Positions 1 through 64,000 of a stretch of DNA of 64,000 nt are shown here, one piece after another. How positions within the stretch are numbered: the stretch's first letter is position 1; every line of letters starts with the position of its first letter. This DNA is from a bacterium (lineage in GTDB: Bacteria > JAAXHH01), in the NCBI GenBank assembly GCA_965225915.1, contig OZ245326.1, positions 3,393,439 through 3,457,438 of the forward strand, given 5' to 3'. The translations under genes were made by a program, and so were the position numbers. The notes under the pieces were generated by a model. That model saw only the letters and a list, made by a program, of their open reading frames with translations, did no database searches and was not told where the DNA came from.

Positions 1-1029
1 AGTGGAAATAGCAAATGAATGGTGGTCATCGCGCAGTGATCCAAAGACTAGACCCAGATGATGTATGGCTTGCGCAATACTACGAAAATCGAGATCAGGA
101 GCACTATAAAAGCACTGCAATAGGTCTCGAACTATGACAACATCTTCGCGTTCTTCCTTATCTTTGATTTGCTTAAAGTAACTTTCAATTCCTATTGTGT
201 TAAGCAATGAACTCACATACCTTTGGCGATCCGGTTCCGGTAGCCTGAAACTGACATCGAAGAATCGTCGCAAATACCCCTCAGCATCAAAACTGCTTCC
301 ATATAGTGCCTTTATCGAATGGGACAGTTCGGACCGATTGATCGCTAGTACAAATACAATATGGTTAACCGTAAAAAGGTGTTTAGCTATCTCGAGAAGT
401 TCTACAGCGTACGATGGCCGACATCTGTCTAACTCATCAATCAAGACGACTAATGGGCGAAAGTCGTGGGATTCAGTTACTGCTTTTGCTGTCTCTGATA
501 GTGCCTGTTTAAATTCAGTTACGGTTTCTTTACCTTTACCGTACGCAGCCAACTTTTCTTTGATGAACGTAGCAGAACCTTGAGTGACCTCTTTTTCAGT
601 ATTGGGATCAAAATTCAATAGCTCCGGCATTCCGAATCGCACTGCGATTGGAGTGACCCAGCGAATGAGATCGACAGTCGCGTCGACCATCTTGTTGATC
701 TGAGTTGTGTATGTATTGCCACCACACTTTCGAATACCCTCGTTAATCTCTGAAGATAGAGCAAGGAATGGATCCTTGGAGTAGTCAGTACTCCAAGCAT
801 TAAACTCGATAACAGCAAACCCCTTATTTCGAAGAAATTGCGCCCAAATCCTGATAAACGTAGTCTTCCCGGCTCCCCACATGGAGTCAATTGCCAAGAC
901 ACACGGTCCTTCTATAGAACCGATCAGGTGAGTGAGAACCTCAGTTGGTTCCTTCCTCTCAAGAAGATCGTTTTTAAATGGATCTTTTTCAGGAACTTCA
1001 ACTTCCAGTGGTTGAATACGTATTCCCAC
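1..1029 (-). CDS. KAP family P-loop NTPase (N-terminal ~340 aa; C-terminus runs off the window start)
   Basis: Manual minus-strand translation from a GTG at 1029..1027, preceded by AAGGAG 8 nt upstream, gives MGIRIQPLEVEVPEKDPFKNDLL...AIDSMWGAGKTTF (Walker A) ... PLVVLIDELDRCRP (Walker B, KAP-type DELDRC). It has no stop before position 1, so it is absent from the ORF track. GC is ~42% against ~60% for the rest of the window. Confidence 0.8.
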   Translation of the reverse strand, partial: MGIRIQPLEVEVPEKDPFKNDLLERKEPTEVLTHLIGSIEGPCVLAIDSMWGAGKTTFIRIWAQFLRNKGFAVIEFNAWSTDYSKDPFLALSSEINEGIRKCGGNTYTTQINKMVDATVDLIRWVTPIAVRFGMPELLNFDPNTEKEVTQGSATFIKEKLAAYGKGKETVTEFKQALSETAKAVTESHDFRPLVVLIDELDRCRPSYAVELLEIAKHLFTVNHIVFVLAINRSELSHSIKALYGSSFDAEGYLRRFFDVSFRLPEPDRQRYVSSLLNTIGIESYFKQIKDKEEREDVVIVRDLLQCFYSAPDLDFRSIAQAIHHLGLVFGSLRDDHHSFAIST

Positions 1030-1162
1030 AATGTGATTCTCCTTTAAATGGGAACTGTCGACTTCGTTTAGCACATAGGCGCTATTTGCTATTTACACAT
1101 TACGCCTCACCTTAATCATCAAAAACTGAGTTCCAGGTTTTGAGGACAAGTTCACACCAAAT

Positions 1163-2245
1163 CTACGCCCCAACTCTTGCCTCAAACGCCTCAATCTCAT
1201 CCTCACCTTCCAACACACCGATTTCCAGATGAAAGTCACGAACCTCATCTGGTTCGATGTGCTGCAGGTAACCGTTCTTGCGGTTCCACGCGCGGCCTAG
1301 CATGCTTACATTTCCGGGTTCGATGCCGGTGACGTAAGTTCCCCGGTGAAAATGCTGCCAGTGGGTGACGATCGGGATTTCCGCCTTGGGGAAGGACCAG
1401 TAAATCCCCAGGCCGAGTCGATCATTAATCAGGCCGACACGACACTGGCCGCCGGCATCGGCGCGTGGCCGGTGGATGTATACGTCGTCATGGGCTTCGT
1501 CACCGGGCGCCGGGGCGGTGGCATAGACGTCAGGACCGACCTCCCTGTCTTCGAGCCATTCTGTAGTCTTTTCACTGTCGATAACCACCCGTGTGCCCTC
1601 GTCGAGGACGGGGAAACCGGGGTTGCAGTGATAGACGAACATCAACGGGGAGCGATCGACCGATTGGTTGTGTATCCGGTCGTGGATATGCAGCGATTTC
1701 TCTCCGAGGACCGTCGAGATCTCCCGGGTCAGTTCCAGGTTGGTGCCGAAGACGACAGCTTCCCTGACTTTCCCGCGCACCTTGACGATGTAATCGTCTC
1801 CGTCCCACTGGCCATCGGTATGAACCTGTCGGGCGGGAAGGAAGGAAAGGCGACCGTGTAGCCCCAGTTCCTCGTTTTCCTCTTCCGGATCGGTTTCTGG
1901 ATGGCCCGTGAAGGTCATCCCGCAACTCAGCACCAGGCCTCCGAAGAACCCGCGCATCCAGCCATATCCCTGCGGTTCGTAGAACGCCGGTCCAACGTCG
2001 CCTGTACTGCCGCGAAAACAGAGCGACATGCCCTTGTAGTGGGCCGAGGCCACGTCCAGCGCCCGGCCCGGCAACAGGGAAAAGCACAGTCCCGATGCGT
2101 TGAACACTTCGATGAGGTCCGCTCCTCGATCGGTACCCTCGCGGAGTTCGCCATGTCTTGCATGGGCTACCTGGCTCATGTCGCCCACGAGGTCGAGCAG
2201 TTCTCTACGGGTATACTCTTTTCCAAATATACGCGCCATATTCAC
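1163..2245 (-). CDS. DUF4432 / galactose-mutarotase-like (aldose 1-epimerase superfamily) protein
   Basis: 360-aa ORF. Sequence resembles the DUF4432 / aldose-epimerase-like fold (FYEPQGYGWMRGFFGG, NVSMLGRAWNRKNG). It ends with TAG. Confidence 0.45.
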   Translation of the reverse strand: MNMARIFGKEYTRRELLDLVGDMSQVAHARHGELREGTDRGADLIEVFNASGLCFSLLPGRALDVASAHYKGMSLCFRGSTGDVGPAFYEPQGYGWMRGFFGGLVLSCGMTFTGHPETDPEEENEELGLHGRLSFLPARQVHTDGQWDGDDYIVKVRGKVREAVVFGTNLELTREISTVLGEKSLHIHDRIHNQSVDRSPLMFVYHCNPGFPVLDEGTRVVIDSEKTTEWLEDREVGPDVYATAPAPGDEAHDDVYIHRPRADAGGQCRVGLINDRLGLGIYWSFPKAEIPIVTHWQHFHRGTYVTGIEPGNVSMLGRAWNRKNGYLQHIEPDEVRDFHLEIGVLEGEDEIEAFEARVGA

Positions 2246-2334
2246 CTTCCTGTATGGTCATTGTACCGCTTAAGACTGCAATTCGGTCATAAACATGGAC
2301 CGAACCTATTTTGTTTAAATTGATCGTCTCTCAG

Positions 2335-4011
2335 TCACTTCTTCTGGATCTTCGCCCACGAATCGCGCAGGGCGATGGTCCGATTGAACACGGGGCCGTT
2401 AGATTGGGATTCTACGGCATCGATGCAGAAGTATCCCAGCCGCTCGAACTGGTAGTTCACTCCGGGAACCGCGTCCGCCAGTCCGGGTTCAACCTTGCAT
2501 TCCGTAACGGTACGTAACGAGTCGGGATTGAGTAAGGATCGTTCATCGTCCACTTCACCCGGACGGGGATCCGGATCGCTGAACAGCCGGTCGTACAGGC
2601 GCACGGTGGCGTCAAGGGCGTGGGCGGCCGATACCCAGTGAATAGTGCCGCGTACCTTTCTTCCGTCGGGCGTACTCCCGCCCCGGGATTCCGGATCGTA
2701 GGTGCAGTGCAGTTCGACAACATTTTCCTGGTTGTCTTTGATTACGTCCGTACAGGTGATGAAGTACCCGTAGCGCAGCCTTACTTCCCGTCCCGGGGCG
2801 AGCCGGAAGAACTTCCGGGGCGGGTCTTCCATGAAATCGTTCCGCTCAATATAGATTTCCCGCGAGAAAGGGACTTCCCGCGTCCCCATCTCCTCGTCCT
2901 CCGGGTTGTTCACGGCTTCCATGTACTCGGTTTGGCCGGTGGGGTAATTGGTGATCACGACCTTCAAGGGATCCAGGACGCCCATGACCCGGGGCGCGCG
3001 CTTGTTCAAGTCTTCCCGGATAATGAAATCCGACAGGGCCATGTCTATGAGATTGTGGTTCTTGGCCACGCCGACGCGGTCGCAGAGGGTTCGTATCGAC
3101 TCGGGAGTATATCCACGTCGCCGCAGGCCGGAAAGTGTGGGCATGCGGGGATCGTCCCACCCGGATAGTACGCCTTCCTCGATCAGAGGCCGGTAGAAGC
3201 GCTTGGACAGCACCGTGTGTGCGAGGACCAGAGGCGCGAACTCGATCTGCTGGGGGTGGTAGACGTCCAGGCGGTCCAGGATCCAGTCGTACAGCGGCCT
3301 GTTGTTCTCGAATTCCAGGGTGCACAACGAATGGGTGATGCCCTCAATGGAATCCGACAGGCAGTGGGTGAAATCGTACATGGGATATACCCGCCATTTG
3401 TCCCCCGTACGGTAGTGATGGGCATGGCGGATCCGGTAGAGCACGGGATCGCGCATCGTCAGGTTGGGATGGGCCATGTCGATCCTGGCCCGGAGTACGT
3501 GCGAACCGTCCGGAAACTCCCCGGCCTGCATGCGTTCGAAGAAGTCTCTGCTCTCATCGGCTGGTCGGTCGCGGTACGGACTGTTTCGGCCCGGTTCCGT
3601 GGGCGTGCCGCGGTAGTCCCGCATTTCGTCCCAGGTCAAGCTGTCGACGTAGGCGTCGCCCTGTTCAATGAGTTGAAGCGCGTAACTGTACAGTTGATCG
3701 TAGTAATCGGAGGCGAAGTAGAGCCGGTCTTCCCAGTCGAACCCCAGCCACTTGATGTCCCGCTTGATCCCTTCGACATAGTCCGCGTCTTCTTTCTCGG
3801 GATTCGAGTCATCGAACCGGAGGTTGCACAGGCCGCCGTACTCCTCGGCAACGCCGAAATTAAGGCATATCGACTTCGCGTGGCCGATGTGGAGGTAGCC
3901 GTTCGGTTCCGGGGGAAAACGGGTCATCACTTTACCCCCGAACTTGCCGCTTTCCATGTCCGCGTCGATGATTTCGCGTATGAAATCCCTATACTGCTTT
4001 TCTGTGCTCAT
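2335..4011 (-). CDS. glnS: glutaminyl-tRNA synthetase
   Basis: 558 aa. HIGH motif ([13 protein letters not shown]), KMSKS-like VLSKR, and the GlnRS anticodon-binding C-terminus. Confidence 0.95.
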
Positions 4012-4182
4012 AATTTCCTGTTCAGGCTATTTTTCGGAGCAGGTCAAGATCGGATAATATACGAATAAAAGTGCAAAGACGCAAAAGGAGTCTTATATCA
4101 GGTCAACTTTAATATAGCCGCGAATCCCGTCCATATTAAATCCTGCATTTAATAGTGGAGCGGTTCTACTTAGTCCGGTTAG

Positions 4183-5343
4183 TCAGAACCCAACATCGCA
4201 TGCGTGTTCAAGCCCAACCGCTTGCACGCGATCATGAATACGAAATCGCGATTCGCCGGGGAATACGACGATGAGGCGGTCGAGTTTCAGGTCGTTCAAC
4301 GCCGTGTGCATAGAACGTGTCATTGAAGGCGCACTGGATCGTTTGAATTCGAACCCTGTTCTTCGACCGCCTTCCATGATCAGGAGGTCGAGTTCAGATC
4401 CACGATGTGTAGCCCAGAAATAACAGTCTTCCCACGCAGTGCCTGTAATACGGACCACCTCCTGCATGGCGAAACTCTCCCACGACGCTCCGGATTTCGG
4501 ATGTCCCATGAGATCTGCCTCGTCTTTCACACCCAGCAGTGCGTGCAACAGCCCGGGGTCCGATAGATAAACCTTGGGTGCTTTGACCTGCCGTTTCTTC
4601 AGATTCTCGTACCAGGGCTGCATTCTGCGCGCTACCAGTGCGCCGACAAGGGTGTCGAAATATGTATTTATCGTTGGTGCGGTGACACCAAGTGCACGGC
4701 CGAGTTCGGCTCCGTTCCAGTGGTTTCCGTGGTAGTGGGCCAACATAGTCCAAAATCGACGCATGGAAGCGGCAGGAACAGATACCCCGAGTTGAGGTAG
4801 ATCCCTTTCTAAGAACGTTCGAATGAACGCCGACCGCCAGGTAAGGCTGTCCTCATCGTTCCTGGCGAGGAACGAAGGTGGGAATCCGCCGCGCAGCCAA
4901 AGTCGGTCCGATTCGGCGGTATCTGTTTCGTTCATCCGTAGAGGCGGAAGTTCATAATATGCGATCCTTCCGGCGAGCGATTCCGATGATTGTCGCAGAA
5001 GGACAGGTCCCGCACTGCCCAGGACCAAAAAACGGGCCGGGGTACCGGGACGGTCCGAGAGCACGCGTAGTAGTCTGAAAATTCCTTCATTCCGCTGAAC
5101 CTCATCAATAACAACCAACCCGCGGAGCGGTTCCAATGCGAGCTTGGGATCGGATAGTCGTGTCTCGTCGGTTGGGTCTTCAAGATCGAAAAAGGTAACA
5201 GAAGGTTCGACATCCTCGATCAATTGGCGTGCAAGCGTAGTTTTGCCAACCTGCCGTGCACCTATGAGACAGACCACGGGAAACTGGTTTAACAGTTTGC
5301 CAATTGCGTTGAGATGTTGGGTACGCGGGATCATACTAGACAA
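4183..5343 (-). CDS. AAA-family ATP-binding protein (AAA_14 + DUF4143)
   Basis: Walker A LIGARQVGKTTLARQL. The C-terminal region is typical of DUF4143 ATPases. Confidence 0.8.
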   Translation of the reverse strand: MSSMIPRTQHLNAIGKLLNQFPVVCLIGARQVGKTTLARQLIEDVEPSVTFFDLEDPTDETRLSDPKLALEPLRGLVVIDEVQRNEGIFRLLRVLSDRPGTPARFLVLGSAGPVLLRQSSESLAGRIAYYELPPLRMNETDTAESDRLWLRGGFPPSFLARNDEDSLTWRSAFIRTFLERDLPQLGVSVPAASMRRFWTMLAHYHGNHWNGAELGRALGVTAPTINTYFDTLVGALVARRMQPWYENLKKRQVKAPKVYLSDPGLLHALLGVKDEADLMGHPKSGASWESFAMQEVVRITGTAWEDCYFWATHRGSELDLLIMEGGRRTGFEFKRSSAPSMTRSMHTALNDLKLDRLIVVFPGESRFRIHDRVQAVGLEHACDVGF

Positions 5344-5378
5344 TATAGGTGAAAATCGAAAGCGTCGCTATTGATTTT

Positions 5379-6212
5379 CTACATTGTCCTCGCCCACGCA
5401 GCGAAATGCGGCGGGATGATCACGGGCCGTTTGGCCGCGACGATTTCTGCCCGGACTCGCTGCGGAATGGTATCCACATCCACTTCCTCCGCGGTTGCAA
5501 TCTCATATTGCTCCAGGAGCGGTACAACGCTTCGGAATGAATTAGCGACATAGGAATAACCCGGCCAGTCGGCGGATCCGCCCAGCAGTAAACCGGCGTC
5601 GAGGGTGGGCTCGGGAAGACCGGCCTCCATAAAGACTCTGTGCAGATCCAGTCCCATGGTTGCGTTTGCCCCGGACCGCTCGAATACTTCTACGATCCAG
5701 TCGCTCTATTGGCCCATGAGCGGCGTATCAGGATTATGATACGAGCGGGTAATGGTAAAGTCGATCTCCTGAAAGCAAACGATACCCCCGTAATGCAGGC
5801 GCTTCAGCAGCTGTTTCAAGACCGATATCGGATCGGGCAGGTACATGAGCACCAGGCGGCCCACCAGTGCGTCGAAACGTCCCCCCAGGTCCAGGGTCTG
5901 TGCGTCTCCCTCGATGAATTTCACGTTTTCATGACCCGCTTCTCGAACCCGCTCTCGGGCTGTATCTAGGATATCCGGATTCGTGTCCACCCCCACAACT
6001 TCCCCATCCGGTCCGACCAATTCAGCTGCGACCAATGACACGTCTCCCGCTCCGCTTCCGATATCCAGGACCCTCATTCCGGCATCGATGCCGGCCGATT
6101 TCAGAAATCGTCGCGTCAGTGGCTGGATCAGTCGCGACTGCTCGATCAACCGTTGCGTCTCTTCGTCGCTTCTCCCCATCGTGTATTGTCGATCGCTATT
6201 TTGATCCGCCAT
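5379..6212 (-). pseudogene. class I SAM-dependent methyltransferase interrupted by a single in-frame TAG (5705..5703)
   Basis: The N-terminal ORF (5706..6212) has MTase motif I VLDIGSGAGDV and ends ...PLMGQ*. After 16 more in-frame codons the same frame continues as ORF 5379..5657 (MGLDLHRVFMEAGL...), which reads as the normal C-terminus of this family. The interruption is one in-frame stop; there is no frameshift. Confidence 0.55.
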
Positions 6213-6389
6213 AACCCGTTCCTTCTCCTTTCGACGATACCATGAACTTGTTGTCTACACCTTACACAGCACACAGCATTACACATCATTCAACCTCTTG
6301 CAGTTCCACCAGTTGCCTGAGATACTATACGCGCAACGATTTTGCCATATGTAGAGTTTACTATAAGCAGAAAGCGACAACTTTCACCC

Positions 6390-7223
6390 TCACTCCTTGA
6401 CCGCCCCGAGCGTAATCCCCTGCACGAATTCCTTCTGCATCACGAGGAAGAGGACCATGATGGGCAGAATGGACAGCAGGGTGCCGGCCATGAGCATGCC
6501 GTATTCCTGTCGGTAAACGCCAACGAGGCTGGCCAGACCGAGCGGAAGTGTGTACTTGTCGGCGTCCCGCAGTACGATCATGGGCCAGAGAAACTCATTC
6601 CAGGCCCCGAGAAAACCGAAGATGCTTAAGGCCCCCATGGCGGGTTTCACGGTAGGAAGGATCACGCGCCAGTAGATGCCGAATTCGGATGAACCGTCGA
6701 TTCTGGCCGCGTCGACCAGGTCGGTGGGAATACCAAGGATGAACTGCCGCATGAGAAACACGCCGAATCCGCTGGAAGCCAGGTAGGGAAGGATCACGCC
6801 CTGGTAGGTGTCCAGCCATCCGAATTTGTACAGCAGGGTGAACAGCGGGACCAGCACCAGGTGAAAGGGGATCATCATCGAGCCAAGGACGATGGCGAAA
6901 AGGACGCCGCGCCCGCGAAAGGAGTACTTGGCGAAGGCGAAACCGCCCATGGTGGCGATAGCGAGGAGAAGCAGCGTGTGGGAAGTGGCCACGAAGGTGC
7001 TGTTTATGATGTACTGGACGATCGGCATTTCTTCGAACAACCGGGTGAAATTCTCGAGCGTCGGATCCTGGGGCAGGAAGGTGGGCGGATAAGAAAAGAT
7101 CTCGCCGGACGGCTTGAATGAAGCGGAGACCACCCAGAATAGCGGCGTGAGGACCAGCAGGGCGAGGAAGACCAGGAGGATGTATGTCAGCACAGTTCGA
7201 AAGGGAAATCTCATAACACTCAA
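6390..7223 (-). CDS. carbohydrate ABC transporter permease (MalG-like)
   Basis: 277 aa, multi-TM, with the EAA-loop region IDGSSEFGIYWRVILP. It overlaps the upstream permease by 4 nt. Confidence 0.9.
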   Translation of the reverse strand: MSVMRFPFRTVLTYILLVFLALLVLTPLFWVVSASFKPSGEIFSYPPTFLPQDPTLENFTRLFEEMPIVQYIINSTFVATSHTLLLLAIATMGGFAFAKYSFRGRGVLFAIVLGSMMIPFHLVLVPLFTLLYKFGWLDTYQGVILPYLASSGFGVFLMRQFILGIPTDLVDAARIDGSSEFGIYWRVILPTVKPAMGALSIFGFLGAWNEFLWPMIVLRDADKYTLPLGLASLVGVYRQEYGMLMAGTLLSILPIMVLFLVMQKEFVQGITLGAVKE

Positions 7224-8071
7224 TTCTCCCTGAACACGCCAAAAAACCGGACCTGGATAATAGAAATCACGCCGATGATCACGGCCAGTGCCCAGCCGAT
7301 CGTCGCCGCGTATCCTAGATTGATGAACTCGAAGCCGTGCTTGTACAGGTACATCACCATCGTGATGCTCGCGTTGCCCGGGCCGCCCTCGGTAAGCACG
7401 TAGGGCAGGTCGAAGAGTTGGAACGAGCCTATCATGGATGTGATCACCACGAAGGCGATCACCGGCTTGAGGGCCGGGATCGTCACGTGTATGAAAGTCT
7501 GCCAGGTACCGGCCCCGTCGACTGCCGCCGCCTCGTAAAGCTCACGTCGTATACTCTGAAGCCCCGCCAGGAAATAGACCATGTTGAACCCCGCCCACCG
7601 CCATACACCCGCCAGTATCAGCGCGGGCATGACCAGGTCCGGGTCCTGAAGCCATTGGATCTCTGAACCCAGGACCATGTTGACCAGGCCGTAACGCCTG
7701 TCGTACAGCAGGTAGAATATCACGGCGATGAATACGCCCGATATGAGGACGGGAGCGAAGAAGGAAAGGCGGAACAGGTTTCTTCCCTTCAGGCGGGCGT
7801 TACTGAGTAGCAACGCGAGGGCCAGGGCTACGGGCAGCTGCAGCAGAAGGCTGCCCAGGGCGAAATAGGCCGTGTTCCAGAGTGCGGTCCAAAAAACGGG
7901 GTCGGCGATCAGGCGATCGATGTTAGCCAGCCCTACGAAAGTCTCATTCCGCATGCCCCGGACGCTGTACATACTGAGCCGGATCGAATCGAACAGGGGA
8001 TAGACCATGAATACCCCGAAGAGGGCAAAAAATGGGGCGAGAAACGCGTAGGGCGCGTACCTGGGTTTCAT
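7220..8071 (-). CDS. carbohydrate ABC transporter permease (MalF-like)
   Basis: 283 aa, 6 TM, with the EAA motif AAAVDGAGTWQTFIHVTIPALKP. Confidence 0.9.
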   Translation of the reverse strand: MKPRYAPYAFLAPFFALFGVFMVYPLFDSIRLSMYSVRGMRNETFVGLANIDRLIADPVFWTALWNTAYFALGSLLLQLPVALALALLLSNARLKGRNLFRLSFFAPVLISGVFIAVIFYLLYDRRYGLVNMVLGSEIQWLQDPDLVMPALILAGVWRWAGFNMVYFLAGLQSIRRELYEAAAVDGAGTWQTFIHVTIPALKPVIAFVVITSMIGSFQLFDLPYVLTEGGPGNASITMVMYLYKHGFEFINLGYAATIGWALAVIIGVISIIQVRFFGVFREN

Positions 8072-8141
8072 GGTTAGCGTGGCCGAAGTTGATGGGTGGC
8101 GCTAAGAGTTTATGTTGTTCAGACGTGATTCAGCTTCGACG

Positions 8142-9488
8142 TTACTCTATTTCGACGGATTCCTGGTCAATCCGCCGGATATTGACAGATGAAGCTTCTT
8201 CCATCATTGCACGAATCTGGTCTGCCAGGTTCGACAACGCCTCGGCGGGCGTTCGTATGCCCTGCGCCGCTTCGTGCACGGTTTGCCGCAACAGGTCCGA
8301 GCCTTCTGCCCAGTAAGGATTCAGGTAGAATGCCGGAATGTCGTCGCCCAGGTCTGTCAGGGTTTTTCCCAGGACCTGGCCGCCCAGGTAGGGATCCGCC
8401 TCGGCGAACACCGGGTTGGACCACGCCGATCGTATCGGTGGAATGATGGTGGTTTTGCGGTACCTGTTAGCAAGCGCTTCGTCATCCATGTATGCGAATC
8501 GGACAAAGGACCAGGCGAGGTCCGGGTTCTTGCTTTGCTTCGTAATCCCGATCATCGTTCCACCCCAGGTTGAAGTTCGGCGTTCACCTTCCCTCCATGC
8601 GGGCAGGGGCATGGCCCGCCATTTCCCGGCCAGTTCGGGGATGAATCTCTTTACCGATCCGATGTACCAATCCGGCGCAAGTATGCCCAGCACGATGCCT
8701 TCTTTCATGGCGGCGAAATTGGCCGGGTCCTGGGAGAATTCGGGAATGGCCAGGCGCTCTTCGTTGAGCAGCCTGCAGTAGAACTCCAGCGTGGATACGG
8801 CGATTTCGTTGTCGATGATGACCCCGCCGTCCTTATCGAACATCCCACCGCCGTTCTGCAGGAGCATCAGCCAGAAATGACCGGGCTTGTGCGCCCTCAA
8901 CATGAGAGGATACCTGTCCGGCCTCCCGTCGCCGTCGTCATCCCGGGCGAGTTTCCGTCCAGCAACGATGAAGTCGTCCCAGGTGTGTATGGATTCCGGG
9001 TCAATGCCCGCTTCTTCGTACGCGTCGTGACGGTAGAGCAGCACGACGGGATGGACATCGTGAGGAAGACCGTAGACCCGTCCATCGAGGGACCAGGGCG
9101 CCAGTCGGGCCTGGACGAATTCATCCATAAGCCCATCGGCTTCGACGCGATCGGTCAGGTCAACCAGACCGATTTCCTCCCGGCTGCCCTTGAAGAACCG
9201 GCCTACCGATGATATTTCCACTTCGGTGATATCCGGAGCACCAATACCCGACAGGAATGCCGCGAGCAACTTGTCGTGAATTTTCGAGATCAGTCGCAGG
9301 TCGACCTTGACCCCCGGATTGGCGGCCTCGAAAGCAGGAATTCTCGCGCTGTATTCATCATAGTGGATCTGATGGAAGACCCAGTATTCCAGTGTGTTCG
9401 AACGGTCATCACCGCGGAACACGATTACGGGGCAGGCCAGGAGGAATAGCAGGGCGAATATCAGTGGACCCTTGCCGAAATGATTCAT
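8142..9488 (-). CDS. ABC transporter extracellular solute-binding protein (family 1, sugar-type)
   Basis: 448 aa with an N-terminal signal peptide. It sits directly upstream of the two permeases on the same strand. Confidence 0.85.
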   Translation of the reverse strand: MNHFGKGPLIFALLFLLACPVIVFRGDDRSNTLEYWVFHQIHYDEYSARIPAFEAANPGVKVDLRLISKIHDKLLAAFLSGIGAPDITEVEISSVGRFFKGSREEIGLVDLTDRVEADGLMDEFVQARLAPWSLDGRVYGLPHDVHPVVLLYRHDAYEEAGIDPESIHTWDDFIVAGRKLARDDDGDGRPDRYPLMLRAHKPGHFWLMLLQNGGGMFDKDGGVIIDNEIAVSTLEFYCRLLNEERLAIPEFSQDPANFAAMKEGIVLGILAPDWYIGSVKRFIPELAGKWRAMPLPAWREGERRTSTWGGTMIGITKQSKNPDLAWSFVRFAYMDDEALANRYRKTTIIPPIRSAWSNPVFAEADPYLGGQVLGKTLTDLGDDIPAFYLNPYWAEGSDLLRQTVHEAAQGIRTPAEALSNLADQIRAMMEEASSVNIRRIDQESVEIE

Positions 9489-9548
9489 TTTCTATGCTCG
9501 TTTACGGTTTGCGGATAATATACGCAAGTCATAATTTTGCACCGGCAT

Positions 9549-9704
9549 CTAATCCGTTAAAATCGATATGAACTCCTGGATACGGAGCTCAACGCGCTGT
9601 TGAGGTGTCAACTTATTTTCGAGGATGTTGTTGGGGCGTTGTAGGAATGCATAAGTCATCAGAATCAGGCAGACTATAACCACTAACCTAAATAAGGTCT
9701 TCAT
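9549..9704 (-). CDS. small hydrophobic peptide (51 aa, single predicted TM/signal-anchor), unannotated in ORF track
   Basis: Manual translation: AAGGAG, then 8 nt, then ATG at 9704. It encodes MKTLFRLVVIVCLILMTYAFLQRPNNILENKLTPQQRVELRIQEFISILTD*. It lies in an AT-rich gap between the Na+:solute symporter and the solute-binding gene, on the same strand. Confidence 0.35.
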   Translation of the reverse strand: MKTLFRLVVIVCLILMTYAFLQRPNNILENKLTPQQRVELRIQEFISILTD

Positions 9705-9782
9705 GATGTTCACTCCTTATCGCACCAAATCCTCGGCTCGATTACAATCTCGCATTCCAGCGCTTAGGCCAAACGCCACGGA

Positions 9783-11252
9783 TCACCCATCCCCCATGGC
9801 CTGTCGGATCGGATCCATCACGGGACGTACAATAGTATCCGGCGGCGGGGACGTGAAGAGCGATACGGCTATCCCCGTAACGGAACACGTCAGGAAACTC
9901 CAGGCGACGGGGATCAGTCCCGGATTCGGGAGCCATTCGTAGAACATGGCGATGAGCACGGCGTTACCGGCGATGATGGCCGTGATAGCGCCCGGCGCCG
10001 TAAACCGTTTCCAATGCAGGCCGAGCAACCAGATGGGCGTGAGCGTGACGAAACCGGAAAATGAAAGCTGGGCTATTGCGAAGATGGAATCCGGCCGGAG
10101 GATGACGATGTAGTAGGTGATACCGCCGAGGATAACGAGAAACAGCCTGCCCAGTACAACCTGCAAGCGCTGCGACAGGCCATACCATACATCTCGCGTA
10201 AGCATGGACGACAGCGTCAGCATCTGGGCGTCCAGCGTGGACATGACCGCTGCCAGGATACCGGCCAGCGCCAGTCCCTGGATCATGGGACCGAAATGGC
10301 TGCGAATCACCATGGGGAAGACCATGTCCGACTCCCGGCCCATAAAATCGGGAAACTCTATGCGTCCCCACACGCCGTAAAGCGTCGCCACCAGCATCAG
10401 TCCAATCATGATGACGGGATAGTACCGGATGGAGTTCTTCAATGATTTCACGTCTTTTGCGGCGAATACGCGAACCAGCAGGTGGGGGAAGGCGAGCACG
10501 ACCAATCCCATGGACATCCCCCACACGAACCACGCGCCCGTCGTGAAAGGAGGTGTGTCTTTCGTGGCCATCATTTCCGGAAACCGGCGGCCGACTTCCT
10601 TCATCACTCCGGATATACCGCCGAAGTCGGCGGCGACGGCGAAGATCGATACGTAGAGGAACACGCCGAACACGAGGCCCTGGAACACGTTGGTCCACAT
10701 GGTCGCCCGCATGCCGCCCGTTGTGGTGTATATCAGCGTGATGACCAGGATTCCCGCCGCCGCGGTCTCGAATGAGATCGCCTGCTGGGTGAATACGTCC
10801 ACGGCAAGTCCCACCCCGGCGACGCCGGTGGACATGTAGGGCAGCATGTAGATGAAATAGACCACGAAGAGAAGCCGGCCCAGGTTGGGGCTGTCCAGCC
10901 TGCGGGCGAGCAGTTCCGCGGGTGTCACGGCTTTCAATTTCCTGGACGCGATCCACGCAGGGTACCCGATGACGTAGTAGGCTACGGGAATGATGAGCGC
11001 CGCCATGGCCGCCGTGTAACCGAACACCCCGACGCCGTGATGGTAGGCCAGCCCCGAAATGCCCATGATCAGGAACGGCGTGATATTGGTGCCGAAAAGC
11101 GCCATGAACAGGACGAGCGACTTGGCGAGCCGGCCGCCGAGGAAGTAGTCTTCAGGCGTTGGAACGGAGCGGCGGAACGCGGCTGCTCCGATGCAGAGCA
11201 CCACGGCGAAGTATACCACCACCACGACGAATATGGTCGCTTCAGGCCCCAT
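9783..11252 (-). CDS. sodium:solute symporter (SSF) family transporter
   Basis: 489 aa with ~13 TM helices and SSF-family sequence features. It is preceded by a DUF3311-type small membrane protein. Confidence 0.9.
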   Translation of the reverse strand: MGPEATIFVVVVVYFAVVLCIGAAAFRRSVPTPEDYFLGGRLAKSLVLFMALFGTNITPFLIMGISGLAYHHGVGVFGYTAAMAALIIPVAYYVIGYPAWIASRKLKAVTPAELLARRLDSPNLGRLLFVVYFIYMLPYMSTGVAGVGLAVDVFTQQAISFETAAAGILVITLIYTTTGGMRATMWTNVFQGLVFGVFLYVSIFAVAADFGGISGVMKEVGRRFPEMMATKDTPPFTTGAWFVWGMSMGLVVLAFPHLLVRVFAAKDVKSLKNSIRYYPVIMIGLMLVATLYGVWGRIEFPDFMGRESDMVFPMVIRSHFGPMIQGLALAGILAAVMSTLDAQMLTLSSMLTRDVWYGLSQRLQVVLGRLFLVILGGITYYIVILRPDSIFAIAQLSFSGFVTLTPIWLLGLHWKRFTAPGAITAIIAGNAVLIAMFYEWLPNPGLIPVAWSFLTCSVTGIAVSLFTSPPPDTIVRPVMDPIRQAMGDG

Positions 11253-11454
11253 CGTAGTCCCGCCAGACGTATCGGGTGAAGTAGATGACCAGCGCGCCGG
11301 CGGCGATTACCCACGTGATATGGTATGCGAGATCGACTGGCAGCCAGCCGAACAGCAGCGGAGGCGTTGTTCCGTGGTTGAAGAAGTCGACGTGAAGCGC
11401 CGCCAACACGACCACGAGTAACCAGAATATCCGTCTATGCTGTCTTCGTGTCAT
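11242..11454 (-). CDS. DUF3311-like small membrane protein (YhdT-type partner of SSS transporters)
   Basis: 70 aa, two TM segments. It overlaps the start of the downstream symporter. Confidence 0.6.
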   Translation of the reverse strand: MTRRQHRRIFWLLVVVLAALHVDFFNHGTTPPLLFGWLPVDLAYHITWVIAAGALVIYFTRYVWRDYDGA

Positions 11455-11521
11455 ATCCGGTCTGTCCGGTCAGTCTCGACGGGTTCGGGCGCTTGCGGCG
11501 AAGGGGTTCACGTGGCGGAAA

Positions 11522-12889
11522 TCATGGTCCGGTCGATTCCGAGGCGCCGCTCAGCTTGCCGATGTACCGGCGGGTTTCCGCGGCAACGATGGGAGACAGG
11601 AAAAGCAGGCCAACCAGGTTGGGAAAGGCCATGAGCCCGTTCATGATATCGGAAACTCCCCAGACCAGTTCCAACTCGGAGATGGCGCCGATACCGACGA
11701 AGAGGCAGAACAGCGAACGGTACGGCAGGGCGGCGCGTTCACCGAGCAGGTAAACGAAGGACTTCTCGCCGTAGTAACTCCAGCCCAGGATGGTCGAGTA
11801 TGCGAACAGCACGAGTCCCAAGGCGACAAGATGACCACCGAATCCTCCAGGGAGTCCGGTGGTGAAAGCGGCGGCCGTGAGCGACGCGCCGGTGTCGCCC
11901 GACAACCAGACACCCGTCCCGATGATGGTGAAACCGGTGATCGTGCACACGACCAGGGTATCGATGAAGGTCTGCGTCATGGATACCAGGGCCTGGGTGA
12001 CGGGATCTTTGGTCTGGGCGGCCGCGGCGGCAATACCCGCGCTACCCAGTCCGGATTCGTTGGAGAATATCCCCCTTGCCACCCCGAACTGGACCGTCTG
12101 GCGGACCATCGCGCCTGCGAAGCCACCGGCGGCCGCGGCCGGCGTGAAGGCGTGCGTGACCACGAGTTCGAAGATACCCGGAATTGCGGAGGCGTTCATC
12201 AATATGGCCGTCAACCCGCCGATGATATACAGGACGATCATCGTGGGGACGATGAAGCTTGCCGCCCGGCCGATGCTCTTGATCCCGCCGATCAGTACCA
12301 GGCCCGTTCCGACCATCAGTACCCCGCCGGTGATCCAGGGGGACACGCCAAAGGTGCTCTGGAGCACGTCGGCCATGGAATTCGACTGGGTCATGTTGCC
12401 GATGCCAAAGGCCGCCAGGGCCGCAAAAAGCGCATAGGCGCCGCCGAGCCATTTCCAGCCCAGCGCGTTGGTGATGTAGTACATGGGACCGCCCTGCATG
12501 AGTCCCTTCGAATCCTTCTCGCGGTACTTGACGGCCAGGACGGCTTCCGAGTACTTGGTGGCCATGCCCACCAGTCCCGTCATCCACATCCAAAACAACG
12601 CGCCCGGACCTCCGGCCGCGATGGCCGTGGCCACGCCGGCGATATTTCCCGTACCTACCGTTGCCGCGAGGGCGGTCATCAGGGCCTGGAAATGGCTGAT
12701 ATCCCCTTCGGCATCCGCCTCCCGGCGGCGTACCAAAGCCAGGTACAGCGCGTGGAACAGGGAACGGAACTGCACGCCTTTCAGCAGTACCGTGAGATAG
12801 AGTCCCGTACCGCCCAGCAGCACCAGCATGGGCAATCCCCATACGTAGCCCTGAACGGTACTGACTAAGTCAAACATCGTGTTTTCCAT
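11522..12889 (-). CDS. alanine/glycine:cation symporter (AGCS) family transporter
   Basis: 455 aa. AGCS-like motifs [12 protein letters not shown] and [10 protein letters not shown]. Confidence 0.9.
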
Positions 12890-13100
12890 GAGGTGTTCCG
12901 TGTGAAGGTGAAGGGGCGGACAACGAAGGCCAACGTAAGATCACGCCGGAACGTATGTCAAGCACTTTCCATTTTCTTACTTGATCTTTAACCTCCCCCT
13001 TCATATAGTGAGCCATCGCCGGATATCGCCCCCAGGGGCCGGGCCGGTCTCCCAACCTACATTGTCAGAACGACCCTATATCATCTGAGGATCATTTTAC

Positions 13101-14090
13101 ATGTCAAGACTCCGTATTGGCATAGCAGGCGCCGGCGGTATGGGCGGCCACCATGCCAGGATGCTGTCCGCTCGCGACGATGCCCAGGTCGTGGCGCTGT
13201 TCGATACCGACCCGGTGGCGATGAACCGCCTGGAAAAGACCCTCGGACCTACGGTTCAGGGCTTGAATCACTATGGTACTTTAGCGGCCATGATCGAATC
13301 GGAACAAATGGACGGGGTCGTTATCGCGACGCCCCACACCCGGCACGCGGACCAGGTCCGGACCAGCCTGGAGGCGGGACTGCACGTCCTGGTAGAGAAA
13401 CCCATGGCGACGACGACGCGGGACGCCAGGGATTTCATCGACTATTCAGAAAGGGCCGGCAAGGTGCTTGCGGTCGCCTATCAGCGGCATGGCGAGGGCA
13501 AGTTCATCAAGGCCCGCGAGATGATCGGGAACGGAGTCATCGGCGACGTGCGGCTCGTACACGTCATCATCGCCCAGGACTGCCTGGGAATCTTCAGTCC
13601 CGGCGCTTCATGGCGTGCCGATCCTGAGCTTTCCGGCGGCGGCCATTTCATGGACACGGGCAGCCACATCAATGACATTTTACTGTGGACAACCGGCCTG
13701 GAACCCATGTCAGTTCATGCCTTCATTAACCCCGAAGGCACCCTGGTCGACGTGAATACGGCCATCTCGGTCAAGTTCACCAACGGCGCCGTCGGCAACC
13801 TGTCCTACACGTCCATGTCGCCCGAATGGCGGGAAGAGTTTACCTTTTACGGCACGGAAGGCGTCATGCGTTTCGGCGCGTCGGAACCCCTGTTTGTCCA
13901 CCGCAACGGGGAAGACATTCGGTTGCCTCGGACCCCAGGCCGGGGGAAACCGCCGGCCGATAATTTCATCGAGGCCATCCTGGGCGAGGCGGAAGTGCAG
14001 GCTCCGCCCATTTGCGGCCTGCGAGTGGTGCAGTTGACCGAAGCGGCCTACAAATCGGCCGAAAGTGGAAAACCCGAGACGGTTGGCTGA
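13101..14090 (+). CDS. Gfo/Idh/MocA family oxidoreductase
   Basis: N-terminal Rossmann motif IGIAGAGGMGGHHA and the EKP motif. Confidence 0.85.
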   Translation: MSRLRIGIAGAGGMGGHHARMLSARDDAQVVALFDTDPVAMNRLEKTLGPTVQGLNHYGTLAAMIESEQMDGVVIATPHTRHADQVRTSLEAGLHVLVEKPMATTTRDARDFIDYSERAGKVLAVAYQRHGEGKFIKAREMIGNGVIGDVRLVHVIIAQDCLGIFSPGASWRADPELSGGGHFMDTGSHINDILLWTTGLEPMSVHAFINPEGTLVDVNTAISVKFTNGAVGNLSYTSMSPEWREEFTFYGTEGVMRFGASEPLFVHRNGEDIRLPRTPGRGKPPADNFIEAILGEAEVQAPPICGLRVVQLTEAAYKSAESGKPETVG

Positions 14091-14116
14091 TCGAGACAGA
14101 AAACTAATCACCGAGG

Positions 14117-15589
14117 ATGAAAATGAAAGATCCAGAAGTAAACGGCTGTCCCCTGTTTATAAACGGAAACTGGACCGCCGCGCCCGGCGTTGAAACGGAA
14201 CCGGTATTCAATCCTTCGGACGGCAGTGTCATAGCCAGAACACCCATGTGCGGCGAGGCCGAGGTCGATTCGGCGGTTCAAGCCGCCCGGGCGGCCTTTC
14301 CCGATTGGTCCGTCACCCCGGTCATCGACCGCGCAAGGATCCTGTTCCGGTACGTACATCTCCTTGAAGAGCAATTCGAGGAACTGTCCCGCCTGGTAAC
14401 CCGGGAGCACGGCAAAACGCTGGAAGAGGCACGGGGATCCGTACGCCGGGGCATCGAAGTCGTGGAGTTTGCCTGCGGAGCGCCCACGCTGCTCATGGGC
14501 GATTCCCTCGAACAGATCGCCAGCGGCATAGATTGCGACACCATCCGCCAACCCGTGGGGGTATGCGCGGGAATTACCCCGTTCAACTTCCCTGCCATGG
14601 TGCCCATGTGGATGTATCCCATTGCGATCGTCTGCGGCAACACCTTCGTGCTCAAACCGTCCGAAAAAGTGCCGTTGACCGCCATACGGCTCGTGGAACT
14701 GTTGCAGGAAGCCGGTCTGCCGCCCGGGGTGATGAACCTGGTCCACGGCGGCGTGGACGTGGTCAACGCCCTTTGCACCCATCCGGGTATCGATGCCGTG
14801 TCTTTCGTCGGATCGTCACCCGTGGCGAGACACGTCTACCAGACCGCAACCGCCCACGGCAAGCGCGTGCAGGCCGCCGGCGGCGCAAAGAACTACATGG
14901 TCATCCTGCCCGACGCGGACCCCGCTTTCACGGTGGATGCGCTGGTCGGTTCGGTATACGGTTGCGCCGGGGAGCGGTGCATGGCCGGCAGCGTGGCCGT
15001 GGCCGTTGAGGAAGCCGCCGAGCGCGTACTGCCCCCGCTGCGTGATGCCCTCGATGAAATGAAAGTCGGACCGACGGATCGCAACCCGGAGGTGGACATG
15101 GGACCGGTGGTCACCCGCCAGCACCTCGACCGGGTACACGACTACATCGCGTCCGGCTTGTCGGATGGGGCTTCGCTCTATCGCGACGGCCGGGGTGTGG
15201 AAGTGCCGGAAACTCCCGACGGATTCTACATGGGACCCACCATATTCGACGCCGCCGCCACCAGCATGAAGATCGTTCGCGAAGAGATCTTCGGTCCGGT
15301 CCTGTCCGTGATACGCACCGATAGCCTGGACGAGGGGATCGATGCCTGCAACCAGAGCGGTTTCGGAAACGCCGCGGTCCTGTTCACAGGTGACGGCAAG
15401 TCCGCCAGGACCTTCAGACACCGGGTCAGCGCCGGGATGGTGGGCATCAATGTCGGCGTGCCGGCACCCATGGCGTTTTTCCCGTTTTCGGGTTGGAACG
15501 GCTCGTTTTTCGGCGATCTTCACGTCCAGGGCAAGGAAGGATTCGCTTTCTATACCCGTCAAAAGGTCACGATGAGCCGATGGGCTTGA
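14117..15589 (+). CDS. mmsA: CoA-acylating methylmalonate-semialdehyde dehydrogenase
   Basis: 490 aa ALDH superfamily with MmsA/IolA-type sequence (GITPFNFPAMVPMWM, FVLKPSEKVP, catalytic Cys in GERCMA). Confidence 0.9.
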   Translation: MKMKDPEVNGCPLFINGNWTAAPGVETEPVFNPSDGSVIARTPMCGEAEVDSAVQAARAAFPDWSVTPVIDRARILFRYVHLLEEQFEELSRLVTREHGKTLEEARGSVRRGIEVVEFACGAPTLLMGDSLEQIASGIDCDTIRQPVGVCAGITPFNFPAMVPMWMYPIAIVCGNTFVLKPSEKVPLTAIRLVELLQEAGLPPGVMNLVHGGVDVVNALCTHPGIDAVSFVGSSPVARHVYQTATAHGKRVQAAGGAKNYMVILPDADPAFTVDALVGSVYGCAGERCMAGSVAVAVEEAAERVLPPLRDALDEMKVGPTDRNPEVDMGPVVTRQHLDRVHDYIASGLSDGASLYRDGRGVEVPETPDGFYMGPTIFDAAATSMKIVREEIFGPVLSVIRTDSLDEGIDACNQSGFGNAAVLFTGDGKSARTFRHRVSAGMVGINVGVPAPMAFFPFSGWNGSFFGDLHVQGKEGFAFYTRQKVTMSRWA

Positions 15590-15635
15590 ACCTTTAGCGT
15601 GTAACTGAACCTTCAGCGTGTAAAGGATACTTAGG

Positions 15636-16718
15636 ATGTCCAACCCCGACGTGTACATCATGAAAACCCGCCTGGCCGTGGAGAGGGCGATGAACGACGC
15701 GACCTTCGCAATCCCGGCCCGCCAGATGATGCGTGCGCTGAACATCGATCCCGGCAACCGCGCCGTGATGATGAAACCCAATGTCACGGCAGGTGCTCCG
15801 CGCAACAGCGGTATTGTAACCCATCCCGCCTTCGTGGCCGGCCTCATCGACTATTTCGTCGAGGACGCGGGCATCCCGACAGGCCGGGTGTACGTCGCCG
15901 AAACGACAAGCCGCACGACGTCGCTGGCCCAGCGAGACTTGAGTTGGGCCCGGAGCGGCTACACCGAGATGGCGCGCGAGAAGCGCGTACGGCTGCTTGA
16001 ATTGGCGGATTTCGGCAACGTACGCGTCACGCCCGGAGACACGGTGCAGCTTCATAACATCGGGATCTCCAGATGGGCCGCCGCGGACAACGTGTTCTAT
16101 ATCAACGTACCCAAGCTGAAGACACACAACCTGAGCGTGGCCACTTTATGCGGCAAGAATCAGCAGGGGATCATGATTCCGGTTATGGAACGCCACCTGT
16201 GTTCGGACGCCTGGCGCGCCACGTTTGGACCGGACGATCAGAAAAAGCAGGGCCGAGAGTGGATGCGCGTCGAGGACCACGAAGCCTGGCAGCGGACCAT
16301 TGCCCACATGCACTGGGACGTCTACCTGGCCTGTCAACCTGATTTCAACGTGGTTGAGGGCATTGTGGGCCGTGACGGTAACGCTTTCTACCTGGGGCGC
16401 AACTTTCCATCGGGCCTGGCCATAGCCGGTGAATCCATGGCCGCGGTGGATCTCGTGGCGGCCCATCTCATGGGATTCGAACCAGCGAACCTGGTGTATC
16501 TACAGGTCGGGATCGAACGGGGACTGTGTCCTCCCTCGATCGACGAGGTTAACGTGCATCTCGTCCGGGACGGTGAAGTGGCCGGATTGACCGACCCCAA
16601 TCGGCTCAAGGCCGATCCTCCCTTCGAAGTCTACCGGGATATCCCCGCGGACTACTCCAAAAAAGATCTCTTCGACGAATACGATCCGAACGCCGAGGAC
16701 TTTCAGATAACGGCCTGA
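15636..16718 (+). CDS. DUF362 domain-containing protein
   Basis: DUF362 hallmarks: MKPNVT, PKLKTHNLSVATLCGKNQQG, VVEGIVGRDGN, AAVDLVAAHLMGFEP. Confidence 0.7.
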   Translation: MSNPDVYIMKTRLAVERAMNDATFAIPARQMMRALNIDPGNRAVMMKPNVTAGAPRNSGIVTHPAFVAGLIDYFVEDAGIPTGRVYVAETTSRTTSLAQRDLSWARSGYTEMAREKRVRLLELADFGNVRVTPGDTVQLHNIGISRWAAADNVFYINVPKLKTHNLSVATLCGKNQQGIMIPVMERHLCSDAWRATFGPDDQKKQGREWMRVEDHEAWQRTIAHMHWDVYLACQPDFNVVEGIVGRDGNAFYLGRNFPSGLAIAGESMAAVDLVAAHLMGFEPANLVYLQVGIERGLCPPSIDEVNVHLVRDGEVAGLTDPNRLKADPPFEVYRDIPADYSKKDLFDEYDPNAEDFQITA

Positions 16719-16763
16719 CGAAGGGACCAGATAGATAAACGGGACTAACCCGGAGTTGCTCCC

Positions 16764-17948
16764 ATGGTACAGGAAAGGACCGAACCACTCTATTCCCCTT
16801 TGATGTCCCCTGCGACGCGCGATCTTACCCACGGTTTTCTTCCTCTTGAAGATCCGCTCACCCGCCTGCCCGATCCCTTCGAAGACTGGGAACAGACCGG
16901 TGACGTGCTACCGAAGCTGGCCCTGTCGAAATATATCCGTCCCGCCGTGGAGGATCTGCCTCCTTTCGCGGTGGATCGGCTGGATACCCTTGCCGAACAT
17001 GAACGGGCCATGAGCCTGCTATCCTTCCTGGCCAACATGTACGTCTTCGCCCCCGATCATCCCGTCGCCACGGCGATCCCGCGCAACCTGGCCCAGGCTT
17101 GGCACGGCGTGGCCTGCCGCCTCGGCCGTCTGCCCATGCTGACCTATGCGTCCCAGGTCATGTACAACTGGCGCAGATTCGACCGGCACGGTCCCGTCGA
17201 AGTCGGGAATCTGCACATGATTCTGAATTTCCTCGGCGGCATGGATGAAGAATGGTTCGTCACCATCCACGTCCACATCGAGGCCGTGGCGGGCCGCGCC
17301 CTCTCCATGTTGATCCCCGGGCAGGAAGCGGTGTCGCGGGGGGAGGCCGAAACGATTGTGCGCTGCCTGGACGCGGTGGCCGGGACCCTCCATCAAATGT
17401 GTACCGTCCTGGAGCGGATGACGGAGCGCTGCGATCCGAATACGTATTATCACCGCGTGAGGCCCTACATGTTCGGGTGGAAGAACAATCCCGAACTGCC
17501 CGATGGCATGGTGTATTCGGGCGTGGAAGCCTATGGCGGCCGGCCTCAGCAGTTCCGCGGCGAAACCGGGGCCCAGAGCGCGGTCATTTACGCCGTGGAC
17601 GGGTTTCTCGGAATCGAGCACGGCTACGATGAAATGCGGGCATACCTGATGGAAATGCGCGACTACATGCCCGTGCAGGACCGCCATTTCATCGAAGAAG
17701 TGGAAATCGGGCCTTCCGCCCGGGAGTTTGTCCTGGAACGCAAGAACGACCTGCCAGGGGTAAGAAAAGCATACAACTCCGCCGTGGAAGCACTATACGA
17801 ATTCCGGCGACTGCATATCGAGTACGCGGCGATGTATGTGCTCAAACCTGGACAGCGGGAAGACAAGGGGCATGTCGGTACAGGGGGCACGCCCTTTACG
17901 GTGTATTTGAAAAAGCACATCGACGAAACCCTGGCTCACCGCATTTAG
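16764..17948 (+). CDS. indoleamine 2,3-dioxygenase (IDO) family haem dioxygenase
   Basis: The C-terminal half aligns convincingly to human IDO1. GWKNNPELPDGMVYSGV matches GWKGNPQLSDGLVYEGF. GETGAQSAVIYAVDGFLGI matches GGSAGQSSVFQCFDVLLGI. RLHIEY matches the proximal-His SYHLQ. GTGGTPFTVYLKKH matches GTGGTDLMNFLKT. Confidence 0.8.
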   Translation: MVQERTEPLYSPLMSPATRDLTHGFLPLEDPLTRLPDPFEDWEQTGDVLPKLALSKYIRPAVEDLPPFAVDRLDTLAEHERAMSLLSFLANMYVFAPDHPVATAIPRNLAQAWHGVACRLGRLPMLTYASQVMYNWRRFDRHGPVEVGNLHMILNFLGGMDEEWFVTIHVHIEAVAGRALSMLIPGQEAVSRGEAETIVRCLDAVAGTLHQMCTVLERMTERCDPNTYYHRVRPYMFGWKNNPELPDGMVYSGVEAYGGRPQQFRGETGAQSAVIYAVDGFLGIEHGYDEMRAYLMEMRDYMPVQDRHFIEEVEIGPSAREFVLERKNDLPGVRKAYNSAVEALYEFRRLHIEYAAMYVLKPGQREDKGHVGTGGTPFTVYLKKHIDETLAHRI

Positions 17949-18035
17949 CTGCCGTATAGCCAAAACAATTGCCCTCCAGGCCCGTCCGTGTTAAATTAGC
18001 GTTCCGGTAAAGGCTATATCCACAAGGGCTTAACA

Positions 18036-19292
18036 ATGGCGCGCCAGTTCAACATACCCAGTTACTACAAGAGCAAGATCACGTCCAGGATCAAGAAGGG
18101 CAGGCAGCTGGTCGATCCCAAGAAGAAAGACCTTGCGCCAACAGTGCTGGACTTCGACAGCGTTCGGTTCATCTTCGCGAGACATTTCGGGTTCTGTTTC
18201 GGCGTGGAAAACGCGATCGAAATCGTGTACAAGACGCTTGAAGAAAACCCGGACAAGCGGATATACCTGCTCAGCGAGATGATCCATAATCCGAATGTCA
18301 ACACCGACCTGCAATCCAGGGGCATCCGGTTCATGCACACCACCCTGGGCGAGCAGCTCATATCCTGGGACGAACTGACCTCAGAGGATCTTGTTGTCGT
18401 GCCGGCTTTCGGTACGACCGTAGAGATAAAGGAAATGCTGACCCGGCGGGGCATCGACTTCTGCACCTACGATACGACCTGCCCGTTCGTCGAGAAGGTC
18501 TGGACCCGGGGAGGTCAGATCGGCCAGCAGGGATTCACGGTGGTCATTCACGGGAAACCCCACCACGAGGAAACGCGTGCGACATTTTCCCACAGTGTCC
18601 AGCAGGCCCCGACCGTCGTGGTGCGGGACCGCGAAGAAACCCTCATCCTCGCCGATATCATCATGGGCAGGCAGGGCGGGGATCGATTTTTCGAGGTTTT
18701 TGGCAAAAACTGCTCGGCGGGGTTCAACCCGGAAATCCATCTGGATCGCGTTGGCGTGATCAATCAGACCACCATGCTCGCCAGCGAGACCCACGAGATC
18801 GCCCGGCTCATCAAGGATGCGCTGGAAGATCGGTACGGAGCGGAGAACATAGCCGACCATTTCGCGGACACCTCGGATACCCTGTGCTACGCCAGCAACG
18901 AAAACCAGAACGCCACCTATGCCATGATAGCAAGAGGGGCGGACCTGGCCCTGGTCGTCGGTGGGTATAATTCGTCCAACACTTCCCACCTGGTCGAGCT
19001 TTGCGAGGAGACGATCAGTACCTACTTTATCAACAGCAGCCAAGACATTCTATCTGAAAGCCGGATCCAGTACTTCGACCTGGGCTCCAAGTCAGTGGTA
19101 CAAACCAGCGGCTGGCTGCCTGCCAGCCGTCCAGTGGACATCATCCTGACCTGCGGCGCCTCCTGTCCCGACATTATGCTGGACGAAGTGCTGCTACGCA
19201 TTCTTTCTTTCTTCCCCGATGCGCCGAATGTATCCGAAGTCCTTTCCGATTACGAGAATGCCGTCCTGCATCCGGTGGTTTCCGCATCGTGA
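18036..19292 (+). CDS. ispH: 4-hydroxy-3-methylbut-2-enyl diphosphate reductase (long form)
   Basis: FGFCFGVENAI, the HGKPHHEE region, and the three-Cys LytB architecture. Confidence 0.9.
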   Translation: MARQFNIPSYYKSKITSRIKKGRQLVDPKKKDLAPTVLDFDSVRFIFARHFGFCFGVENAIEIVYKTLEENPDKRIYLLSEMIHNPNVNTDLQSRGIRFMHTTLGEQLISWDELTSEDLVVVPAFGTTVEIKEMLTRRGIDFCTYDTTCPFVEKVWTRGGQIGQQGFTVVIHGKPHHEETRATFSHSVQQAPTVVVRDREETLILADIIMGRQGGDRFFEVFGKNCSAGFNPEIHLDRVGVINQTTMLASETHEIARLIKDALEDRYGAENIADHFADTSDTLCYASNENQNATYAMIARGADLALVVGGYNSSNTSHLVELCEETISTYFINSSQDILSESRIQYFDLGSKSVVQTSGWLPASRPVDIILTCGASCPDIMLDEVLLRILSFFPDAPNVSEVLSDYENAVLHPVVSAS

Positions 19293-19298
19293 ACACGA

Positions 19299-19409
19299 CT
19301 GACCGGATGTAGACCGGCTGACCGGATGTAGACCGGCTGACCGGATGTAGACCGGCTGACCGGATGTAGACCGGCTGACCGGATGTAGACCGGCTGACCG
19401 GATGTAGAC
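19299..19409. repeat. perfect 19-bp tandem repeat (ctgaccggatgtagaccgg) x5 plus one 16-bp partial copy
   Basis: Directly visible in the sequence. It starts 7 nt after the ispH stop and ends ~28 nt before the next gene start. Both ends carry 'tgaacac'. Confidence 0.9.
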
Positions 19410-19436
19410 TGAACACTCCATGCCCAGGGGCATACT

Positions 19437-20303
19437 ATGCAATTCGGCGTGAGTTCATACAGCTATAGCAGACTGGTGCGCAGCGGCGAGATGACGGAAT
19501 TCGACGTGATCCGTAAGACGGCGGAACTTGGATTCGACGTAATCGAATTCTCATCTTTGCACCTGCCGGAGGGAGAAACGCCGGCGAGTTTCGCCCCGGC
19601 CGTACGCGAGGCGTGCGGCGAGGCCGGCCTGCCTATTGCCAATTACACGGTTGGGGCGGATTTCATCAACGGCAGCGGGGGAAACTGGAGGGACGAGGTT
19701 GAGCGGGTGAAGGACGAGGTGCGTATCGCTCACCTGCTCGGCGCACCCGGTATGCGCCACGACGCTACCCGTGGATTTCCAAGTGGTCATCGCGGCGGAC
19801 GTTCATTCGAGGACGCCCTTGCCGTTCTCATTCCGGCGATCCGCGCCGTAACAGAGTTCGCGGCGGACCTGGGCGTCCGGACTATGGTAGAGAACCACGG
19901 CCAGTTCTGCCAGGATAGCGACCGGCTGGAGAAACTGGTCAACGGCGTGAATCACGAGAATTTCGGCATACTCATCGACATGGGCAACTTCCTGTGCGTG
20001 GATGAACCGCCGGACACCGCCGTTGGACGCCTGATCCCCTATGCCTTCCATGTCCACGCCAAGGACTTCCTTACCAAGACGGGCACAGCGCCAGACCCCG
20101 GCGAGGGCTGGTTCCGGACACGGGGAGGCAACTATCTCAAGGGCGCCATCGTGGGGCATGGCGAAGTACCTCTGGCATCCTGCCTGGACGTCGTTTCGAG
20201 ACACGGATACGATGGCGTGCTTTCCATCGAATTCGAAGGGTTCGAACACCCCATCGACGGCGTTCGTATCGGGTTCGACAACCTCAAGCGCTACCTGGGA
20301 TAA
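19437..20303 (+). CDS. sugar phosphate isomerase/epimerase (xylose-isomerase-like TIM barrel)
   Basis: 288 aa with AP_endonuc_2/IolE-IolI-like sequence (VENHGQF, HVHAKD). Confidence 0.8.
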   Translation: MQFGVSSYSYSRLVRSGEMTEFDVIRKTAELGFDVIEFSSLHLPEGETPASFAPAVREACGEAGLPIANYTVGADFINGSGGNWRDEVERVKDEVRIAHLLGAPGMRHDATRGFPSGHRGGRSFEDALAVLIPAIRAVTEFAADLGVRTMVENHGQFCQDSDRLEKLVNGVNHENFGILIDMGNFLCVDEPPDTAVGRLIPYAFHVHAKDFLTKTGTAPDPGEGWFRTRGGNYLKGAIVGHGEVPLASCLDVVSRHGYDGVLSIEFEGFEHPIDGVRIGFDNLKRYLG

Positions 20304-20312
20304 CCGTTTGCC

Positions 20313-21341
20313 TTACTCAAGGTGAACGACCTGGCCCGTCTCCATGGATTCGTTTGCCGCAAGAGTGACGGCGAGGCTGTTGACCACGTCGCCGTAAGCC
20401 GACCTGATCAGCGACGGATTCCCCTCTTCGATGGCCTGTAGGAAGAGTTCGTTCTCGAGTTGGTAGGGGTTGTTCCGGCCCGGATACTTCACCGTTTCGT
20501 TCTCCCGTTCGACGACCAGGCTTCTTCCTTCGATTTTGACCGTAATCCCGCGGGCAATGACCTGCAGTCCGGTCCCATAGCCCTGCTCGGCGACACACGA
20601 AGAAAGTATGGTGGCCACGGCGCCGCTTTCAAACGTGAGTGATACGGTGCTGGCGTCCTCTACATCGTAGTTGGGCAGATCCTGCATCAGTCCCGCGTTC
20701 CCTGCGGCATAAACGCTGACGACATCCCCCATGAGGTATCGCGCGCAGTCGTACACGTGCGTGGTCTGCTCCACGATTTGTCCGCCCGATTTGGATTTCA
20801 CGCGCCACCATGGAGAGCCGGGCGTGTTCCCTATCCAGTAGCCGAGGGCCAGGGCGGGCCGTATGCCGGACAGCAGCTCCCGCGCCTTTTCCGTAACGTC
20901 CAGGTACCGCCAGTTGTACCCGACGCAGGAAAGGATCCCGCTTTCTTCAACGCGCGCCGCAATGTCCCGTGCAATTCCCATGTCCAGCGCCTGAGGCTTC
21001 TCGACGAAAAGGTGGAGGTTTCTCTCCAGTACGGCGGATTCGGGATCACCGTGGGCAAAGGGAGGAAGGCAGACGTACACGGCATCAAGCTGCTCACTGT
21101 CCAGCATTTCGCGGTAGTCGGCGTACGCGCGTCCGCCGCATTTGTCCGCGGCCGCCTGGGCCCGCTCGATCAACAGATCAGAAAACGCCACGAGTTCAGC
21201 CCGCTCGATATCGGGCAGAAGACTCAAGTGCATGCCCGCGATTCCACCCGTTCCTATGAAACCTATACGAACGCCCATTCGCAGTCCTCCAAGTGACGCG
21301 ATGTGTGAATCGTTCGATGACCGGGCATTCCATCCGCCCAT
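20313..21341 (-). CDS. Gfo/Idh/MocA family oxidoreductase
   Basis: 342 aa. Rossmann N-terminus IGFIGTGGIAGMH and the EKP motif. Confidence 0.85.
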   Translation of the reverse strand: MGGWNARSSNDSHIASLGGLRMGVRIGFIGTGGIAGMHLSLLPDIERAELVAFSDLLIERAQAAADKCGGRAYADYREMLDSEQLDAVYVCLPPFAHGDPESAVLERNLHLFVEKPQALDMGIARDIAARVEESGILSCVGYNWRYLDVTEKARELLSGIRPALALGYWIGNTPGSPWWRVKSKSGGQIVEQTTHVYDCARYLMGDVVSVYAAGNAGLMQDLPNYDVEDASTVSLTFESGAVATILSSCVAEQGYGTGLQVIARGITVKIEGRSLVVERENETVKYPGRNNPYQLENELFLQAIEEGNPSLIRSAYGDVVNSLAVTLAANESMETGQVVHLE

Positions 21342-21354
21342 TCATCCAGAATAG

Positions 21355-23109
21355 CTAGTGCTCCCGCTTGACGACAATCATCGTAGTATCGTCGTCCTGG
21401 CGTCCGTTACCCACGAAGGCGCGCCACACATCGATCAAATGATCCCGTATTTCCTCGACAGGACAAGAATGACAGTCCTTGATGGCTTGCTCAAGCCGGT
21501 CTATGCCGAATATCTCGTCCCTGTCGTTGGACTTCTCGATAAGGCCATCCGTATACAGGACCACGACATCGCCTTCGCCCAGGTACACCCGGCCGTCGTC
21601 GAAACTCGCGTCCTCGAATGAACCCACGATCAGCCCTCCGGTGTAGAGGTTTACGGTCTCACCGGACTTTCGGCACAGCAGCGGAGGTGGATGGCCGGCA
21701 TTGCAATACAGAAAGGTATTTTCCTGCATGTTCGCGATTCCGTAGAATAGGGTCGCGAATCGATCGGCCGACGTGACTTCGTACAACACTTCATTGACGT
21801 GGCCGATCACGTAACTCGGCAGGTATACGTAGTAATTGGCGTATTCGTGAAAAGACGTGTAAAGCGACGCCATGGTCAACGCCGCGGGTATGCCCTTGCC
21901 GACCACGTCTCCCACGGCTACGCCCAACTGCTTGTCGGAAAAGGGGATGAAATCGTAGAAGTCTCCCCCGACCTCCCTGCTCGGTTCGCTGAACACGGCC
22001 AGGGACAGACCGGGCACGTCGGGCAAGGCCCGTGGCAACAGAGCCCGCTGTATCTCTCCGGCGACTTCCAACTCCCGGTCCAGCAATCGGCTACGACGGG
22101 CGTCGTCGAAGAGCCGGGCATTCTGTATGGCGATACTCGCTTGGGAGGCAAAGGCTTCGAGCAGGGACTGACTCTCCTCGTTGTAGGCATTGACCCGGTC
22201 GTTTTCTATGTTGAAGACCCCGATGACCTGGGCGCCGGACAGCAGGGGCACGGCCATTTCAGATTTCGTCCCGTGACGGTGCGGCACGTATCGGTCGTCC
22301 CTGGATACATCGGGCACGATGATCGCCTTTCCGGTTTCGGCCGCGGAACCGCTTATGCCTTCGCCCATTTTGAGGTTGATCGTATCCATATCGGTCGAAT
22401 AGCCCCTGATGGTGCGTTCGACCACCGCGTCATGGTCTTCATCCAAAAGGAAGATGGCTGCCGCGTCATAGGGAACCACGGTTTGCAGGGCGTCAATGAT
22501 CAGGTTCAACACCTCGTTCAGGTCCAGCGAACTGCTGATCTTCTTGCCAACCTCGTACAATGCGGTCCGATGCAGCATTTCCTTCCGGGCCAGCTTGAAA
22601 TGAAGTAGACGGGTGACCGCGTACCCCGCATGGCGCGCCAGGGATATGGTCACTTCCAGCCTTTCGGCGTCGAATTCGGCTTGGTCCGAAGCCATGATCG
22701 CGAGCATGACGCTATGAAACCGGTCATCGATCTGGTGGTGAAACAGCACGGCGTGGCCGGTATGGGATCCCTGGTCGGCCATGGTGCTCACGGGCCAGTC
22801 CATCTGGCGTATGTCGTCAATCAACCGTGTACTCGGCTGGGGCCGCAGCCAGGTCAGCAATTCTCCTACATCCCGGGACGCAACAGATTGGGTAAAACCG
22901 CAGTTTGACGTTTCGAAGACGATCCGGTTCGAGACGTAGTCCACCATGAAAAACCGGCACACTTCGGCGCCCGACAACTCCATGGACATTTCTTCAATGA
23001 CGGCGGACAGGTCGGCTTCTCCCGTAGCGGCCGTCATGCGGGTCAAACCCTCGACGACCCTGTGCCACAGGATATCCGAGCGTGCTTCGACTAAAGATGA
23101 TTCTAGCAT
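21355..23109 (-). CDS. GAF-domain PP2C (SpoIIE/RsbU-type) serine/threonine phosphatase
   Basis: 584 aa with a central GAF region. C-terminal PP2C motifs GGDFYDF, VGDVVGKGIPAA, LYTDGLIE. Confidence 0.8.
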   Translation of the reverse strand: MLESSLVEARSDILWHRVVEGLTRMTAATGEADLSAVIEEMSMELSGAEVCRFFMVDYVSNRIVFETSNCGFTQSVASRDVGELLTWLRPQPSTRLIDDIRQMDWPVSTMADQGSHTGHAVLFHHQIDDRFHSVMLAIMASDQAEFDAERLEVTISLARHAGYAVTRLLHFKLARKEMLHRTALYEVGKKISSSLDLNEVLNLIIDALQTVVPYDAAAIFLLDEDHDAVVERTIRGYSTDMDTINLKMGEGISGSAAETGKAIIVPDVSRDDRYVPHRHGTKSEMAVPLLSGAQVIGVFNIENDRVNAYNEESQSLLEAFASQASIAIQNARLFDDARRSRLLDRELEVAGEIQRALLPRALPDVPGLSLAVFSEPSREVGGDFYDFIPFSDKQLGVAVGDVVGKGIPAALTMASLYTSFHEYANYYVYLPSYVIGHVNEVLYEVTSADRFATLFYGIANMQENTFLYCNAGHPPPLLCRKSGETVNLYTGGLIVGSFEDASFDDGRVYLGEGDVVVLYTDGLIEKSNDRDEIFGIDRLEQAIKDCHSCPVEEIRDHLIDVWRAFVGNGRQDDDTTMIVVKREH

Positions 23110-23136
23110 GGTATTTTGAAGACCGGGTGTCCTGCG

Positions 23137-24189
23137 CTAGCAGGCGGTTTCCGGATCGGTTCCACTTTTTCGGACGGGAAGTGTCGACCGAACCGAGCTG
23201 TCTGACAGTAAGGAGAAAGCCTGTTGCATATCATCGGGCACGGGTACCCTGAACGTGTGGATCAGTCCCGAGTAGGGATGGACAAACTCCAGCCTCGATG
23301 CATGCAGCGCCTGCCGCCGCAGGACATCCAGCATCATTCTCAATCCGGGACGGCGCTGGGGCGCAATACGCGCCAGCCACTTGACCCTGCCTCCGTAAAG
23401 GGGGTCTCCGATGATGGGATGACCTATATGGGCCAGGTGAACCCGGATCTGATGGGTGCGCCCGGTTTCCAACGCCAGGGAAAGTAACGTCCCGTCCTCC
23501 ATTGCGTCGCTCACCCGGAAATGGGTGACGGCCCTGCGACCGTGACCCGCCTCGACCACGGCCATCCGCTGCCTGTACCTTGGATGCCGTCCGATCGGGG
23601 CGTCGATCGAACCGGAAGTCTCCGCGGGACATCCCCAGACCAGGCCCGTATATCCGCGTTTGATGCGGCGCTCGGCCAGCTGGCGGGAAAGAAACGCGTG
23701 GGCGTCTTCACGTTTCGCCACGATGATCAGGCCGGATGTTTCCTTGTCCAACCGGTGTACAATGCCCGGCCTGACGGGATCTTCGAAATTTTTCAGGTGC
23801 TCGCAGTGGTGCAAAAGCGCGTTTACCAACGTCGACCTGGTATGGCCGCAAGCGGGATGTACGACCATACCTGCCGCCTTGTTCACGACCAGGAGCGCCT
23901 CGTCTTCGTAGACAATATCCAACGGAATGGATTCCGGTTCGATATTGGAAGGAGGGGGCGCTGGCACGACAACGGTGACTATGTCGCCTTCGGACACCTT
24001 GTGACTGCTCTTTTCGACGACAATCGCATTTACCGAAACCGCGCCTTCCCGAATCCACCGCTGGATTCGGGACCTTGTGACGGGCAGGTCCGTTTCCGCA
24101 AGATATTGATCCAGGCGCCTCAGCGACTGTTCGGAGGGCACCACGGTCTGGACGAAGGAACCCTCCCGTTCACCCGGAAGGCGCTTCAT
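23137..24189 (-). CDS. rluD: RluA-family 23S rRNA pseudouridine synthase (RluD-like)
   Basis: N-terminal S4 domain and catalytic motif HRLDKETSGLIIVAK. Confidence 0.85.
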   Translation of the reverse strand: MKRLPGEREGSFVQTVVPSEQSLRRLDQYLAETDLPVTRSRIQRWIREGAVSVNAIVVEKSSHKVSEGDIVTVVVPAPPPSNIEPESIPLDIVYEDEALLVVNKAAGMVVHPACGHTRSTLVNALLHHCEHLKNFEDPVRPGIVHRLDKETSGLIIVAKREDAHAFLSRQLAERRIKRGYTGLVWGCPAETSGSIDAPIGRHPRYRQRMAVVEAGHGRRAVTHFRVSDAMEDGTLLSLALETGRTHQIRVHLAHIGHPIIGDPLYGGRVKWLARIAPQRRPGLRMMLDVLRRQALHASRLEFVHPYSGLIHTFRVPVPDDMQQAFSLLSDSSVRSTLPVRKSGTDPETAC

Positions 24190-24664
24190 CGTTCATGATC
24201 CGGCTTATGGCGGACAGTCGAGTGAAGAGCACGATAATTCCGATGGTTACGGCGGAGTCCGCCACGTTGAAAACGGGCCATCGGTACGCTCCTACACCTA
24301 TATCGATGAAATCCGTCACCTCGCCGTAGAGCACGCGATCGACCAGGTTCCCGAACGCGCCTCCCAGTATGATCATCATGGCGTACCGCCCCCATCTCTC
24401 GGTGGGCGGAAGTTTGACGAGGTAATAGATCATCACGATACAGGCAATGATCGACAGAACCAGATAGAGCCAGCGGCCGCCGATCGTTATTCCGAAAGCG
24501 GCGCCGGGATTTCGAATGTGCGTCAACTGGACCACATCCCCCAGGAGGGGATAGGACAGGTGCAGCGTCATCCACTGCTGAACGGCGATCTTCGTAATCT
24601 GGTCCAGGATCAGGATACCTGCGCAGACGACGATCGACTTTGTTAATGGGTGCTGTCCAATAAT
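24170..24664 (-). CDS. lspA: lipoprotein signal peptidase II
   Basis: NPGAAFG, FGNLVDR and FNVADS motifs. The ORF track starts at an internal Met (24571). The in-frame extension ...IIGQHPLTKSIVVCAGILILDQITK is typical LspA N-terminus but has no ATG/GTG/TTG, so I place the start at ATT 24664. That start is uncertain. Confidence 0.8.
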   Translation of the reverse strand: MIGQHPLTKSIVVCAGILILDQITKIAVQQWMTLHLSYPLLGDVVQLTHIRNPGAAFGITIGGRWLYLVLSIIACIVMIYYLVKLPPTERWGRYAMMIILGGAFGNLVDRVLYGEVTDFIDIGVGAYRWPVFNVADSAVTIGIIVLFTRLSAISRIMNDEAPSG

Positions 24665-24665
24665 G

Positions 24666-25052
24666 TTAGATCAAACCTCGCTCTTCCTTGGATTTACATT
24701 CTATGCACATCCGGGCATGGGGAACGGCCTCGAGGCGGGTCTTGCCGATTTCACCATTGCATGCGTAACAGCTACCGTAGGCGCCGTTCTTAATGCGTTC
24801 CAGGGCTTCGTCGATATGAAAAAGGAACCTGCCTTCGCGTGAAGCCAGGTCATAGGCCTGTTCCTGCTCCATGGATTCGGTGCCCTGGTCCGCCGGGTGT
24901 TCCGAAAAGGGATAACTGCCCGCAACATCACGGGCCTTGGAGTTAATCATCTTTTCCCCGAAATACCCCAGTTCATGCAACAGCGTTTCGCGTTTTTCGA
25001 GCAAGAGCTTTTCGAATCGCTTCAAATTTTCACCCGTCATCCATACCTCCAC
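24666..25052 (-). CDS. TraR/DksA-family C4 zinc-finger regulator (YlyA-like)
   Basis: CYACNGEI...CIECKSK zinc finger. Its position immediately upstream of lspA-rluD matches the Bacillus ylyA-lspA-ylyB arrangement. Confidence 0.8.
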   Translation of the reverse strand: MEVWMTGENLKRFEKLLLEKRETLLHELGYFGEKMINSKARDVAGSYPFSEHPADQGTESMEQEQAYDLASREGRFLFHIDEALERIKNGAYGSCYACNGEIGKTRLEAVPHARMCIECKSKEERGLI

Positions 25053-25791
25053 GACAATGCAGACATTGATTGATTAGTTCCGTCAATCGACCGTAATCCA
25101 CGCCGAGCGCGGGTTTCGGCAAACATACATCAGATCCGTCGTTGGGCCAAACTTTTTCAACGATACCCACCGCGGCGACCGGCAAGCCGCAGTGTACTGC
25201 CGAAATCACTTCATCCAACAACCCTCCACCAGCTACATCTACCCCCGCCTGTGCCCACGCACTGAGGTTTTCCCCGGTCCAGGACCGCCCAATCCGTCCG
25301 TACACAGCCCTTTGGGGGGACATACCCATCGATACGGCGGCTCGCTCGAGGCTGAGCGACCAACGGGCGTCATAGGGTTCGTTCATATTGGGGTACCTCG
25401 GGCCCAGTCGATCGTCGTTCGATCCCCGGAGCGGATTCTCGCCGGTGCAATTGATATGATCCTCAATGATCACGCAAGATCCCGCTCCGAGTTCCCCAAC
25501 CAGGGATGAACATCCAACTGCTATAATCAAACCCTCGGACCGCAACGTCCCCAGGACACGCACCGCATCGATTCTGCGTTCCAGGTCCATGCCCGTATTC
25601 AGGTATAGCACCTGTGTCGGACCGGTTCGATACACCGATTCGAAGGGTGCCCAGGATGCCGGTGAATCGATCTCCTTCCACGGAAACGCGTTCGAAGATT
25701 CGACGGGAAGCATAAGGCCGACGATCCTGCAACCCTGCAGCCGTTCTCCCACCCGGCTGGCCAACTTCGAGATTCTATCGTACGTCATCAT
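25030..25791 (-). CDS. purine nucleoside phosphorylase / MTAP family protein
   Basis: GSCVIIEDHINCTGENPLRGSNDDRLGPRYPNMNEPYD resembles the PNP/MTAP family-2 active-site region. Confidence 0.6.
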   Translation of the reverse strand: MMTYDRISKLASRVGERLQGCRIVGLMLPVESSNAFPWKEIDSPASWAPFESVYRTGPTQVLYLNTGMDLERRIDAVRVLGTLRSEGLIIAVGCSSLVGELGAGSCVIIEDHINCTGENPLRGSNDDRLGPRYPNMNEPYDARWSLSLERAAVSMGMSPQRAVYGRIGRSWTGENLSAWAQAGVDVAGGGLLDEVISAVHCGLPVAAVGIVEKVWPNDGSDVCLPKPALGVDYGRLTELINQCLHCRGGMDDG

Positions 25792-25850
25792 GATCGTACC
25801 TGTACGCCGACAGAATGTAGTATGTCAGTTTCGATCAGTGGGAACCCCGG

Positions 25851-26345
25851 TCAAATCGCCTGACCCGTAGTTGCCGTGTCTTCGATTTCGCCCGTCATGC
25901 TCCGCATCGAGCTAAGCTGTTCCTGGTGGGATTCCAGCAGGATTCTGAATTTAACCTCGTAGTTTTTTCTCAAGGTGGTGAGTTCCCGAAGCTCTCGCTT
26001 GATTTCGGTAACCTGGCTGTTCGCGTCGGCTATCCATCGGTCCGCCTGGTTTTCCGCTTCCTTCAATACGTTTTCCGCTTCTTTCATGGCATTGGCCTTC
26101 ATGTCATGAATGACCCGCTGCGCGGAGACCAGCGCGTCTTCCAGGAGTTTTCGCCTCCTGCCGATATCTGTCAGTTCGCCTTCCATCTCCGCAACCTTCC
26201 CGCGCAGTGTTTGGTTTTCCCTGGCGAGCGTATCGAACGCGCTGGCGGTCGAATTCAGAAACGCCTCCACTTCATCCATGTCATAACCGCTTACCCAACG
26301 CGACCTGAATTTCTGACTCCGTATTTCTTCCGGACTCATGTCCAT
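25851..26345 (-). CDS. divIVA: DivIVA domain protein
   Basis: N-terminus M(D)MSPEEIRSQKFRSRWVSGYDMDEVEAFL followed by coiled-coil. I take the start at the second Met rather than the ORF-track start at 26369. Confidence 0.8.
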   Translation of the reverse strand: MDMSPEEIRSQKFRSRWVSGYDMDEVEAFLNSTASAFDTLARENQTLRGKVAEMEGELTDIGRRRKLLEDALVSAQRVIHDMKANAMKEAENVLKEAENQADRWIADANSQVTEIKRELRELTTLRKNYEVKFRILLESHQEQLSSMRSMTGEIEDTATTGQAI

Positions 26346-26377
26346 GAAATCACCTCGTTTCGGGCACACTCCTGCCG

Positions 26378-27202
26378 TTAAATCTGAAGCAACAGTGGCA
26401 GGAGACTCACCTGGATAAACCTGAGTATCAGGATAGCTATCAGTGGTGAAAAATCGATGCCGTACGTAGACGGCAGTATTCTTCGTATGGGCGTCAGAAT
26501 GGGATCACTGTACAGGATGAGCATCTGAAAGAGCGCGTTGCCCGTATCCGGGTTGAAAAACGAGAGCACCGCGCGCACGAGTATCACGATGAAAAGCACG
26601 TCGAAAACAAAGTCGATCAGGTAGACGATGCTCTCCTGGATCATTCTGAACAAAGGCTGGTCAGGCTGGGCGAACAGCGCTTCGAACTGGTACAGTGCCA
26701 GGGCATGAACAACGCCTAACACCAAAATCCCCAGTAGTGCGGATATGTCCGCCCGTCCTATTCGGTGACCTGTAACACGACGGATGGGGCCGAGGAACAT
26801 GTGGGCGATATTGTGCATCATGTGTCCCGACTGGCTGAATGCGAAAGGAGATTCAATGGAGATGAAAAACGCGCCGAGGAACAGGATGGCCAGTACCCGC
26901 ACGACAAAATCGAACACGTCCAGCAAACCGGAGAGGATAGAGACCGGCATAGGGACGCCCGAAATTACGGTGGCGAGGAACCCGCGAACAACCACGAGGG
27001 CGAGTATGGCAAACAGGGGCGACCAGTCGAAACGCGGTTCGCCTCGCATGATGATTTGCCGGATGGGCCGAAGTACAGGCTCTGTCGCCGTATAAAGGCC
27101 CCGTTGGATAGGATTCTCGCTGAACGGGCTCGCCGCGGGCATGAAGAGCCGCAGGCCGAACGCCAGCATGTAAATATGTATTAGGAACTCGATCAATCCC
27201 AT
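26378..27202 (-). CDS. yggT: YggT family membrane protein (two YGGT repeats)
   Basis: 274 aa. It lies between yggS and divIVA, the conserved tail of the cell-division cluster. Confidence 0.75.
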   Translation of the reverse strand: MGLIEFLIHIYMLAFGLRLFMPAASPFSENPIQRGLYTATEPVLRPIRQIIMRGEPRFDWSPLFAILALVVVRGFLATVISGVPMPVSILSGLLDVFDFVVRVLAILFLGAFFISIESPFAFSQSGHMMHNIAHMFLGPIRRVTGHRIGRADISALLGILVLGVVHALALYQFEALFAQPDQPLFRMIQESIVYLIDFVFDVLFIVILVRAVLSFFNPDTGNALFQMLILYSDPILTPIRRILPSTYGIDFSPLIAILILRFIQVSLLPLLLQI

Positions 27203-27239
27203 GTTGGATCCCTGTTTTCACTTCGGAAATATGCGGCAT

Positions 27240-27929
27240 TCACGCCTGGCGGGCGCCGAAAATGGCCGTTCCGACGCGAACCATATCCGCGCCTTCTTCA
27301 ATGGCGGCCTCGAAGTCATGGGACATGCCCATGGACAGTACGTTCATACCAACGTCGGCGATACCGGCGGAGGCTATGCGGTCCCTCGTTTCCCGAAGTA
27401 GCTGAAATGCCGGCCGGGCATCCTGCGGATCGGGCGTAAACGCCGGAATCGTCATCAGTCCCTTGACGGCCAACCGGGGCAGCGTGGACAGCTGTTCCGC
27501 GAGTTCCATCGCCCGGTCGGGTTCTACGCCCGCCTTCGTCTCTTCCGACGAGGTATTTACCTGGATCAACACGGGCATGGTCCTGCCCGTGTGCTGCAGC
27601 CGACGGTCCAGTTCCTGGCCAAGCGAAAACCGGTCGACTGAATGAATCATATCGAAAATCCGCACCGCGAACTTCGCCTTGTTCCGCTGCAACGGACCGA
27701 TCAGATGCCACGTGACTCCGTCGTCCGGTCGATGCTTCTCCAGCGCCTCCTGCACCCTGTTTTCCCCGAAATTCGTCACACCGGCCCGTCGAGCTTCTTC
27801 AATCATCGAGAGGGGCTTGGTTTTCGATACCACAATGAGGTGAATGGATGAGGCCTCGCGGCCGGCTCGTTCGGCAGCCCTGGATATACGGTCGTACACC
27901 TGGACCAGATTGTCGTTGATCGTGGACAA
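27240..27929 (-). CDS. yggS: YggS family pyridoxal-phosphate homeostasis protein
   Basis: LIVVSKTKP (PLP lysine), GENRVQE, GPLQRNKAK. Confidence 0.9.
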   Translation of the reverse strand: MSTINDNLVQVYDRISRAAERAGREASSIHLIVVSKTKPLSMIEEARRAGVTNFGENRVQEALEKHRPDDGVTWHLIGPLQRNKAKFAVRIFDMIHSVDRFSLGQELDRRLQHTGRTMPVLIQVNTSSEETKAGVEPDRAMELAEQLSTLPRLAVKGLMTIPAFTPDPQDARPAFQLLRETRDRIASAGIADVGMNVLSMGMSHDFEAAIEEGADMVRVGTAIFGARQA

Positions 27930-28112
27930 GAGATCAGCCTCACCGAAAAATTAGTTTTTTAATATATGTGACGCGGGACGGATTGGCAACATAAATCCTT
28001 CAGCGCTTTCATTGTAAAGGGAAACGAGGTTTTGCCCTTCTCGCCGACTGTATGAGACGTATACATGCCACGGAACGGGATGCTGGATTACCCCTTCCAT
28101 CGCATGCAGTCT

Positions 28113-29681
28113 ATGACTGTACTCGGTACGGAGGGTTGCGTGCTTTCTCGGGTTTCAAGCGGTGCCCTACACGGCATCGATGCCTTTCTTGTGGACGTGG
28201 AAACGCACATTACGAACGGCCTGCCTCATTTTTCAACCGTCGGGTTGCCCGACACCGCCGTAAGGGAGAGCAAGGATCGTGTTGAGGCGGCGATAAAGCA
28301 ATCCGGATATTCCTATCCCTACCGGCGAATTACCATCAACCTGGCGCCCGCGGATGTGCGCAAGGCAGGTTCGTCATTCGATCTGCCCATCGCCGTGGGG
28401 ATACTGGCCGCGTCGGCACAGTTACCGGGCCAGTCACTCGAAGATACGATCCTTCTGGGCGAATTGTCGCTGAATGGGGCGCTGCGTCCGATAAGAGGCG
28501 CGTTGCCGATCGCGCTTGCCGCACAGCGTCTGGGCGCGCGGCGGATTCTCCTGCCAGTAGAGAATGCGGAGGAGGCGGCGATGGCCCGAAACATCTGCGT
28601 GCATGGCGTGCCCTCTCTGGAATCGGCGGTACGTTTCCTGCAGGGCAGAGTTACCCTGAATCGGTTCCAGTGCGATGTGAACAAGCTTCTTACCGCCCGG
28701 GAGGAATCCCCCTTTGATTTCGCCGATGTCAAAGGGCAGGACCACGTTAAACGCGCCATTGAAGTGGCTGCCGCCGGTTCGCACAACCTGTTGCTTATCG
28801 GTCCACCGGGATCGGGCAAAACCATGCTCGCTCGCTGCGTACCTTCCATACTTCCCGATTTCACCCTCGAGGAAGCGCTGGAAACCACGAAGATCCATAG
28901 CGTGGCCGGAAAGATACCGCCCTTTACGCCCCTGGTCACCTCCAGGCCCTATCGTGCGCCGCATCACACCATCACCGACGCCGGGTTGATCGGCGGTGGG
29001 AGATATCCGAAACCCGGCGAGGTCTCTCTCGCCCACAACGGTGTGCTGTTCCTCGACGAAATCCCTGAATTCAGAAAGCATGTGCTCGAGCTACTGCGGC
29101 AACCCCTCGAAGAAGGTAAGGTAACCATTTCCCGGGCCGCCCGGTCCCTGACCTATCCCGCGCGATATACCCTGGTCGCTGCCATGAATCCTTGTCCGTG
29201 TGGATACTTCGGTGATCCACGTCATGAATGCACCTGCCTGCCCACCCAGATACAGCGTTACATGACCCGGATTTCGGGTCCGCTGCTCGATCGGATCGAC
29301 CTGCATATCGAGGTGCCTGCCGTTCCGTTCAAGGCCCTTAGCGACGGTTCGCGCGGCGAATCCTCCGAATGCATCCGGGTCCGGGTCAACCGGGCCAGGG
29401 AACGTCAGCTGCGACGTTTTAAGGACCATCCCTCTTCGTTCAGCAACGCCCACATGGAGCCCCGCGACCTCCGCCGGTTCTGCAGGATGGACCCCAGGGC
29501 CCAGGAATTGCTGCGAAGCGCAATCGCACGGCTGGGCCTGTCCGCCCGGGCCTACGATCGTATTCTAAAGGTCGCCAGGACCATCTCCGACATGGTCGGC
29601 GAGGACCGCATCAACGCGGAACACGTGAGCGAAGCGATACAGTATCGCACGCTGGACCGGGCCAGATGGCTGGAATCCTGA
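28113..29681 (+). CDS. comM: YifB/ComM family Mg-chelatase-like AAA+ ATPase
   Basis: N-terminal Lon-like region, Walker [10 protein letters not shown], the zinc-ribbon insert [15 protein letters not shown], and a C-terminal ChlI region. The start is ambiguous (28065, 28104, 28113, or GTG 28140). Confidence 0.9.
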
Positions 29682-29802
29682 GCGCGAAGGACGTTGGCCA
29701 TAAACACCTTTGAATCCCTCAGGGTCCGTGATATAGTAATAACAGAAGAAACGCCATCGGAATTTTCCGGCTTATTGACGGAACTGCTGAGGGTTCGACA
29801 TC

Positions 29803-30933
29803 ATGGATATATCGAAAGGGGGGTTGGCACGACTCGCCGTCTTCCTCCTGTTGATTGCAGGCTGCGGAATTCCAAATTCGCAGGACTCCGCCGTCGAATT
29901 CTCCGCCGACCAATTTGCTACCCTGGTGGATACCATTTCCGAACCCGGCGGTTTCTTCGACAGCGACAATATCGTATCCAACGAGGAAGGCTATCTCCAC
30001 GTAAAACAGAAGCTCGAACGCATAGGCGTGAGCGGCGGGGTCTACATCGGCGTGGGGCCCGATCAGAATTTCACGTACATCGCGCAGATCAGGCCGCAGT
30101 ATGCCTTCATTCTAGATATCCGTCGCGACAACCTTATCGAGCATTTGATTTACAAGGCCATTTTTGCGTTGGCGGAAACGAGAACGGAATTCCTTTCCCT
30201 GCTCTTCAGCAAACCCCTTTCGGATTCCCTGTTCAATGACCGGGACCCCTCGATCGAAGATCTGGTGGCGTACTTCGACCGCACGTCCGGCGCCGATGAT
30301 TACTACCGTCGCAACCTGGAACGTATCCAGGCGCAAATACGGACGTTCGGAGTTTCTTTAAGCGATGAAGATTACTTGCGTGTATCCGAGTTGTACCGGG
30401 CTTTTTTCGAGCGGCACCTGGACCTGAAGTGGGAGTACCGGTCGGATGGAAACCGCGGGATTGCCTTCATCACCTACCGGTCCTTTTTACTGGGCCGGGA
30501 TCTTGAGGGCGATCTTGGCAACTTTCTCAATTCGGACGAGGACTACCTGTTCATCCGGAACATGCAGGCGCGGAATGCTATCATACCCGTCACAGGGGAC
30601 TTCGCGGGCAGCCACGCCCTCCAGGCCATCGGGCGCTACGTACGGGAAAGGGGCGATCGCGTATCCGTATTCTATCTCTCGAATGTCGAATACTATCTCT
30701 ACCCCGACGGATTCCTGGACGAATTCGCTGAGAACATCCGGTACCTGCCGACGGACAGCCGCAGCGTGATTATCCGCGCATTCGTGAACCTGAGTCAGAA
30801 GGCCCATCCAAAGCGGGTAAACAGCCACCTGATGACTACGGTAGTCCAGTACACGCGATCCTTCAGCCAGCTGTTCGCCGACGGAGCCTACCGGTCCTAC
30901 TTCGACCTGGGTGTTAAAAACTACATGCAGTAG
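29803..30933 (+). CDS. hypothetical lipoprotein, possible Rossmann/MTase-like fold
   Basis: Lipobox LLLIAGCG. GVSGGVYIGVGPDQNF...AFILDIRRDN resembles a motif-I/beta2 region. I recognise no family. Confidence 0.5.
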   Translation: MDISKGGLARLAVFLLLIAGCGIPNSQDSAVEFSADQFATLVDTISEPGGFFDSDNIVSNEEGYLHVKQKLERIGVSGGVYIGVGPDQNFTYIAQIRPQYAFILDIRRDNLIEHLIYKAIFALAETRTEFLSLLFSKPLSDSLFNDRDPSIEDLVAYFDRTSGADDYYRRNLERIQAQIRTFGVSLSDEDYLRVSELYRAFFERHLDLKWEYRSDGNRGIAFITYRSFLLGRDLEGDLGNFLNSDEDYLFIRNMQARNAIIPVTGDFAGSHALQAIGRYVRERGDRVSVFYLSNVEYYLYPDGFLDEFAENIRYLPTDSRSVIIRAFVNLSQKAHPKRVNSHLMTTVVQYTRSFSQLFADGAYRSYFDLGVKNYMQ

Positions 30934-30936
30934 GGA

Positions 30937-32247
30937 TCATAGCGTCTGCTCGACCGTTTCCACGGCTTCCCGGAGCACCCGTGCTATGCGGCCCACCTCG
31001 TCTTCAGTGACGATGTAGGGCGGGCTGATCGCGACGTGATCGCCGTTGACCCCGTCCAGGGGACCTGGTGCGCCGGGCATGATCAGTACACCCCGGTCGA
31101 AGGCTTCTTTCACGATGCGACCCGTCACACCCAGCACGGGATCGAAGGGAACTCCCCGGTCTTTGTCCGCCGCGAATTCGATCCCGCAGAGCAGGCCCTT
31201 GCCCCGTACCGTTCGCACGATGGACAGGTCGGTCAACGTCTGCAGCTGTTCAAGCATTACATCACCCATTTCCGCACAACGCCTTACGAGATCATGACTT
31301 TCGACATATTCCTGCACCGCCAGGGCGGTGGCGCAGGACAGGGGATTGCCGCCATAGGTGTGGCCGTGTACGAACGCTGGGGCTGTTTCGTAAATGGTCT
31401 CGTAAATCTCGTCTCGCGCGATGGTCGCGGCGATCGGGGTATAGCCGCTGCTCAGTCCTTTTCCGGTCGCCATCAGGTCCGGTACAACTCCCCAGTGGTC
31501 GATCCCGAAGTTGACCCCGGTCCTGCCGTAGCCGGTAACGACTTCATCGATGATCATGAGTATTCGGTAATGATCGCAGATCTCTCTGACTGTCCTGAAG
31601 TAATCATCGGGCGGCGTCAGTCCGGCGGCGGATGTTCCCAGCACGGGTTCGACGATAAACGCGGATATGTACTCCGCGCCAATCTGCCGGATGACGCGCT
31701 CCAGTTCGTCGGTGCTGTGCTGCGATATGTGGGGGAAATCCAGCAGATACGGTGTGTAGTCCTTCCTCCAGGCTGACCGACCCGACATGGACAGGGCGCC
31801 GATCGTATTGCCGTGCCAGCTCTGCCAGCAGGATATGACCTGGTACTTGGACGGGTTTCCGGATTCGATGTGGTATTTCCGCGCGATCTTCATGGCGGCT
31901 TCCGTGGCCTCCGATCCGCCGGAAACAAAAAACACGCGTCCCATGCCCTCCGGGGTCATTTCAGTAATCTTGCGGGCGAGGTCGATTTGGGGCTGACTGA
32001 TGAACTGGCCGTAGGCGAAGGCGACTTTACGGGCCTGGTCGGCCATGGCCTCGGCGATTACCTCGACCCCGTGACCGATACTGATAACGTGTACCCCTGC
32101 GCAGGCATCCAGATAGACCCTGCCTTCCGTGTCATACAGATTACATCCCTTGCCGTGCGAGATCCGGGGCCAATGGTCCTTCCGGGCACGGTGAAAGATA
32201 CGATTGCCTGAGTTTTGCTGACGTGCCATGTGTGCTCCACGAATCAC
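30937..32247 (-). CDS. class III (omega) aminotransferase
   Basis: 436 aa. PLP lysine region DLMATGKGLSSGY and aminotransferase class-III signature features. Confidence 0.9.
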   Translation of the reverse strand: MIRGAHMARQQNSGNRIFHRARKDHWPRISHGKGCNLYDTEGRVYLDACAGVHVISIGHGVEVIAEAMADQARKVAFAYGQFISQPQIDLARKITEMTPEGMGRVFFVSGGSEATEAAMKIARKYHIESGNPSKYQVISCWQSWHGNTIGALSMSGRSAWRKDYTPYLLDFPHISQHSTDELERVIRQIGAEYISAFIVEPVLGTSAAGLTPPDDYFRTVREICDHYRILMIIDEVVTGYGRTGVNFGIDHWGVVPDLMATGKGLSSGYTPIAATIARDEIYETIYETAPAFVHGHTYGGNPLSCATALAVQEYVESHDLVRRCAEMGDVMLEQLQTLTDLSIVRTVRGKGLLCGIEFAADKDRGVPFDPVLGVTGRIVKEAFDRGVLIMPGAPGPLDGVNGDHVAISPPYIVTEDEVGRIARVLREAVETVEQTL

Positions 32248-32275
32248 GAACCCGTCTCGGAGACCGGGCGTCCGG

Positions 32276-33121
32276 TTACCTTAGAATACGCTGGTCGCTT
32301 AAGTCCTTGCCGCCGACGGTCTTGACGATACCCGCGCCGCGAAAAGCGACCTGGTCCAGTTCCTGAAACGCGTTGACGATATGATACTGGGTCGGCAGAT
32401 CCTGCCACGTGGCCCGATGGAACCGTACGCTGCCTTTTCCGTGCCACTGCGCGATCACTCTGCGGTTAGGAGTGGCGGACGGTGTCAACACGGCGTATTC
32501 GGCATCGGCTGTACCCCATTCGCCGGTTCTGGGAACATACTTGTAGTGAAGGGTCCCCGATTGAACAGGATCCTCTTCCTGAACCGCGGGTACGACCACC
32601 CCCTCGTCAGGCGACCTTTTCATCTCCGTGAGACACATGTCCATGAAGGCAAATCCAAGCCAGTCCGCCGTGCAGCGGGTCTCTCCGTTCAGGACAACGG
32701 GAGGAGGGATCGCGCAATAGATCTTTGAAAATCCCAGTTGTTCCCTTCCCGTCAGGATCGGGTCGGCGAGGTTTTCCCACAACACGGCGAGGAAGGGACC
32801 CCTGGCTCGGTCCTCGCTCCCTTCAAATTCAGCCGGGAAACTCACCCCCAGGGTATTGTATCCCCTTCCGGCCAGCCATTCTATTTCGGTCAGATAGGAG
32901 ACGGTCACGGTAACCACCGGTTCGCCACCCAGCCTGAATCCCACTGGAAGCAGGGCTTCAAGTTGTTCCGCCCTGGTAATGAAACTCACGGAGTAAGAAG
33001 TGGCCCACGGGGAATCCTGACATTCGAATCTGCGTCCGTCCGGTCCTTGCCTCGGGCCTAGTCCCGGACCGAAATGTGTCGGCATCATGTACATCTGGCC
33101 AGGTTGGAGCTTGTAAGGCAT
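32276..33121 (-). CDS. acetoacetate decarboxylase (ADC) family protein
   Basis: MPYKLQPGQMYMMPTHFGP matches the ADC-family N-terminus. The start is placed at the Met preceded by GGGGGAGA plus 7 nt; the ORF track extends to 33238. Confidence 0.7.
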   Translation of the reverse strand: MPYKLQPGQMYMMPTHFGPGLGPRQGPDGRRFECQDSPWATSYSVSFITRAEQLEALLPVGFRLGGEPVVTVTVSYLTEIEWLAGRGYNTLGVSFPAEFEGSEDRARGPFLAVLWENLADPILTGREQLGFSKIYCAIPPPVVLNGETRCTADWLGFAFMDMCLTEMKRSPDEGVVVPAVQEEDPVQSGTLHYKYVPRTGEWGTADAEYAVLTPSATPNRRVIAQWHGKGSVRFHRATWQDLPTQYHIVNAFQELDQVAFRGAGIVKTVGGKDLSDQRILR

Positions 33122-33250
33122 TCGGCATTCTCCCCCGGAAACCCAACGGTGCGGCATCCTGATCCGGCTCGAACCGGAATGATCTAAAATTGGACAACCA
33201 AATATAAACTGGCGTTTCAATGGTGGGACTATATACAATCCATTCAGTCA

Positions 33251-34273
33251 ATGTCAAGATCGGGGTACGCGATTTGCGAGGTGGCCATGCGACACAGGAT
33301 CCTGGGGAAAACAGAAATTCGGGTCAGCGAGATCGGCTTCGGCGGATTGTTTGTTTCGTCCATTGGTTCGGATCGTGCCGATGCCGTGAGGGCGGTTCGA
33401 CGAGGACTGGAACTAGGCATAAACTGTGTTGACACGGCGCCGGCGTACCACGATTCGGAGGAAGTGCTGGGCCAGGCCTTGGAAGGCGTGGATCAGCCCT
33501 ACATCCTATCGACCAAGCTCGGCGGGCGTCCCGATCCCTTCGAACCCCGGGACAAGGACCAGTTGCGGCGGTCCGTAGAGACCAGCCTGGAACTGCTGAA
33601 GAGAAACACGATTGATATACTCATGATCCACGAACCGGACCGGCCCGGCCAGTATGACTGGTATACGGATTGGGAGAAGTTTCACGGACCCGTTTGCGAA
33701 CTGCTCGCGGAATTGAAGTTCGAAGGTATAATCCGTCACACCGGCCTTGGAGGGACCACGGCATATACGCTGCCCGCCATTATGGCGACCGGCGCATACG
33801 ACGTGGTGCTCACGGCATTCAATTACAGCCTGCTCTGGCAGGAAGCCCGGCACGCGGTGATCCCCGAGGCCGTGAAACAGAACATGGGAATTATCGTGGG
33901 ATCGCCCCTTCAGCAGGGGGCGCTGGCCGCTTGCTACACCGACCAGGTGAAAAACGGTGCTCCATGGTTGTCACCGCCCCGCCGCGAGCAGTTCAAGCGG
34001 CTGTACGACCTGGTGGCGGAACTGGGTATGTCCCTTCCGGAACTGTCGATCCGCTGGGTGATCACCAATCCGCTCATTTCCACGGTGCTGTCTGGTTCGA
34101 GGTCGGTCGCAGAGGTCGAACAGAACGTCGGTTACGTGGAAGCCGGGCCGCTTCCGGAGGCGGTTATGGAGCGGGTGCAGGAAATCGCGGACCTGGTTCC
34201 CTTTCGACCTTTCGAGGAGCCTTTTGGTCTTCCGTTCAGGCGCTCCTACCGGGGACCAGGCTCCGCGCGATAG
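33251..34273 (+). CDS. aldo/keto reductase
   Basis: 340 aa with an AKR catalytic tetrad context (DTAPAYH, IHEPD). Confidence 0.9.
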   Translation: MSRSGYAICEVAMRHRILGKTEIRVSEIGFGGLFVSSIGSDRADAVRAVRRGLELGINCVDTAPAYHDSEEVLGQALEGVDQPYILSTKLGGRPDPFEPRDKDQLRRSVETSLELLKRNTIDILMIHEPDRPGQYDWYTDWEKFHGPVCELLAELKFEGIIRHTGLGGTTAYTLPAIMATGAYDVVLTAFNYSLLWQEARHAVIPEAVKQNMGIIVGSPLQQGALAACYTDQVKNGAPWLSPPRREQFKRLYDLVAELGMSLPELSIRWVITNPLISTVLSGSRSVAEVEQNVGYVEAGPLPEAVMERVQEIADLVPFRPFEEPFGLPFRRSYRGPGSAR

Positions 34274-34285
34274 GAATACCCTTCT

Positions 34286-35692
34286 TTAACCGTCCTTGTG
34301 AAAGTCCAACAGTCCCAAGATGTTCTGAAGCTTCGATGCGGCCGTGACGTAGTCGTATTTCGCGGTTACGTGATCGGTCTCGGCCCGCTTGAGGGTGAGT
34401 TGCGCATCAATCAGTTCGAGCTGCGTGCTGATGCCGCCTTCGTATTGCACCTGCGCGATGGCCAATCCGCGACTGGCCAGGTCAATGGTCTCCGCACCCG
34501 CTTCTACACGTTCCGCCGCTTCGATTACGTTCAACATGGCCTCGGTGACATCCACTTCAATCTGGTTCCTGAGCTGGCGTTCGCTGTACCGCGACCGTTC
34601 GAAATCCGCCTGGGCCTGCATGATTCGACCTGAGTTCTGCCTGCCGTCAAACACCGGAAAGGATACGTTGAGCAGCGTGTTCCAGCTTCTCGAGAAATCG
34701 TTGAACGCGAGAGACTTGAAACGGGAGTCGTTTACCTGCGCCTGCATCTGGTATCCGGCGGAAAGCGATATGTCGGGACGGTTTTCCCCCCGGGCGAACT
34801 GGATCGACGCGTCGTCCATCGCGGCCTGCAACTGCGCCGCTTTCAGGTCCGATCGGTTCGACAGCGCCTTGTTCACGGCCGTGTCTATGTCATCCGGTAT
34901 GCCGGATACATCGACGTCGAGATTGCCCGTACACCGTATCCGTAACCGCTGGGGCAATCCAATCAGGCGCTTGAGGTTCGCCTGTGAAATGGTAAGGCGG
35001 TTCCTGGCCTGGGTGACTGGTGGATGGGCGTTGGTCAATTCCACCTTCGACCTGAGGACATCGTAGTCGGACACCGTACCGGCTTCGTAAAACCGCTTGA
35101 CCCTTTCGTACTGGGCTACCGCGCGATCATACGCCGCCTGGGAAACCTCCACGATCGCTTCAGCCAGGAGGACATCGTAGTATCTGTTGTGTACCATGAG
35201 CACGATGTTTTCCCGCACATGTTGGGTGTTGGTTTCCGATATCTGTCGGTAATATCGAGCCATCTTCAAACCGGAACCGACCTGTCCGCCCCGGTAGATG
35301 GTCTGTGAAAGATCAAGCCCTAAGTTGATCACGTTGTCGGTTCCCGCCTTGAACTGCTGTCCGCCGAATGTGAAAACGGGCAATGACCAGTTCCGGGTAA
35401 AGGTACTGTTGAAATCGAGTTGCGGCAGCGCCTCTGAAAAGGCCTCCTTGACCTGCGCCCGCGCCCGGTCCATCTCGACCCGCGAACTCAACAGGGATTC
35501 ATTGTTTTTCATTGCGAGTTCGACGGCCCGTTCCAGCGTAAGGACGATTTCACTGCCCGGCTGCGCCGGTTCTTCGTCCTGCTGCGCCGACGTCGGGGAT
35601 GTGATACCTATCAATAAAAAGAATGCCAAAAGAACTTTTATCATTCCGCGAATCATGTTGTCCTCCGGATTCACCCTGTTGCTTCCGGTCAA
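34286..35692 (-). CDS. TolC-family outer membrane efflux protein
   Basis: 468 aa with a signal peptide and two OEP repeats. Its start overlaps the RND gene stop by 4 nt. Confidence 0.85.
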   Translation of the reverse strand: MTGSNRVNPEDNMIRGMIKVLLAFFLLIGITSPTSAQQDEEPAQPGSEIVLTLERAVELAMKNNESLLSSRVEMDRARAQVKEAFSEALPQLDFNSTFTRNWSLPVFTFGGQQFKAGTDNVINLGLDLSQTIYRGGQVGSGLKMARYYRQISETNTQHVRENIVLMVHNRYYDVLLAEAIVEVSQAAYDRAVAQYERVKRFYEAGTVSDYDVLRSKVELTNAHPPVTQARNRLTISQANLKRLIGLPQRLRIRCTGNLDVDVSGIPDDIDTAVNKALSNRSDLKAAQLQAAMDDASIQFARGENRPDISLSAGYQMQAQVNDSRFKSLAFNDFSRSWNTLLNVSFPVFDGRQNSGRIMQAQADFERSRYSERQLRNQIEVDVTEAMLNVIEAAERVEAGAETIDLASRGLAIAQVQYEGGISTQLELIDAQLTLKRAETDHVTAKYDYVTAASKLQNILGLLDFHKDG

Positions 35693-38600
35693 ACCGCCGG
35701 CACGGGCTGGTTCACGGCAGGTTCGGTATCCCGGCCGCGGCCTTCCTCCTCCGTCACTTCCCCATCACCGCGTTCGGTCCATCCCGATATGAAATCGTAC
35801 ATGACGGGTACCACGATCAGCGTCAGCACCGTGGCGAAGGTCAGTCCGAAGATCACCGCCACTCCCATGGGGCCCCACCACTGCGAACTTTCTCCACCTA
35901 CTTCCAGGGACATAGTCATGAAATTGAAACTGAACCCCGTGGTCAGGGGAATGAGACCGAGGATGGTGGTGATCGCCGTCAACAGAACCGGCCGCAATCG
36001 GGTCACACCGCCCTGTACGATCGCTTCCTGTCGACCCAGTCCGCGGTTCCGAAGTTTTCGAATATAGTCGATCAGCACGATGGCGTTGTTCACGACCACC
36101 CCGGCCAGGCTGATTACGCCGATACCGGTCATGATGATGCCGAAAGGCGTTGCCGTCACGATCAGTCCGAAAAGGACGCCGATAAGCGACAGCACCACGG
36201 ACATCATGATGATGAAGGGCATGGCGATGGAATTGAACTGCGTGACCAGCACGAGGGTGATCAGGATCAGGGCGATGAGAAAGGCCTTGGAGAGGAATGC
36301 GGTGGCTTCCTCCTGATCGACGTTCTCACCGGCGTATCGCAAGGTATAGCCCTCCGGAAGGGCCAGGTCGTCGAGTGCCTCCTGCACGTCCATGAGCACG
36401 TCGTTCGCAAGCCGGCCTTCCACGTCTCCTTCTATGGTAAGCACCCGCTCCTGGTCCTTCCGCTTGATGGAGCCAACTCCACCGGCTACGCGGGTGCGGG
36501 CCAGGGTGATCAGCGAAATCAACTGATCGTCATGGTTAATATGTATCCGTTCAAGATCGGCGAATGTGGAACGCTCGGGTTCGGCGAATCGCACCACGAT
36601 GTCGTATTCTTCCTCCCCTACGCGGTACTTGGAGGCTTCCGTGCCATTGATGGCCGTGCGTATCGCACGGGCTATCTCGGCAGTGTTCAGATCCAGCAGG
36701 GCGGCCTGTTCACGGTCGATTTCTACTTTCAATTCCGGCTTGCCGGAGTCATAGTCGTCCTTCAGGTCCACCAGGCCCGGTATGTTTTCGATTAGCAGCA
36801 CGGTTTCCTGGGCCAGCCTGCTGAGCACGGCGAAATCCTCCCCGACGATCTCGATATTCACAGGCGCCGCCGTGGGTGGACCGGTTTGAGGCGTGATGAT
36901 TTCCACGTCCGCGCCGATGAGATCCTCCATCCGCTTTCTGATCATTTCGACCGTCTCGAAGGAGGACTGTTCACGGTCCTGCCTCTCGATGAAGTCCACG
37001 ATGATCCTGGACTTGTGCGGCGTCCCCCCGCCTCCCGCGCTGAAATCCTGCGGATTTGGAGAGGCCCCTACGCTCGCGACGTACTGGCTCATGTCGGGCA
37101 CGCCCTGGATTAACGCTTCCGCCTGGCGTACGATTTCGTCCGAGATATCCAGCTTGGTGCCAATCGCAGTATTGACGTCGATATAGGCCTGGTTGGGTTC
37201 CGTTGACGGGAAGAACTCCACGCCCTTGCCGATCACACCGTAGAGCATGATCATTCCGGCCAACGCACTGAGTGTGATTACCATGACAGACGCCCTATGC
37301 GCCAGGGCCCACATGAGAATCCGGCTGTACCGCTGCCGCACGATCATCAACCACCGCTGGTCCTGCCGGTTACTGTTAACCGTGAGCAACACGGAGCATA
37401 CGGTGGGATTAATGATGAGCCCGACGAAAAGAGAGGCAGATAGTGTGATAATCAGCGTGGCTGGCAGATAGCTCATGAAATCGCCGATGATACCCGGCCA
37501 GAATAGCATGGGGGCAAAGGCGCAAAGTGTGGTGAGCGTTGACGTGCACACCGGCACGGCCACCTCCCGCACGCCTTCGCGGGCGGCACGCATCAACGGA
37601 GCTCCTTCCTCGCGATGCCGGTAGATGTTCTCCACGATGACGATGGCATTATCCACGAGCATCCCAAGGGCCAGGATCAGGCTGAACAGCACGACCATGT
37701 TCAACGTGTAACCCAGTGCCTCGATCACGATGAAGGAAATGAGCATGGACAGCGGGATCGCGATGGCCACGAATAACGCGTTGCGCACGCCCATGAACAT
37801 GAACAACACGAAGACCACCAGTATCAACCCCGAAATGATATTGTTTTCCAGGTCGCTGATCATGGACCGGATGTCCTTGGACTGATCCGCCAGTACAGCC
37901 AGGGTTACTGTCTTCGGCAGCCGCTCACGCTCTACTTCCAACAGTTCCTTGACCGCGTCCGCAATCTGTATCAGGTTCTCCCCGCTTCGTTTCTGTACAT
38001 TCAGTGAGACGCAGGGCAGTCCGTTCAGGCGGGCGTAGGTCGCCTTCTCCTTGAATCCGAATCGTACCTCGGCCACGTCCTCTATGGCGATGGGCTGTCG
38101 ATTTCGCGTCTTGATGACCAGTGCCCCGATTTCTTCCGGAGTCGTGAATTCGCCCGGAACCCTGACCGCGTACCTCAGCGTACCGGTCTGGATTGAACCT
38201 CCGGGCATGTTCAGGTTTTCCTCACGAATCGTTTCGATGATATCGTCGAGTTCCAGTCTATAGTACACCAGTCTGTCTGGATCGACATTAACCTGGACTT
38301 CCCGTTCCAGGCCACCGGCTACCGTGACGTCCAGCACGCCGGAAATCTGTTCGATACGCAGTTCCAGGTTTTCCGCGATGTCTTTCAACGTCACGAGACT
38401 GTGGGTGCCGGCGACGTTGATCACCAGGATGGGGATGTCGTCAAAATTGATTTCCCTGATGGTCGATTCTTCCGCGTCTTCCGGGATTTCAGTACGTGCG
38501 AGGTCGACCTCTTCACGGACCTTCTGGATCGCGTTGCTGATGTCTACGTCGGTTTCGAACTCGATGATTACGGTCGAGATGCCCTCGCTGGAAGTAGAAG

Positions 38601-38865
38601 AAATCTCCTTTACGTTGGGGAGTTCTTCGAGGTGCTTCTCAATCGGTTGGGTAACGAGATTTTCGATGTCCGCGGGAGACACCCCGAAGTAGGGTGTGGC
38701 GACGAAGACGATCGGTATGGAGATCGAAGGGGTGGATTCGCGGGGCAGGGACTGGTAGGACAAGAAACCGAGGAATATGGCGGCCCCGGTCATGACGAAG
38801 ATACTGATCCGGTTACTGATGGCCAGGTCAGAAACTTTCACTAAGGAATACTCCAGTGGATGCAT
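35689..38865 (-). CDS. RND efflux transporter permease (HAE1/AcrB family)
   Basis: 1058 aa, 12 TM, AcrB-like. Confidence 0.95.
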   Translation of the reverse strand: MHPLEYSLVKVSDLAISNRISIFVMTGAAIFLGFLSYQSLPRESTPSISIPIVFVATPYFGVSPADIENLVTQPIEKHLEELPNVKEISSTSSEGISTVIIEFETDVDISNAIQKVREEVDLARTEIPEDAEESTIREINFDDIPILVINVAGTHSLVTLKDIAENLELRIEQISGVLDVTVAGGLEREVQVNVDPDRLVYYRLELDDIIETIREENLNMPGGSIQTGTLRYAVRVPGEFTTPEEIGALVIKTRNRQPIAIEDVAEVRFGFKEKATYARLNGLPCVSLNVQKRSGENLIQIADAVKELLEVERERLPKTVTLAVLADQSKDIRSMISDLENNIISGLILVVFVLFMFMGVRNALFVAIAIPLSMLISFIVIEALGYTLNMVVLFSLILALGMLVDNAIVIVENIYRHREEGAPLMRAAREGVREVAVPVCTSTLTTLCAFAPMLFWPGIIGDFMSYLPATLIITLSASLFVGLIINPTVCSVLLTVNSNRQDQRWLMIVRQRYSRILMWALAHRASVMVITLSALAGMIMLYGVIGKGVEFFPSTEPNQAYIDVNTAIGTKLDISDEIVRQAEALIQGVPDMSQYVASVGASPNPQDFSAGGGGTPHKSRIIVDFIERQDREQSSFETVEMIRKRMEDLIGADVEIITPQTGPPTAAPVNIEIVGEDFAVLSRLAQETVLLIENIPGLVDLKDDYDSGKPELKVEIDREQAALLDLNTAEIARAIRTAINGTEASKYRVGEEEYDIVVRFAEPERSTFADLERIHINHDDQLISLITLARTRVAGGVGSIKRKDQERVLTIEGDVEGRLANDVLMDVQEALDDLALPEGYTLRYAGENVDQEEATAFLSKAFLIALILITLVLVTQFNSIAMPFIIMMSVVLSLIGVLFGLIVTATPFGIIMTGIGVISLAGVVVNNAIVLIDYIRKLRNRGLGRQEAIVQGGVTRLRPVLLTAITTILGLIPLTTGFSFNFMTMSLEVGGESSQWWGPMGVAVIFGLTFATVLTLIVVPVMYDFISGWTERGDGEVTEEEGRGRDTEPAVNQPVPAV

Positions 38866-38886
38866 TTGGCGAACTTCGCCACTACG

Positions 38887-39999
38887 CTACATCCTGTCGT
38901 TTCTGACCTGAATGGATTCACCGTTCACCAGGTTTCTATGGCCGATGATAATCAGGGAATCGCCAGCCGCCAGTCCCCCGGAAACCAGTACCTGATCACC
39001 CGAGATCGATCCCAGGGTAACCGGCACGGACCGGGCAACGTTGTTGTCCGCGACGAAGACCATCCGACCCTGATCGGTGTCGATCACGGCGTCCTGGGGA
39101 ATAACAATCGCCTGGGGTATGTAGTCCTTGACGACTCGGATCGTGACAGCCATTTCGGGCTTCAGTCTGTGCTCCGGGTTGTCCAGTGTGATTTCAACGG
39201 ATAAGGTACGATTGTCCGGGTCGAGCGTCGTTCCGATATAGGTTATATCTTCCTCGAGACTCACGTCAGGGTAGGCCGGAAAAGTCAGCGTCGCCCGCGT
39301 ACCTTCCTTGACGTGTTTGAGATGACGCTCCGGGACACCGGCCACGACCTTGACGCGATCGATATCGACCAGGTCCACCAATTCCCTTCCAGGGGTGGCC
39401 AGTTCACCCACTTCCATTTTGCGACTGTCCACCACGCCCGAGATCGGCGCCCGGATGACCGTCTTGCTCAAGTAGACCATGGCCTGGTCATGCCGCGCAC
39501 GATCCATGTCATGACGGTACTTGGTGTCGAGGTACACGGATTCGGCCAGTGCGTGCTGGTCCAATAACCTTTTCTGGTTACGCAGCGTAAGGCCGCTGGC
39601 GTTCAGCGCCGCTTCAGCCTCATCCGCGGCGGCTTTGAGCAATTCATCATCCATCCGCGCCAGCACGGTGTTTTGCTGCACCAACTGGCCCTTTTCCACA
39701 TCAATGCTCTCTACCAGCCCACTTGCTTCGATACTCACCACCACCCGGCGAAGTGGTTTGACTACACCGACCAGCCTGAGATGGTTGGTGAAGTCCTGGG
39801 GTTGAACCACCCGGGTGACCACGTTCACGGTCCGCTTTTCCTTCTCAACGGTCGCTTCGTTGGCGGCACTGCCGCTTTCACTACAGCCCGTCGACACCAG
39901 TACGCTTGCCAGGCATGCTATCGGTGCGCACCATTTCAATACGCAGAAGATCATCAAATACGAGCTCCTTAACGATTTAACACTGCTCCAAGCCGCCAA
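38887..39999 (-). CDS. RND efflux periplasmic adaptor (membrane fusion protein)
   Basis: 370 aa with a signal/lipobox, coiled-coil hairpin and HlyD-like barrel. Confidence 0.85.
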   Translation of the reverse strand: MAAWSSVKSLRSSYLMIFCVLKWCAPIACLASVLVSTGCSESGSAANEATVEKEKRTVNVVTRVVQPQDFTNHLRLVGVVKPLRRVVVSIEASGLVESIDVEKGQLVQQNTVLARMDDELLKAAADEAEAALNASGLTLRNQKRLLDQHALAESVYLDTKYRHDMDRARHDQAMVYLSKTVIRAPISGVVDSRKMEVGELATPGRELVDLVDIDRVKVVAGVPERHLKHVKEGTRATLTFPAYPDVSLEEDITYIGTTLDPDNRTLSVEITLDNPEHRLKPEMAVTIRVVKDYIPQAIVIPQDAVIDTDQGRMVFVADNNVARSVPVTLGSISGDQVLVSGGLAAGDSLIIIGHRNLVNGESIQVRNDRM

Positions 40000-40144
40000 T
40001 GTCGCCTTGCCTGGCCGGCAAAAAATCTGAATTACGTAATATCAGTAGAACCTTCAAGTACACGTATACCACGCAGGAACGGACACCATTCAAAAAATCG
40101 TTGGTGGTATTGAACGTTGAAACCTTCGATTCCGCGGAATCTCC

Positions 40145-41362
40145 ATGTGGAAACTGTTCAACAACTTTGCATACCAGATCTACTTTTCGTATCGTAACCG
40201 CAGATTGCGAAACCGAGCCCGCGAATGGCCGGTTCCTGTCCTGCCCAGGGTGAGCGTAGAACCCCGGCCCGTACTGTACGCGGCGTGGGGACGGATCGGG
40301 GATCTTGTGCTGGCCACGGGGCACCTGAAACAGTTGCGCAGGTGGTTTCACCCCTGTCCAATCTGGTTTCTGGGAAGGTCCCAGGTGAAACCGGTCGTCG
40401 AACCTTATGTCGACGCCTTCTTCCCTATTCCTGATTCTGTTGGGCAGGGGGGTGGACCTGGCATCGGTTCTGCAGCGCTCGAAAGCATACTTAACCAATC
40501 GTTCCGGTACGTCATTGCGGACATCCACACCTTCTACGGAGGCCTGTTCGCAATGGGATCTCTGCTCACCGCGTTGCGAGCGGACCGAAAATTCATCTAC
40601 GAAGGCTACTACCTGGGAGGAGACCTCGCGCCTGAACGGCCTTATCCCGTTGATTTCGAAATAGTGCGGAAGCACAAGGCGCGGGAAGAAACCGGCGCGG
40701 AAACCGACGGGCGCCATATCCTCGACCACAACGCGTATTATATCCGCGATGTGCTTGAACGATGCGGGGTCGCGGTAGATCCCGATGAACGGTGGAGCCC
40801 TGACCTGGGTTTCATTGGTTCGGGGACGGTGGAGTGCCGCCGGTTTGGGTTAGAACCGGGGAAATTCGTGGGTTGGCAGCCCTTCAGCAACAATCCGAGG
40901 AAAGACTATCCCCTGTCACTTTGGAAGGAGATCATAAGTGCGTTTCCGGATCAACTCTTTGTCGCTCTTGTTGAGCCCGGGGCGGGTGTTGAACTGGACA
41001 GGATGGCCTTGCCCAACGTATGCATACGAGAAACTACCACCCTGCCAGAGGCGTCATTGGTGATCAGGGAGGCGCGTCTTTTTGTCGGGCTCGATTCGGG
41101 TCTGGCCCACATCTCCACGGTGCTGGGCAGGCCCACGGTGTGTGTATGCCCGGACAGTCATCTCGGGTACTTTTTCCCTTATCCGGATGCCTACGGCTAC
41201 TCAAACCTGCATGCCGTCTCCCATCCAGACTACCTCCAATGCAGGGGTTGTTTCATGACCTGCAGGCACGAACCCCTCACGTCGACCTTTTCCCGGGGCG
41301 CCCTGTGTCTGCGCACGTTGCCTCCCCGCCTTGTCATCGACGCCATCAACGACGCATTATAG
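40145..41362 (+). CDS. glycosyltransferase family 9 (heptosyltransferase-like)
   Basis: GT9-like N-terminus (AWGRIGDLVLATGHLKQLRR) and a C-terminal nucleotide-sugar-binding region (GLDSGLAHISTVLGRPTV). Confidence 0.65.
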   Translation: MWKLFNNFAYQIYFSYRNRRLRNRAREWPVPVLPRVSVEPRPVLYAAWGRIGDLVLATGHLKQLRRWFHPCPIWFLGRSQVKPVVEPYVDAFFPIPDSVGQGGGPGIGSAALESILNQSFRYVIADIHTFYGGLFAMGSLLTALRADRKFIYEGYYLGGDLAPERPYPVDFEIVRKHKAREETGAETDGRHILDHNAYYIRDVLERCGVAVDPDERWSPDLGFIGSGTVECRRFGLEPGKFVGWQPFSNNPRKDYPLSLWKEIISAFPDQLFVALVEPGAGVELDRMALPNVCIRETTTLPEASLVIREARLFVGLDSGLAHISTVLGRPTVCVCPDSHLGYFFPYPDAYGYSNLHAVSHPDYLQCRGCFMTCRHEPLTSTFSRGALCLRTLPPRLVIDAINDAL

Positions 41363-42276
41363 GTCCGCGACCGATCTCAGGTCGACCCGGTCGGGGTAGA
41401 TCAGCGCGATGAGATCCTCGATATCGAATGATTCCAATAGACCGAAACAGAAAAGAGACGACATGGATTCATACCGTCCGGGTTCATCGATTAACCGGCA
41501 CAGGCTGCTCAATCCCTGCTGCAGAACGACTTCATCCACATCTCCGTCATACAGGGCCGAGGCCATGAGGGCAACAACGGAAGACACGGGCCCGCAGGCG
41601 GTCAAGTCCAGCTCGGGCGTTCCCACGTGGTTCATGACCGCCGCGAGTTGAGCAACCTGGATACCCAGCATCCTGCCGCCGCTCGATGATACCATCATCG
41701 TCCACTGATGCGGAGCCTTGCCCAGTTCGCACGCTCCCTGCATGATCAATTCGACCGACAGCGCCGTAGATCCTTCACGCAGGACTTCCTCTATCAGGGA
41801 CTCCGCTCGGGATTCAGGGCCACCATGCCCCTCCTGGCCAGGTTGATGCATCGCACCTGCTTGTAGTCCACCGCTTTTCCCGGTGGTCCGACGTGCCCGT
41901 TCAAGTTCAGTACACCCGGTGTTGTATCCTCGAGACGTTCGGGTTCATAGAGCAGGGCTGGAATGAACAGACCGGGCAAAGCCTTGTAGGTCAGCTTGCG
42001 AATCCGGTAGCCCTTGCCGGTATCGATGACCTCCTTCCATTCGATTTCAAGATCGTCCGATCTCCATTCTTCGGGAACACCCTTTAAAACCACCTTATCC
42101 AGCATGATCCGGCGCAACCGCTCGGCTTCGTCTTCCCAGGTGTCGGAATCGAGAAGCCTGAATTCGGGTATGCGGCCAAGCAGATAGGCCTTCAGCATCT
42201 CCACGGTGTGGAGTACCCGGAACGAAGGTGTTGACTGCAGTTCGGACATGCCGGCAGGCAAGGCGATGGCATTCAT
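41357..42276 (-). pseudogene. alpha/beta hydrolase (acetylxylan-esterase/peptidase-like) split into two overlapping ORFs
   Basis: ORFs 41794..42276 and 41357..41851 are in different frames and overlap by ~58 nt. Together they resemble one ~320-aa esterase (GVLNLNGH ... VSSSGG ... FCFGLLESFD). This looks like a frameshift or an assembly indel. Confidence 0.4.
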
Positions 42277-42730
42277 CGGTGCGGTTCCTCTTGTAGATCA
42301 CGCTCAATATCAGAATGGGTACTCGAAAGTGGTTGCATGCGCACTTCCACGTCGATCTGGATATCTCCCCCACCGTGCAGCACCCCCGTTGTGGGGGAAA
42401 CGTCCTGGTAGTCCCTACCCACGGCAACGCGTACATGCCGCTTGTCGACGAAGGTCGAATTGGTGGGATCGAATCCGACCCAACCGAGTCCGGGTAACAG
42501 GCATTCCAGCCAGGCGTGCGTGGTCATCCCCCTGTTTTCCGCATTTTTCGCCGTTTCATCGTGGAGATATCCCGATACGTACCGGGCCGGAATACCCTCA
42601 GGTTCGCGCGATGGCGATCATGACATGGGCGTAGTCCTGGCATACGCCGCGTCCTGTATCCAGAATGTGGTCTATGGTGGAAGAGATTGATGTGCTGCCC
42701 GGTACATACTCAAATCTAGTGAAGATGATT
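42273..42730 (-). pseudogene. transglutaminase-like cysteine protease remnant (N-terminus deleted, internal stop/frameshift near 42600)
   Basis: Manual translation gives [50 protein letters not shown] and then, after a frame change, EGIPARYVSGYLHDE...MTTHAWLECLLPGLGWVGFDPTN...GRDYQDV. That is the catalytic Cys/His/Asp core of the TG-like partner of CP-ATP-grasp operons. Confidence 0.6.
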
Positions 42731-43974
42731 TCAGACAGCCGCTTCAGCGAAACTACCGGATCGGAGGCGGGCTCGATCCCGTTTCACGATGAGATCCTGC
42801 AGGTTGTCCAGCGTGAATTCGAGATCTTCCGGCGGTCGGCAGATATAGGTTTTCACGTTTTGAAGCAACGGTTCTTCGCCCAGGTAATAGCGTATCATGT
42901 CCGGCACGAATGCATATACGCTCTTATCGTCCGCAACGCCTGTACCCGGCGCGTTGACCAGGGTCACATTTCCGGCCTTGTAAACGCTCATCAGACCGGG
43001 CAGACCCAGGAGGGAGTCGGATCGAAAGACGAGGGGATCCAGGAAATCGTCGTCAACGCGGCGATAGATGACGTCCACACGGCGCAGACCCGACGTAGTG
43101 CGCATGTACACGTAATCCTCGTCAACCAGCAGGTCCCTACCTTCGATAAGGGTCGCTCGATCTCGTGGGCCAGATAAATGTGTTCATAAAACGCGGCATT
43201 GAATACACCTGGAGTCAGGAGTACCACGCATGGGTCCGGATGATCGCGAGGCGCGAGTTCGTGCAACATTTCCCGAAGCAGACCGCCGTAATGCTCGACC
43301 TCCTGGACCCGGCAACTGCGATACAACCTTCGTAGATTGATCTTGATAGCTTTCCGGTTAGCGACCATGTAGGACACTCCGGAGGGCACGCGCAGGTTGT
43401 CCTCGAGTACGTGGAACCCTTCATTCGTGCGCACCAGGTCGGTTCCGCAGACCGCGACGTGCGTACCATGAGGTACGGGCACTCCCCGCATTTCCACGCG
43501 GTACTGGGGACATCCCCTAACCATTTCGATGGGAATGACTCCGTCTTCAACGATACGCGCGGGTCCGTAGACATCGGCAAGGAACCGGTTCAATGCCTTC
43601 AAGCGCTGGGAAAGTCCCGCTTCGAGCTGCCGCCATTCACTCGCGGAAATGATCCGGGGCAGACAGTCGACCAGCATGATACGCTCGTTGGCCACCTCGT
43701 CGCCGTAAACCGTAAACGTGATGCCTTCACTGGAAAAGGAATGATTAACCCGTTCCTGCATGCGAACGAGTTCTTCAACGGGAAGGCGGAGCAGGGCTTC
43801 GTAGAGATAACGGCAATGATCGCGAGGCGTGCCGTCGGGCAGGAACATCTCGTCGTAGAAAGCGTTCTCCAGTTCGTACGTTTCGAAATCCATAACAAGG
43901 CTCCGTTCCGGGATCCAGCGCGATCCTTGTCCTGGAACCGTAAGACGGGAAGCAGGCGGAAGGGGTTCCGACAT
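42731..43974 (-). pseudogene. circularly permuted ATP-grasp type 2 protein, frameshifted (~43155..43165) and C-terminally truncated
   Basis: ORF 42991..43974 and ORF 42731..43111 are consecutive parts in different frames. The junction reads ...YLAHEIE|[21 protein letters not shown].... The protein stops ~100 aa early at ...[20 protein letters not shown] and runs straight into the TG-like remnant. Confidence 0.7.
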
Positions 43975-44261
43975 ACCTTACTCATGCTTTCCATTTTATA
44001 CCATGTTATATTTGGCAGCACAACAGATAATCTCAATAGATCTGGCGTAAGTCTGGTGGCAGAAAAAGCGATATGGTAAGGCCTACGGCTGTTTAGTATT
44101 CATGAAGATGTTACAATGTTTTCTGATTGCACTTTGCTCATGCGTCGGTATCTTTCCCTGTAAGTCCAGCCAGGCCGATCCGTGTTCTGTTTGACGAAAT
44201 ACAATACCTTACTTTAACAGCCTGATATTTCCGCGTTTAAATCACGGCGGGAGGCGGTTTA

Positions 44262-46208
44262 ATGGTCATCGAGTTTGTGAATCTACTCACCGCATACTTC
44301 GATTTCATCTGGTTGTCCTTCCTGTTGCTGGCCCCCATGTTGATTCTGGGTCTGCTGCTTTCCGGCCTGATTCATGTTTTCATATCACGCGAAGCCATAT
44401 TGAAATGGCTCCAGGACGACAGTCTCAGGTCGGTAAGCGTGAGCGCCGGGGTCGGCGTTCCTGTGCCGCTGTGCAGTTGCTCCGTTGTTCCGATTGTAGC
44501 GGAAATGCGGCGGAAAGGCGCATCGCGTTCCTCCTGCATGTCGTTCCTGATCACGGCCCCGGAAACCGGGGCGGATTCGATTCTCGTTACCAACGCGTTC
44601 TTCGGGATCGTCGTAGCCTTGATTCGACCCGTCATCAGTTTTATTACCGCGGTCGTGGCGGGTATCTTTTGCATCGGCCTGATCAGAGATGATAACGGCG
44701 AAGCCAGGACGGGCGACCATGACCACCGCGATCACCGCGATCATGACCACCATGATCACGTGCACGACCAATGTCATGGACACGACCATGCGGCTCATGA
44801 AACCCTCCTGTTCGAAAGGGACGATTGCTACGTCAGCCCTTCCGCCATGAAGATACTGATGGCAAGGTGGCTTAAAGGGATATCGACCGTCGCTTCCATA
44901 CGGAGGTTCGGATCGTGGGTTAAACCGGACTTCTATCGCGAACTGAATGAGGCGCAGCAGCAAAAAGTAGCAAAAACCTCCAAAGAAGATATCGTCGAAG
45001 AAGAATATCCCGGTCTCGACTTCAAGAAGATCGTCCAGCATATCATGCGATACGGCTTCGTGGAAATCGCTGACGATATCCTCTTCGCCCTGATCGTCGG
45101 CATTGCGCTGGGCGGCGTGCTCATTCTTGCCCTTCCAGCCGACATGATGTCTAACGAATACGCGCGATGGCTATCCTATCCCATCATGATCCTCGTTGGC
45201 GTGCCCCTTTACATCTGTGCCTCGGCCAGCACACCAATAGCCGCCGCGCTGGTGGCCAAGGGATTCAGCCCGGGTGCCGCCCTGATTTTCCTGATGACCG
45301 GGCCAGCCACCAACACGAGCACGATCGCGATTATCATGAGCCAGTTCGGTGCGCGATTCGCGGCCGTGTACGTTACTTCGATCATCGTGGTAACCGCCAC
45401 CCTGGGTATCGCCATCGACATCATGCTCCTGGCCACGGGATTGGCGGTTACCGTCAATCTGGGTCCGTCCGAATCCCCAACCCTTCAGTTTCTGCAATGG
45501 GGCGGCGCCTTTGCTTTGCTCGGGCTCATTATCTGGAGGTTTCGGGCCGGCGCCATGCGCAGCGGGTTCGAAGACCTAATGCTCAATATCCGTCCCCTAA
45601 CCAGGCCCTGGCTGCGAGTCTGGAAGCGTCTGACGCGGAACCGGTCCATTCGCAGCATGATATCGCCTTCCACCCCTTGGGGAATGATGCTGTACGGTTT
45701 GTTCCTGGTGCTCTTTCTGGGAAGCGGTTTCACGGTTGTGCCTCCAGGGCATGTCGGGTATGGCCGACTCTTCGGCGAAGTCTACTGGAAAGACCTGCAA
45801 CCGGGACTGCATTATCTCGCTCCGCGTCCCCTGGCCCTCGTCGACAAGTGGCCGGTTGCCGAAGTCAAATCCATCATGTCCGAATCGCCCTATGAATACG
45901 TTTCAGGCGACCTGAGCAAGCTTTCGCTCACCCTGGACGTACAGTACCGGGTAAAAGATCCCTACACGTACCATTACAACACGACCGATCCCGAAGAGAT
46001 CATCGAGGGCGCCGTCCGGGAGCACGTGCGCACGTTCATAAACGCCCACGATCTCGACTGGTTGCTCACCGCCTACCGTTCGGACCTGGAGAAAGAAATC
46101 ACCGAACTTTTCCGCCAGGACGTCCTCCCGGATGGATATGAACCGGTACTTGGCACCGTGGACCTGGTGAAGGTCAGCCTGCTTTGTATCAGTCCAGCCG
46201 AGGAATAG
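44262..46208 (+). CDS. DUF318/ArsP_1 (SO_0444-like Cu/Zn efflux) permease with His/Asp-rich loop, fused to a partial SPFH (band-7) domain
   Basis: PLCSCSVVP CxC motif. The loop DHDHRDHRDHDHHDHVHDQCHGHDH is metal-binding in character. The C-terminal ~160 aa (VVPPGHVGYGRLFGEVYWKDLQPGLHYLAP...VQYRVKDP) is the N-terminal half of an HflK/C-type SPFH domain. Confidence 0.7.
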   Translation: MVIEFVNLLTAYFDFIWLSFLLLAPMLILGLLLSGLIHVFISREAILKWLQDDSLRSVSVSAGVGVPVPLCSCSVVPIVAEMRRKGASRSSCMSFLITAPETGADSILVTNAFFGIVVALIRPVISFITAVVAGIFCIGLIRDDNGEARTGDHDHRDHRDHDHHDHVHDQCHGHDHAAHETLLFERDDCYVSPSAMKILMARWLKGISTVASIRRFGSWVKPDFYRELNEAQQQKVAKTSKEDIVEEEYPGLDFKKIVQHIMRYGFVEIADDILFALIVGIALGGVLILALPADMMSNEYARWLSYPIMILVGVPLYICASASTPIAAALVAKGFSPGAALIFLMTGPATNTSTIAIIMSQFGARFAAVYVTSIIVVTATLGIAIDIMLLATGLAVTVNLGPSESPTLQFLQWGGAFALLGLIIWRFRAGAMRSGFEDLMLNIRPLTRPWLRVWKRLTRNRSIRSMISPSTPWGMMLYGLFLVLFLGSGFTVVPPGHVGYGRLFGEVYWKDLQPGLHYLAPRPLALVDKWPVAEVKSIMSESPYEYVSGDLSKLSLTLDVQYRVKDPYTYHYNTTDPEEIIEGAVREHVRTFINAHDLDWLLTAYRSDLEKEITELFRQDVLPDGYEPVLGTVDLVKVSLLCISPAEE

Positions 46209-46364
46209 ATCAATGCGTTCAGGGAGATATCGAGCGCGGTAGGTTTCATGATGGGCGGGCTGATCACCAACTTCTTTCTGATACTGTTCTTCCAGGATCC
46301 AAATATGTTTCGTGCTCTCCATATACTTACCGTTACAAACAGCATAATTACGGGCTGATACATC

Positions 46365-47225
46365 GTGGAATCCAATACGATTCTTCATTTGCTGGGTTAC
46401 TCCGCGGCCATATTTGCCGTGTCCATGCTGGGCGGAAAACTCTCGGCCATCGTGACCTTGACGCACACGCGCACGCAACTGGTCATGAGTCTCGTGGCGG
46501 GGTTTCTCCTGGGCGTCGCCATGTACCACCTCCTGCTGCACAGCATAGAAGACATCCCCGGTCCTTACGCCGCTGAAACCGCCATTGGGTGTGCCGTACT
46601 CGGGATCATCGTGATTGTCGTCATGTTGCGCATATTCCGTTTTCACCAACACGATATCAGTCACGAAGCGATGGAAATGAACGATGACCATCACGGCACG
46701 GTAGATGTAAATCCACGAAGCGTATTCGGCATCGCGCTGGGCCTGGGCCTGCACACTGTTACAGAGGGGATCGCCCTGGGGGCCAGTGTGCGAATTGGTG
46801 TTCTGCATGACGGGGAAGCCGTTCTGGCTGGCCTCGGCGTGTTTCTGGCGATCATGGCTCACAAACCCCTTGATGCATACTCCATCATCGGTTTGATTAG
46901 AGCAACCGGTTACAGTAACCGCTCTTGCACCCTGACCAATATCGGTTTCGCCCTGTTGTGTCCGGTGGTCGCGGTATTGACCTTCCAGGGCGTGGGACTG
47001 CTCAACCAGTTGGAAGAGTTGCATATCGTAGGGTACATCATGGCCTTCGCCGCCGGCGTTTTTCTTTGTATATCCCTCGGTGACCTGTTGCCCGAAATCC
47101 AGTTCCACAGTCACGACCGTGGCATTCTTGCCGTAGCTTTCCTCCTGGGGATCGGTCTCGCTTACGCGCTGTTCTTCTTCGAATCCGACGCCACGCATGG
47201 GTTGAAAAACGGTGTTTTGCATTAG
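46365..47225 (+). CDS. ZIP family divalent metal transporter
   Basis: 286 aa, 8 TM. His-rich loop HQHDISHEAMEMNDDHHG and the ZIP motif HxxxEG (LHTVTEGIALG). Confidence 0.85.
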   Translation: MESNTILHLLGYSAAIFAVSMLGGKLSAIVTLTHTRTQLVMSLVAGFLLGVAMYHLLLHSIEDIPGPYAAETAIGCAVLGIIVIVVMLRIFRFHQHDISHEAMEMNDDHHGTVDVNPRSVFGIALGLGLHTVTEGIALGASVRIGVLHDGEAVLAGLGVFLAIMAHKPLDAYSIIGLIRATGYSNRSCTLTNIGFALLCPVVAVLTFQGVGLLNQLEELHIVGYIMAFAAGVFLCISLGDLLPEIQFHSHDRGILAVAFLLGIGLAYALFFFESDATHGLKNGVLH

Positions 47226-47251
47226 CTTCCATCCAGACTAGGAATAAGGTC

Positions 47252-49489
47252 ATGTCGATTTCCAAGCCAACCATGGATTTCGACGTGGATACTGAAACTC
47301 GGGTATTCCACGTAGAGGGCATGACCTGCAGTGCCTGTTCCGCTCGGGTCGAAAAGGTGCTCGCCAGCGTACCTGGCGTATCCGCCGCCCACGTAAACCT
47401 CGCCCTGGAACGGGCTACCCTGACCGTGCTACCGTCTGTAAAGCAGGAATCGCTGACCGGTTCCGTGGCCGACGCTGGATTTCGACTTACCACCGGCCCC
47501 GCCGATCGAACCAGATCAGAAACCGATCGAATCCTGGGTAGCAGAGACCGCATCGCGATGGTCGTCTCGGTCGCCTTAACGCTTCCGTTTCTTGTTCAGA
47601 TGATTGTGGGATTGCTGCAAGGCTGGACCGGTTTCAGCTGGCACATGCCGGTATATGCGGAAGCAGCCCTGGCTACCGTCCTGCAGATCGCCATCGGAGC
47701 GCGTTACTACAGGAGCGGTTTCTACGCGCTCCGCGGCGGCGGCGCTAACATGGATGTCCTGGTCTCCCTGGGCACCACATCGGCCTACGCATTCAGCTGG
47801 TACCTCGTGCTTACCCTGGGCGCCGACGCCGCGGGGCAACTCTACTTTGAAGCCTCGGCAATCATCATTACCCTCGTGCTGATCGGCAAGCATATCGAAA
47901 CCCGTGCGCGGCGCAGCGCGGGCCGGGCGATACGCGAGCTGCTGGCCATCAGGCCCGAGACCGCACGGGTGCGGACGACCGACGGCACGGAAGAGGAACG
48001 CCCCGTGCACGCGTTGAAGACCGGAGACGTTGTGATCTGCCGTCCCGGTGACCGGGTGGCCGCCGACGGTGTTGTAATTCTCGGAGAAACCGAAATCGAC
48101 GAGGCGCTCATCACCGGCGAAAGTACCCCCGTACAGAAATACCCTGGAGACCTCGTGATCGCCGGATCGGTTAATCTCAATGGTTTCGTGGAAATAGAAG
48201 CCCGCGCTATCGGAAGCGAATCAACCCTTGGGCGGGTGATACGCCTGGTCGAAAACGCTCAGGCCGCCAAACCCGAGATACAGCGAATAGTGGATCGGGT
48301 CAGCGCAGTCTTCGTACCTGTCGTGGTCTTACTGGCCGTAATCACGCTCGCCGCGTGGATCTTGATGGGAGTGACACTGGAAACTGCGTTGATCAATGCC
48401 GTTTCCGTGCTCGTTATCGCGTGTCCCTGCGCCCTGGGCTTGGCTACGCCGACTGCTATCGTAACGGGCGCCGGAGCGGCGGCACGGGCGGGTATACTGG
48501 TCAAGGACATCGAATCCCTGGAACAGGCGAAAGGCCTGACCCACGTGGTTTTCGATAAGACGGGGACTCTGACCGAGGGCAAACCCCGTATCGCATCCGC
48601 CATCCCCCTGGCCAAACGCGACGAGAACGATCTTCTGCGTGTCGCGGCGTCGCTGCAACAGGGCAGTGAACACCCCTTTGCCACCGCGTTTCAGCACATG
48701 GCGACGGAACGAAAACTGGTCCTTACCCGGGTGGAGCGCTTCAGGAATCTCGTAGCCCGGGGCGTCGAGGGAGATATCGAAGGCGTGCGATACTTGCTGG
48801 GAAATCAAAAACTCTTCGAAGAGGCATGCCATACCCCTCCACCGCCCGCTGCTCCCCAGTCCGGAGGTGTCACCGTGGTTTGGCTGGCCTCCCGCGGAGA
48901 ATCAGGATGCAATTACCTTGCCCGCTTCGAACTCGTCGACGCATTGAGACCCGATGCGGCCGAGGTGGTTGAGGAGCTCAGGAGGCTGAACGTCAAGGTT
49001 CTTCTGGTTTCCGGCGATTCTGAATCCGTCGTGAAGCGGATCGGCCGGCAGACGGGCATTGACGAAACGCACAGCGGCGCTACGCCGGAAGAGAAGGAGC
49101 GTATCGTCGGGCAACTGATGGAAAGCGGTGCGAAGGTCTGCATGGTCGGCGACGGGATTAACGACGCACCCGCGCTCGCCCGGGCCACCGTGGGTATAGC
49201 CATGGGCTCCGGTACGGACGTGGCGATGGAAACGGCTGCTATCACGCTGATGAGACCCGATCCCTTCCTGGTGGCCGGCGCGATCGACGTGAGTCGAAGA
49301 ACCATCCGCAAAATCAAGCAGAATCTCTTCTGGGCGTTTATCTACAACGTGATCGGACTGCCGCTTGCTGCGATGGGGTTTCTCTTCCCTGCCGTAGCCG
49401 CGGCCATGATGGCCTTCTCCAGTATCAGCGTGGTCCTGAACTCGCTGATGCTCCGGTCATGGAAACCGCGGGAACTTAAAAGAATTTAG
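47252..49489 (+). CDS. heavy-metal (Cu+-type, CopA-like) P1B-type ATPase
   Basis: N-terminal HMA domain MTCSACSARVE. TM6 CPCALGLATP, DKTGTLT, SEHPFA, TM7 YN and TM8 MAFSS are CopA-type signatures. Confidence 0.9.
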   Translation: MSISKPTMDFDVDTETRVFHVEGMTCSACSARVEKVLASVPGVSAAHVNLALERATLTVLPSVKQESLTGSVADAGFRLTTGPADRTRSETDRILGSRDRIAMVVSVALTLPFLVQMIVGLLQGWTGFSWHMPVYAEAALATVLQIAIGARYYRSGFYALRGGGANMDVLVSLGTTSAYAFSWYLVLTLGADAAGQLYFEASAIIITLVLIGKHIETRARRSAGRAIRELLAIRPETARVRTTDGTEEERPVHALKTGDVVICRPGDRVAADGVVILGETEIDEALITGESTPVQKYPGDLVIAGSVNLNGFVEIEARAIGSESTLGRVIRLVENAQAAKPEIQRIVDRVSAVFVPVVVLLAVITLAAWILMGVTLETALINAVSVLVIACPCALGLATPTAIVTGAGAAARAGILVKDIESLEQAKGLTHVVFDKTGTLTEGKPRIASAIPLAKRDENDLLRVAASLQQGSEHPFATAFQHMATERKLVLTRVERFRNLVARGVEGDIEGVRYLLGNQKLFEEACHTPPPPAAPQSGGVTVVWLASRGESGCNYLARFELVDALRPDAAEVVEELRRLNVKVLLVSGDSESVVKRIGRQTGIDETHSGATPEEKERIVGQLMESGAKVCMVGDGINDAPALARATVGIAMGSGTDVAMETAAITLMRPDPFLVAGAIDVSRRTIRKIKQNLFWAFIYNVIGLPLAAMGFLFPAVAAAMMAFSSISVVLNSLMLRSWKPRELKRI

Positions 49490-49511
49490 ACTGTTCATAA
49501 AGAAAGTTTGG

Positions 49512-49535
49512 AAGACGTCACGTCTAAGACGTCTC
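49512..49535. terminator. candidate bidirectional hairpin between convergent P-type ATPase and histidine kinase genes
   Basis: AGACGTC(acgtctaa)GACGTCT is a 7-bp stem overlapping the HK stop codon. On the HK transcript it is followed by a T-rich stretch (ctttctttatg). It is a weak candidate. Confidence 0.3.
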
Positions 49536-51683
49536 CACCGCGGATGCGGCAGCCGCAACGAGCGGGATTTCGATGGTCATTTCGGTGTATTCTCCGGGTT
49601 CGGAATCCACCTTGATCACACCACCGTGCTCGCGTATGACATCGTTTGAAAGCGCCAGGCCCAGACCGGTGCCCTGATCGGTAGGCTTGGTGGTGAAGAA
49701 GGGATTGAAGATCTTTTCTCTGACATGGGGCGGGATTCCCTTGCCATTGTCCTTGATGCGGATCACGATCTGATCGGCCTCGCGGCGGGTGGCCAACCAT
49801 AGGGCGGGGACGTATTCGGACGCGGTTTCCGGATCTTGCTGCTTTTCGTGGGTAGCGTGGCACGCGTTATTGACCATGTTCACAAATACCCGGGCCATAT
49901 CCTGGGACACGATCTCTACCTCTCCCATTTGCGGATCCAGGTCTTCGTTTATTTCGAGTTGAAATTCTGAATTGGTTGCCCGGGCGCTGTGAAACGCAAG
50001 GCGGGCATGCTCTTCAAGCAAGGGGTTTAGATCGGTGGACTGTTTCTCTGCGGATCCCCGCCCCATCTGCAGCATGTCGCGTACGATTCGATTAGCCCGT
50101 TCGCCGTGCTCCCGGATGCGGCGCAGGTTGTCCGACAGATCGCCGCCGAGTTCGAGAATCAAATCATTCTGCTCTTCGGTCAGGGATCCACCTTCCGTCG
50201 GTAGTTCTTCCTGAAGTTCTTCGAGCAGTTCCTCCGACGATTCGGCGAAGTTCTTCACGAAGTTCAGCGGGTTCTGTATTTCGTGCGCGACGCCTGCCGT
50301 CAGTTCCCCAAGGGCCGCAAGTTTTTCCCGCATGACGATCTGATCCTGCGCGTGCTGAAGCTCAACGAGCGTTGTTTCCAGTTCGTCGTTCTTGCCTCGG
50401 AGTTCCTCCGCGAGTTTTTCCACGAGGTTCAGTCGCTGCGCTTCGATAGAATGCAGCCTGAACACTTCAAGGGCGGCGGCCATGTCCGCCACCTCGTCGC
50501 GACCGTCCAGTTCCACCTTCTGCTTCAGATCACCACCGGCCATACGACGCATGTGTTCGGACAGAAACCCCAGACGGCGAAGTAACACCTTGCCGACGAA
50601 TAACCACGCGATGAGGACCGCTCCAATCAGGCTGATGGCGTTGAGGACAAGCAGGAGCTGTCTACCCACCTGGATCGTCTGCGTGGAAGCAACCGTAGCT
50701 GCCTGGGTGCTTGCCTGCGCCGAATTCACGAGATTCTCCACCTCGGCGACCAGTTCGACGGCGAGATCGCGGTTGCTATCGATCAATGCGCGCTGTTGGG
50801 CCATAAGCTCCAGGTCTTCCGCGCGGATTTGAAAGATCTTTCCCTGGCCGCTTCCCAGTTCAAACAACTGGTCAAACACCGGTTCGAGACTTTGCCGCAG
50901 CGGAGCCGTTCCCAGGCCTGCCAAACTCCTTTCAACTCCGCCGCTGGCCGATTCGAATCGCTCCAGCAGGGGCTCCAGTCGGTCGGCGTTGGAGAGGTTG
51001 AAGACGTTGGACAGGATTCGGGTGCTGACGGTCGCCTCGGTCTGCAATTCGGCGAGATGCCGGTATCGCTGCAGTTCTATTTCAGAAAGGAATTCCGTAC
51101 GAGGCGCCGCCGGTTCGTCTATGTTCCGGTAACCGGTGGTTGTGTAAAACAACTGGTTGTCCAGGGCCGGAACAAGAATACCGGCCATTTCGAGCTGCAG
51201 TTGCTCCAGTTCACGACGAAAGCGCTGGGTTTGATCCTCGAGGATGAAGCGTCTCGCCACGGACTCCTCGATCATACCGATGTTGGTAATCAGCGTGTTA
51301 CCGCTTTCACTGATACGTTGAAATCGTTCGTTTTCCATGCCATGACTGGTTAGCGCTTCCAGTTGAACCGCGAAGCTTTCGCGTTCTTCGGCGATACTAG
51401 CCGTCACGGCAGCAAATGCCTCGGGAGTTTCCGCGGCTGTCAGTCGCGGAGCGGCGGCCGCCAGCGTTCCGCTCTGTTGCGCAACACCGAACGCGTCGGC
51501 GATTTCGGGGACCGCCACTTCATTCACTTCCCGTTGGGCCTCACCGACCTCGTTGAAGGCGAACCAGGCCACCATACTTGCTATCATGGTGAGCGCTACG
51601 GCCGTGCCGATACCCAAGTACAACTGTCCCGAAATACGGGAAGGGCCTTTGTCATATAACCACAGCAGCCAACTCTTGATCAC
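49524..51683 (-). CDS. sensor histidine kinase (periplasmic sensor-HAMP-HisKA-HATPase)
   Basis: 719 aa with two TM helices flanking a ~300-aa periplasmic domain. HAMP, H-box GVAHEIQNPLN, and the N/G1/G2 boxes. Confidence 0.9.
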   Translation of the reverse strand: MIKSWLLWLYDKGPSRISGQLYLGIGTAVALTMIASMVAWFAFNEVGEAQREVNEVAVPEIADAFGVAQQSGTLAAAAPRLTAAETPEAFAAVTASIAEERESFAVQLEALTSHGMENERFQRISESGNTLITNIGMIEESVARRFILEDQTQRFRRELEQLQLEMAGILVPALDNQLFYTTTGYRNIDEPAAPRTEFLSEIELQRYRHLAELQTEATVSTRILSNVFNLSNADRLEPLLERFESASGGVERSLAGLGTAPLRQSLEPVFDQLFELGSGQGKIFQIRAEDLELMAQQRALIDSNRDLAVELVAEVENLVNSAQASTQAATVASTQTIQVGRQLLLVLNAISLIGAVLIAWLFVGKVLLRRLGFLSEHMRRMAGGDLKQKVELDGRDEVADMAAALEVFRLHSIEAQRLNLVEKLAEELRGKNDELETTLVELQHAQDQIVMREKLAALGELTAGVAHEIQNPLNFVKNFAESSEELLEELQEELPTEGGSLTEEQNDLILELGGDLSDNLRRIREHGERANRIVRDMLQMGRGSAEKQSTDLNPLLEEHARLAFHSARATNSEFQLEINEDLDPQMGEVEIVSQDMARVFVNMVNNACHATHEKQQDPETASEYVPALWLATRREADQIVIRIKDNGKGIPPHVREKIFNPFFTTKPTDQGTGLGLALSNDVIREHGGVIKVDSEPGEYTEMTIEIPLVAAAASAVETS

Positions 51684-52900
51684 GGCATCTCGTCCCGAAG
51701 GGATTCAATAGGATGGTAACGTCCATCTTTACCGATGACGGTGAGGAAGACCGCGTCGGAGCCCTGGTTGTCATCTACACCGAATTCAAGACGAAGTCCG
51801 CCCATGTCTATGGTTTCGGCCCGGTTCAGGCTTTCCATGAGACAGTTCCGCTTTACATCGGGTCCGCAACCTTCCAGCGCGCTGATCGCAAGACGGCCGG
51901 CCAGGTATCCTTCGAATGAAACGAATCCCGGCGCAGCCCCTGGCTCATACGCGGCCAGGGCCCTTCGGTACGCTACGGCTATGGATATATTACTGGCCCC
52001 GGGGAAGGGGACCACCTGCGATACGAGGACGCCCCGGCCGTTGGAGCCCAGTTCCCGGGCCAACGCGTTGCTGCCCACGAAGGAGATCGTCGCGAAGACC
52101 GGGTTGAAACCCACGTGCCGGGCCCACGTTATGAGCGTGGCAACCGGCTGGTACGCACCGATAACTACGACCGCGTCCGGTTTTCCCTGTTGAAGATCGA
52201 GCAGGCCGGCCTTGATCGCCGTGGTGTTCCTGGGATACACGCCGATCGCCACCGGATCCAGCTTCCTGCGTTCCAATGCCAGCCTTACCCCTCTATAACC
52301 AACCCTGCCAAAAGAATCATTTTGATACATCACGCCGATGCGCGTGATGCCGAGATCCCGCGACAAACGGTCTACGATTTCCTCGGTTTCCTGGTAGTAG
52401 GAAGCGCGCAGGTTGATTACGCCCGATTCAGTATTGTCTCTTAAGAAAATCGCGCCGGTAAATGGCGCGATATAAGGTACACCCGCCTGCGAGGTGATTG
52501 GAACTGCCGAGCGGGAAGTCGGCGTGCCCACAGCGCCGATGAGTGCAAATACCTGTTCTTCCTCGATCAACTTCCGGGTATTCGCGATGGCGGCTTCCGG
52601 TTCGTATGCGTCGTCAAGGGTAATCAACTCAAGACGGCGTCCGTGCACACCCCCCTTGCGGTTCACCTCCCGAAAAGCCGCCTCGATCCCGAGATTCATG
52701 TTCTGGCCGAGTTCCCGGGCCGGACCACTGAACGCTGCGGACTGACCGAATAGAATGCGTTCGTCGGAAACGCCTGGTTCCTGTTCTTCAACCTGGGCGG
52801 CGTTCGCACCGCTGTTTTCGTGGGATAAAGCGGGAGAGAACGCCGTCGCACAGAGGGCGAATAATAAAACGACCGCCCAGTGTTCTCGCGTTCGTCTCAT
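51680..52900 (-). CDS. periplasmic binding protein (type 1, Leu/Ile/Val-binding-like), likely HK-associated sensor partner
   Basis: 406 aa with a signal peptide and LivJ/LivK-like fold sequence. Its stop overlaps the HK start by 4 nt. Confidence 0.8.
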   Translation of the reverse strand: MRRTREHWAVVLLFALCATAFSPALSHENSGANAAQVEEQEPGVSDERILFGQSAAFSGPARELGQNMNLGIEAAFREVNRKGGVHGRRLELITLDDAYEPEAAIANTRKLIEEEQVFALIGAVGTPTSRSAVPITSQAGVPYIAPFTGAIFLRDNTESGVINLRASYYQETEEIVDRLSRDLGITRIGVMYQNDSFGRVGYRGVRLALERRKLDPVAIGVYPRNTTAIKAGLLDLQQGKPDAVVVIGAYQPVATLITWARHVGFNPVFATISFVGSNALARELGSNGRGVLVSQVVPFPGASNISIAVAYRRALAAYEPGAAPGFVSFEGYLAGRLAISALEGCGPDVKRNCLMESLNRAETIDMGGLRLEFGVDDNQGSDAVFLTVIGKDGRYHPIESLRDEMP

Positions 52901-53322
52901 CCGTTATCCTTCCGCTTGACGATCGTCAGGATGTTCTTGTTGTCTTCTCGACGGTAATTCAACTCATCCATCATGGTCCGAACGAGGTAGATGCCCAGCC
53001 CGCCGACGGGTCGATCGTCCAATCCGGATTCGAGATCGGGTTCCGGAGAGTCTGCAAGGGGATTAAAGGCCTGTCCTTCGTCCCGCAGCTCGATAGTCAG
53101 GACTTCCGTATCTGAATCCAGGATGATCTCGAATTCATGTTTAGGATCGTTGTCGTGCCCATGCGTGACGATGTTGACGCCCAATTCCTCGAGGACCAGC
53201 TTGACCTGGTACACCATGCCCGGCGGCCAGTCTTCCGCCTCGCCGAGTTCATCAACCGCATCGTAAATGCGATCCAGCTGGTCGAGCTTCGTGGGCAGGC
53301 AAAGGGACAGTCTTCTGCTCAT
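52897..53322 (-). CDS. anti-sigma regulatory factor / RsbW-like serine kinase (HATPase_c_2)
   Basis: 141 aa with a GHKL N-box (ELGVNIVTHG) and G-box (GGLGIYLV). Confidence 0.7.
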   Translation of the reverse strand: MSRRLSLCLPTKLDQLDRIYDAVDELGEAEDWPPGMVYQVKLVLEELGVNIVTHGHDNDPKHEFEIILDSDTEVLTIELRDEGQAFNPLADSPEPDLESGLDDRPVGGLGIYLVRTMMDELNYRREDNKNILTIVKRKDNG

Positions 53323-53330
53323 GGTTATCC

Positions 53331-54506
53331 CTAGCGCTGAATGACGGCAACACAGGTAATGTCGTCGGACTGCGGCGTCTCGCCAGCGAAGTCGTGGACT
53401 GCCTTGAAAACGGCTTGATTCGCTTCCTCCGCGGTTGCTGGGCGAGTTTCTGCAAATACCGACTGCAGGCGGTCCATGCCGAATTCTTCCCCATCGGCGT
53501 TCATGGCTTCGGTAACACCGTCAGTATAGAGTACAAGACAGTCGCCTGGCGAAAGCGAGACGCTCGACTGGCCGTATTCGACTCCGGGAAAAACCCCGAG
53601 AGCAAGACCGTCGGTTCTGGGAAGAAGTGTTGTACTGCCATCGGGATGAATGACCAGCGGTGGATTGTGTCCCCCGTTTGCGTAGTCCACCTGACCGGTC
53701 ATTGGGGTATATACGGCATAGAAGGTCGTGACGAACATGGCCGCTTCGTTTTCTTCGGTAAGGAGATCGTTGACTTCCTTCAATACAGCCCCTGGATCCA
53801 TGGCTCCGATGGCCGCTCCCTTCAACAGGGTCCGGCTCGACATCATAAAAAGCGCGGCCGGAACGCCCTTGTCGGACACATCGGCAATCGCCAGAGCGAT
53901 CCGTTCGCCGGGTAGCGGGAAAACATCAAAAAAGTCCCCTCCAACCTCCCTGGCCGATTCCATGTTCGCGAAGATCTGACAGTGTTCGGAGTCGGGAAAC
54001 TCGGTCGGCAGGATGGACTGCTGCATCTTGCTGGCCACGTTCAGTTCGTTCTGCAGTCTGACCAGCTGGTCCCGTGATTCCAATGCTGAACGCCACTCTT
54101 CCATATTCTTCAAGGTGCGTTCGATGGTCACCCGAAGGTCCTGAAAATCGATGGGCTTGGTAATGAAGTCGAAGGCGCCCCTGTTCATGGCAGTCCGGAT
54201 ATTCTTCATATCCCCGTAGGCAGAGACCACCACGGCGCGTATGTCGGGGGCGATGTTCGGAATCTGTGCCAGGAGAGTAAGGCCGTCCATCCGGGGCATG
54301 TTGATATCTGACAGGACCATGTCGATATCGGGAACCTCGCTCAAAAGCTCCAAGGCTTCCACGCCATTATGGGCAAAGTATAGCGTATATAGACCGTCAC
54401 GAACATCACGGCGCATTCTTTGTCGCATCAGATGTTCCAGGTCCGGTTCATCGTCCACCACGAGGATTTTATATGTAGTTTGCGTCATGTCACCCCTGCA
54501 AGCCAC
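53331..54506 (-). CDS. response regulator receiver fused to PP2C (RsbU/SpoIIE-type) phosphatase
   Basis: REC domain (ILVVDDEP, phospho-acceptor D in VLSDINMP) followed by PP2C motifs (GGDFFDVF, IADVSDKGVPAA, LYTDGVTE). Confidence 0.85.
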   Translation of the reverse strand: MACRGDMTQTTYKILVVDDEPDLEHLMRQRMRRDVRDGLYTLYFAHNGVEALELLSEVPDIDMVLSDINMPRMDGLTLLAQIPNIAPDIRAVVVSAYGDMKNIRTAMNRGAFDFITKPIDFQDLRVTIERTLKNMEEWRSALESRDQLVRLQNELNVASKMQQSILPTEFPDSEHCQIFANMESAREVGGDFFDVFPLPGERIALAIADVSDKGVPAALFMMSSRTLLKGAAIGAMDPGAVLKEVNDLLTEENEAAMFVTTFYAVYTPMTGQVDYANGGHNPPLVIHPDGSTTLLPRTDGLALGVFPGVEYGQSSVSLSPGDCLVLYTDGVTEAMNADGEEFGMDRLQSVFAETRPATAEEANQAVFKAVHDFAGETPQSDDITCVAVIQR

Positions 54507-54598
54507 TATGCCCGAATGACGGATATCTAACTGAACGGATATCTAACTGAGAGGATAATAAAAATGTATGCCACTGCGTGGACGACCGGATCGAGCGC

Positions 54599-54937
54599 TT
54601 ACCGGCCGATCTTCTCCACCGCATCCGCCTGGGAATCGTGAATGGAAATGATCTTGTCGAAGCCGCTGATTTCGAAGACTTCCCGGATCGGGTCCGACAG
54701 CGAGCACAACGCGAACGCGGCATTCCGCTTCTGAAGCAGACGTGCGATCAGGAGGATGACCCTGAGACCAGCGCTGCTGATATAGGACAACGCACCGAAG
54801 TCCAGGAGCACCTTGCTATCGTCCTCAGCGATGGCGCCGTTAAGTGCATCTTCGAATTCCCGTGCGTTGGCGCCGTCGATACGACCTTCAACCTTTGCAA
54901 TCAGAACTTCGTTTGCTCGGTCGACACTGATCTCCAT
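54599..54937 (-). CDS. STAS-domain anti-sigma-factor antagonist (RsbV/SpoIIAA-like)
   Basis: 112 aa. The conserved phosphorylatable Ser context is LDFGALSYISSAGLRVI. Confidence 0.8.
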   Translation of the reverse strand: MEISVDRANEVLIAKVEGRIDGANAREFEDALNGAIAEDDSKVLLDFGALSYISSAGLRVILLIARLLQKRNAAFALCSLSDPIREVFEISGFDKIISIHDSQADAVEKIGR

Positions 54938-55088
54938 GAAACCAACCCCCTTTACAGGTTTAAGAAACTGCCAATGTTCGGCAAAGTCCGTTAATTCTAC
55001 TCCATTGCGCCATCATGTGATGGCACACAGCCACCCGTTGAAGGCCAGCCTGCCTGAGAAAACAACTTCAGCAATACCGTTTGTGGTT

Positions 55089-55880
55089 CTATCCCGAGGC
55101 CAGGATCGGATGCGACGGCCCTCCGAAGGGTTTGCCCGGTTTCAACGTCTGGTCGCCACCCGCGTTAAAACGGCCATTGTAGTTCACGTAGTCCGGGATA
55201 TAGATGATGGCGAGGGCTCTCCTGGGCGAACTGGTACGATTCGGTGTTGCATAGTGAAACGTGCATCCGTGATGGAAGGTTACGCCGCCAGCCTCCATTT
55301 CCATTACAACGGGCTCGACTTCGACCTCGATATCCGTTTCTTCGATGTCCTTGAGTACACTCGCTCCTTCGGTGCTCAGCGCAACAGGCGCCAATCGACC
55401 GTATTTGTGAGATCCCGGAATAAACTGCATGCAACCGTTGTCCACCGTAACATCGTCCACGGCGATCCAAGCCGAAAGCGCTCCGACTTGTTCCATGGGC
55501 CAGTAAGGCGCGTCCTGGTGCCAGTTGGTTGCCTTGCTTCGTTCGCCGCCGGGTTTGATCAGTCCATGGTCATGGTATATGACCAGATGCCTGCACTTCG
55601 ATATCTTCCGGGCGACTTCCGCCAGCCGCGCGTCGAAGGAATACTTGCGAATAACCTCGTAGTCCACCCACAGATTGACCATCTGGTTGAATACGCGGTT
55701 GTAATCGTCGTCCGCCTCACCGCCGCCACCCAGTATGCGTTCTCTTTTTTCGTCTACCGTTTTATCCAGCGCATATCCCAGTTCAGCGATTTCTTCTTTG
55801 GAAAAAAAACCCGGAATCTGGAGATACCCATTCTCCTGAAAGAAATCGAACTCTTCGGAGCCTATGTGATTTGGATTCAT
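55089..55880 (-). CDS. phytanoyl-CoA dioxygenase (PhyH) family Fe(II)/2OG oxygenase
   Basis: 263 aa. The HxD...H facial triad context is WHQDAPYW ... HHGCTFH. Confidence 0.8.
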   Translation of the reverse strand: MNPNHIGSEEFDFFQENGYLQIPGFFSKEEIAELGYALDKTVDEKRERILGGGGEADDDYNRVFNQMVNLWVDYEVIRKYSFDARLAEVARKISKCRHLVIYHDHGLIKPGGERSKATNWHQDAPYWPMEQVGALSAWIAVDDVTVDNGCMQFIPGSHKYGRLAPVALSTEGASVLKDIEETDIEVEVEPVVMEMEAGGVTFHHGCTFHYATPNRTSSPRRALAIIYIPDYVNYNGRFNAGGDQTLKPGKPFGGPSHPILASG

Positions 55881-56103
55881 ATTTCCGCGTGACCCGGGGA
55901 ATAGATCGAATTACTCATATATAGACCAAGTCCATATAAATCAACAACAATAAACATTGCAGAGCGGTATTTAGCACAACTAAGTTAATAAGCAGTCAAG
56001 GTTTTTAACTTCTTTTCAAAACCGTGCGCGTAAATTACATCTTCGAACCGTGGGCGAAGTTATCACACCACGCTAAACACGCAAAGAGCTCAAGGAGAAA
56101 GAC

Positions 56104-57081
56104 ATGTCGGAAGACCGCTATCAAATCAGCGTCCAGGACTATATCGGCTACCACAGGGATGGCTATCTCGTAGTCCGCGGACTCGTACCCGACGGGGAAG
56201 TGGAAGAGATAGGCCGCCATACCGAAGCACTGATGAGCGGCGGGATTACCATCGAAGGGGTGGATCTGCCTCATCCAGGACTCACTGCCGAACAAATGGG
56301 GCAGCACTGGTTGCGCATACATATGCTTCACCGGAAACATGAACTGCATGAAAAGTACATGCTTCAACCCCGAATCCTGGATGTGCTCGAAGCCCTGATC
56401 GGTCCCGACGTTCTGGCGCTCCAGACCATGCTGTTCCTCAAGCCGCCAGGGCGTGAAGGCCAGGGCTTTCACCAGGACGCCTATTATATTCCCACCTATC
56501 CGGACACACTGCTCGGTTCGTGGCTGGCCGTCGACCACGCAGATGAAGACAACGGTTGCGTGATGGTCATCCCGGGTTCACATCACGAACCGATTTACCC
56601 GGACGAAAGCAAAATAGGCCAGAACCACACCGACGGATCCATCGAGGATCTCGGGGTGATCGAAGGCGCCAGCGCGACGGACGAGGCCTTGAACGGCCTG
56701 GCTCCCATCGCATCCAAATACAGTGGCCGCGAAGTAGCCGCCCGCATGGCTCCGGGTGACGTCATGTTCTTCCACAGTCACCTCCTGCATCGGTCGCACG
56801 AAAACCGGACGAGCACACGATTCCGCAGGGCCTTCGTCAGTCATTATTGCAACGCGAGGTCATGGGTGCCGTGGAACCATGGCGCGGATATCGACGGACC
56901 GTCCGCGAACTATCTCCACATCCTCGCCCGCGGAAACACCCATCTGCCCTTCGCCCTGCCCAGGTTCGGCACCCCGTGTGACGCGCTCAATCCCAGGGAA
57001 ACGGCCAGAGGCGTGCGGCCAACGCGCATGATGGGCGTCATGCCCACGTCGACTGTAAAGGGTGTTATGGTCTCTCGCTGA
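56104..57081 (+). CDS. phytanoyl-CoA dioxygenase (PhyH) family Fe(II)/2OG oxygenase
   Basis: 325 aa with FHQDAYY ... HSHLLHRS. It is divergently transcribed from the other PhyH gene across an AT-rich 224-nt spacer. Confidence 0.8.
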   Translation: MSEDRYQISVQDYIGYHRDGYLVVRGLVPDGEVEEIGRHTEALMSGGITIEGVDLPHPGLTAEQMGQHWLRIHMLHRKHELHEKYMLQPRILDVLEALIGPDVLALQTMLFLKPPGREGQGFHQDAYYIPTYPDTLLGSWLAVDHADEDNGCVMVIPGSHHEPIYPDESKIGQNHTDGSIEDLGVIEGASATDEALNGLAPIASKYSGREVAARMAPGDVMFFHSHLLHRSHENRTSTRFRRAFVSHYCNARSWVPWNHGADIDGPSANYLHILARGNTHLPFALPRFGTPCDALNPRETARGVRPTRMMGVMPTSTVKGVMVSR

Positions 57082-57153
57082 TTCCATGAAGCTCAAACGG
57101 GTCAGGGTATTTTGGCTTGAGACGAAATGAGCGTATGTTCGTCTACAAGCTTT

Positions 57154-58434
57154 CTATGCACCGAACAGACTCCGGGCTTTGTGGATGGCGCCGATCATGA
57201 TATCGATCTCCCCGGAGTTATTGTAGAAGTAGACGCTTGCCCGCGCCGTGGCTCCGTAAGGCGTACCGAGCCTGTGCATGAGGGGCTGCGCGCAGTGATG
57301 GCCGGCGCGGATGGCGACACCCTGCCGGTCCAGTACCGTAGAAAGGTCGCTGGGATGGATGTCGTCCAAGTTGAAGGACACGGCGCCTCCCCGGCCCGGC
57401 GCGTGACCGTAGACGGTCAAACCGTGGATTTCCTCGAGTCGCTCGATCATGTAATCCGTTAGCGCTCTTTCATGGGTGTGTATATTCTCCATGCCGATGG
57501 CGGAGAGGTAGTCCACCACGACCCCGAAGACGATGGCGTGGGCGATGTTAGGCGTACCAGCCTCGTATTTCTCGGGAATGTCCGCGCAGGTAAATCCATC
57601 GAGGCGAACTTCGCCGATCATCGAACCCCCGCCCATGTACGGATCCATCTCCTCCAGCAATTCCTCCCGGCCATACAGTCCCCCGATGCCGGTCGGCCCG
57701 CACATCTTGTGACCGGAAAAGGCGAAAAAGTCGCAATCCAGCCGTTCTACGTCGACCGGCATGTGCGGCACGCTCTGCGCGGCGTCCACGAAAACGATCG
57801 CGTCGACCTGCCGGGCCCGCTCCACGATGGCCTCGATGGGATTGACGGTTCCCAGGACGTTTGACATGTGCGCGATGGACACGATGCGCGTTTTCTCCGT
57901 AATCAGTTCATCCATCCGGTCCATGTCGAGCGAACCGTCGTCGTGAATATCGAAATACCTGATTACCGCCCCGGTTTCTCTCGCCAGCATCTGCCAGGGT
58001 ACGATATTGCTGTGGTGCTCCATCACGGAAAGGATGATCTCGTCGCCCGCCTTGACGTTTTTCCGGCCCCAGGCGCTGGCGACCAGGTTGATGCCCTCGG
58101 TGGTGTTGCGGACAAAAACCAGGTTACGTGCAGGTACGTTGATGAATTGGGCGACCCGTTCCCGGGCGTCTTCGTAGGCGTTCGTCGCCTCTTCGCTCAG
58201 CGTGTGGAGACCACGGTGTACGTTGGCGTTTAAACGCGTGTAGTAGTCGTTCAACGCATCGAGCACGACCTGGGGTTTTTGAGACGTGGCGCTGTTGTCG
58301 AGATAGACCAGCGGCTTGCCGTGGACCTGCCTGACCAGAATGGGGAAGTCCCCGCGGTATCGCATTGCCTGTTCGTCAGACCGACGGACCGCGTCATCCA
58401 GTTTGCGTGGCGTTTCAACCAATGTTTCTTCCAT
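57154..58434 (-). CDS. sufS: cysteine desulfurase SufS
   Basis: 426 aa, class V aminotransferase. PLP-Lys SGHKMCGPTG and the catalytic-Cys loop RAGHHCAQP. Confidence 0.9.
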   Translation of the reverse strand: MEETLVETPRKLDDAVRRSDEQAMRYRGDFPILVRQVHGKPLVYLDNSATSQKPQVVLDALNDYYTRLNANVHRGLHTLSEEATNAYEDARERVAQFINVPARNLVFVRNTTEGINLVASAWGRKNVKAGDEIILSVMEHHSNIVPWQMLARETGAVIRYFDIHDDGSLDMDRMDELITEKTRIVSIAHMSNVLGTVNPIEAIVERARQVDAIVFVDAAQSVPHMPVDVERLDCDFFAFSGHKMCGPTGIGGLYGREELLEEMDPYMGGGSMIGEVRLDGFTCADIPEKYEAGTPNIAHAIVFGVVVDYLSAIGMENIHTHERALTDYMIERLEEIHGLTVYGHAPGRGGAVSFNLDDIHPSDLSTVLDRQGVAIRAGHHCAQPLMHRLGTPYGATARASVYFYNNSGEIDIMIGAIHKARSLFGA

Positions 58435-58454
58435 GATCCCTTACCAGTCAGCGT

Positions 58455-58769
58455 TCAGTAGTCTATGCCCAGTTCAAGCTTGGCGTCTTCGGTCATCATG
58501 TCGATATGCCAGGTCGGTTCCCATACGATCTCAATCAGCGCGTCCGATACTTCGTCTATGGTCTTCACCTTGGTCTCCACCTCGGCGGGAAGCGACTGCG
58601 CGGCCGGACAGTTTGGCGAAGTGAGCGTCATCTTGATGTTCGTCATGCCGTCCTGCTGTACGTCAATTTCGTAGATGAGTCCCATTTCGTAGATGTTGAC
58701 CGGGATCTCGGGGTCGTAACACGTCTTCAATATGTCCACAATCTGCTCTTTTACGGTATCCGTATCCAT
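58455..58769 (-). CDS. sufT: Fe-S assembly protein SufT (DUF59/MIP18 family)
   Basis: 104 aa with YDPEIPVNIYEMGLIY and the LTSPNCP motif. Confidence 0.75.
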   Translation of the reverse strand: MDTDTVKEQIVDILKTCYDPEIPVNIYEMGLIYEIDVQQDGMTNIKMTLTSPNCPAAQSLPAEVETKVKTIDEVSDALIEIVWEPTWHIDMMTEDAKLELGIDY

Positions 58770-58800
58770 CCATAATCCCCTGTGCGAGTGATTGTTACCG

Positions 58801-60171
58801 TTATCTTTTCGACTGGCCCTGAGCCATTGAAAGATCCCGGATCGTGGTTTCGAAAAGCGTATCCAGCGTGGATCTGATGGCGTCGATCCTGAGACGCCTG
58901 ATCAGGTCGGCCGCGAACCCGTACGTGAGGAGGTGGCATGCGCTGCCGTAGGACAGGCCGCGGGTTCGCAGGTAGAAGATCTGGTCTTCGTCGAGCTGTC
59001 CCACGGTGGCGCCGTGGGTGCATTTCACCTGGTCCGCGTAGATTTCGAGTTGCGGCTTGGTGTGTATTATTGCCTCGGGTGAAAGCATCAGGTTCTTGTT
59101 CAACTGCTTGGCGTCCGTTTCCTGGGCATCCTGGTGGACCAACACCTTTCCGTTGAACACGCCGCGGGACCGGCCTTCCAGTATGCCCTTGTACACTTCG
59201 TAGCTGTCGCAATTCGGCACGGCGTGGTCAATGGCGGTGTGATTGTCTACATGCTGGTCGCCGGTAACCAGGTACAGCCCGTTCATGCGTACCACCGCGT
59301 GTTCCCCGGCGAGCCAGGCGTTCGTATCGTTGCGGGTCAGCGCGGCGCCCATGCTCATGTTGAAGGTGGAAATATAGCCGTTCCCCTCCAGGTGCAGCTG
59401 GGTGGTGGACAGGTGTGCAGCCCCCGCTCCTTCCCGGTTGATCCGGTAGTGGTCCACGTGCCCGTCTCTTCCCACGGATATCTCCGTTACGGCGTTGGTC
59501 AGGTAACGCTGGTCGGAAATTCCGGTATAGCTTTCGATTACCTTCAAGTTCGCGCCGTCACCGGCCGCGACGAGGGTTCGAGGCTGCGTGGCTACCGGCG
59601 TTTCACAGCCGGTCGTGATGTAGTGCACGTGTATCGGAGTCTCCAAGACCCCGCCCCGCGGCACGTAAACGAAAAGCCCGTCCTCGAATAGGGCCGTGTT
59701 CAACGCCGTCAGCCCGGAGTGTTCGACATCGGCATATCGCGCCAGGTGCGGATGAACAAGCTCAGGATGGTCGGCAAGCGCATCGGAAAGGCGGCTCACC
59801 ACGACGCCCTGGGGCAAGTCCGAGATCCGCGACAGTGCGGGCGAATAAACACCGTTCACGATAACCAGCCGGTGCCAATCGTTGCTACCAAATTCATAGG
59901 GTGAGAGCGCGGTCTCATTCAACTCCGCTTCAATCGGTTCGGCATGGTACGGGGTGTCCGCGATCGTTCTAAGGTCGGTGTATATCCAGTCTTCCTTTAA
60001 CGGGAAGGAAAGCTCGCGGGCGACCGGCATTCCGAGTTCGGTGAAGTGCTTCATGGCTTCCGAACGAATCCGGTGCAACCAGAGCGGCGCATCCTTGGAC
60101 CTTATGCGATCGAAGGCGTCATAGAACGTGTTGTACCGGCTTGTAGACAGGTGTTTCAATGCTTCCGTCAT
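58801..60171 (-). CDS. sufD: Fe-S cluster assembly protein SufD
   Basis: 456 aa with SufB/D beta-helix family sequence. It lacks the SufB Cys/N-terminal features. Confidence 0.85.
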   Translation of the reverse strand: MTEALKHLSTSRYNTFYDAFDRIRSKDAPLWLHRIRSEAMKHFTELGMPVARELSFPLKEDWIYTDLRTIADTPYHAEPIEAELNETALSPYEFGSNDWHRLVIVNGVYSPALSRISDLPQGVVVSRLSDALADHPELVHPHLARYADVEHSGLTALNTALFEDGLFVYVPRGGVLETPIHVHYITTGCETPVATQPRTLVAAGDGANLKVIESYTGISDQRYLTNAVTEISVGRDGHVDHYRINREGAGAAHLSTTQLHLEGNGYISTFNMSMGAALTRNDTNAWLAGEHAVVRMNGLYLVTGDQHVDNHTAIDHAVPNCDSYEVYKGILEGRSRGVFNGKVLVHQDAQETDAKQLNKNLMLSPEAIIHTKPQLEIYADQVKCTHGATVGQLDEDQIFYLRTRGLSYGSACHLLTYGFAADLIRRLRIDAIRSTLDTLFETTIRDLSMAQGQSKR

Positions 60172-60199
60172 TTCGTGTTCCTATTCTCCCTGGTTTGAT

Positions 60200-60964
60200 T
60201 CAACCCACGGCTTCCACTTCCTCGCGAATCCACTCATAGCCCTTATCTTCCAGTTTGAGGGCCAAGTCCTTCATTCCAGTCTTTACAATCCGTCCCTGGT
60301 ACATGACGTGAACATAGTCCGGCACAACATAGTCCAGCAATCGCTGGTAGTGGGTGATGACGATCATCGCGTTGTCCCCGGTGCGCTGTTGGTTGATCCC
60401 GCCGGCCACGATTCTCATGGCGTCGATATCCAGTCCTGAATCCGTTTCGTCCAGAATGGAGAGCGTCGGCTCCAGGACGGCCATGTGGAAGATCTCGTTG
60501 CGTTTCTTCTCGCCCCCGGAGAAGTCTTCATTCACGGGCCGCTTGGCCAACTCGGGATCCATGTCTACCTGTTTCATCTTCTCGTTCATGAACCGGCGGA
60601 ACGCACCGGCGCTCATTTCCGGTTCGCCGCGGTACTTCCGGCGTTCGTTCAGCGCCGCACGCAAAAAGTAGGCGTTACTGACGCCGGGGATCTCGACGGG
60701 GTATTGAAAGGCCAGGAACATGCCTTCGTTGGCTCGCTCCTCGGGGTTTAGTTCGAAGAGGTCCTTGCCCTGGAATTGCACCGTGCCCCCGGTCTGCCCG
60801 TATTCCTCGTGGCCGGCCAGGATTTTGCCCAGCGTGCTCTTGCCGGAGCCGTTGGGTCCCATGATCGCGTGAACCTCGCCCCTGTTGATGGTCAGGTCGA
60901 TCCCGTTGATGATGTCCTGGTCCTTGATGCCGCCACGCAGATTCTTGATTTCTAGTAGTGCCAT
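60200..60964 (-). CDS. sufC: Fe-S cluster assembly ATPase SufC
   Basis: Walker A GPNGSGKST, ABC signature FSGGEKKR, Walker B ILDETDSGLD. Confidence 0.95.
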   Translation of the reverse strand: MALLEIKNLRGGIKDQDIINGIDLTINRGEVHAIMGPNGSGKSTLGKILAGHEEYGQTGGTVQFQGKDLFELNPEERANEGMFLAFQYPVEIPGVSNAYFLRAALNERRKYRGEPEMSAGAFRRFMNEKMKQVDMDPELAKRPVNEDFSGGEKKRNEIFHMAVLEPTLSILDETDSGLDIDAMRIVAGGINQQRTGDNAMIVITHYQRLLDYVVPDYVHVMYQGRIVKTGMKDLALKLEDKGYEWIREEVEAVG

Positions 60965-61021
60965 CTTACCTGGTATCTCCCGTTGTGATTAAAAGACGAT
61001 TCCATGACCGCCTGTGCTGTG

Positions 61022-62455
61022 TTAACCCACGCTTCCTTCTAGACTGATCCCCAGTAGTTTCTTGGCCTCCACGGCGAATTCCATCGGCAGTTCCTGGAAC
61101 ACTTCCCTGCAGAACCCGTTGATGATCATGGAAATGGCGTCTTCGGTGGATATTCCCCGGGTCTTGCAGTAGAAGAGCTGGTCTTCGCTGATCCGGGCCG
61201 TCGACGCTTCATGCTCCACGTTCGCAGTGTTATTGCCCACGTCGATGTAGGGAAACGTATGGGCGCCGCAGCGGTCGCCAATGAGCATCGAGTCGCACTG
61301 GGTGTAGTTCCGGGCCCCGTCCGCCTTCTTCAGTACCTGGATGCGCCCCCGGTAGACATTCTGACCGTTTCCGGCCGAGATGCCCTTTGATACTACCGTG
61401 CTGCGCGTGTTCTTCCCCACGTGGGTCATCTTGGTTCCCGTATCGGCCACCTGCTTGTTGCGGGTCAGCGCCACGGAATAGAATTCGCCGACGGAGTGGT
61501 CGCCCTGCAGGATCACGCTGGGATACTTCCAGGTAATGGCGGAACCCGTTTCGACCTGCGTCCAGGATATCTTGGCGTTGTCCCCCTTGCAGGCCCCGCG
61601 CTTGGTTACGAAGTTGTATACGCCACCCTTGCCTTCTTCATTTCCAGGATACCAGTTCTGCACCGTGGAATACTTGATCTGGGCGTCTTTCAGTGCGATC
61701 AGTTCGACGACCGCCGCGTGCAGTTGGTTCTCGTCCCGCATGGGCGCGGTGCAGCCTTCCAGGTAGCTGACATAGGATCCCTCGTCGGCGATGATCAGCG
61801 TGCGCTCGAACTGTCCCGTCCCGGCCGTGTTGATGCGGAAGTAAGTGGACAGTTCCATGGGACATCGGACGCCGGGCGGTATGTAGCAGAAGGATCCGTC
61901 GCTGAAGACGGCCGAGTTCAGCGACGCGAAGTAGTTGTCCCGGTAGGGCACCACGGTACCCAGGTACTTCTCCACCAGGTCGGGATGTTCCTGAGCCGCC
62001 TCCGAAAAGGAACAGAAGATGATGCCCAGTTCCGCCAGCTTGTCCTTGAAGGTCGTATGCACCGACACGCTGTCGAAAACCGCGTCAACTGCGACGCCCG
62101 CAAGCATCTTTTGTTCGTCCAGCGGAATACCGAGCTTGGTGTAAGTCTCCAGCAACTCCGGGTCCACTTCGTCCAGACTGTTGTACTGCGGCGTGTTCTT
62201 GGGCGCGGCATAGCACACGATGTTCTGGTAATCGATCGGAGGATAGGCCATGTACTGCCAATTGGGTTCCTTCATCTTGAGCCAGTGGCGGTACGCCTTC
62301 AAACGCCATTCCAGCAGGAACTCGGGTTCGTTCTTCTTGGCGGATATAAATCGGACAATATCCTCGTTGATCCCCGGCGGCGCCGTTTCCATTTCGATAT
62401 CGGTCACCCAGCCTTCTTTGTATTCCTGCTGAGCTAAAGTCTCAATGGCTTCCAT
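61022..62455 (-). CDS. sufB: Fe-S cluster assembly scaffold SufB
   Basis: 477 aa, highly conserved SufB sequence throughout. Confidence 0.95.
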
Positions 62456-62488
62456 TTCTACTCCTTGAAACGCGGTGAAGTCGCCGTG

Positions 62489-63007
62489 TCAACGGCAGTT
62501 CTTGTTACTGTCTTGTATCGACTGTTCCAGAAGCGCATCATGCGACACGTGCTCCATGAGGCCTAGGACCTGCGATTCCTCCTGGAGCAGGTCCACAAGC
62601 GTAATGTGGTCGAGCATGTTCGAGAGGTAACGTGCCACGATCGTCCAGACCGGCCGGATTCCGCAGGCGTCCAGGTGCACGCACACGTCGAGCTGGCCGG
62701 GAAAATGATCGCACATATGACTCTGTGGACTGGTCAGGACTACACCTTCTTCGTTGCTCAGCGCACGCATGACTTCGCCCAAGGCAATGGTTTGCGGTTC
62801 CCTCGACAGCGCGTAGCCGCCCTTGATTCCCCGAACGCTTCGGACCAGGTCCGCCCGCCTGAGAATCATCAACAACTTCGAGACGTAATCCAGGGAAAGT
62901 CCCTCCGACTCGGCGATTTGCCGGCCAGTGACAGGTACGCTCGTAAAATATCGGGCCAGTTGCAGAATACACCGAAGTCCGTATTCTTCCTGAGCTGTAA
63001 CTTTCAT
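62489..63007 (-). CDS. Rrf2-family transcriptional regulator (IscR/SufR-like, 3-Cys cluster ligands)
   Basis: N-terminal wHTH (LRCILQLARY...VSKLLMILRRADLVRSVRGIKGGY) and a Cys-rich C-terminus (MCDHFPGQLDVCVHLDAC). It is the first gene of the suf operon. Confidence 0.85.
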   Translation of the reverse strand: MKVTAQEEYGLRCILQLARYFTSVPVTGRQIAESEGLSLDYVSKLLMILRRADLVRSVRGIKGGYALSREPQTIALGEVMRALSNEEGVVLTSPQSHMCDHFPGQLDVCVHLDACGIRPVWTIVARYLSNMLDHITLVDLLQEESQVLGLMEHVSHDALLEQSIQDSNKNCR

Positions 63008-63052
63008 GCTGGCATCTCCCTTGCGTGATATTTACCTACGTGAATATAACAA

Positions 63053-63072
63053 ACTTGACTTAATTGTCAAGT
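63053..63072. promoter_or_regulatory. perfect 20-bp palindrome ACTTGACTTAATTGTCAAGT, candidate Rrf2 operator / suf promoter element
   Basis: Directly seen ~45 nt upstream of the Rrf2 start codon (minus strand), in AT-rich promoter DNA. It is the only perfect palindrome of this length in the spacer. Confidence 0.5.
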
Positions 63073-63260
63073 ATTAAATCCTCCACATACCAACGAGGGT
63101 GTTACGTGCAAATTTCGTGTTGCAACAATACGTCCATCTTCCGAATTCAGACGTGAGATTCCGGGATCTATCTCCTTGACATATACGGTACCCTTTCTGT
63201 ACAGTCGATTCAGTACCCCTAACAACAACCATTGATGAATTTCGGGACCTGTTAACACTG

Positions 63261-64000
63261 ATGCCGAAACTTTATGATGTGCGCCTGTTCCCTGGTACCA
63301 AGTCTGTCAACGCAGTGACGGGACAAGGCTACTTTCCGGTCATTACCCGCCTCTGTGGTAACGAATTGCTGCTGGTTTACCGGGGAGGCGCCGGACACGT
63401 GGGCGTGGGAGGCCGGCTTGACACGGGTCGGTCAGGGGACGGAGGCCTGACATGGTCGTCGCCGGTCACGGTGGCCGACAGCGAACGGGACGACCGCAAC
63501 CCGGCCATGGGCATCGCTCCGGACGGTACGTTGGTACTCGCCTACCACTGGCAGGGTTCCTACGACGACGAGGGCGCCTGGAAACCGGAACTGGGCAGGG
63601 CCGATACCCGGGTCGTTTTCTCCAATGACGGCGGCCATACCTGGTTCGACGACGAACTCATCGATTTCACCCCGATAAACGGGGCTTCACCCTTCGGGAA
63701 GATATTTTCCTCCGAAGGTGTGGTGCACATGCTGATCTATGGCGGTTCTCCCGCATGTGAACCCGGCGAGGACACGGTTCACGTCGGTAATGCATCGACA
63801 CCAACGTACATCCTCAGGTCCAGGGACAACGGGCGATCGTGGGGAGATCCGACCCTGGTAGCGCTGGGATTGAACGAGTCGGACGTAACCATCCTTCCCG
63901 ATGGCCGCTGGTTGTTTGTCGCCCGTTCGGAGGACCGTGCTGAACTGGCCATTTATTCCTGCATATCGGAGGACCGCGGCTACACCTGGCGCCGGATCGG
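63261..64000 (+). CDS. BNR/Asp-box repeat glycoside hydrolase (exo-alpha-sialidase-like), 3'-partial
   Basis: Four Asp-box repeats SxDxGxTW (SGDGGLTW, SNDGGHTW, SRDNGRSW, SEDRGYTW). The gene is open to the window end and therefore absent from the ORF track. Confidence 0.75.
   Translation, partial: MPKLYDVRLFPGTKSVNAVTGQGYFPVITRLCGNELLLVYRGGAGHVGVGGRLDTGRSGDGGLTWSSPVTVADSERDDRNPAMGIAPDGTLVLAYHWQGSYDDEGAWKPELGRADTRVVFSNDGGHTWFDDELIDFTPINGASPFGKIFSSEGVVHMLIYGGSPACEPGEDTVHVGNASTPTYILRSRDNGRSWGDPTLVALGLNESDVTILPDGRWLFVARSEDRAELAIYSCISEDRGYTWRRI

Follow-up and report, generated by a model that had tools for sequence, protein, structure and literature searches.

A PDC-S20-type KAP NTPase gene in a variable slot beside GlnRS-DUF4432 of uncultured marine bacteria

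The window analyzed here is a stretch of 64,000 nucleotides, and its AT-rich left edge carries, as read from the DNA and its translation, a real gene for a KAP-family P-loop NTPase that is assigned by profile to the PADLOC candidate family PDC-S20 (Table 1). The open reading frame lies on the minus strand, comprises 343 codons in the window and runs off the left edge. A first-pass annotation of this DNA, made from the letters alone, had described the gene as continuing beyond the start of the window; it does run off the edge, and given its minus-strand orientation the part missing is not the start of the gene: the C-terminal 147 codons lie outside and the N-terminal part is present. The full length of 490 aa is taken from two near-identical proteins, P0125 and P0001. 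The latter, also 490 aa long and recovered in a protein search with a graded series of relatives behind it, is 99% identical to the window protein, and its cluster mate P0125, encoded on a 3.70-Mb chromosome, has exactly the diagnostic residues of the window's variant. Gene calling puts the start of P0001, P0004 and P0005 at the corresponding site.

Table 1. Features at the left end of the window, with positions counted from its first letter
Feature	Position	Strand	Basis
KAP-family P-loop NTPase coding sequence, codons 1-343 of 490, PDC-S20-type	1..1029	-	Translation, Pfam, PADLOC
Walker B strand VVLIDELDRC, residues 194-203, with the KAP-typical DELDRCRP	421..450	-	Sequence and translation
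Walker A (P-loop) GAGKTTF, residues 52-58	856..876	-	Read from sequence and translation
N-terminal D-L-L-x-R motif, D21-R25	955..969	-	Translation
GTG start (1029-1027) and AAGGAG Shine-Dalgarno (1044-1039), 9-nt spacer	1027..1044	-	Sequence
Low-GC (~0.40) 133-bp spacer, part of the cassette	1030..1162	-	GC, alignment; common only to KAP-carrying loci
Left-hand boundary of the cassette	1163..1213		DUF4432 stop codon 1163-1165; end of L005 homology 1168; breakpoint versus L001 and L249 (first flank mismatches 1203 and 1213, respectively)
DUF4432 gene, conserved host-GC anchor directly upstream of the cassette, outside it	1163..2239	-	Pfam PF14486, E 3e-90

The partial protein encoded in the window matches Pfam PF07693 (KAP_NTPase) over profile positions 18-257 of 293 with 120.8 bits (E 8.7e-35), against a gathering cut-off of 20, and carries both the Walker A pattern GxxGxGKT and the Walker B pattern hhhhDELDR(C). 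The family and the two motifs, GAGKTTF and DELDRC, are exactly those quoted in the first-pass annotation. Among 39 homologues, the residues W51, G52, G54, K55, T56, T57 and F58 are invariant, as are D198-Y207, which include the DELDRC of Walker B (421-438), and D21, L22, L23 and R25 of the N-terminal motif. In the 2004 description of the KAP family by Aravind et al., a D-L-L-x-R motif is said to precede the P-loop in KAP NTPases.

The match to the PADLOC profile PDLC04959 (PDC-S20) has an E-value of 3.7e-107 with the partial window protein and of 6e-117 with full-length P0001, which covers profile positions 4-461 of 464; three other PDC-S20 profiles match the full-length protein at E 1e-33 to 1e-42. 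Relatives of the KAP protein fall into 3183 clusters at 50% identity (E <= 1e-30), and among the best 150 of these, most are 450-510 aa long and align over about residues 1-480, so the combination of an NTPase with a helical C-terminal part is a stable unit. The gene belongs to Pfam KAP_NTPase and to PADLOC PDC-S20, a known, experimentally unproven family. The PDC families are untested candidates defined by their embedding in RM, BREX or DISARM operons (Payne et al., 10.1101/2024.01.29.577857), and our literature search for PDC-S20 returned no report and no tested member.

In many KAP members the helical insert that separates the two Walker motifs carries two or four transmembrane helices, a frequent and not obligatory feature, and the first-pass annotation had described membrane association as common among KAP NTPases. 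This expectation fails for the protein studied here: an insert is present without such helices, and no transmembrane segment was found in the full-length protein, whose highest 19-residue Kyte-Doolittle score, 1.51, falls in a core beta-strand. With no hydrophobic segment, the protein is best described as a soluble KAP variant. An AlphaFold model of moderate confidence (pLDDT 70.6) predicts a P-loop core, a long helical hairpin insert between the two Walker motifs (H87-132 and H150-187) and an all-helical C-terminal half, in which no Pfam domain and no effector domain could be recognized. The closest solved fold is that of RdrA, the ring ATPase of RADAR, with the likeness limited to the ATPase core of ~215 residues; a profile search of PDB sequences gave zero matches for the KAP protein.

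Comparison with characterized proteins places the window protein near several defence systems and inside none of them. PifA of the F plasmid, which excludes phage T7, is the founding prokaryotic member of the KAP family. It is a larger, membrane-associated protein. Its PADLOC profile matches at E 5e-19 and the match is confined to the NTPase core (profile positions 40-325 of 720), so that membership in PifA was rejected. For QatA, the profile matches are weak (E 1e-14) and only the NTPase core aligns; Qat membership was rejected on the score against NCBIfam NF041923, 57.8 bits for a cut-off of 600, and on the lack of qatBCD (QueC-like, TatD) genes nearby. RdrA forms a heptameric ring (PMC9994260); at ~800-850 aa it is two-layered and works with the RdrB deaminase (PDB 8fnt, 8fnu, 8hr8), whereas the window protein has 490 aa. 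RADAR membership was also rejected, with no RdrA profile match at E <= 0.001, no PDB sequence match and no deaminase among the neighbors in the loci L001 and L249.

The best functional analogy is offered by EF_KAP of Enterococcus faecalis, which, like the window protein, is encoded by a single gene and joins a KAP NTPase domain to a C-terminal region without a known domain. Single-gene KAP NTPases with uncharacterized C-terminal regions protect E. faecalis from phage in a non-abortive manner that needs Walker B (PMC13552941). By its published description EF_KAP differs in that its model has two transmembrane helices and that its C-terminal region spans 322 aa; the window protein has no hydrophobic segment and a helical C-terminal part of ~210 aa. 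More generally, the validated KAP defence proteins have transmembrane helices and C-terminal regions unrelated to this one (PMC13552941). The likeness to PDC-S20 extends to length (490 aa versus 464 positions in the profile), to the single-gene organization and to relatives in or beside Type I RM systems; the difference is one of position, the gene lying here at the edge of an island and not embedded in an RM operon, and nothing structural sets it apart.

The composition of this gene stands out from its surroundings. Positions 1-1000 have a GC content of 43.6%, versus 57.4 ± 2.5% in 1-kb windows of the remaining 63 kb (minimum 50.1%), which corresponds to a z-score of -5.6. The contrast had earlier been put at ~42% against ~60%; it is real, although the figures are closer to 44% and 57%. 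The GC3 value is 0.39 for the KAP gene as opposed to 0.68 for DUF4432 and 0.76 for GlnRS, and the deficit of the KAP gene sits at synonymous sites. GC rises to 0.58-0.60 by positions 1300-1500, past the spacer that separates KAP from DUF4432. A step at ~1100-1160 had been proposed as the boundary of an acquired segment; related loci with and without KAP part immediately after the DUF4432 stop codon (1163-1165). Further low-GC patches occur in the window at ~9301-9850, 43801-44450 and 55551-56300, and consist mostly of intergenic spacers between ordinary genes.

The region to the left of the window was read from two metagenomic loci, L001 and L249, which are 95-96% identical to the window overall (96.4% over 11 kb for L001) and 99.5-99.7% identical in the KAP gene. 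In these loci the low-GC tract consists of the KAP gene and ~0.9-1 kb beyond it. Past this tract both carry first a conserved 49-aa ORF and a HigA-like remnant, then an HTH-M78 peptidase gene accompanied by DUF4411, and finally, with the GC of the host, a gene for an outer-membrane beta-barrel. The acquired segment therefore does continue past the window, as had been supposed, but it is short: the low-GC tract extends ~1.4-1.5 kb past the edge and the whole variable region measures ~4.4 kb. We dismissed the 49-aa ORF as a possible partner of KAP because it also occurs in loci that lack KAP.

A flanking tRNA, an integrase or direct repeats, which the first-pass annotation had suggested looking for, were not found: there is no tRNA in the window or in seven related loci, no integrase among the called genes of the L001 and L249 loci, and only chance-level direct or inverted repeats flanking the cassette. 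A classical integrase-mediated genomic island was rejected on these grounds, with tRNA/tmRNA, integrase and border direct repeats all lacking. Around the cassette, an Rfam search returned nothing, and a scan for promoters and terminators performed no better than on shuffled sequence.

To describe how the slot is occupied among relatives, the DUF4432 protein was searched against one genome per species, which gave ~19 close relatives, all of them MAGs of uncultured organisms whose chromosomes measure ~3.8 Mb and whose labels read Latescibacterota, Gemmatimonadota or just “bacterium.” DUF4432 is present in all close relatives at 90-99% identity. KAP lies downstream of it in none of the 19 species representatives; it was found there only in the window and in L001, L249, L002/L003 and L004. 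In these metagenomic loci the genes are same-place orthologues, downstream of GlnRS-DUF4432, with identities to the window protein of 99% (L001), 83% (L002) and 79% (L004), and L249 carries one as well. With L005, the closest representative, the window shares 94.7% identity as far as position 1168, beyond which the two diverge. In L005 and L007 the KAP slot holds an unrelated ORF of 332 aa without a family match, split by an IS element in L007; in L012, L016 and L022 it is an empty stretch of ~130 bp followed by the 49-aa ORF; and eight loci have no variable segment at all, leading directly to the beta-barrel gene ~0.9 kb downstream. Across 22 loci, the first slot thus contains KAP, the 332-aa ORF or nothing, and the next one a Type I RM system, HTH-M78 with DUF4411, or nothing before the outer-membrane protein gene.

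In alignment (A2), loci with and without KAP diverge exactly at the DUF4432 stop codon and converge again at the leader of the conserved 49-aa ORF. The KAP gene is accordingly a single-gene presence/absence polymorphism that extends from the DUF4432 stop codon to the conserved small-ORF element. The locus has the features by which a defence-island hotspot is recognized, namely the same flanking core genes, cargo that differs or is absent, and enrichment of this cargo in defence genes (PADLOC matches).

Divergence within the cassette and in its flanks is discordant. Over 342 codons, the KAP gene differs from its copy in L001, an error-prone long-read contig with a split GlnRS, by 0 synonymous and 3 non-synonymous changes, versus a dS of 0.147 for DUF4432, although dS values from genes of such different GC content are not strictly comparable. 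In 200-bp steps, identity to L001 is 99.5-100% up to ~1200 and 90-92% from there until ~1600, and L249 shows the same pattern. The cassette is near-identical between genomes whose flanks are 4-10% apart. The KAP tree pairs the window with L002, but in the flanks L002 pairs with L004. The region as a whole is a mosaic in which near-identical blocks alternate with blocks of 88-94% identity, which indicates frequent recombination in this population. The earlier description of the gene as compositionally foreign and horizontally transferred is well supported by its absence from every species representative and by the lack of synonymous change, and we regard the segment as very probably a horizontally exchanged cassette. 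Since no tRNA, integrase or flanking repeat is associated with it, homologous recombination through the conserved flanks is the likely route of exchange, in preference to an integrase or transposase. A search of sequenced plasmids and phages for close relatives yielded only matches of 22-37% identity.

The first-pass annotation had further seen a recent acquisition, and had named normal-GC housekeeping neighbors together with conservation of the gene at this locus in related genomes as the pattern that would speak against it; that pattern is not what the loci display. Recent exchange is borne out by the comparison with L001, but acquisition as a single recent event is too simple, because orthologues of 79-83% identity occupy the same slot in L002 and L004, which indicates that the cassette is old in the clade. 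It is an old resident of the clade's gene pool that has been gained, lost, replaced and spread again. Among the more distant orthologues, dN/dS of KAP is 0.20-0.23 as opposed to 0.03-0.09 in the flanking genes, so the gene is functional and under purifying selection. In several co-specific genomes the allele has a +1 frameshift, with Walker A thrown out of frame; the gene is thus dispensable, and these alleles fit the dynamics of gain and loss.

The genes surrounding the orthologues and homologues support the earlier suggestion of a defence-like neighborhood, in that Type I RM, HTH-M78 with DUF4411, TIR and TA genes all occur near them. Downstream of KAP, L002 and L004 have an adjoining Type I RM system that contains a PIN_4 or SIR2 gene; in the window's own lineage, represented by L001 and L249, KAP is followed by HTH-M78 and DUF4411 and has no RM system adjacent to it. 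Four contexts of homologues 55-59% identical to KAP were also examined. The homologue P0041 (55% identical) in L247 sits inside a Type I RM system, between HsdS/TIR and HsdR; that in L248 lies beside MNT/HepT, RelB and an AAA_14/DUF4143 ATPase; that in L245 beside AAA_15/21 ATPases, a large methyltransferase, DUF4411 and UvrD; and the fourth has been inserted between two fragments of YbeY along with an HsdS-DUF559 gene. Regarding the embedding that defines the PDC families, P0041 is thus embedded, L002 and L004 have their Type I RM adjacent, and L001 and L249 have none. Neighbors differ in all eight distinct contexts and no partner is conserved, as would be the case for a single-gene system. 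In addition, 340 relatives of KAP were found in IMG/VR viral contigs.

Considering these results jointly, we favor, with some reservation, a reading in which a soluble stand-alone KAP NTPase sits in a defence-island cassette slot, is exchanged by recombination and acts against phages through an RdrA/QatA-like ring. An anti-phage role of the protein, argued from its analogues and context, is in itself probable. In the mechanism that we envisage, the protein would assemble into an RdrA/QatA-like (heptameric) ring, NTP binding and hydrolysis would act as a switch or motor, and the conserved all-helical C-terminal half (~residues 268-476) would be the sensing or effector part, with no dedicated partner enzyme. 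That a nucleotide-driven ring would use this half to sense or act on a phage component is the weakest step, a possibility drawn by analogy that we would not call probable. It is also tempting to extend the proposal to the whole family, in a form that we hold as a doubtful conjecture: soluble PDC-S20-type KAP NTPases of ~490 aa could be a widespread stand-alone anti-phage system without a recognizable effector, in which an RdrA-like ring acts on a phage component via the helical C-terminal module, by remodelling it, sequestering it or burning NTP, and in which the AT-richness of the family, which shows no amelioration even where host GC3 is 0.86, is functionally maintained, for instance for silencing or dosage control, beyond being a trace of foreign origin.

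The context of the homologues also admits a reading in which KAP is an accessory or regulatory module of the neighboring defence genes (Type I RM systems, TA-like pairs), much as QatA modulates the range of QatBC, being needed against some phages and dispensable for others. The discovery of the PDC families inside RM, BREX or DISARM operons (10.1101/2024.01.29.577857) agrees with such a role, as do the position of the P0041 homologue between HsdS/TIR and HsdR and the Type I RM directly downstream of KAP in L002 and L004. We nevertheless consider it unlikely, given that no neighbor is conserved across loci, that L001 and L249 have no RM system, that the neighbors in L248 and L245 are quite different, and that the presence or absence of a gene in the KAP slot does not depend on the downstream module. 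A selfish or addiction-type gene, or an NTPase that serves the cell in a way that has nothing to do with phages, whose low GC would reflect the AT bias of mobile DNA, is a distinctly improbable explanation: the protein matches defence-derived profiles end to end, every locus examined has a defence or TA context, and defence genes usually show just this combination of turnover in a hotspot and purifying selection. This explanation draws on the fact that the function of KAP is a prediction, on the wide range of contexts in which KAP NTPases occur, more than 1000 plasmid records among them, on the TA-like remnants in the neighborhood, and on the argument, as quoted in PMC13552941, that phage exclusion is not the primary role of PifA.

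Composition raises a separate question, namely whether the gene is foreign at all or a native, vertically inherited gene whose high AT content is maintained by selection that would, for instance, favor low expression or silencing. The L002 and L004 orthologues are informative here, since the GC3 of the cassette stays at 0.39-0.41 in hosts whose flanking genes range from 0.68 to 0.86, despite a dS of 0.4-0.65 between copies, and thus gives no sign of amelioration. A similar tendency is seen across 116 loci, drawn from metagenomes and viral contigs, that carry relatives 27-51% identical: in 97-99% of them the KAP gene has a lower GC than its flanks, by a mean of 9 points, and its GC tracks that of the host (r 0.79-0.93) at ~9 points lower. 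Low GC is thus a property of the whole family. Vertical inheritance is nonetheless hard to reconcile with the lack of KAP at this position in all 19 species representatives, the nearest included, with the discordant divergence of cassette and flanks, and with other genes found in the same slot. Maintained AT-richness is compatible with horizontal exchange and so explains only the composition; as a complete account, native inheritance is largely refuted by the presence/absence data and is very improbable.

What emerges is a clean but ordinary exchanged defence-island cassette, which reveals no new kind of system and illustrates how a defence cassette can be exchanged without the machinery of mobile elements. 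P0125 and P0001 are full-length PDC-S20 sequences suited to a first experimental test of this candidate family, and the locus offers a well-bounded natural series, with KAP, another gene or an empty slot, in uncultured marine bacteria. For the genome itself, these findings indicate that the left end of the window is not core genome and represents the edge of a small defence hotspot beside GlnRS-DUF4432, which matters for annotation and for the comparison of strains.

In L005, the closest species representative, which has no KAP gene downstream of DUF4432, the KAP slot is taken by an AT-rich 332-aa open reading frame (ORF). This ORF also lies in the KAP slot of the related locus L007, where its gene is interrupted by an IS3-type insertion with orfA/orfB transposase genes, and neither version had a match in Pfam or PADLOC.

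The KAP gene itself exists as a further allele with one additional G at the window-equivalent position ~763, represented in the co-specific locus L249 and by the KAP-family proteins P0123, P0126, P0128, P0131, and P0132. With the additional base the Walker A region is no longer read in frame; KAP is therefore called as a 448-aa protein from an alternative start. This G may be a sequencing error; several assemblies made independently, among them chromosomes of 3.65 and 3.80 Mb, have the frameshifted allele, which is likely a genuine inactivated one. Assembly errors do affect L001, the second co-specific locus, in which the genes for GlnRS and an HTH-M78 peptidase are each split into two calls, whereas the window or L249 has an unbroken copy of either one (558 aa and 382 aa, respectively). 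L001 therefore contains the kind of frameshift error that long-read assemblies typically produce, and its small indels are not to be trusted. Compared with L001 and L249, positions 1-6900 of the window form an identity mosaic in which blocks of 99-100% (1-1200, 1600-2200, and 4000-5000) alternate with blocks of 77-94%. This pattern points to homologous recombination being frequent within the population or, possibly, to strain-mixed consensus assemblies.

A conserved hydrophobic small ORF of 49-50 aa, retained whether KAP is present or absent, marks, together with its leader, the right-hand anchor of the KAP slot. Besides L001, it occurs in L249, in L002 and L004 (further loci of KAP orthologues), and, with no KAP in this slot, in L005, L007, L010, L012, L016, and L022. 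The conserved leader of ~90 nt that precedes it contains the invariant GAGTACTTGCGGGCG...CGTCAGG. Two hairpins are predicted in this leader, the Shine-Dalgarno sequence being paired in the second, and compensatory changes occur in four pairs. Searches of Rfam and Pfam with the small ORF and leader gave no match; the ORF resembles a type I toxin. The HigA/XRE-type antitoxin-like frame downstream of it is apparently frameshift-split in both a long-read contig (L001) and a finished chromosome (L005), and no HigB-like partner was seen at these two loci.

Type I restriction-modification (RM) operons in L002 and L004 carry a PIN_4 gene (490 aa) and a SIR2 gene, respectively, between hsdS and hsdR; the SIR2 protein is LmuA/ThsA-like according to PADLOC (E 1e-16). 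These operons also include a HicB-like gene between hsdM and hsdS and are followed by a low-GC UvrD-like gene; the genes inside them are textbook "embedded" cassettes. In the 5.5-Mb genome of L246, a KAP homologue with 58% identity and an HsdS-DUF559 fusion gene are flanked by two YbeY fragments of 109 and 116 aa, which looks as if the cassette had either inserted into ybeY or duplicated part of it.

Coordinates of features in the window and in related loci
Feature	Locus	Positions	Strand	Remark
AAA_14/DUF4143 ATPase gene	window	4183-5343	-	PADLOC candidate PDC-S01 match, E 1e-77
SAM-dependent methyltransferase gene	window	5379-6212	-	in-frame TAG at 5706-5708
Second KAP NTPase gene	L006	4722-6128		
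Second KAP NTPase gene	L007	~4659-6110		
KAP allele with additional G	L249	6001-7347		
332-aa ORF	L005	9089-10087		
332-aa ORF	L007	9089-9991 + 11082-11366		
Type I RM operon	L002	12343-20491		
Type I RM operon	L004	12362-20036		
KAP homologue cassette	L246	5482-10081		
Small ORF with leader	L001	11633-11881		left of window
HigA/XRE-type frame	L001	11930-12100		
HigA/XRE-type frame	L005	10316-10723		
Split GlnRS gene	L001	7019-8715		
Split HTH-M78 peptidase gene	L001	12389-13538		

A second variable slot, bounded by the methyltransferase gene on one side and GlnRS on the other, is filled in the window by the AAA_14/DUF4143 ATPase gene (GC3 = 0.55), which, like KAP, lies inside a block of 99-100% identity to L001 and L249. 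The adjacent methyltransferase gene is broken by an in-frame stop codon (CAA TAG AGC), past which the same reading frame resumes. Its counterparts in L002, L004, and L249 are intact, at 255-277 aa, and the window copy is probably a pseudogene caused by this nonsense codon. The ATPase gene is carried by the window, L001, L005, L006, L008, L016, L018, L022, and L249, whereas the remaining relatives lack it; in L004 this slot contains Fic, a 199-aa ORF, and an MFS gene. In this other slot, between the AAA_14 gene and GlnRS, L006 and L007 have a second KAP NTPase (468 aa, GC 0.41-0.44) that is only 29% identical. Therefore, either of the two slots flanking the GlnRS-DUF4432 pair can host a KAP-type cassette.

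Follow-up and report, generated by a model that had tools for sequence, protein, structure and literature searches.

The minus strand of the window, by which we mean the whole stretch of 64 kb that was analysed, carries at positions 43893-41357 what is very probably the dead remnant of an operon with four genes, which code for a circularly permuted (CP) ATP-grasp ligase, Alpha-E, a cysteine peptidase of the transglutaminase-like type and an alpha/beta-hydrolase of 637 aa. For the ATP-grasp / Alpha-E / transglutaminase operon, the predicted role is in making or modifying peptide or amide bonds. Relative to intact orthologues, the disabling lesions at the locus are two deletions and two single-base frameshifts. 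The initial annotation had proposed the decayed remnant of a once-complete operon of the first three genes, and this proposal stands, with the operon intact and syntenic in 13/13 closest relatives, while it has to be extended to the fourth gene. The source is an uncultured bacterium, with closest relatives that are sponge-dwelling, and the best match among GTDB species representatives is 88% at the amino acid level.

Remnants and junctions on the minus strand

The ATP-grasp remnant starts with part A (43158..43893, codons 1 to ~245, ATG at 43893), as recognised by tblastn and Pfam. The tblastn match places residues 1-277 of the orthologue from the relative L001 at 43893-43075, and the frame of part A goes on, no longer in register, until it meets the stop at 42993-42991. 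At codon 246 the alignment with the 13 intact relatives and with the conspecific contigs L085, L087 and L088 locates frameshift 1 (43157..43158), a 1-nt deletion in a Gly codon (GGN to G-A), where the relatives read GAGATCGGNGCGACC and the window reads GAGATCGA-GCGACC; the frame change suspected before near 43160 is just this base, lost between 43158 and 43157. Part B (42779..43156, codons 247-372) lies in another frame with 91% identity in tblastn, and its frame terminates 16 codons past the first deletion junction, with the stop at 42733-42731. What is left of the ATP-grasp coding sequence is residues 1-372 of 477, spanning 43893-42779, and the 105 residues 373-477 are missing, which agrees with the earlier reading of a gene that ends ~100 aa early and runs into a transglutaminase fragment. 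The frame-repaired remnant matches CP_ATPgrasp_1 and CP_ATPgrasp_2 (PF04174 / PF14403; E ~6e-125, 417 bits; Pfam cut-offs 23.1 and 32 bits) over only 1-295 of 332 and 1-297 of 374 profile positions, and no single ORF holds a complete domain. The best homologues are intact, 477 aa long and 86-88% identical. The gene callers report a 300-aa form starting at 43893, whereas the 327-aa ORF that starts at the upstream ATG 43974 has no counterpart in the homologues, and an exact look-up of it showed that it is not on record.

Junction 1 (42778..42785), located by the blastn breaks against the 13 relatives, is the single remaining copy of an 8-bp microhomology, GAAACGGG, that is present at both L001 breakpoints. 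With a size of ~1701 bp relative to L001 (11110 to 12811), deletion 1 took the C-terminal 105 aa of the ATP-grasp protein, the whole of Alpha-E and the N-terminal 135 aa of the transglutaminase including Bact_transglu_N, and left the two stumps joined out of frame. The junction had been placed before at 42731-42745; it is in fact at 42785-42778, ~45 bp upstream in gene orientation, and the former position is that of the first stop of the ATP-grasp frame past the junction. The reported absence of Alpha-E (PF04168) is borne out by tblastn, with no match to the L001 protein across the 64-kb window at E <= 1e-3. It is noted that the exact microhomology length at junction 1, and any microhomology at junction 2, are uncertain, because the relatives from which the ancestral breakpoint sequence is reconstructed have a nucleotide identity of only 75-84%. 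Insertion sequence (IS) elements or repeats were scanned for at the junctions, as were tRNAs, Rfam families, promoters and terminators, and nothing relevant to the locus was found.

The transglutaminase-like remnant is also split into two parts. Part A (42599..42783, codons 136 to ~197; tblastn 79% identity, Pfam Transglut_core) holds the catalytic Cys motif GVCQDYAH, and part B (42273..42597, codons ~198-304, stop at 42275-42273; tblastn 71% identity) holds the His (THAWLE) and Asp (FDPTN) motifs. In tblastn, residues 136-198 of the L001 protein fall at 42783-42595, and a different frame at 42596-42276 takes up residues 198-304. Between the two parts, the alignment with the 13 intact relatives shows frameshift 2 (42598..42598), a 1-nt insertion inside the run TGGGGT (a plus-strand T, which gives CCTG[A]GGGT on the minus strand), so that the second frame change suspected near 42600 is also real. 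With the inserted base removed, 169 transglutaminase codons are open, all three motifs are visible in the translation, and Transglut_core (PF01841) is matched with E 2.7e-24 and 86 bits over profile positions 18-108 of 108 (Pfam; cut-off 23 bits). Residues 1-135 of the 304-aa protein are missing, and with them the N-terminal Bact_transglu_N (PF08379) and the start codon, nor is there a single frame; the gene had rightly been called truncated at its N-terminus, the loss being 135 residues and not ~100.

By contrast with the earlier reading, in which the damage ended at 42273, the next gene (42276-41357) carries a second internal deletion. Its start codon, the ATG at 42276, shares bases with the stop of the transglutaminase gene (ATGA). 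The N-terminal remnant of this alpha/beta-hydrolase (41807..42276, residues 1 to ~162 of 637; tblastn over residues 13-162, 73% identity) has a frame that stops 3 codons past junction 2, at 41796-41794, and the C-terminal remnant (41357..41806, residues 489-637 and the stop) is matched by tblastn with 74% identity. Junction 2 (41806..41807; blastn breaks and tblastn) is out of frame and has cost ~979 bp relative to L001 (13804-14782), that is, residues 163-488. Pfam searches with the intact L001 protein gave AXE1 and GCE_fung matches at threshold, and the only stretch that matches serine esterase/peptidase nucleophile-elbow profiles (residues 194-251) is in the lost part.

As far as the 64 kb reveal, the decay is a local one and does not extend genome-wide. 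All comparable flanking genes over ~20 kb align full-length in a single frame, and the remainder of the window is densely packed with long ORFs. The one other ORF-poor gap, at 24189-25030, was considered as another pseudogene and rejected, since two short ORFs lie in it, of 133 and 128 aa, which on inspection by eye encode a signal peptidase II and a zinc-finger protein of the DksA type. No second copy of the operon was detected in the 64 kb by tblastn with the L001 proteins, and among the 120 best database matches none fell on the conspecific contig ctg125316 of ERZ28763718, 3.73 Mb long, which is weak evidence that no paralogous operon exists.

Intact relatives and conspecific assemblies

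The 13 closest relatives (L001-L014 without L005, which is cut off; 83-88% amino acid identity) all have the ATP-grasp, Alpha-E and transglutaminase genes intact, adjacent and syntenic, and at least 4 of them are metagenome-assembled genomes from Ircinia sponges. They share the flanks of the window, with ArsP/Zip/P-type ATPase upstream and GT9 and an RND efflux system downstream, and the nucleotide alignment with them breaks at the two junctions only. The tblastn alignment with intact operon proteins, which the initial annotation had recommended, maps the truncations and frame changes of both the ATP-grasp and the transglutaminase genes. Across the 83 relatives surveyed, full-length ATP-grasp is found in 83/83, Alpha-E in 79/83 and transglutaminase in 64/83. 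One candidate for a relative without the transglutaminase gene, L002, was rejected, since a scaffold gap of Ns and not decay is present there.

An intact hydrolase orthologue of 634-688 aa follows the transglutaminase gene in 12 relatives, and the ancestral unit in this clade is a four-gene one, with the alpha/beta-hydrolase as the fourth gene, likewise decayed in the window. In the more distant relatives, the 10 sampled downstream genes are ThiC, a methylase, a binding protein, an FAA hydrolase or unassigned, and the fourth-position gene is not conserved outside the closest clade. We tentatively consider the possibility, to which we give clearly less than even weight, that the 634-688-aa hydrolase belongs to the ATP-grasp / Alpha-E / transglutaminase system as a genuine fourth component, an analogous hydrolase in the slot that Anbu has in the canonical operon. 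If it is, the separate and independent deletion of the hydrolase in the one species where the core is dead would be evidence of functional dependence, and the locus would be a natural species-wide knockout of the operon. The separate deletion is a small hint that the hydrolase works with the three-gene core in this clade.

Eight contigs from seven other assemblies are 99.2-100% identical to the window, and their names follow three or more styles (MEGAHIT-like scaffolds, SPAdes NODE contigs, the 3.73-Mb contig, Logan contigs). Frameshift 1 and both junctions are shared wherever they are covered: L084, L085, L086, L087, L088 and L091 agree with the window in frameshift 1 and junction 1, and L084, L085, L087, L091 and L092 agree with it in junction 2. 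In the sampled strains, all three of these lesions are fixed. Frameshift 2 is polymorphic, being present in four assemblies (the window, L091, L092 and L093) and missing from three (L084, L085 and L087); it arose later and is segregating to this day. A search of JGI metagenome contigs for intact conspecific alleles, with a frameshift-1 pattern accepting either allele, gave 0 matches. Note also that a split GT9 gene in L087 was rejected as a sign of decay, as it is caused by an N run.

Judged by lesions that are disabling relative to intact orthologues and are reproduced in independent assemblies, the two deletions and frameshift 1 mark the locus as a pseudogene. It is an ordinary pseudogene locus, real and with nothing unusual in kind.

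Timing of the decay and alternative readings

With the two indels removed, 372 + 169 + 149 + 149 codons are read without a stop. We compared dN/dS (Nei-Gojobori) of the remnants versus intact orthologues with that among the intact orthologues. The values are ~0.10 versus 0.06-0.15 for ATP-grasp, 0.15-0.30 versus 0.13-0.30 for transglutaminase and 0.29-0.36 versus 0.20-0.30 for the hydrolase, with 0.19-0.27 for the GT9 control. Within the species, 8/11 classified SNPs are nonsynonymous and 3/11 synonymous, which are small numbers, and two further L091 SNPs in the ATP-grasp stump, classified by hand, are both nonsynonymous. The remnants have 3.4 SNPs per kb and the flanks have 1.6 (p = 0.04, again from small numbers). 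The lack of other stops, the unchanged dN/dS and the mostly nonsynonymous SNPs together suggest that the inactivation would be recent relative to the split from the sister species and that the decay is continuing, and a deep dN/dS that is not raised is what is expected if the inactivation is recent.

The pathway that we propose is as follows. Deletion 1 may have arisen via slipped-strand or illegitimate recombination at the GAAACGGG microhomology. Once one lesion has inactivated the system, the other genes would be freed from selection, and further lesions would then pile up neutrally.

It could be argued instead that the loss was not neutral, the inactivation having been favoured and frameshift 1 having silenced an orphan ATP-consuming ligase after deletion 1. 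A related ATP-grasp protein from Yersinia does by itself release phosphate from ATP (PMC6376114), the sampled strains are all fixed for three disabling lesions, and diversity around the ATP-grasp stump is low. However, drift, or descent from a recent common ancestor, fits the same data, and the operon has been kept in all 13 closest relatives, including those from Ircinia sponges. We thus regard selected loss as unlikely.

Considerably less probable still is that some of the pieces remain functional, whether through a programmed frameshift that restores the ATP-grasp protein, as a stand-alone N-terminal ATP-grasp fragment of 300 aa that has taken on a new role, or as a 115-aa transglutaminase fragment in the strains without frameshift 2. 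Five assemblies have the 300-aa ORF in identical form, and the ATP-grasp stump is SNP-free versus L085, L087 and L088 while the downstream stumps have many SNPs. However, in the comparison with L085 the tract with zero SNPs, which contains the stump, extends from 42757 to 45657, and as it runs ~1.7 kb past the stump, through intergenic DNA and into the gene next to it, it has the look of a stretch where diversity is locally low; with the two nonsynonymous L091 SNPs also falling in the stump, we reject the SNP-free stump as a sign of constraint or function. For the stump itself, relaxed selection is putative, the comparison with L085 showing no SNP there and the one with L091 two. Moreover, an ATP-grasp protein made by read-through would still end 105 residues short, without Pfam positions 296-332 and 298-374, and would have no Alpha-E partner. 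Frameshift 1 lies at neither a repeat nor a slippery run, and the 115-aa ORF begins after the catalytic Cys. From its sequence, a working protein from the remnant is unlikely.

Finally, an assembly or sequencing artefact, with the indels as consensus errors and the junctions as a collapse of a true genome that has the intact operon and Alpha-E, is hardly credible and is refuted as far as assemblies can show: the window is one consensus sequence, and frameshift 2 falls within a G/C run and is missing from three conspecific contigs, but frameshift 1 and both junctions are identical in contigs of different samples and assemblers, frameshift 2 recurs in three of them and is a T put into a C run rather than a homopolymer-length error, neither frameshift site has a long homopolymer, and the flanking genes are intact. 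The initial annotation had named misassembly as what would overturn its reading, and the eight contigs with the same lesions speak against it.

Neutral decay of a dead four-gene operon is thus the reading that we retain. For annotation, it means that the approximately six short ORFs called here (300, 167, 84/115, 160 and 164 aa) come from a single dead operon, as its fragments or shadows, and that pseudogene is the label they should get. The locus shows that a widespread operon can disappear in at least one lineage, and it offers a clean case in which neutral decay goes on after a microhomology-mediated deletion, seen at an early stage, with one lesion still polymorphic.

Comparison with known systems

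As Iyer et al. (2009) and Valas & Bourne (2008) are cited in PMC6376114, the operon of ATP-grasp, Alpha-E and transglutaminase(-like) genes is often followed by Anbu. Unlike that arrangement, neither the window nor the relatives have an Anbu gene, and in the closest clade the fourth gene is that of the alpha/beta-hydrolase. The relatives share with the canonical operon the gene order and the Pfam families CP_ATPgrasp_1/2, Alpha-E and Bact_transglu_N with Transglut_core, and the window retains recognisable stumps of genes one and three, whereas its copy is dead, without Alpha-E and with the other two genes truncated and frameshifted.

Among solved structures, PDB 3N6X, a CP ATP-grasp protein named 'putative glutathionylspermidine synthase', a function that is itself putative, is matched by the L001 orthologue over residues 13-475 with E 6e-156, while the window copy is frameshifted at residue 246 and its match ends at residue 372. 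PDB 3ISR, a transglutaminase-like putative cysteine protease, is matched by the L001 core over residues 150-264 with E 4e-10 and with the Cys/His/Asp motif regions aligned, while the window copy is without residues 1-135 and, in this haplotype, has its Cys motif parted from the His and Asp motifs by the frameshift. In kind, the locus resembles bacterial pseudogenes made by microhomology deletion and frameshift, with which it shares breakpoints marked by a direct repeat of 8 bp, indels of a single base, lesions clustered in one functional unit and, on small numbers, a within-species nonsynonymous/synonymous SNP ratio that may be near-neutral.

Operon remnant and intact relatives

Based on six-frame translation of the minus strand over 44100-42200, the ATP-grasp reading shifts frame near 43160 and a stop codon lies at 42733-42731, while a transglutaminase-like reading, with a frame change near 42600, runs to its end at 42275-42273. 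Once both frame changes are bridged, Pfam matches are to CP_ATPgrasp_1 and CP_ATPgrasp_2 (E about 6e-125), though limited to positions 1-295 of 332 in the first profile and 1-297 of 374 in the second, and to Transglut_core (E 2.7e-24, positions 18-108 of 108); on these scores, the homology of both readings is far above the chance level. By tblastn, the window keeps residues 1-372 of 477 of the ATP-grasp, 136-304 of 304 of the transglutaminase, and 13-162 and 489-637 of 637 of an alpha/beta-hydrolase, and there is no match to Alpha-E in the whole 64 kb; the initial annotation had claimed that this gene is absent.

Homologues of the repaired ATP-grasp number in the thousands, the best being 477 aa long and 86-88% identical. 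Contigs coding three of them (loci L001, L002 and L003) share the window's synteny at either flank, with an ArsP-type permease, Zip, P-type ATPase, sensor kinase and binding protein on one side, and an oppositely oriented GT9 glycosyltransferase, RND membrane-fusion protein, RND pump and outer-membrane factor on the other. Between the flanks the relatives have genes for ATP-grasp (477 aa), Alpha-E (322 aa), a Bact_transglu_N plus Transglut_core protein of about 300 aa and, missing in L003, a protein of 637-648 aa whose start overlaps the transglutaminase stop. The intact form of the latter is an alpha/beta-hydrolase, with Pfam matches to AXE1 and GCE_fung that barely exceed the cut-offs and are confined to residues 194-251, the nucleophile-elbow region. 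The intact core of the syntenic relatives supports the earlier claim that the locus is a decayed ATP-grasp / Alpha-E / transglutaminase operon.

We surveyed 83 loci, namely L001-L003 and 80 from GTDB species representatives. Full-length ATP-grasp is present in all of them, with Alpha-E next in 79 and transglutaminase in 64. The core is intact in all 13 closest loci with contigs reaching far enough, and the hydrolase gene is found in 12 of the 13. The absence of the L002 transglutaminase was rejected as decay, a scaffold gap lying behind the uncalled gene. In L003, which at 83% aa diverges most within the close clade, the hydrolase gene is missing at 13331-13352 and GT9 follows the transglutaminase gene within about 20 bp, so that even an intact operon may or may not have the fourth gene. 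In over 20 relatives that are less close (L022-L024, L030, L032, L034, L036, L039-L043, L045, L049, L054, L058, L059, L068, L073, L076 and L077) the downstream Alpha-E begins near 12,900, its distance from the ATP-grasp gene being greater by about 1.5 kb, which implies an extra gene between the two and an operon architecture unlike that of the window's clade. It is also noted that the L019 ATP-grasp (10001-11426) and the L072 transglutaminase (12413-13262) align in two segments; these are possible frameshifts, from independent decay or assembly errors.

The four lesions and their occurrence in other assemblies

Compared by blastn with L001, the window gives three collinear segments (43935-42778 with 9957-11117, 42785-41807 with 12811-13803, and 41806-40143 with 14783-16464), and the break points are identical against 12 further relatives. 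Deletion 1, with about 1701 bp lost, is flanked in L001 by two GAAACGGG copies, at 11110-11117 and 12811-12818, a single copy being left in the window at 42785-42778, and fuses the two stumps out of frame. The initial annotation had placed this junction at 42731-42745, which merely marks where the ATP-grasp frame runs into its first stop. Its two-gene remnant stands, but not the end at 42273, as the remnant reaches 41357; it had missed deletion 2, in the fourth gene, where about 979 bp are lost relative to L001 at the out-of-frame junction 41807/41806, with a stop three codons on, and the sole catalytic-type segment of the hydrolase is gone. Both frame changes it proposed are borne out by nucleotide alignment: frameshift 1, near 43160, is the loss of one base from a Gly codon (window GATCGA-GCG, all relatives GATCGGNGCG), and frameshift 2, near 42600, is a one-base insertion at 42598 (window CCTGAGGGT, all relatives CCTG-GGGT).

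Misassembly, the finding that by the initial annotation's own account would have changed its interpretation, was checked with eight conspecific contigs from other assemblies, 99.2-100% identical to the window and found by exact-protein look-ups with intact and broken window ORFs: L084 (Logan, ERR14231558), L085 (ERZ28763718, a 3.73-Mb contig), L086 and L092 (both Logan, ERR14231557), L087 (ERZ23495085, SAMEA13322675), L091 (ERZ23495149, SAMEA13322674), and L088 and L093 (ERZ6111505 and ERZ6111309, SPAdes-style nodes). Frameshift 1 and both junctions are repeated exactly in every contig covering each site. For frameshift 2, L091, L092 and L093 have the insertion and L084, L085 and L087 do not, which makes it a genuine lesion, though polymorphic, and one of later date than the rest. 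Judged from these sequences, the lesions are not misassembly; they are real, fixed except one, and recent.

Alpha-E is wholly lost, together with essential parts of the other three proteins. The 8-bp repeat is the probable site of the slippage or illegitimate recombination that gave rise to deletion 1, and a first disabling event would have left the remaining genes neutral, to collect further lesions. Presumably no functional product is left, because the ATP-grasp would lack its last 105 residues even when read through, the 115-aa transglutaminase ORF of strains without frameshift 2 begins past the catalytic Cys, and the esterase-like hydrolase core is gone. Between drift and selected loss the data favour neither, and they are consistent with any order of the three fixed lesions.

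Age and extent of the decay

After removal of the two single-base indels, the open stretches are 372, 169, 149 and 149 codons. The pairwise Nei-Gojobori dN/dS between the window and intact orthologues, with that among intact orthologues in brackets, is 0.09-0.115 (0.06-0.15) for ATP-grasp, 0.15-0.30 (0.13-0.30) for transglutaminase, 0.29-0.36 (0.20-0.30) for hydrolase and 0.19-0.27 (0.20-0.31) for GT9, the intact control, and dS between the window and its nearest relatives is, varying by gene, about 0.5-1.0. These values imply that nearly all divergence on the window lineage predates the loss of purifying selection. By this sequence measure the inactivation is recent on the dS scale, yet it predates the last ancestor shared by the strains sampled, whose sequences are about 0.2-0.8% apart.

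Of 11 within-species SNPs classified by ancestral frames in the stumps of the transglutaminase and hydrolase, 8 change the amino acid and 3 are synonymous, and hand classification gives two further nonsynonymous SNPs in the ATP-grasp stump of L091. Differences from L085 amount to 3.4 per kb in the remnants versus 1.6 per kb in the flanks (binomial p = 0.04). This pattern, in small numbers, is consistent with neutral decay. The window and L085 have no SNPs over 42757-45657 (2.9 kb), which takes in the ATP-grasp stump, the intergenic stretch and, over 1.4 kb, the start of the neighbouring permease gene; the adjoining transglutaminase and hydrolase stumps are SNP-rich, and SNPs cluster at 44411-44744 in L087, L088 and L091. 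We read this stretch as a local low-diversity tract rather than as constraint on the ATP-grasp stump, and recent recombination or a sweep may lie behind it.

Within the 64 kb, the decay is confined to the operon. Over the approximately 20 kb with comparators, every real gene except the four operon genes is full-length in one frame; the remaining window has long, densely packed ORFs, its single ORF-poor gap being two short genes. Scans of the locus gave neither a tRNA nor an Rfam family, and neither an IS remnant nor a repeat of note.

Several neighbouring observations are added. The gene at 44262-46208 (+) codes a 648-aa fusion of an ArsP_1-type permease and Band_7/SPFH, with a His-rich tract (HDHRDHRDHDHHDH...) between, whose length differs by 6 bp at 44790 in L085 and L091; orthologues range from 454 to 787 aa, and alignment to the 787-aa forms continues past the ORF's stop. 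With the adjoining Zip (46365-47225) and HMA P-type ATPase (47252-49489), it looks like a metal-handling cluster. L085 has a 1230-bp insertion with a DDE_Tnp_1 transposase (13910-15139) between the GT9 and RND genes, not in the window, where the site is 39977-39980; the flanking alignments overlap by 4 bp, which suggests a target-site duplication and thus that IS elements are active in the species. The 7-bp AAAAAAT at 40020-40026, between the RND membrane-fusion gene and GT9, is in the window and not in L084, L085 or L087.

Probable host and known operon systems

The MAGs that make up the closest relatives carry the label Latescibacterota or Gemmatimonadota, and the IRC, COS, RHO and SB06xx bins are presumably sponge MAGs. 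Ircinia sponges of the Caribbean are the origin of the 'jk18x...bins' MAGs (PMC9531527), and the 'p16x...bins' MAGs, whose names are similar, are probably from the same study. Given this origin of its relatives, the source organism is probably a sponge-associated bacterium.

Descriptions of the ATP-grasp / alphaE / transglutaminase-like operon, after which Anbu usually comes next, go back to Iyer et al. (2009) and Valas & Bourne (2008), as summarised in PMC6376114, according to which the hypotheses on its role are without experimental confirmation. In contrast to this canonical arrangement, neither the window nor the relatives examined have an Anbu gene, and the gene after transglutaminase is unconserved outside the closest clade. 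A tentative and rather unlikely reading makes the alpha/beta-hydrolase a working fourth part of the system in the window's clade; its coupled start and separate decay point that way. The intact ATP-grasp orthologue aligns end to end (E 6e-156) with PDB 3N6X, a 'putative glutathionylspermidine synthase', and the transglutaminase core of the intact orthologue matches PDB 3ISR. The locus is an ordinary case of pseudogenes in an operon of known type.

Follow-up and report, generated by a model that had tools for sequence, protein, structure and literature searches.

HflK and HflC build an oligomeric cage whose wall and roof are formed by their C-terminal helices. In Escherichia coli (PDB 7VHP, 7WI3) the two proteins are arranged around FtsH. 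A second relative of the locus studied here is SO_0444 of Shewanella oneidensis, a stand-alone permease of ~350 aa (model length 351), which the organism needs in order to grow under Zn or Cu stress (PMC3219624). In the window, i.e. the whole 64-kb stretch of DNA that we analysed, three consecutive genes on the plus strand code for an SO_0444-type permease fused to a part of an HflK-like protein (44262-46208; 648 aa according to the ORF list), a divergent ZIP-family metal transporter (46365-47225; 286 aa, GTG start) and a CopA-like Cu+ P1B-1 P-type ATPase whose N-terminus bears a single HMA domain (47252-49489; 745 aa). A preliminary description had placed three genes in 44262-49489 and assigned them to these families, and both the location and the assignments proved right, the latter according to Pfam (ArsP_1; Zip; HMA, E1-E2_ATPase and Hydrolase) and NCBIfam, where the cutoffs of NF033936 and TIGR01511 are passed. 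Its reading of the half SPFH domain as a protein design, however, has to be given up. The ORF is probably a truncated leftover from a cassette of five genes, produced by a deletion of ~4.4 kb and an in-frame TAG codon.

The permease domain comprises the N-terminal 430 aa of the fusion gene (44262-45551, plus strand). ArsP_1 (PF03773) matches aa 22-385 of the 648-aa protein (E 1.2e-45), and the whole-protein equivalog cutoff of the SO_0444 Cu/Zn efflux family (NF033936) is exceeded with 317.9 bits versus 300, whereby aa 20-424 align with positions 5-348 of the 351 in the model. The window permease shares with SO_0444 the conserved CSC pair (aa 71-73; CSCS motif at 44472-44483, plus strand), the block PLYICASASTP and a central loop with many His residues. 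The latter is rich in His and Asp, as had been pointed out before together with the CSCS motif, and reads DHDHRDHRDHDHHDHVHDQCHGHDH at aa 152-176 (44715-44789, plus strand). At family positions that are conserved to at least 97%, 166 of 170 residues are retained, the four exceptions being V/I/L swaps, and the dN/dS value relative to a sister lineage is 0.27. In contrast to SO_0444, the subfamily to which the window gene belongs has a C-terminal HflK-like extension, truncated in the window, and the locus lacks an adjacent regulator of the ZntR/MerR type. Transport activity, substrate and direction of the window permease would follow from its family membership, in which case the domain could still act as a stand-alone SO_0444-type Cu/Zn exporter.

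The ZIP transporter reaches the Pfam gathering score (PF02535; 60.6 bits versus 35.1) with a match to profile positions 153-318 only. With the ZIP protein behind the cassette of L005, an intact relative of the locus, it shares 76% identity, and its dN/dS is 0.14. The ATPase (dN/dS 0.185) scores 551.4 against the TIGR01511 cutoff for copper ATPases of 397 and contains the motifs CSAC, TGE, CPC (TM4), DKTGT, SEHP, GDGIND, N(x6)YN(x4)P (TM5) and M(x2)SS(x5)N (TM6). This full motif set and the single HMA domain identify a CopA-type P1B-1 Cu+ ATPase; each of the features named previously (HMA, CPC, YN, MxxSS) is among them. Since the ATPase stays below the equivalog cutoff of E. coli CopA (592.6 < 1316) and the ZIP protein below that of ZupT (32.1 < 252), their substrates and directions of transport are presumed from family likeness. 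Judging from sequence comparison, the permease domain, the ZIP transporter and the ATPase all look intact and seem to be under purifying selection.

Behind the last permease helix, an Arg/Lys-rich linker (45552-45689, plus strand) leads to an HflK-type membrane anchor. The loop at aa 402-473 has 11 K+R versus 3 D+E, and HflK likewise has a positively charged segment before its anchor. An AF2 model of the full-length homologue P0004 places helices at 414-437 and 441-465 in the linker region; with an overall pLDDT of 59 and a pTM of 0.38, this model was used for the secondary structure of the SPFH part only (pLDDT 72-86). The anchor and the globular SPFH core occupy aa 477-648 (45690-46205, plus strand) according to Pfam and an HflK profile match. 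Band_7 (PF01145) is found at aa 492-635 above the gathering score (42.7 bits versus 23.6, E 8.3e-11), but the match covers only profile positions 2-137 of 176, and the abrupt truncation reported earlier is real. Against the HflK equivalog TIGR01933 the window protein scores 49.3 (cutoff 159.4). The C-terminal half of full-length family members, as represented by the family profile, aligns with E. coli HflK residues 84-346 (E 8e-23) and includes the anchor, the SPFH core, the helices and the C-terminal segment. Window residue 648 corresponds to residue 656 of P0004, past the strand 641-653 and at the start of the helix 655-684. The protein stops two residues beyond the last beta-strand of the SPFH core, and helices 655-746 of P0004 have no counterpart. 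The globular core survives, the three long C-terminal helices are gone, and the window protein does not possess a complete SPFH domain with ring-forming helices.

The ORF is terminated by an in-frame TAG nonsense codon (46206-46208, plus strand), for which the frame translation and the homologue alignment show Ala in full-length homologues. The ten codons after the stop (INAFREISSA; 46209-46238, plus strand) retain homology with the beginning of the first C-terminal helix of the full-length protein and pair with INSFREISSA of the homologues; the read-through frame, with ISPAEE, the stop and INAFREISSA in succession, corresponds to ...ITPAAEAINSFREISSAQEDRDRIIV... in these proteins. The earlier view that the 157 nt downstream do not convincingly continue the SPFH domain is therefore wrong for the first 30 nt after the TAG and correct beyond 46238, where the SPFH homology ends. 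A frameshift that would restore the domain, named at the time as a possible source of an artificial fusion, was rejected. The three frames of 46050-46450 give only ten more homologous codons, in the same frame as the TAG, and the missing ~125 aa are not encoded in any reading frame of 46209-46364. The fusion itself is real.

It is important to note that the combination of permease and SPFH, which had been regarded as an uncommon architecture, is common among relatives: of the 120 best homologues, 114 contain ArsP_1 as well as Band_7. The full-length fusion normally has ~770 aa (range 738-892 aa) and is encoded in 98 species genomes; at greater distance, fusions also occur in 36 of the 150 best 50%-identity clusters. 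An apparent permease-SPFH-ZIP triple fusion, P0029, was judged spurious, the Zip match being sub-threshold (32.2 < 35.1) and overlapping the permease at aa 25-205. In relatives the fusion gene, which there encodes ~770-785 aa, is followed by genes for HflC, HflK, a periplasmic binding protein (Peripla_BP_6) and a 162-aa membrane protein. This cassette was found in at least 75 of 80 genome loci from more than 10 phyla. A ZIP gene follows it in 42 of the 80 loci, and an ATPase gene after ZIP is limited to the eight closest loci. In L005, the order is fusion (784 aa), Band_7 (297 aa), Band_7 (447 aa), Peripla_BP_6 (399 aa), the 162-aa ORF, ZIP and ATPase, and of the two Band_7 genes one exceeds the cutoff of the HflC equivalog (153.7 > 134.4) and the other that of HflK (167.8 > 159.4).

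A literature search for SO_0444 plus SPFH fusions and for SPFH proteins in sponge symbionts returned nothing relevant, and we found no paper that describes this strongly conserved, multi-phylum cassette, in which a metal permease is tied to an HflK/HflC pair by a covalent link. As a tentative possibility, the intact cassette might represent a new SPFH system, i.e. a cage of the HflK/HflC type in which a Cu/Zn permease would be incorporated covalently by means of its own HflK-like tail, with the binding protein and ZIP as accessory components. The positive-inside rule would put this cage in the periplasm, and horizontal transfer would have distributed the cassette over phylogenetically distant bacteria, these being in many cases, or in all, associates of sponges or corals. 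Unlike in E. coli, the HflK-like unit of this family resides covalently on a transporter and not around FtsH. If the cassette does form a transporter-containing SPFH cage, it would provide a concrete, genetically tractable client for bacterial SPFH scaffolds. Lineages that have deleted the cassette, including that of the window, would then serve as natural controls, and the window would be a natural cage-less deletion mutant in which permease, ZIP and ATPase were kept after loss of the scaffold.

An alignment with L005 revealed how the window came to lack the remainder of the cassette. Positions 44271-46237 align with L005 6010-8000, and the window from 46390 on aligns with L005 from 12403 on. 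Because 46237 and 46390 correspond to L005 8000 and 12403, ~4.4 kb of L005 are replaced by ~150 nt in the window. An AGCGC microhomology marks the joint (46233-46237, plus strand). It is followed by what remains of the fifth cassette gene, a stretch of its last ~20 codons detected by tblastx (46239-46292, plus strand), which is in frame with the fusion ORF and has lost its native stop. The tblastx match between window 46227-46292 and L005 12234-12299 amounts to 59% over 22 aa (E 1e-5 to 2e-6), and the end of the fifth gene reads SAVGFMMGGLITNFFLILFF in the window versus SAIGFMAGGLITIVLLMVFF plus stop in L005. Save for these ~20 codons, partner genes 2-5 are not present downstream of the fusion gene. 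When all cassette proteins were searched against the 64-kb window (tblastn), no relocated cassette gene was detected, only a 39%-identical paralogue of the periplasmic binding protein next to a histidine kinase gene.

Illegitimate recombination between two AGCGC microhomologies has probably removed the ~4.4 kb in the window lineage. Fusion codon 658 was thereby linked, in the same reading frame, to the ~22 codons that had formed the end of the fifth gene. The TAG, 10 codons before the joint, now ends the protein right behind the globular SPFH core. The losses comprise the three long C-terminal helices together with both partner SPFH proteins, HflC and HflK. Compared with E. coli HflK/HflC, the window lacks the equivalent of HflK ~250-346 as well as both partner genes, and since these have been deleted, an oligomeric cage cannot be built from the locus. 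Likewise, the remnant cannot join a dedicated SPFH assembly because its C-terminal helices and both partner SPFH proteins are lost. This feature of the window is a textbook example of gene loss mediated by microhomology and for this reason should not be reported as a new architecture. The fusion gene is a product of ordinary gene decay rather than a new protein design.

Decay might reach further, so that the whole gene including the permease would be a dead pseudogene in a decaying region, with only ZIP and ATPase functional. The dN/dS of the permease has roughly double the value found for ZIP and also exceeds that of the ATPase, and neighbouring genes are decaying; hence, the entire fusion gene could be on its way out. 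The nearby CP_ATPgrasp, Alpha-E, transglutaminase and AXE1-like genes are fragmented or have suffered deletions. The divergent gene for a circularly permuted ATP-grasp protein (42731-43974, minus strand) is a pseudogene, since it is split into two overlapping ORFs: profile positions 1-172 are located in a 327-aa ORF and 185-298 in a 126-aa ORF, versus a gene of 484 aa in L005. Farther upstream, additional blocks are missing in the window relative to L001, a sister genome, and L005. However, the fusion gene retains an open frame of 648 codons with a start, a ribosome-binding site and a conserved promoter-like element, its product exceeds the SO_0444 equivalog cutoff, the changes at the 170 conserved sites are only four and conservative, and dN/dS is well below 1. 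Moreover, an ORF of 469 aa that encodes the permease alone persists in the sister lineage, in at least nine contigs. We thus consider a dead permease unlikely.

The sister genomes in question (L001-L004, 9 contigs) have a stop behind the permease, at codon 470, and their SPFH remnant shows two further microhomology-flanked deletions as well as an excess of changes at conserved sites (8/53 versus 8/235, p = 0.003). The sister lineage has decayed further than the window. A shared ancestral deletion and independent cassette losses in the window and L001 lineages require three events each.

It is very unlikely that the 648-aa protein is a deliberate architecture, in which a monomeric SPFH core without ring helices has been kept on the permease for lipid or microdomain targeting or for regulation of the permease. 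The cut falls at an exact structural boundary, so the core could fold. All 172 codons of the SPFH part are open, 42 of 42 family-conserved residues are kept, and lineage-specific changes are no more frequent in the SPFH remnant (7/92) than in the permease domain (12/235, p = 0.43). The remnant shows no measurable relaxation of constraint and may be young or still useful. On the other hand, this length class is not a conserved form elsewhere among the 120 best homologues, the end was created by a nonsense codon that is followed by ten still-homologous codons and a deletion scar, and every partner gene is gone. In the nearest lineage a stop separates the remnant from the permease, and the remnant is degrading. 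That an error of sequencing or assembly (collapse, frameshift or chimeric join) has created the truncation, in a genome that really has a full-length fusion or a separate full SPFH gene, is extremely improbable: although the source appears to be metagenome-derived and metagenome assemblies contain errors, two independent Logan assemblies (ERR14231557, ERR14231558) reproduce 42613-49208 at 100% identity without gaps, TAG and joint included, a third contig of more than 1 Mb with the same protein is on record, the missing ~125 aa lie in no frame up to the ZIP gene, the 64-kb window holds no other homologue of HflC, HflK or the 162-aa protein, and a nested or parallel loss has affected the same place in sister genomes that come from other samples.

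Upstream of the truncated fusion gene, the AT-rich spacer that had been noted was confirmed, with a GC content of 0.46-0.47 over 43900-44349 versus ~0.56 in the surroundings. The proposal that a metal-responsive regulator and its operator might be found at 43975-44261 led to no candidate. No ArsR, MerR or CsoR gene is adjacent to the locus, the neighbours being the ATP-grasp pseudogene upstream and the convergent histidine kinase gene downstream, and neither an inverted repeat nor an operator was detected in the spacer. No Rfam family or riboswitch was found in 43800-49700. A sigma-70 consensus scan of 43975-44261 gave no match and did not call the promoter-like element, which consists of TTGCAC (44127-44132), a 16-nt spacer and TATCTT (44149-44154) on the plus strand. 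The element stands out by conservation: the blocks GATTGC[A/T]CTTT and GGTAT[C/T]TT are preserved in relatives whose overall identity in this spacer is 62%. From this putative promoter the permease could be transcribed together with ZIP and the Cu+ ATPase, and a ribosome-binding site, GGAGG (44250-44254, plus strand), precedes the start codon of the fusion gene.

The three successive plus-strand ORFs named in the preliminary description are real and keep their boundaries: a 648-aa permease–SPFH ORF at 44262-46208, a 286-aa ZIP ORF with a GTG start at 46365-47225 (Pfam Zip), and a 745-aa ATPase ORF at 47252-49489 (Pfam HMA, E1-E2_ATPase and Hydrolase). On the first, Pfam places ArsP_1 at aa 22-385 (E 1.2e-45) and Band_7 at aa 492-635 (E 8.3e-11), the latter covering profile positions 2-137 of 176 only; the NCBIfam SO_0444 Cu/Zn efflux equivalog score is 317.9 versus a curated cutoff of 300 bits. 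We also found the CSC pair (aa 71-73) and the 25-residue His/Asp loop (aa 152-176) ascribed to the permease. The ATPase is CopA-like, with a complete P1B-1 motif set (CSAC, TGE, CPC, DKTGT, SEHP, GDGIND, N(x6)YN(x4)P, M(x2)SS(x5)N) and a Cu-ATPase subfamily score of 551 versus a cutoff of 397 (NCBIfam). A 439-aa minus-strand ORF at 45903-47222, which covers the 3' part of the fusion gene and the entire ZIP gene, is most likely spurious, of the type common opposite real genes in GC-rich DNA.

The fusion of permease and SPFH domain had been regarded as uncommon; it is common. When the 648-aa protein was used as query, 2282 database matches were obtained. Both PF03773 and PF01145 are present in 114 of the best 120 of these, almost all 738-892 aa long, and nearly all of the best 120 are 57-78% identical to the query along its whole length. 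With each species represented by a single genome, a scan revealed the full-length C-terminal half in 98 genomes, among them Gemmatimonadota, Latescibacterota, Opitutales, Arenicellales, Terriglobia, Pseudomonadales, Nitrospinota, Binatia, Spirochaetia and several alphaproteobacterial groups. When 1.84 billion cluster representatives were searched exhaustively by HMMER with only the C-terminal 219 aa, 612 relatives were found; the SO_0444 permease domain also occurs in 36 of the top 150 50%-identity clusters, and the nine long cluster representatives tested all have the ArsP_1+Band_7 fusion (9/9). Judging from the counts in homologues, genomes and clusters, the fusion architecture is old, diverse and conserved. 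Compared with full-length homologues, the window copy falls short by about 125 aa, and its anomaly is this truncation, not the fusion. It is a degraded member of a subfamily already in databases (as "SO_0444 family Cu/Zn efflux transporter" at NCBI and, in one case, "YraQ/HflC" at JGI), and the island as a whole is assembled from known families. We found no description of the permease::HflK-like fusion or its cassette in the literature. A second class of metal transporter is covalently joined to an SPFH domain in the database proteins P0237 (1038 aa), P0204 and P0185, where a P-type ATPase (E1-E2_ATPase and Hydrolase) carries a full C-terminal Band_7; this type of protein matches the window CopA-like ATPase with E 1e-82.

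Read in frame across the stop, the window encodes ...LVKVSLLCISPAEE*INAFREISSAVGFMMGGLITNFFLILFF..., and full-length homologues have ...LVKVSLLNITPAAEAINSFREISSAQEDRDRIIVNAQ.... Since the read-through matches the homologues, the TAG at 46206-46208 (plus strand) is an in-frame nonsense codon. The abrupt end of the domain is genuine, with homology lost after 46238; the view that the downstream sequence does not convincingly continue it fails for the ten codons at 46209-46238 (plus strand), which are still homologous. The joint can be located by comparison with L005, a 77% identical relative (a Gemmatimonadota MAG) with the gene order fusion (784 aa), Band_7 (297 aa), Band_7 (447 aa), Peripla_BP_6 (399 aa), 162-aa membrane protein, ZIP and ATPase, in which both Band_7 genes score above the equivalog cutoffs for HflC and HflK. 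Window 44271-46237 aligns with L005 6010-8000, and the window from 46390 on with L005 from 12403 on. By tblastx, positions 46227-46292 match the final 22 codons of the 162-aa gene (E about 1e-5 to 2e-6), in frame with the fusion ORF. AGCGC is present at either breakpoint (L005 left ...TCAAGCGC|C, L005 right ...GTCAGCGC|G; window joint ...TCGAGCGC|G). On the evidence of these alignments, about 4.4 kb were deleted here through microhomology; hflC, hflK and the binding-protein gene went entirely, together with the 3'-terminal ~350 nt of the fusion gene and most of the fifth. What had appeared as an unusual architecture is a deletion scar. Homologues of HflC, HflK and the 162-aa protein were not found elsewhere in the 64-kb window. 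An artefactual truncation is ruled out by two independent Logan assemblies (ERR14231557, ERR14231558), which match window 42613-49208 gaplessly at 100% identity; the exact 648-aa protein is recorded in three contigs.

In a tblastn comparison of the L005 proteins with 80 genome loci, the five cassette genes appear in the same order in nearly all loci: fusion (79/80), HflC-like (79), HflK-like (80), binding protein (76) and 162-aa protein (75). Where contig ends cut a locus, a few of the HflC/HflK counts stem from cross-hits, and the safe figure is at least 75 of 80. ZIP follows the cassette in 42/80 loci, the CopA-like ATPase only in the 8 closest. As relatives keep the five-gene core with ZIP often, and the ATPase in the closest loci, downstream, the window island is, by gene order, the tail end of a cassette whose core was excised. 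The intact cassette, absent from the window, is the part worth studying. Its collinearity in at least 75 of the 80 species genomes (L006-L085), from more than 10 phyla, and the 51-93% identity of the SPFH half suggest horizontal spread. All 80 loci are from MAGs, many with isolate tags that, by name, we take to be sponge- or coral-derived (jk18x/p16x, APA_bin, RHO_bin, Plut_, SB0662). One of them, jk18x7bins.13 (L030), is an Opitutales MAG from an Ircinia sponge (PMC9531527).

E. coli HflK residues 84-346 (PDB 7VHP) can be aligned over the whole C-terminal half of the family (E 8e-23). In an AlphaFold2 model of P0004, a full-length fusion homologue (overall confidence low, pLDDT 59; SPFH part 72-86), a beta-rich core with its last strand at 641-653 precedes three long helices (655-684, 693-727, 729-746). 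Window residue 648 corresponds to P0004 residue 656, past that strand, and therefore the window protein holds the complete globular core without the helices; of the "half an SPFH domain" proposed before, only the loss of the C-terminal part stands. In HflK/C, QmcA and other SPFH cage structures these helices make up the oligomer's wall and cap. Lacking them and both partner SPFH proteins, a dedicated assembly would be unable to form. The last membrane helix is preceded by a segment rich in Arg/Lys (11 K+R versus 3 D+E), which by the positive-inside rule suggests a periplasmic SPFH part, as in HflK.

The window shares 88-95% nucleotide identity with its closest sister lineage, L001-L004. Relative to this lineage, dN/dS is 0.27 for the permease domain, 0.14 for ZIP, 0.185 for the ATPase and 0.57 for the shared part of the SPFH remnant, the last from 16 substitutions only. 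The window keeps 166/170 permease positions and 42/42 linker and SPFH positions that are >=97% conserved, and the remnant shows no excess of lineage-specific changes (7/92 versus 12/235 in the permease, p = 0.43). In L001, a TGA at codon 470 separates remnant from permease, two more segments have been lost between short direct repeats (GGACGT; ACCGT), and changes at conserved sites are over-represented in the remnant (8/53 versus 8/235, p = 0.003); at least 9 contigs, drawn from several samples, have this form. The data are most economically read as loss of the scaffold module in the clade with retention of the permease; in the window, the leftover SPFH core is probably at an earlier point of its decay, or decaying more slowly, than in L001. 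One deletion common to window and L001 and two cassette losses both require three events. Over spacer and permease (43226-45940) window and L001 are 95% identical, versus 88-89% on either flank, and dS from the sister lineage is 0.10 for permease, 0.27 for ZIP and 0.35 for ATPase. This block, which ends exactly at the start of L001's extra deletion, could reflect recombination between the two lineages.

The AT-rich spacer upstream of the permease is real, if modest (GC 0.46-0.47 versus about 0.56). The metal regulator and operator that had been considered there did not materialise: there is neither an adjacent metal regulator nor an inverted repeat, and scans of spacer and locus gave no consensus promoter or Rfam family. 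Alignment with four relatives revealed two conserved blocks 16 nt apart, TTGCAC (44127-44132) and TATCTT (44149-44154), which look like an ordinary promoter; the permease ATG is preceded, at a distance of 7 nt, by a GGAGG site. MerR-type promoters have a spacing of 19-20 nt, and the 16-nt spacer argues against such a mechanism. Family membership makes it most likely that the permease exports Cu/Zn on its own and that the ATPase exports Cu+; ZIP is a putative divalent-metal transporter. Shewanella SO_0444 is needed for growth under ZnSO4 or CuCl2 stress, on which its annotation as a Cu/Zn efflux protein rests (PMC3219624), and in Nitratiruptor Cd and Cu strongly induce a homologue (PMC10092412).

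Gene decay adjoins the island on the minus strand at 41363-44000, where a circularly permuted ATP-grasp gene has broken up into two overlapping ORFs (42991-43974 and 42731-43111, minus strand). Two stretches present in L001 are missing from the window, one of about 1.0 kb at ~41807 (AXE1-like gene), the other of about 1.3 kb at ~42785 (transglutaminase/Alpha-E); a window segment of about 195 nt (43031-43226) is without counterpart in L001, which itself lacks parts found in L005. The remainder of the 64-kb window is densely coding. Convergent to the ATPase, on the minus strand, lie a TorS-sensor/HAMP histidine kinase (49524-51683) and a Peripla_BP_6 binding protein (51680-52900), the latter a paralogue, 39% identical, of the cassette's deleted binding protein.

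Follow-up and report, generated by a model that had tools for sequence, protein, structure and literature searches.

The window analyzed here, the whole stretch of 64,000 nucleotides, carries five co-directional genes on its minus strand, for which ORF calls and Pfam agree on the domains and coordinates given in the initial annotation. These genes, the spacer between the first two and an operon remnant on the same strand are as follows:

54599..54937, minus strand: STAS protein, anti-sigma-factor-antagonist type, 112 aa (Pfam STAS PF01740, E 9e-21)
54489..54598, minus strand: STAS/REC-PP2C spacer, 110 nt, read from the sequence
53331..54488, minus strand: REC-PP2C, a response regulator whose output domain is a PP2C/SpoIIE phosphatase, 385 aa (Pfam Response_reg, E 2e-25; SpoIIE, E 2e-56)
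52897..53322, minus strand: RsbW/SpoIIAB-type serine kinase, anti-sigma-like, 141 aa (Pfam HATPase_c_2, E 2e-28)
51680..52900, minus strand: periplasmic binding protein (PBP) of the LivJ / Peripla_BP_6 type, 406 aa (Pfam Peripla_BP_6, E 2e-55)
49524..51683, minus strand: membrane sensor histidine kinase (HK), 719 aa (Pfam TorS_sensor_domain, HAMP, HisKA, HATPase_c)
42324..43974, minus strand: ATP-grasp / transglutaminase operon remnant (tblastn)

The junctions had been described as 4-nt overlaps or short gaps. This holds for the last three: an 8-nt gap lies between the PP2C stop and the RsbW start, an ATGA overlap (4 nt) joins the RsbW and PBP genes, and a GTGA overlap (4 nt) joins the PBP and HK genes. 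It does not hold for the STAS to REC-PP2C gap, which at 110 nt is hardly short. The spacer contains a window-specific 16-bp tandem duplication (54519-54550); in an alignment with four close relatives, L082 has one copy of the 16-mer and the others have none. A search of the spacer for a terminator-like site found none. In the same alignment, the ribosome-binding site GGGGTGAC before ATG 54488 is kept in all four relatives. Because a GGGGGTGA-N-ATG ribosome site upstream of the REC-PP2C start is conserved across these relatives and an independent gene call also gives 385 aa, the start is most likely ATG 54488 rather than GTG 54506.

Between 35.7 kb and 64 kb the window has no sigma factor, further response regulator or ABC permease. 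The same holds for 10 kb on either side in a 92%-identical relative, where REC-PP2C is the only response regulator nearby. The earlier observation that no sigma factor lies nearby is thus borne out, and the stand-alone GAF-PP2C reported at 21355-23109 is real. No candidate target of RsbW/STAS is encoded in the window. The step from a missing sigma gene to a possibly non-sigma output is unwarranted. A missing neighbor says little, because the HptB-HsbR-HsbA system of Pseudomonas aeruginosa and the CrsR-CrsA system of Shewanella oneidensis control sigma factors encoded outside their clusters (PMC6482189).

The cassette was compared with 80 related loci in independent genomes, with a neighborhood of 10 kb. 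This gene order is found again in 66-80 of the 80 genomes, far beyond chance. The PBP gene lies directly upstream of the HK gene in every locus, and their 4-nt start/stop overlap is kept in 64. REC-PP2C accompanies the pair in 75 loci; it is missing at contig ends in L057 and L060, L081 lacks it and carries an IS110 transposase upstream, and L039 and L047 are simply without the gene. RsbW is present in 70 loci and STAS, whose gene position varies, in 66. At the REC-PP2C/RsbW junction, most distances are -5 to +5 nt. Both RsbW and STAS are absent from five full-length loci (L012, L027, L033, L061 and L086), and REC-PP2C is retained even where these two are lacking. Across at least ten phyla, identity of the cassette runs at 50-70%. 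Its sensor belongs to a rare family, with 50 clusters at E<=1e-30 out of 1.84 billion. Several loci derive from sponge metagenomes; the bacteria that carry the cassette are most likely host-associated, and several are documented symbionts of sponges. No published characterization of the cassette was found in the literature searched.

These data bear on whether the HK and REC-PP2C belong together. The HK could signal to a response regulator encoded elsewhere while REC-PP2C is fed by other kinases, so that two pathways merely lie side by side. Cross-talk and many-to-one wiring have been described in the HptB/HsbR network (PMC6482189), and the independent GAF-PP2C in the window indicates other inputs to Ser/Thr phospho-signaling in this genome. 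However, REC-PP2C is not orphaned from the HK in related genomes, a concern raised initially, since the two occur together in 75 of 80 loci from at least ten phyla. Kinase-core relatives with different sensors (for example dCache with an NMT1-type binding protein) again precede REC-PP2C and RsbW, and in L107 STAS too follows a related kinase core, REC-PP2C and RsbW. With no other regulator nearby and the genes translationally coupled, we give two separate pathways hardly any credence.

The input side of the proposed single pathway comprises the HK and the PBP. The roughly 300-aa periplasmic domain initially assigned to the HK is found at aa 44-342 (nt 50658-51554), between hydrophobic segments at aa 21-43 (TM1) and aa 343-365 (TM2). 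The cytoplasmic part has a HAMP domain (aa 363-409), a DHp domain with H467 (codon 50283-50285) and a catalytic domain (aa 594-708), and is without a receiver or HPt domain; H467 is invariant in 15 relatives, as are the N, G1, F and G2 boxes. The sensor matches 274 of 275 positions of the Pfam TorS_sensor_domain profile (E 2e-11). HK aa 17-439 match positions 2-429 of the NCBIfam TorS model, scoring 181 bits where the equivalog cutoff is 676.5. In a fold search with the AlphaFold model (pLDDT 89), the six best PDB matches were all TorS sensor structures (TM up to 0.81), and the TorS-TorT complexes 3o1h, 3o1i and 3o1j were among the top matches. Against the TorS chains of 3o1h and 3o1i the TM score is 0.72-0.81, and sensor identity to TorS structures is 16-20%. 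By these profile and model comparisons the periplasmic domain is a TorS-type helical sensor, a kind known to act via a bound PBP, which supports the earlier suggestion that the solute-binding protein is the probable sensor. The input would therefore follow the TorT/TorS mode, a LivJ-type binding protein taking the place of TorT.

The PBP has an N-terminal Sec signal peptide. Most diderm phyla have a signal peptide at the N-terminus; 35 of 74 orthologues, mostly from Chloroflexota and Actinomycetota, have a lipobox with a P/T/A-rich linker. Judged by these N-termini, the protein appears to be exported in every lineage, with anchoring fitted to the envelope type. Its closest solved homologues are 4kv7 (E 4e-72) and 3lop, structural-genomics entries whose names give no ligand. 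TorT belongs to another binding-protein family, and the docking mode therefore cannot simply be transferred to the cassette PBP.

A role for the PBP as ligand-binding co-sensor of the kinase is proposed. It could instead be an ordinary substrate-binding protein of an ABC importer that shares the operon, with the HK using its periplasmic domain to sense something else. The Peripla_BP_6 family is known best for transport proteins of the LivJ type, homologues are labelled 'ABC transporter substrate-binding protein' in the sources, and some binding proteins serve both transport and signaling. Several observations nevertheless make a plain importer subunit highly improbable. LivHMGF-type genes are absent within 10 kb in the 92%-identical relative, and Liv-type permease or ATPase genes are not recurrent near the PBP in the 80 loci, where the sole recurrent ABC ATPase is SufC. 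Adjacency to the HK is invariant and the start/stop overlap conserved. The PBP scores 53.6 bits against the LivJ subfamily model (cutoff 477), more distant relatives of the 4kv7 clade also pair with membrane kinases rather than transporters, and the HK sensor belongs to the only helical type for which signaling via a bound binding protein is documented.

On the output side, the co-sensing PBP and its kinase would feed a partner switch with intact catalytic motifs. REC-PP2C carries the receiver residues D12, D13, D61 (phospho-acceptor), S89 and K111 and the PP2C metal-binding motifs GGDFFD (D185, D188), ADVSDKG (D203), YTDG (D323) and SDDIT (D375, D376), all invariant or near-invariant in 76 orthologues; among solved structures, P. 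aeruginosa RssB (3eq2) is closest to it. The RsbW-like kinase has an N-box (N50, H54), G1 DEGQAF (D81, G83) and G2 GGLG (107-110), conserved in 71 orthologues, and matches the NCBIfam RsbW and SpoIIAB equivalogs weakly, far under their cutoffs. The STAS protein scores 78.5 bits against NCBIfam ant_ant_sig (cutoff 53.45), and its S54, S55, A56 and G57 are invariant in 70 orthologues. The phospho-serine is predicted to be S55, in the motif Y-I-S-S-A-G-L-R, presumably the counterpart of SpoIIAA Ser58.

The surroundings of the cassette point to nitrogen. The ammonium transporter gene Amt occurs in 24 of 80 loci and an ATP-grasp/Alpha-E/transglutaminase operon in 19; one or both are found in 28 loci, in several arrangements and at least 7 phyla or classes. 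Amt and P-II genes placed before STAS, described below, add to this link. In many related loci the operon comes directly after the kinase, in the order HK > ATP-grasp > Amt > Alpha-E > transglutaminase. In the window, a decayed remnant with a circularly permuted ATP-grasp and a transglutaminase is left, with two frameshifts. It has lost the Amt and Alpha-E genes, and plus-strand metal-transport genes part it from the HK. One ORF (42991-43974) covers no more than positions 1-172 of a 374-position profile, and tblastn recovers the following pieces:

43893-43159, minus strand: ATP-grasp aa 1-245
43156-42779, minus strand: ATP-grasp aa 247-372
42783-42595, minus strand: transglutaminase aa 144-206
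42596-42324, minus strand: transglutaminase aa 206-296

The ATP-grasp operon is reported to be induced in nitrogen-limited P. putida (PMC5666114). The cassette is most likely a nitrogen-related environmental sensor, and its physiological role is most likely control of nitrogen acquisition, through ammonium uptake and the operon associated with nitrogen limitation. The link is statistical and not universal, because 52 of 80 loci have neither Amt nor the operon within 10 kb and the window holds only a dead remnant. Part of the adjacency could reflect hitch-hiking if horizontal transfer carried the block as a whole.

The gene next to STAS raises the question of a non-transcriptional output. STAS, alone or with P-II, might bind and gate a membrane transporter, above all Amt, with the sensor pathway setting STAS phosphorylation and RsbW only resetting STAS. 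Amt lies directly before STAS (gap <200 nt) in eight loci, including L005 and L050, where the pair is kept though inverted behind the kinase and detached from the other cassette genes. Four loci have P-II genes ahead of STAS: L023 and L025 with P-II between Amt and STAS, L034 with an Amt-fragment/P-II ORF and L072 with a P-II-STAS fusion. Other transporters also flank STAS, namely a Na:alanine symporter (L008) and a Na/H exchanger with CBS domains (L006, L013, L032), and 22 of the 24 Amt-bearing loci are without a P-II gene. A STAS protein with a non-sigma partner has precedent in HsbA with HsbD (PMC6482189). Against such gating, 56 of 80 loci have no nearby Amt, as does the window, and the adjacency equally fits co-transfer of Amt or its transcriptional control by the cassette. 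That RsbW persists as a protein in its own right, with conserved residues on its surface, suggests that it has its own partner. We know of no precedent for a free STAS protein regulating Amt, and overall this output seems unlikely.

The directly observed domain identities, conserved catalytic residues, TorS-type fold, gene order, translational coupling and neighborhood statistics are best accommodated by a single signal-transduction pathway. Every comparative test run supported this reading, which had been put forward as a two-component input joined to a partner switch: the five genes probably form one pathway in which PBP and HK feed the REC-PP2C/RsbW/STAS switch, with a likely role in nitrogen. 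We infer the protein contacts, the direction of the phosphorylation effects, the ligand and the target as follows. The secreted LivJ-type PBP would capture a small extracytoplasmic solute, which the context suggests is a nitrogen-containing compound. It would dock on the TorS-type periplasmic domain and shift the kinase/phosphatase balance, as TorT does on TorS. The HK would phosphorylate Asp61 of REC-PP2C and so switch its phosphatase activity. This phosphatase and the RsbW-like serine kinase would oppose each other on Ser55 of STAS, whose phosphorylation state would set which partner STAS holds, the RsbW-like protein or a different one. That choice may free or block a target encoded outside the cassette.

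On the input side, the TorT-TorS TMAO sensor of E. coli and Vibrio parahaemolyticus likewise has a stacked helical periplasmic sensor domain, an adjacent binding-protein gene and the architecture TM - sensor - TM - HAMP. It differs in that the cassette binding protein is of the Peripla_BP_6 (LivJ-like) type and not TorT, the cassette kinase is non-hybrid, without a receiver or HPt domain, and the regulator is a phosphatase whereas TorR is DNA-binding. In the RsbK-RsbY-RsbV-RsbW-SigB system of Bacillus cereus, an HK activates a REC-PP2C that dephosphorylates the STAS antagonist of the RsbW kinase (PMC3999984). RsbK itself is hybrid, carrying a receiver domain (PMC4574943), and no binding protein is described for it, whereas the cassette kinase has one. 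SigB is encoded within the RsbK-RsbY cluster, while the cassette has no sigma gene and a periplasmic input. RbaV/RbaW/RbaY of Rhodobacter capsulatus also place STAS, RsbW-like and REC-PP2C proteins in one pathway; they too lack a linked sigma factor, and two-hybrid tests did not reveal one (PMC3999984). Unlike in the cassette, rbaY is unlinked from rbaVW, and the Rba phenotype concerns gene-transfer-agent production. No cognate kinase or binding protein is known for the Rba proteins, whereas the cassette encodes both.

The output resembles most a split HsbR/HsbA or CrsR/CrsA system. There too, two-component phosphoryl input reaches a receiver domain controlling a PP2C phosphatase. An RsbW-type kinase/anti-sigma module works against this phosphatase on STAS, and the STAS gene lies directly upstream of the regulator gene (PMC6482189). 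The domain content is identical (REC + PP2C + HATPase_c_2 + STAS), the likeness being drawn at the level of domains. HsbR and CrsR receive their input from an Hpt protein fed by hybrid kinases, whereas the cassette has a dedicated co-transcribed orthodox kinase with its own PBP. The cassette regulator is split into REC-PP2C and RsbW genes with an 8-nt gap, and by analogy these two may be viewed as doing in two genes what HsbR and CrsR do as three-domain regulators.

The initial annotation had described five co-directional genes that join a histidine kinase to a partner-switching module. Open reading frames and Pfam matches bear out all five on the minus strand at 49524-54937, with the domains proposed and two small corrections:

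54599-54937, minus strand: STAS protein (PF01740, E 9e-21; above the NCBIfam ant_ant_sig cutoff)
53331-54506, minus strand: REC-PP2C, a Response_reg receiver joined to a SpoIIE/PP2C phosphatase (Pfam PF07228, E 2e-56)
52897-53322, minus strand: RsbW/SpoIIAB-type kinase, HATPase_c_2 (Pfam PF13581, E 2e-28)
51680-52900, minus strand: periplasmic binding protein (PBP), LivJ-like Peripla_BP_6 (Pfam PF13458, E 2e-55)
49524-51683, minus strand: membrane histidine kinase (HK) with TorS_sensor_domain, HAMP, HisKA and HATPase_c (Pfam)

The overlaps and short gaps said to link all five genes were upheld in part. In the DNA, the RsbW-like gene overlaps the PBP gene through ATGA, the PBP gene overlaps the HK gene through GTGA, and 8 nt separate PP2C from RsbW; these two 4-nt overlaps and the short gap stand, whereas STAS is set apart from REC-PP2C by a spacer of 110 nt. 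For the REC-PP2C gene, ATG 54488 (385 aa) is the most likely start: the GGGGGTGA-N-ATG site there is conserved in four relatives, and independent gene calls also give 385 aa. Within the spacer, at 54519-54550, lies a perfect 16-bp tandem duplication (TCAGTTAGATATCCGT x2, minus strand). It was considered as an operator and rejected, since the duplication is specific to the window; the 16-mer is found once in L082, the closest relative (92% identical), and not at all in the other relatives. The repeat is therefore a recent local duplication and not a conserved site. A scan of the cassette for promoters and terminators gave counts no higher than shuffled expectation and nothing usable, and transcription units were therefore deduced from spacing.

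The sequences contain the predicted elements of a partner switch of the RsbV/RsbW/RsbU type: a STAS antagonist, a GHKL serine kinase and a PP2C phosphatase. The STAS motif SSAG (S54, S55) is invariant in 70 orthologues, with S55 as the predicted phosphorylatable serine. In orthologues from 80 genomes, the receiver residues D12, D13, D61, S89 and K111 and the PP2C motifs GGDFFD, ADVSDKG, YTDG and SDDIT are invariant or nearly so. The metal-binding aspartates of the phosphatase (D185, D188, D203, D323, D375, D376) are conserved, as are the N-box N50, G1 D81/G83 and G2 GGLG of the RsbW-like kinase. This kinase scores 36 bits against the RsbW equivalog (cutoff 145) and 32 bits against the SpoIIAB equivalog (cutoff 135), and is therefore a member of the family and an orthologue of neither.

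On the input side, relatives of the HK show little or no variation at His467 of the H-box or in the N, G1, F and G2 boxes. The HK had been credited with a periplasmic domain of about 300 aa, and 299 aa do lie between hydrophobic segments at aa 21-43 and 343-365. This domain covers positions 1-274 of 275 of PF21689 (TorS_sensor_domain), and HK aa 17-439 align with positions 2-429 of the NCBIfam TorS model (TIGR02956; 181 bits against a cutoff of 676.5). When an AlphaFold model of the sensor (mean pLDDT 89) was compared with the PDB by Foldseek, the six best matches were TorS sensor structures, including TorS-TorT complexes (TM-score up to 0.81), followed by the ligand-binding domains of PilJ and McpS. 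Profile and model together predict a TorS-type double helical-bundle sensor. TorS is the textbook example of a kinase that senses its ligand via a permanently bound periplasmic binding protein. The sensor family is scarce: of 1.84 billion cluster representatives, just 393 match at E<=1e-3, and 50 remain at E<=1e-30.

The kinase alignment was scanned against one genome per species, which yielded 80 loci with full-length kinases (51-85% identical); their genes were counted from tblastn and ORF clustering. The HK is present in all 80, REC-PP2C in 75, RsbW in 70 and STAS in 66; in five loci STAS lies just behind the HK on the opposite strand. Start/stop overlaps recur between PBP and HK (64/80) and between RsbW and PBP (56/73). 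The junction between REC-PP2C and RsbW is mostly -5 to +5 nt, and in the related loci too these are two separate genes.

These loci bear on the proposal that the five genes form a single pathway, in which PBP and HK feed the partner switch. One alternative is that the REC-PP2C is an orphan regulator unconnected to the kinase. It accompanies the PBP-HK pair in 75 of the 80 loci, which favours the single pathway. The five loci without it comprise two contig ends (L057 and L060), one with an IS110 transposase upstream of PBP-HK (L081), one that retains STAS, RsbW, PBP and HK (L039) and one that retains PBP and HK only (L047). At L081 the IS110-family transposase (4946-5989) occupies the expected place of REC-PP2C and RsbW is reduced to a fragment, so this cassette is disrupted. 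Five full-length loci (L012, L027, L033, L061, L086) carry REC-PP2C, PBP and HK without RsbW and STAS.

A second alternative assigns the PBP to a separate ABC importer. The protein has the type I binding-protein fold of the Leu/Ile/Val family (PF13458; PDB homologues), its closest structure being 4kv7 (E 4e-72). It scores 53.6 bits against the LivJ subfamily model (cutoff 477), and the cutoff of the UrtA family is likewise far from reached. Its gene stands immediately upstream of the HK gene in all 80 loci. Permease and ATPase genes of an ABC importer were found neither in the window nor in L082, and no Liv-type transporter genes recur in the 80 loci, near which the sole recurrent ABC ATPase is SufC. 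These results again favour the single pathway. Thus, the proposed wiring of a two-component input with a binding protein into a partner switch is supported, at the level of sequence, by conserved gene order, start/stop overlaps and the TorS-type sensor.

The N-termini of the PBPs (L002-L081 of the related loci) carry a predicted export signal in every lineage. In most diderm phyla it is a short Sec signal peptide, and in 35 of 74 orthologues, mostly from Chloroflexota and Actinomycetota, a lipobox is followed by a Pro/Thr/Ala-rich tether of 30-40 residues. The export signal follows envelope type, and the PBP has therefore been fitted to the cell envelope of each host. The lipobox group takes in some PBPs from outside these two phyla, and the group as a whole has either the long tether or a membrane anchor. 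Solved homologues were considered as a guide to the ligand and set aside, the nearest (4kv7 and 3lop) having no informative ligand name. Distant relatives of the PBP, in Rhodopirellula and others, are encoded immediately before membrane kinases whose outputs differ, and no transporter genes accompany them. BLASTP and Pfam found no similarity between the window sensor and the sensors of kinases paired with 4kv7-like PBPs; by these methods, the sensors of the wider 'PBP_6 + kinase' class therefore do not form a single homologous family. No second PBP paralogue was found in the window, where ORF 45903-47222 has no Pfam match and is probably spurious. An orphan Peripla_BP_6 paralogue, 38-40% identical, is present in three relatives (L002 15952-17178, L004 15957-17198 and L082 15901-17064), where it adjoins Band_7 genes and has no transporter genes beside it.

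Where related kinase cores carry other sensors (loci L107, L109 and L110), REC-PP2C and RsbW still come next, the same output module with an exchanged input; STAS was detected in L107 and was not detectable in L109 or L110. At L109 (6065-10683), the REC-PP2C and RsbW genes come after an NMT1/THI5-type binding protein and a dCache-HAMP kinase. The three loci suggest a wider class of operons in which a binding protein and a kinase would act on a REC-PP2C partner switch. Elsewhere, two or three STAS paralogues are found upstream of the cassette (L055 5259-8260, L080 5247-8257, also L014 and L034), together with a stand-alone receiver domain about 70% identical to the receiver part of REC-PP2C. 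These expansions hint at multi-partner networks in some Chloroflexota.

In the window, the cassette is flanked on one side by two PhyH dioxygenases and the SUF operon, and on the other by a Cu P-type ATPase, a ZIP transporter and an ArsP/Band_7 ORF. In this 648-aa ORF (44262-46208, plus strand), an ArsP_1-type permease (aa 22-385) is joined to a Band_7/SPFH domain at the C-terminus (aa 492-635), and the ORF adjoins the other two metal genes; the block has a different arrangement in the 92%-identical relative. Flanks vary by lineage (malate synthase, DNA polymerase III alpha, cation efflux and other unrelated genes), and the cassette is therefore a self-contained module in many chromosomal contexts. 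Just two neighbours are found repeatedly in different phyla: an ammonium transporter (Amt; 24 loci) and a circularly permuted ATP-grasp operon (ATP-grasp/Alpha-E/transglutaminase; 19 loci). One or both are found in 28 of the 80 loci, from Latescibacterota, Gemmatimonadota, Chloroflexota, Acidobacteriota, Alpha- and Gammaproteobacteria and Binatia; the other 52 have neither. The operon often directly follows the HK, with the Amt gene embedded in it. The window holds a decayed counterpart:

42324-43974, minus strand (that of the cassette): ATP-grasp + transglutaminase remnant with two frameshifts and an internal deletion of Amt and Alpha-E

Gene order in the remnant is that of the intact operon after the HK in many relatives, and the plus-strand metal-transport genes separate it from the HK.

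The association with nitrogen-related genes extends to STAS itself. Amt lies directly upstream of STAS (gap <200 nt) in eight loci, including an inverted Amt-STAS pair behind the HK in L005 and L050. A P-II gene stands between the two in L023 (6145-6465) and L025 (6139-6459). In L034 (6022-6651, plus strand) a single ORF joins a C-terminal fragment of Amt to P-II and abuts STAS, and in L072 (677-1360, plus strand) P-II (aa 1-83) is fused to STAS (aa 118-221) via a Pro/Ala-rich linker; the T-loop region of this P-II looks shortened in the sequence. Other transporters flanking STAS are a Na:alanine symporter and a Na/H exchanger with CBS domains. In four loci of Acidobacteriota type (L011 12232-13713, L015, L030, L042), the gene next after the HK on the same strand encodes an AlgE-like outer-membrane porin (Alginate_exp). 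The ATP-grasp/Alpha-E/transglutaminase (Anbu-type) operon has been reported to be induced in nitrogen-limited P. putida (PMC5666114). Because Amt, P-II and the ATP-grasp operon recur beside the cassette, gene context favours a nitrogen-related role. Their recurrent link also provides a regulatory handle on the function of this enigmatic operon.

By MAG label, 46 of the 80 loci belong to Chloroflexota and the remainder to Actinomycetota, Acidobacteriota, Latescibacterota, Gemmatimonadota, Alpha-/Gammaproteobacteria, Spirochaetia, Rhodothermales, Binatia and others. Among at least ten phyla, the cassette proteins share 50-70% of their residues; measured against the window, the cross-phylum identities are 63-70% (REC-PP2C), 59-73% (PBP) and 51-65% (HK). 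Between phyla, the cassette-linked Amt and ATP-grasp proteins have median identities of 68% and 73%. Recent horizontal transfer, as judged by aberrant GC, was rejected: the GC of the cassette tracks that of the flanks in each host (50-68%). A neighbour-joining tree without support values is star-like and places Spirochaetia, Rariloculaceae, Acidimicrobiia and Rhodothermales inside Chloroflexota groups. These patterns are compatible with, and suggest, old inter-phylum transfers followed by amelioration.

For several loci an origin in sponge metagenomes is demonstrated. When 241 million metagenome records were scanned, full-length relatives were confined to about a dozen and a half contigs, of which ten belong to GenBank sets MKWU, LXNI and LXNJ. 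Many MAG names among the loci other than L060 (SB06xx, COS, RHO3, Langseth) are presumably sponge-derived. The three GenBank sets are sponge metagenomes of Aplysina aerophoba, Sarcotragus foetidus and Petrosia ficiformis, and the seawater set LXNH of the same study yielded zero full-length relatives (PMC5099237). L060 is bin90 (SAR202) from A. aerophoba (PMC5649159). Genes for GPP34 (Golgi phosphoprotein 3-like), reported in 2025 as associated with sponge symbiosis (PMC11706023), lie within a few kb of the cassette in several loci (L008 1015-1686, L017, L022, L026, L034, L040, L062, L087, L098). The cross-phylum distribution of the cassette is apparently sponge-associated. This distribution and the link of STAS to Amt and P-II go beyond the initial annotation.

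If the sponge association holds, the cassette is a candidate for a signalling route shared among unrelated, uncultured symbionts, all of which would read one chemical cue, and the ligand of the PBP, once found, would identify that cue. A more detailed scenario is speculative and rather unlikely as a whole: a horizontally spread, self-contained sensing module of sponge symbionts from many phyla, whose orphan PBP would detect a nitrogenous metabolite of the host or holobiont, and whose STAS protein, as a phospho-switchable partner or replacement of P-II, would directly gate Amt and the linked ATP-grasp/Alpha-E/transglutaminase system. Were it true, a partner switch would have been re-used for transporter and nitrogen control instead of for a sigma factor.

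No candidate target gene for RsbW/STAS is encoded within ~10 kb, and no sigma gene recurs across the 80 loci. The earlier statement that no sigma factor is encoded nearby is correct for 35.7-64 kb of the window, where a second response regulator and an ABC permease were not found either. The suggestion drawn from it, that the output may be non-sigma, does not follow, as such an absence is usual for the class. In HsbR/CrsR systems, receiver phosphorylation shifts the balance of enzyme activities on the STAS serine, and the targets are encoded elsewhere: RpoS, or FlgM/FliA or a diguanylate cyclase via the STAS protein (PMC6482189). R. capsulatus RbaV/W/Y is a switch without a linked or identified sigma factor (PMC3999984), and in B. 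cereus RsbK-RsbY a kinase controls a REC-PP2C. Since kindred systems act on unlinked targets, the lack of a sigma gene beside the cassette is normal. The stand-alone GAF-PP2C noted at 21355-23109 (minus strand) was confirmed (GAF aa 195-329, SpoIIE aa 392-582). The PP2C part shares 36% identity with that of REC-PP2C, and the adjacent genes encode a GFO/IDH oxidoreductase and an RluD-like pseudouridine synthase. The GAF-PP2C was rejected as a cassette component and treated as separate because neither STAS nor RsbW lies beside it.

Paper searches, sponge literature included, found no published description of the cassette. Its building blocks, binding-protein-assisted kinases and REC-PP2C-driven partner switches, are known; for their joining in one coupled operon no description was found. 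The cassette is a compact and complete sensor-to-switch pathway, each component of which can be expressed and assayed. It resembles TorS/TorT in the TorS-type periplasmic sensor of its HK. TorT belongs to a PBP family other than the LivJ-like one, whereas the cassette partner matches Peripla_BP_6, ANF_receptor and Peripla_BP_5. TorS is a hybrid kinase (receiver and HPt) that acts on TorR, whereas the cassette HK lacks both receiver and HPt domains and scores below the TorS equivalog cutoff. On the output side, hsbA-hsbR has the same domain content and order (STAS, REC-PP2C, RsbW-type kinase), and CrsA-CrsR the same domain content. HsbR, however, carries receiver, PP2C and kinase in one chain, which the cassette divides between two genes. 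Systems of the HsbR/CrsR type also receive their input from hybrid kinases via an Hpt protein, and no Hpt gene lies near the cassette. Lacking defining features of both TorS/TorT and HsbR/CrsR, the cassette is therefore a member of neither family. By analogy, it would work like TorT/TorS at its input and like a split HsbR/HsbA at its output.
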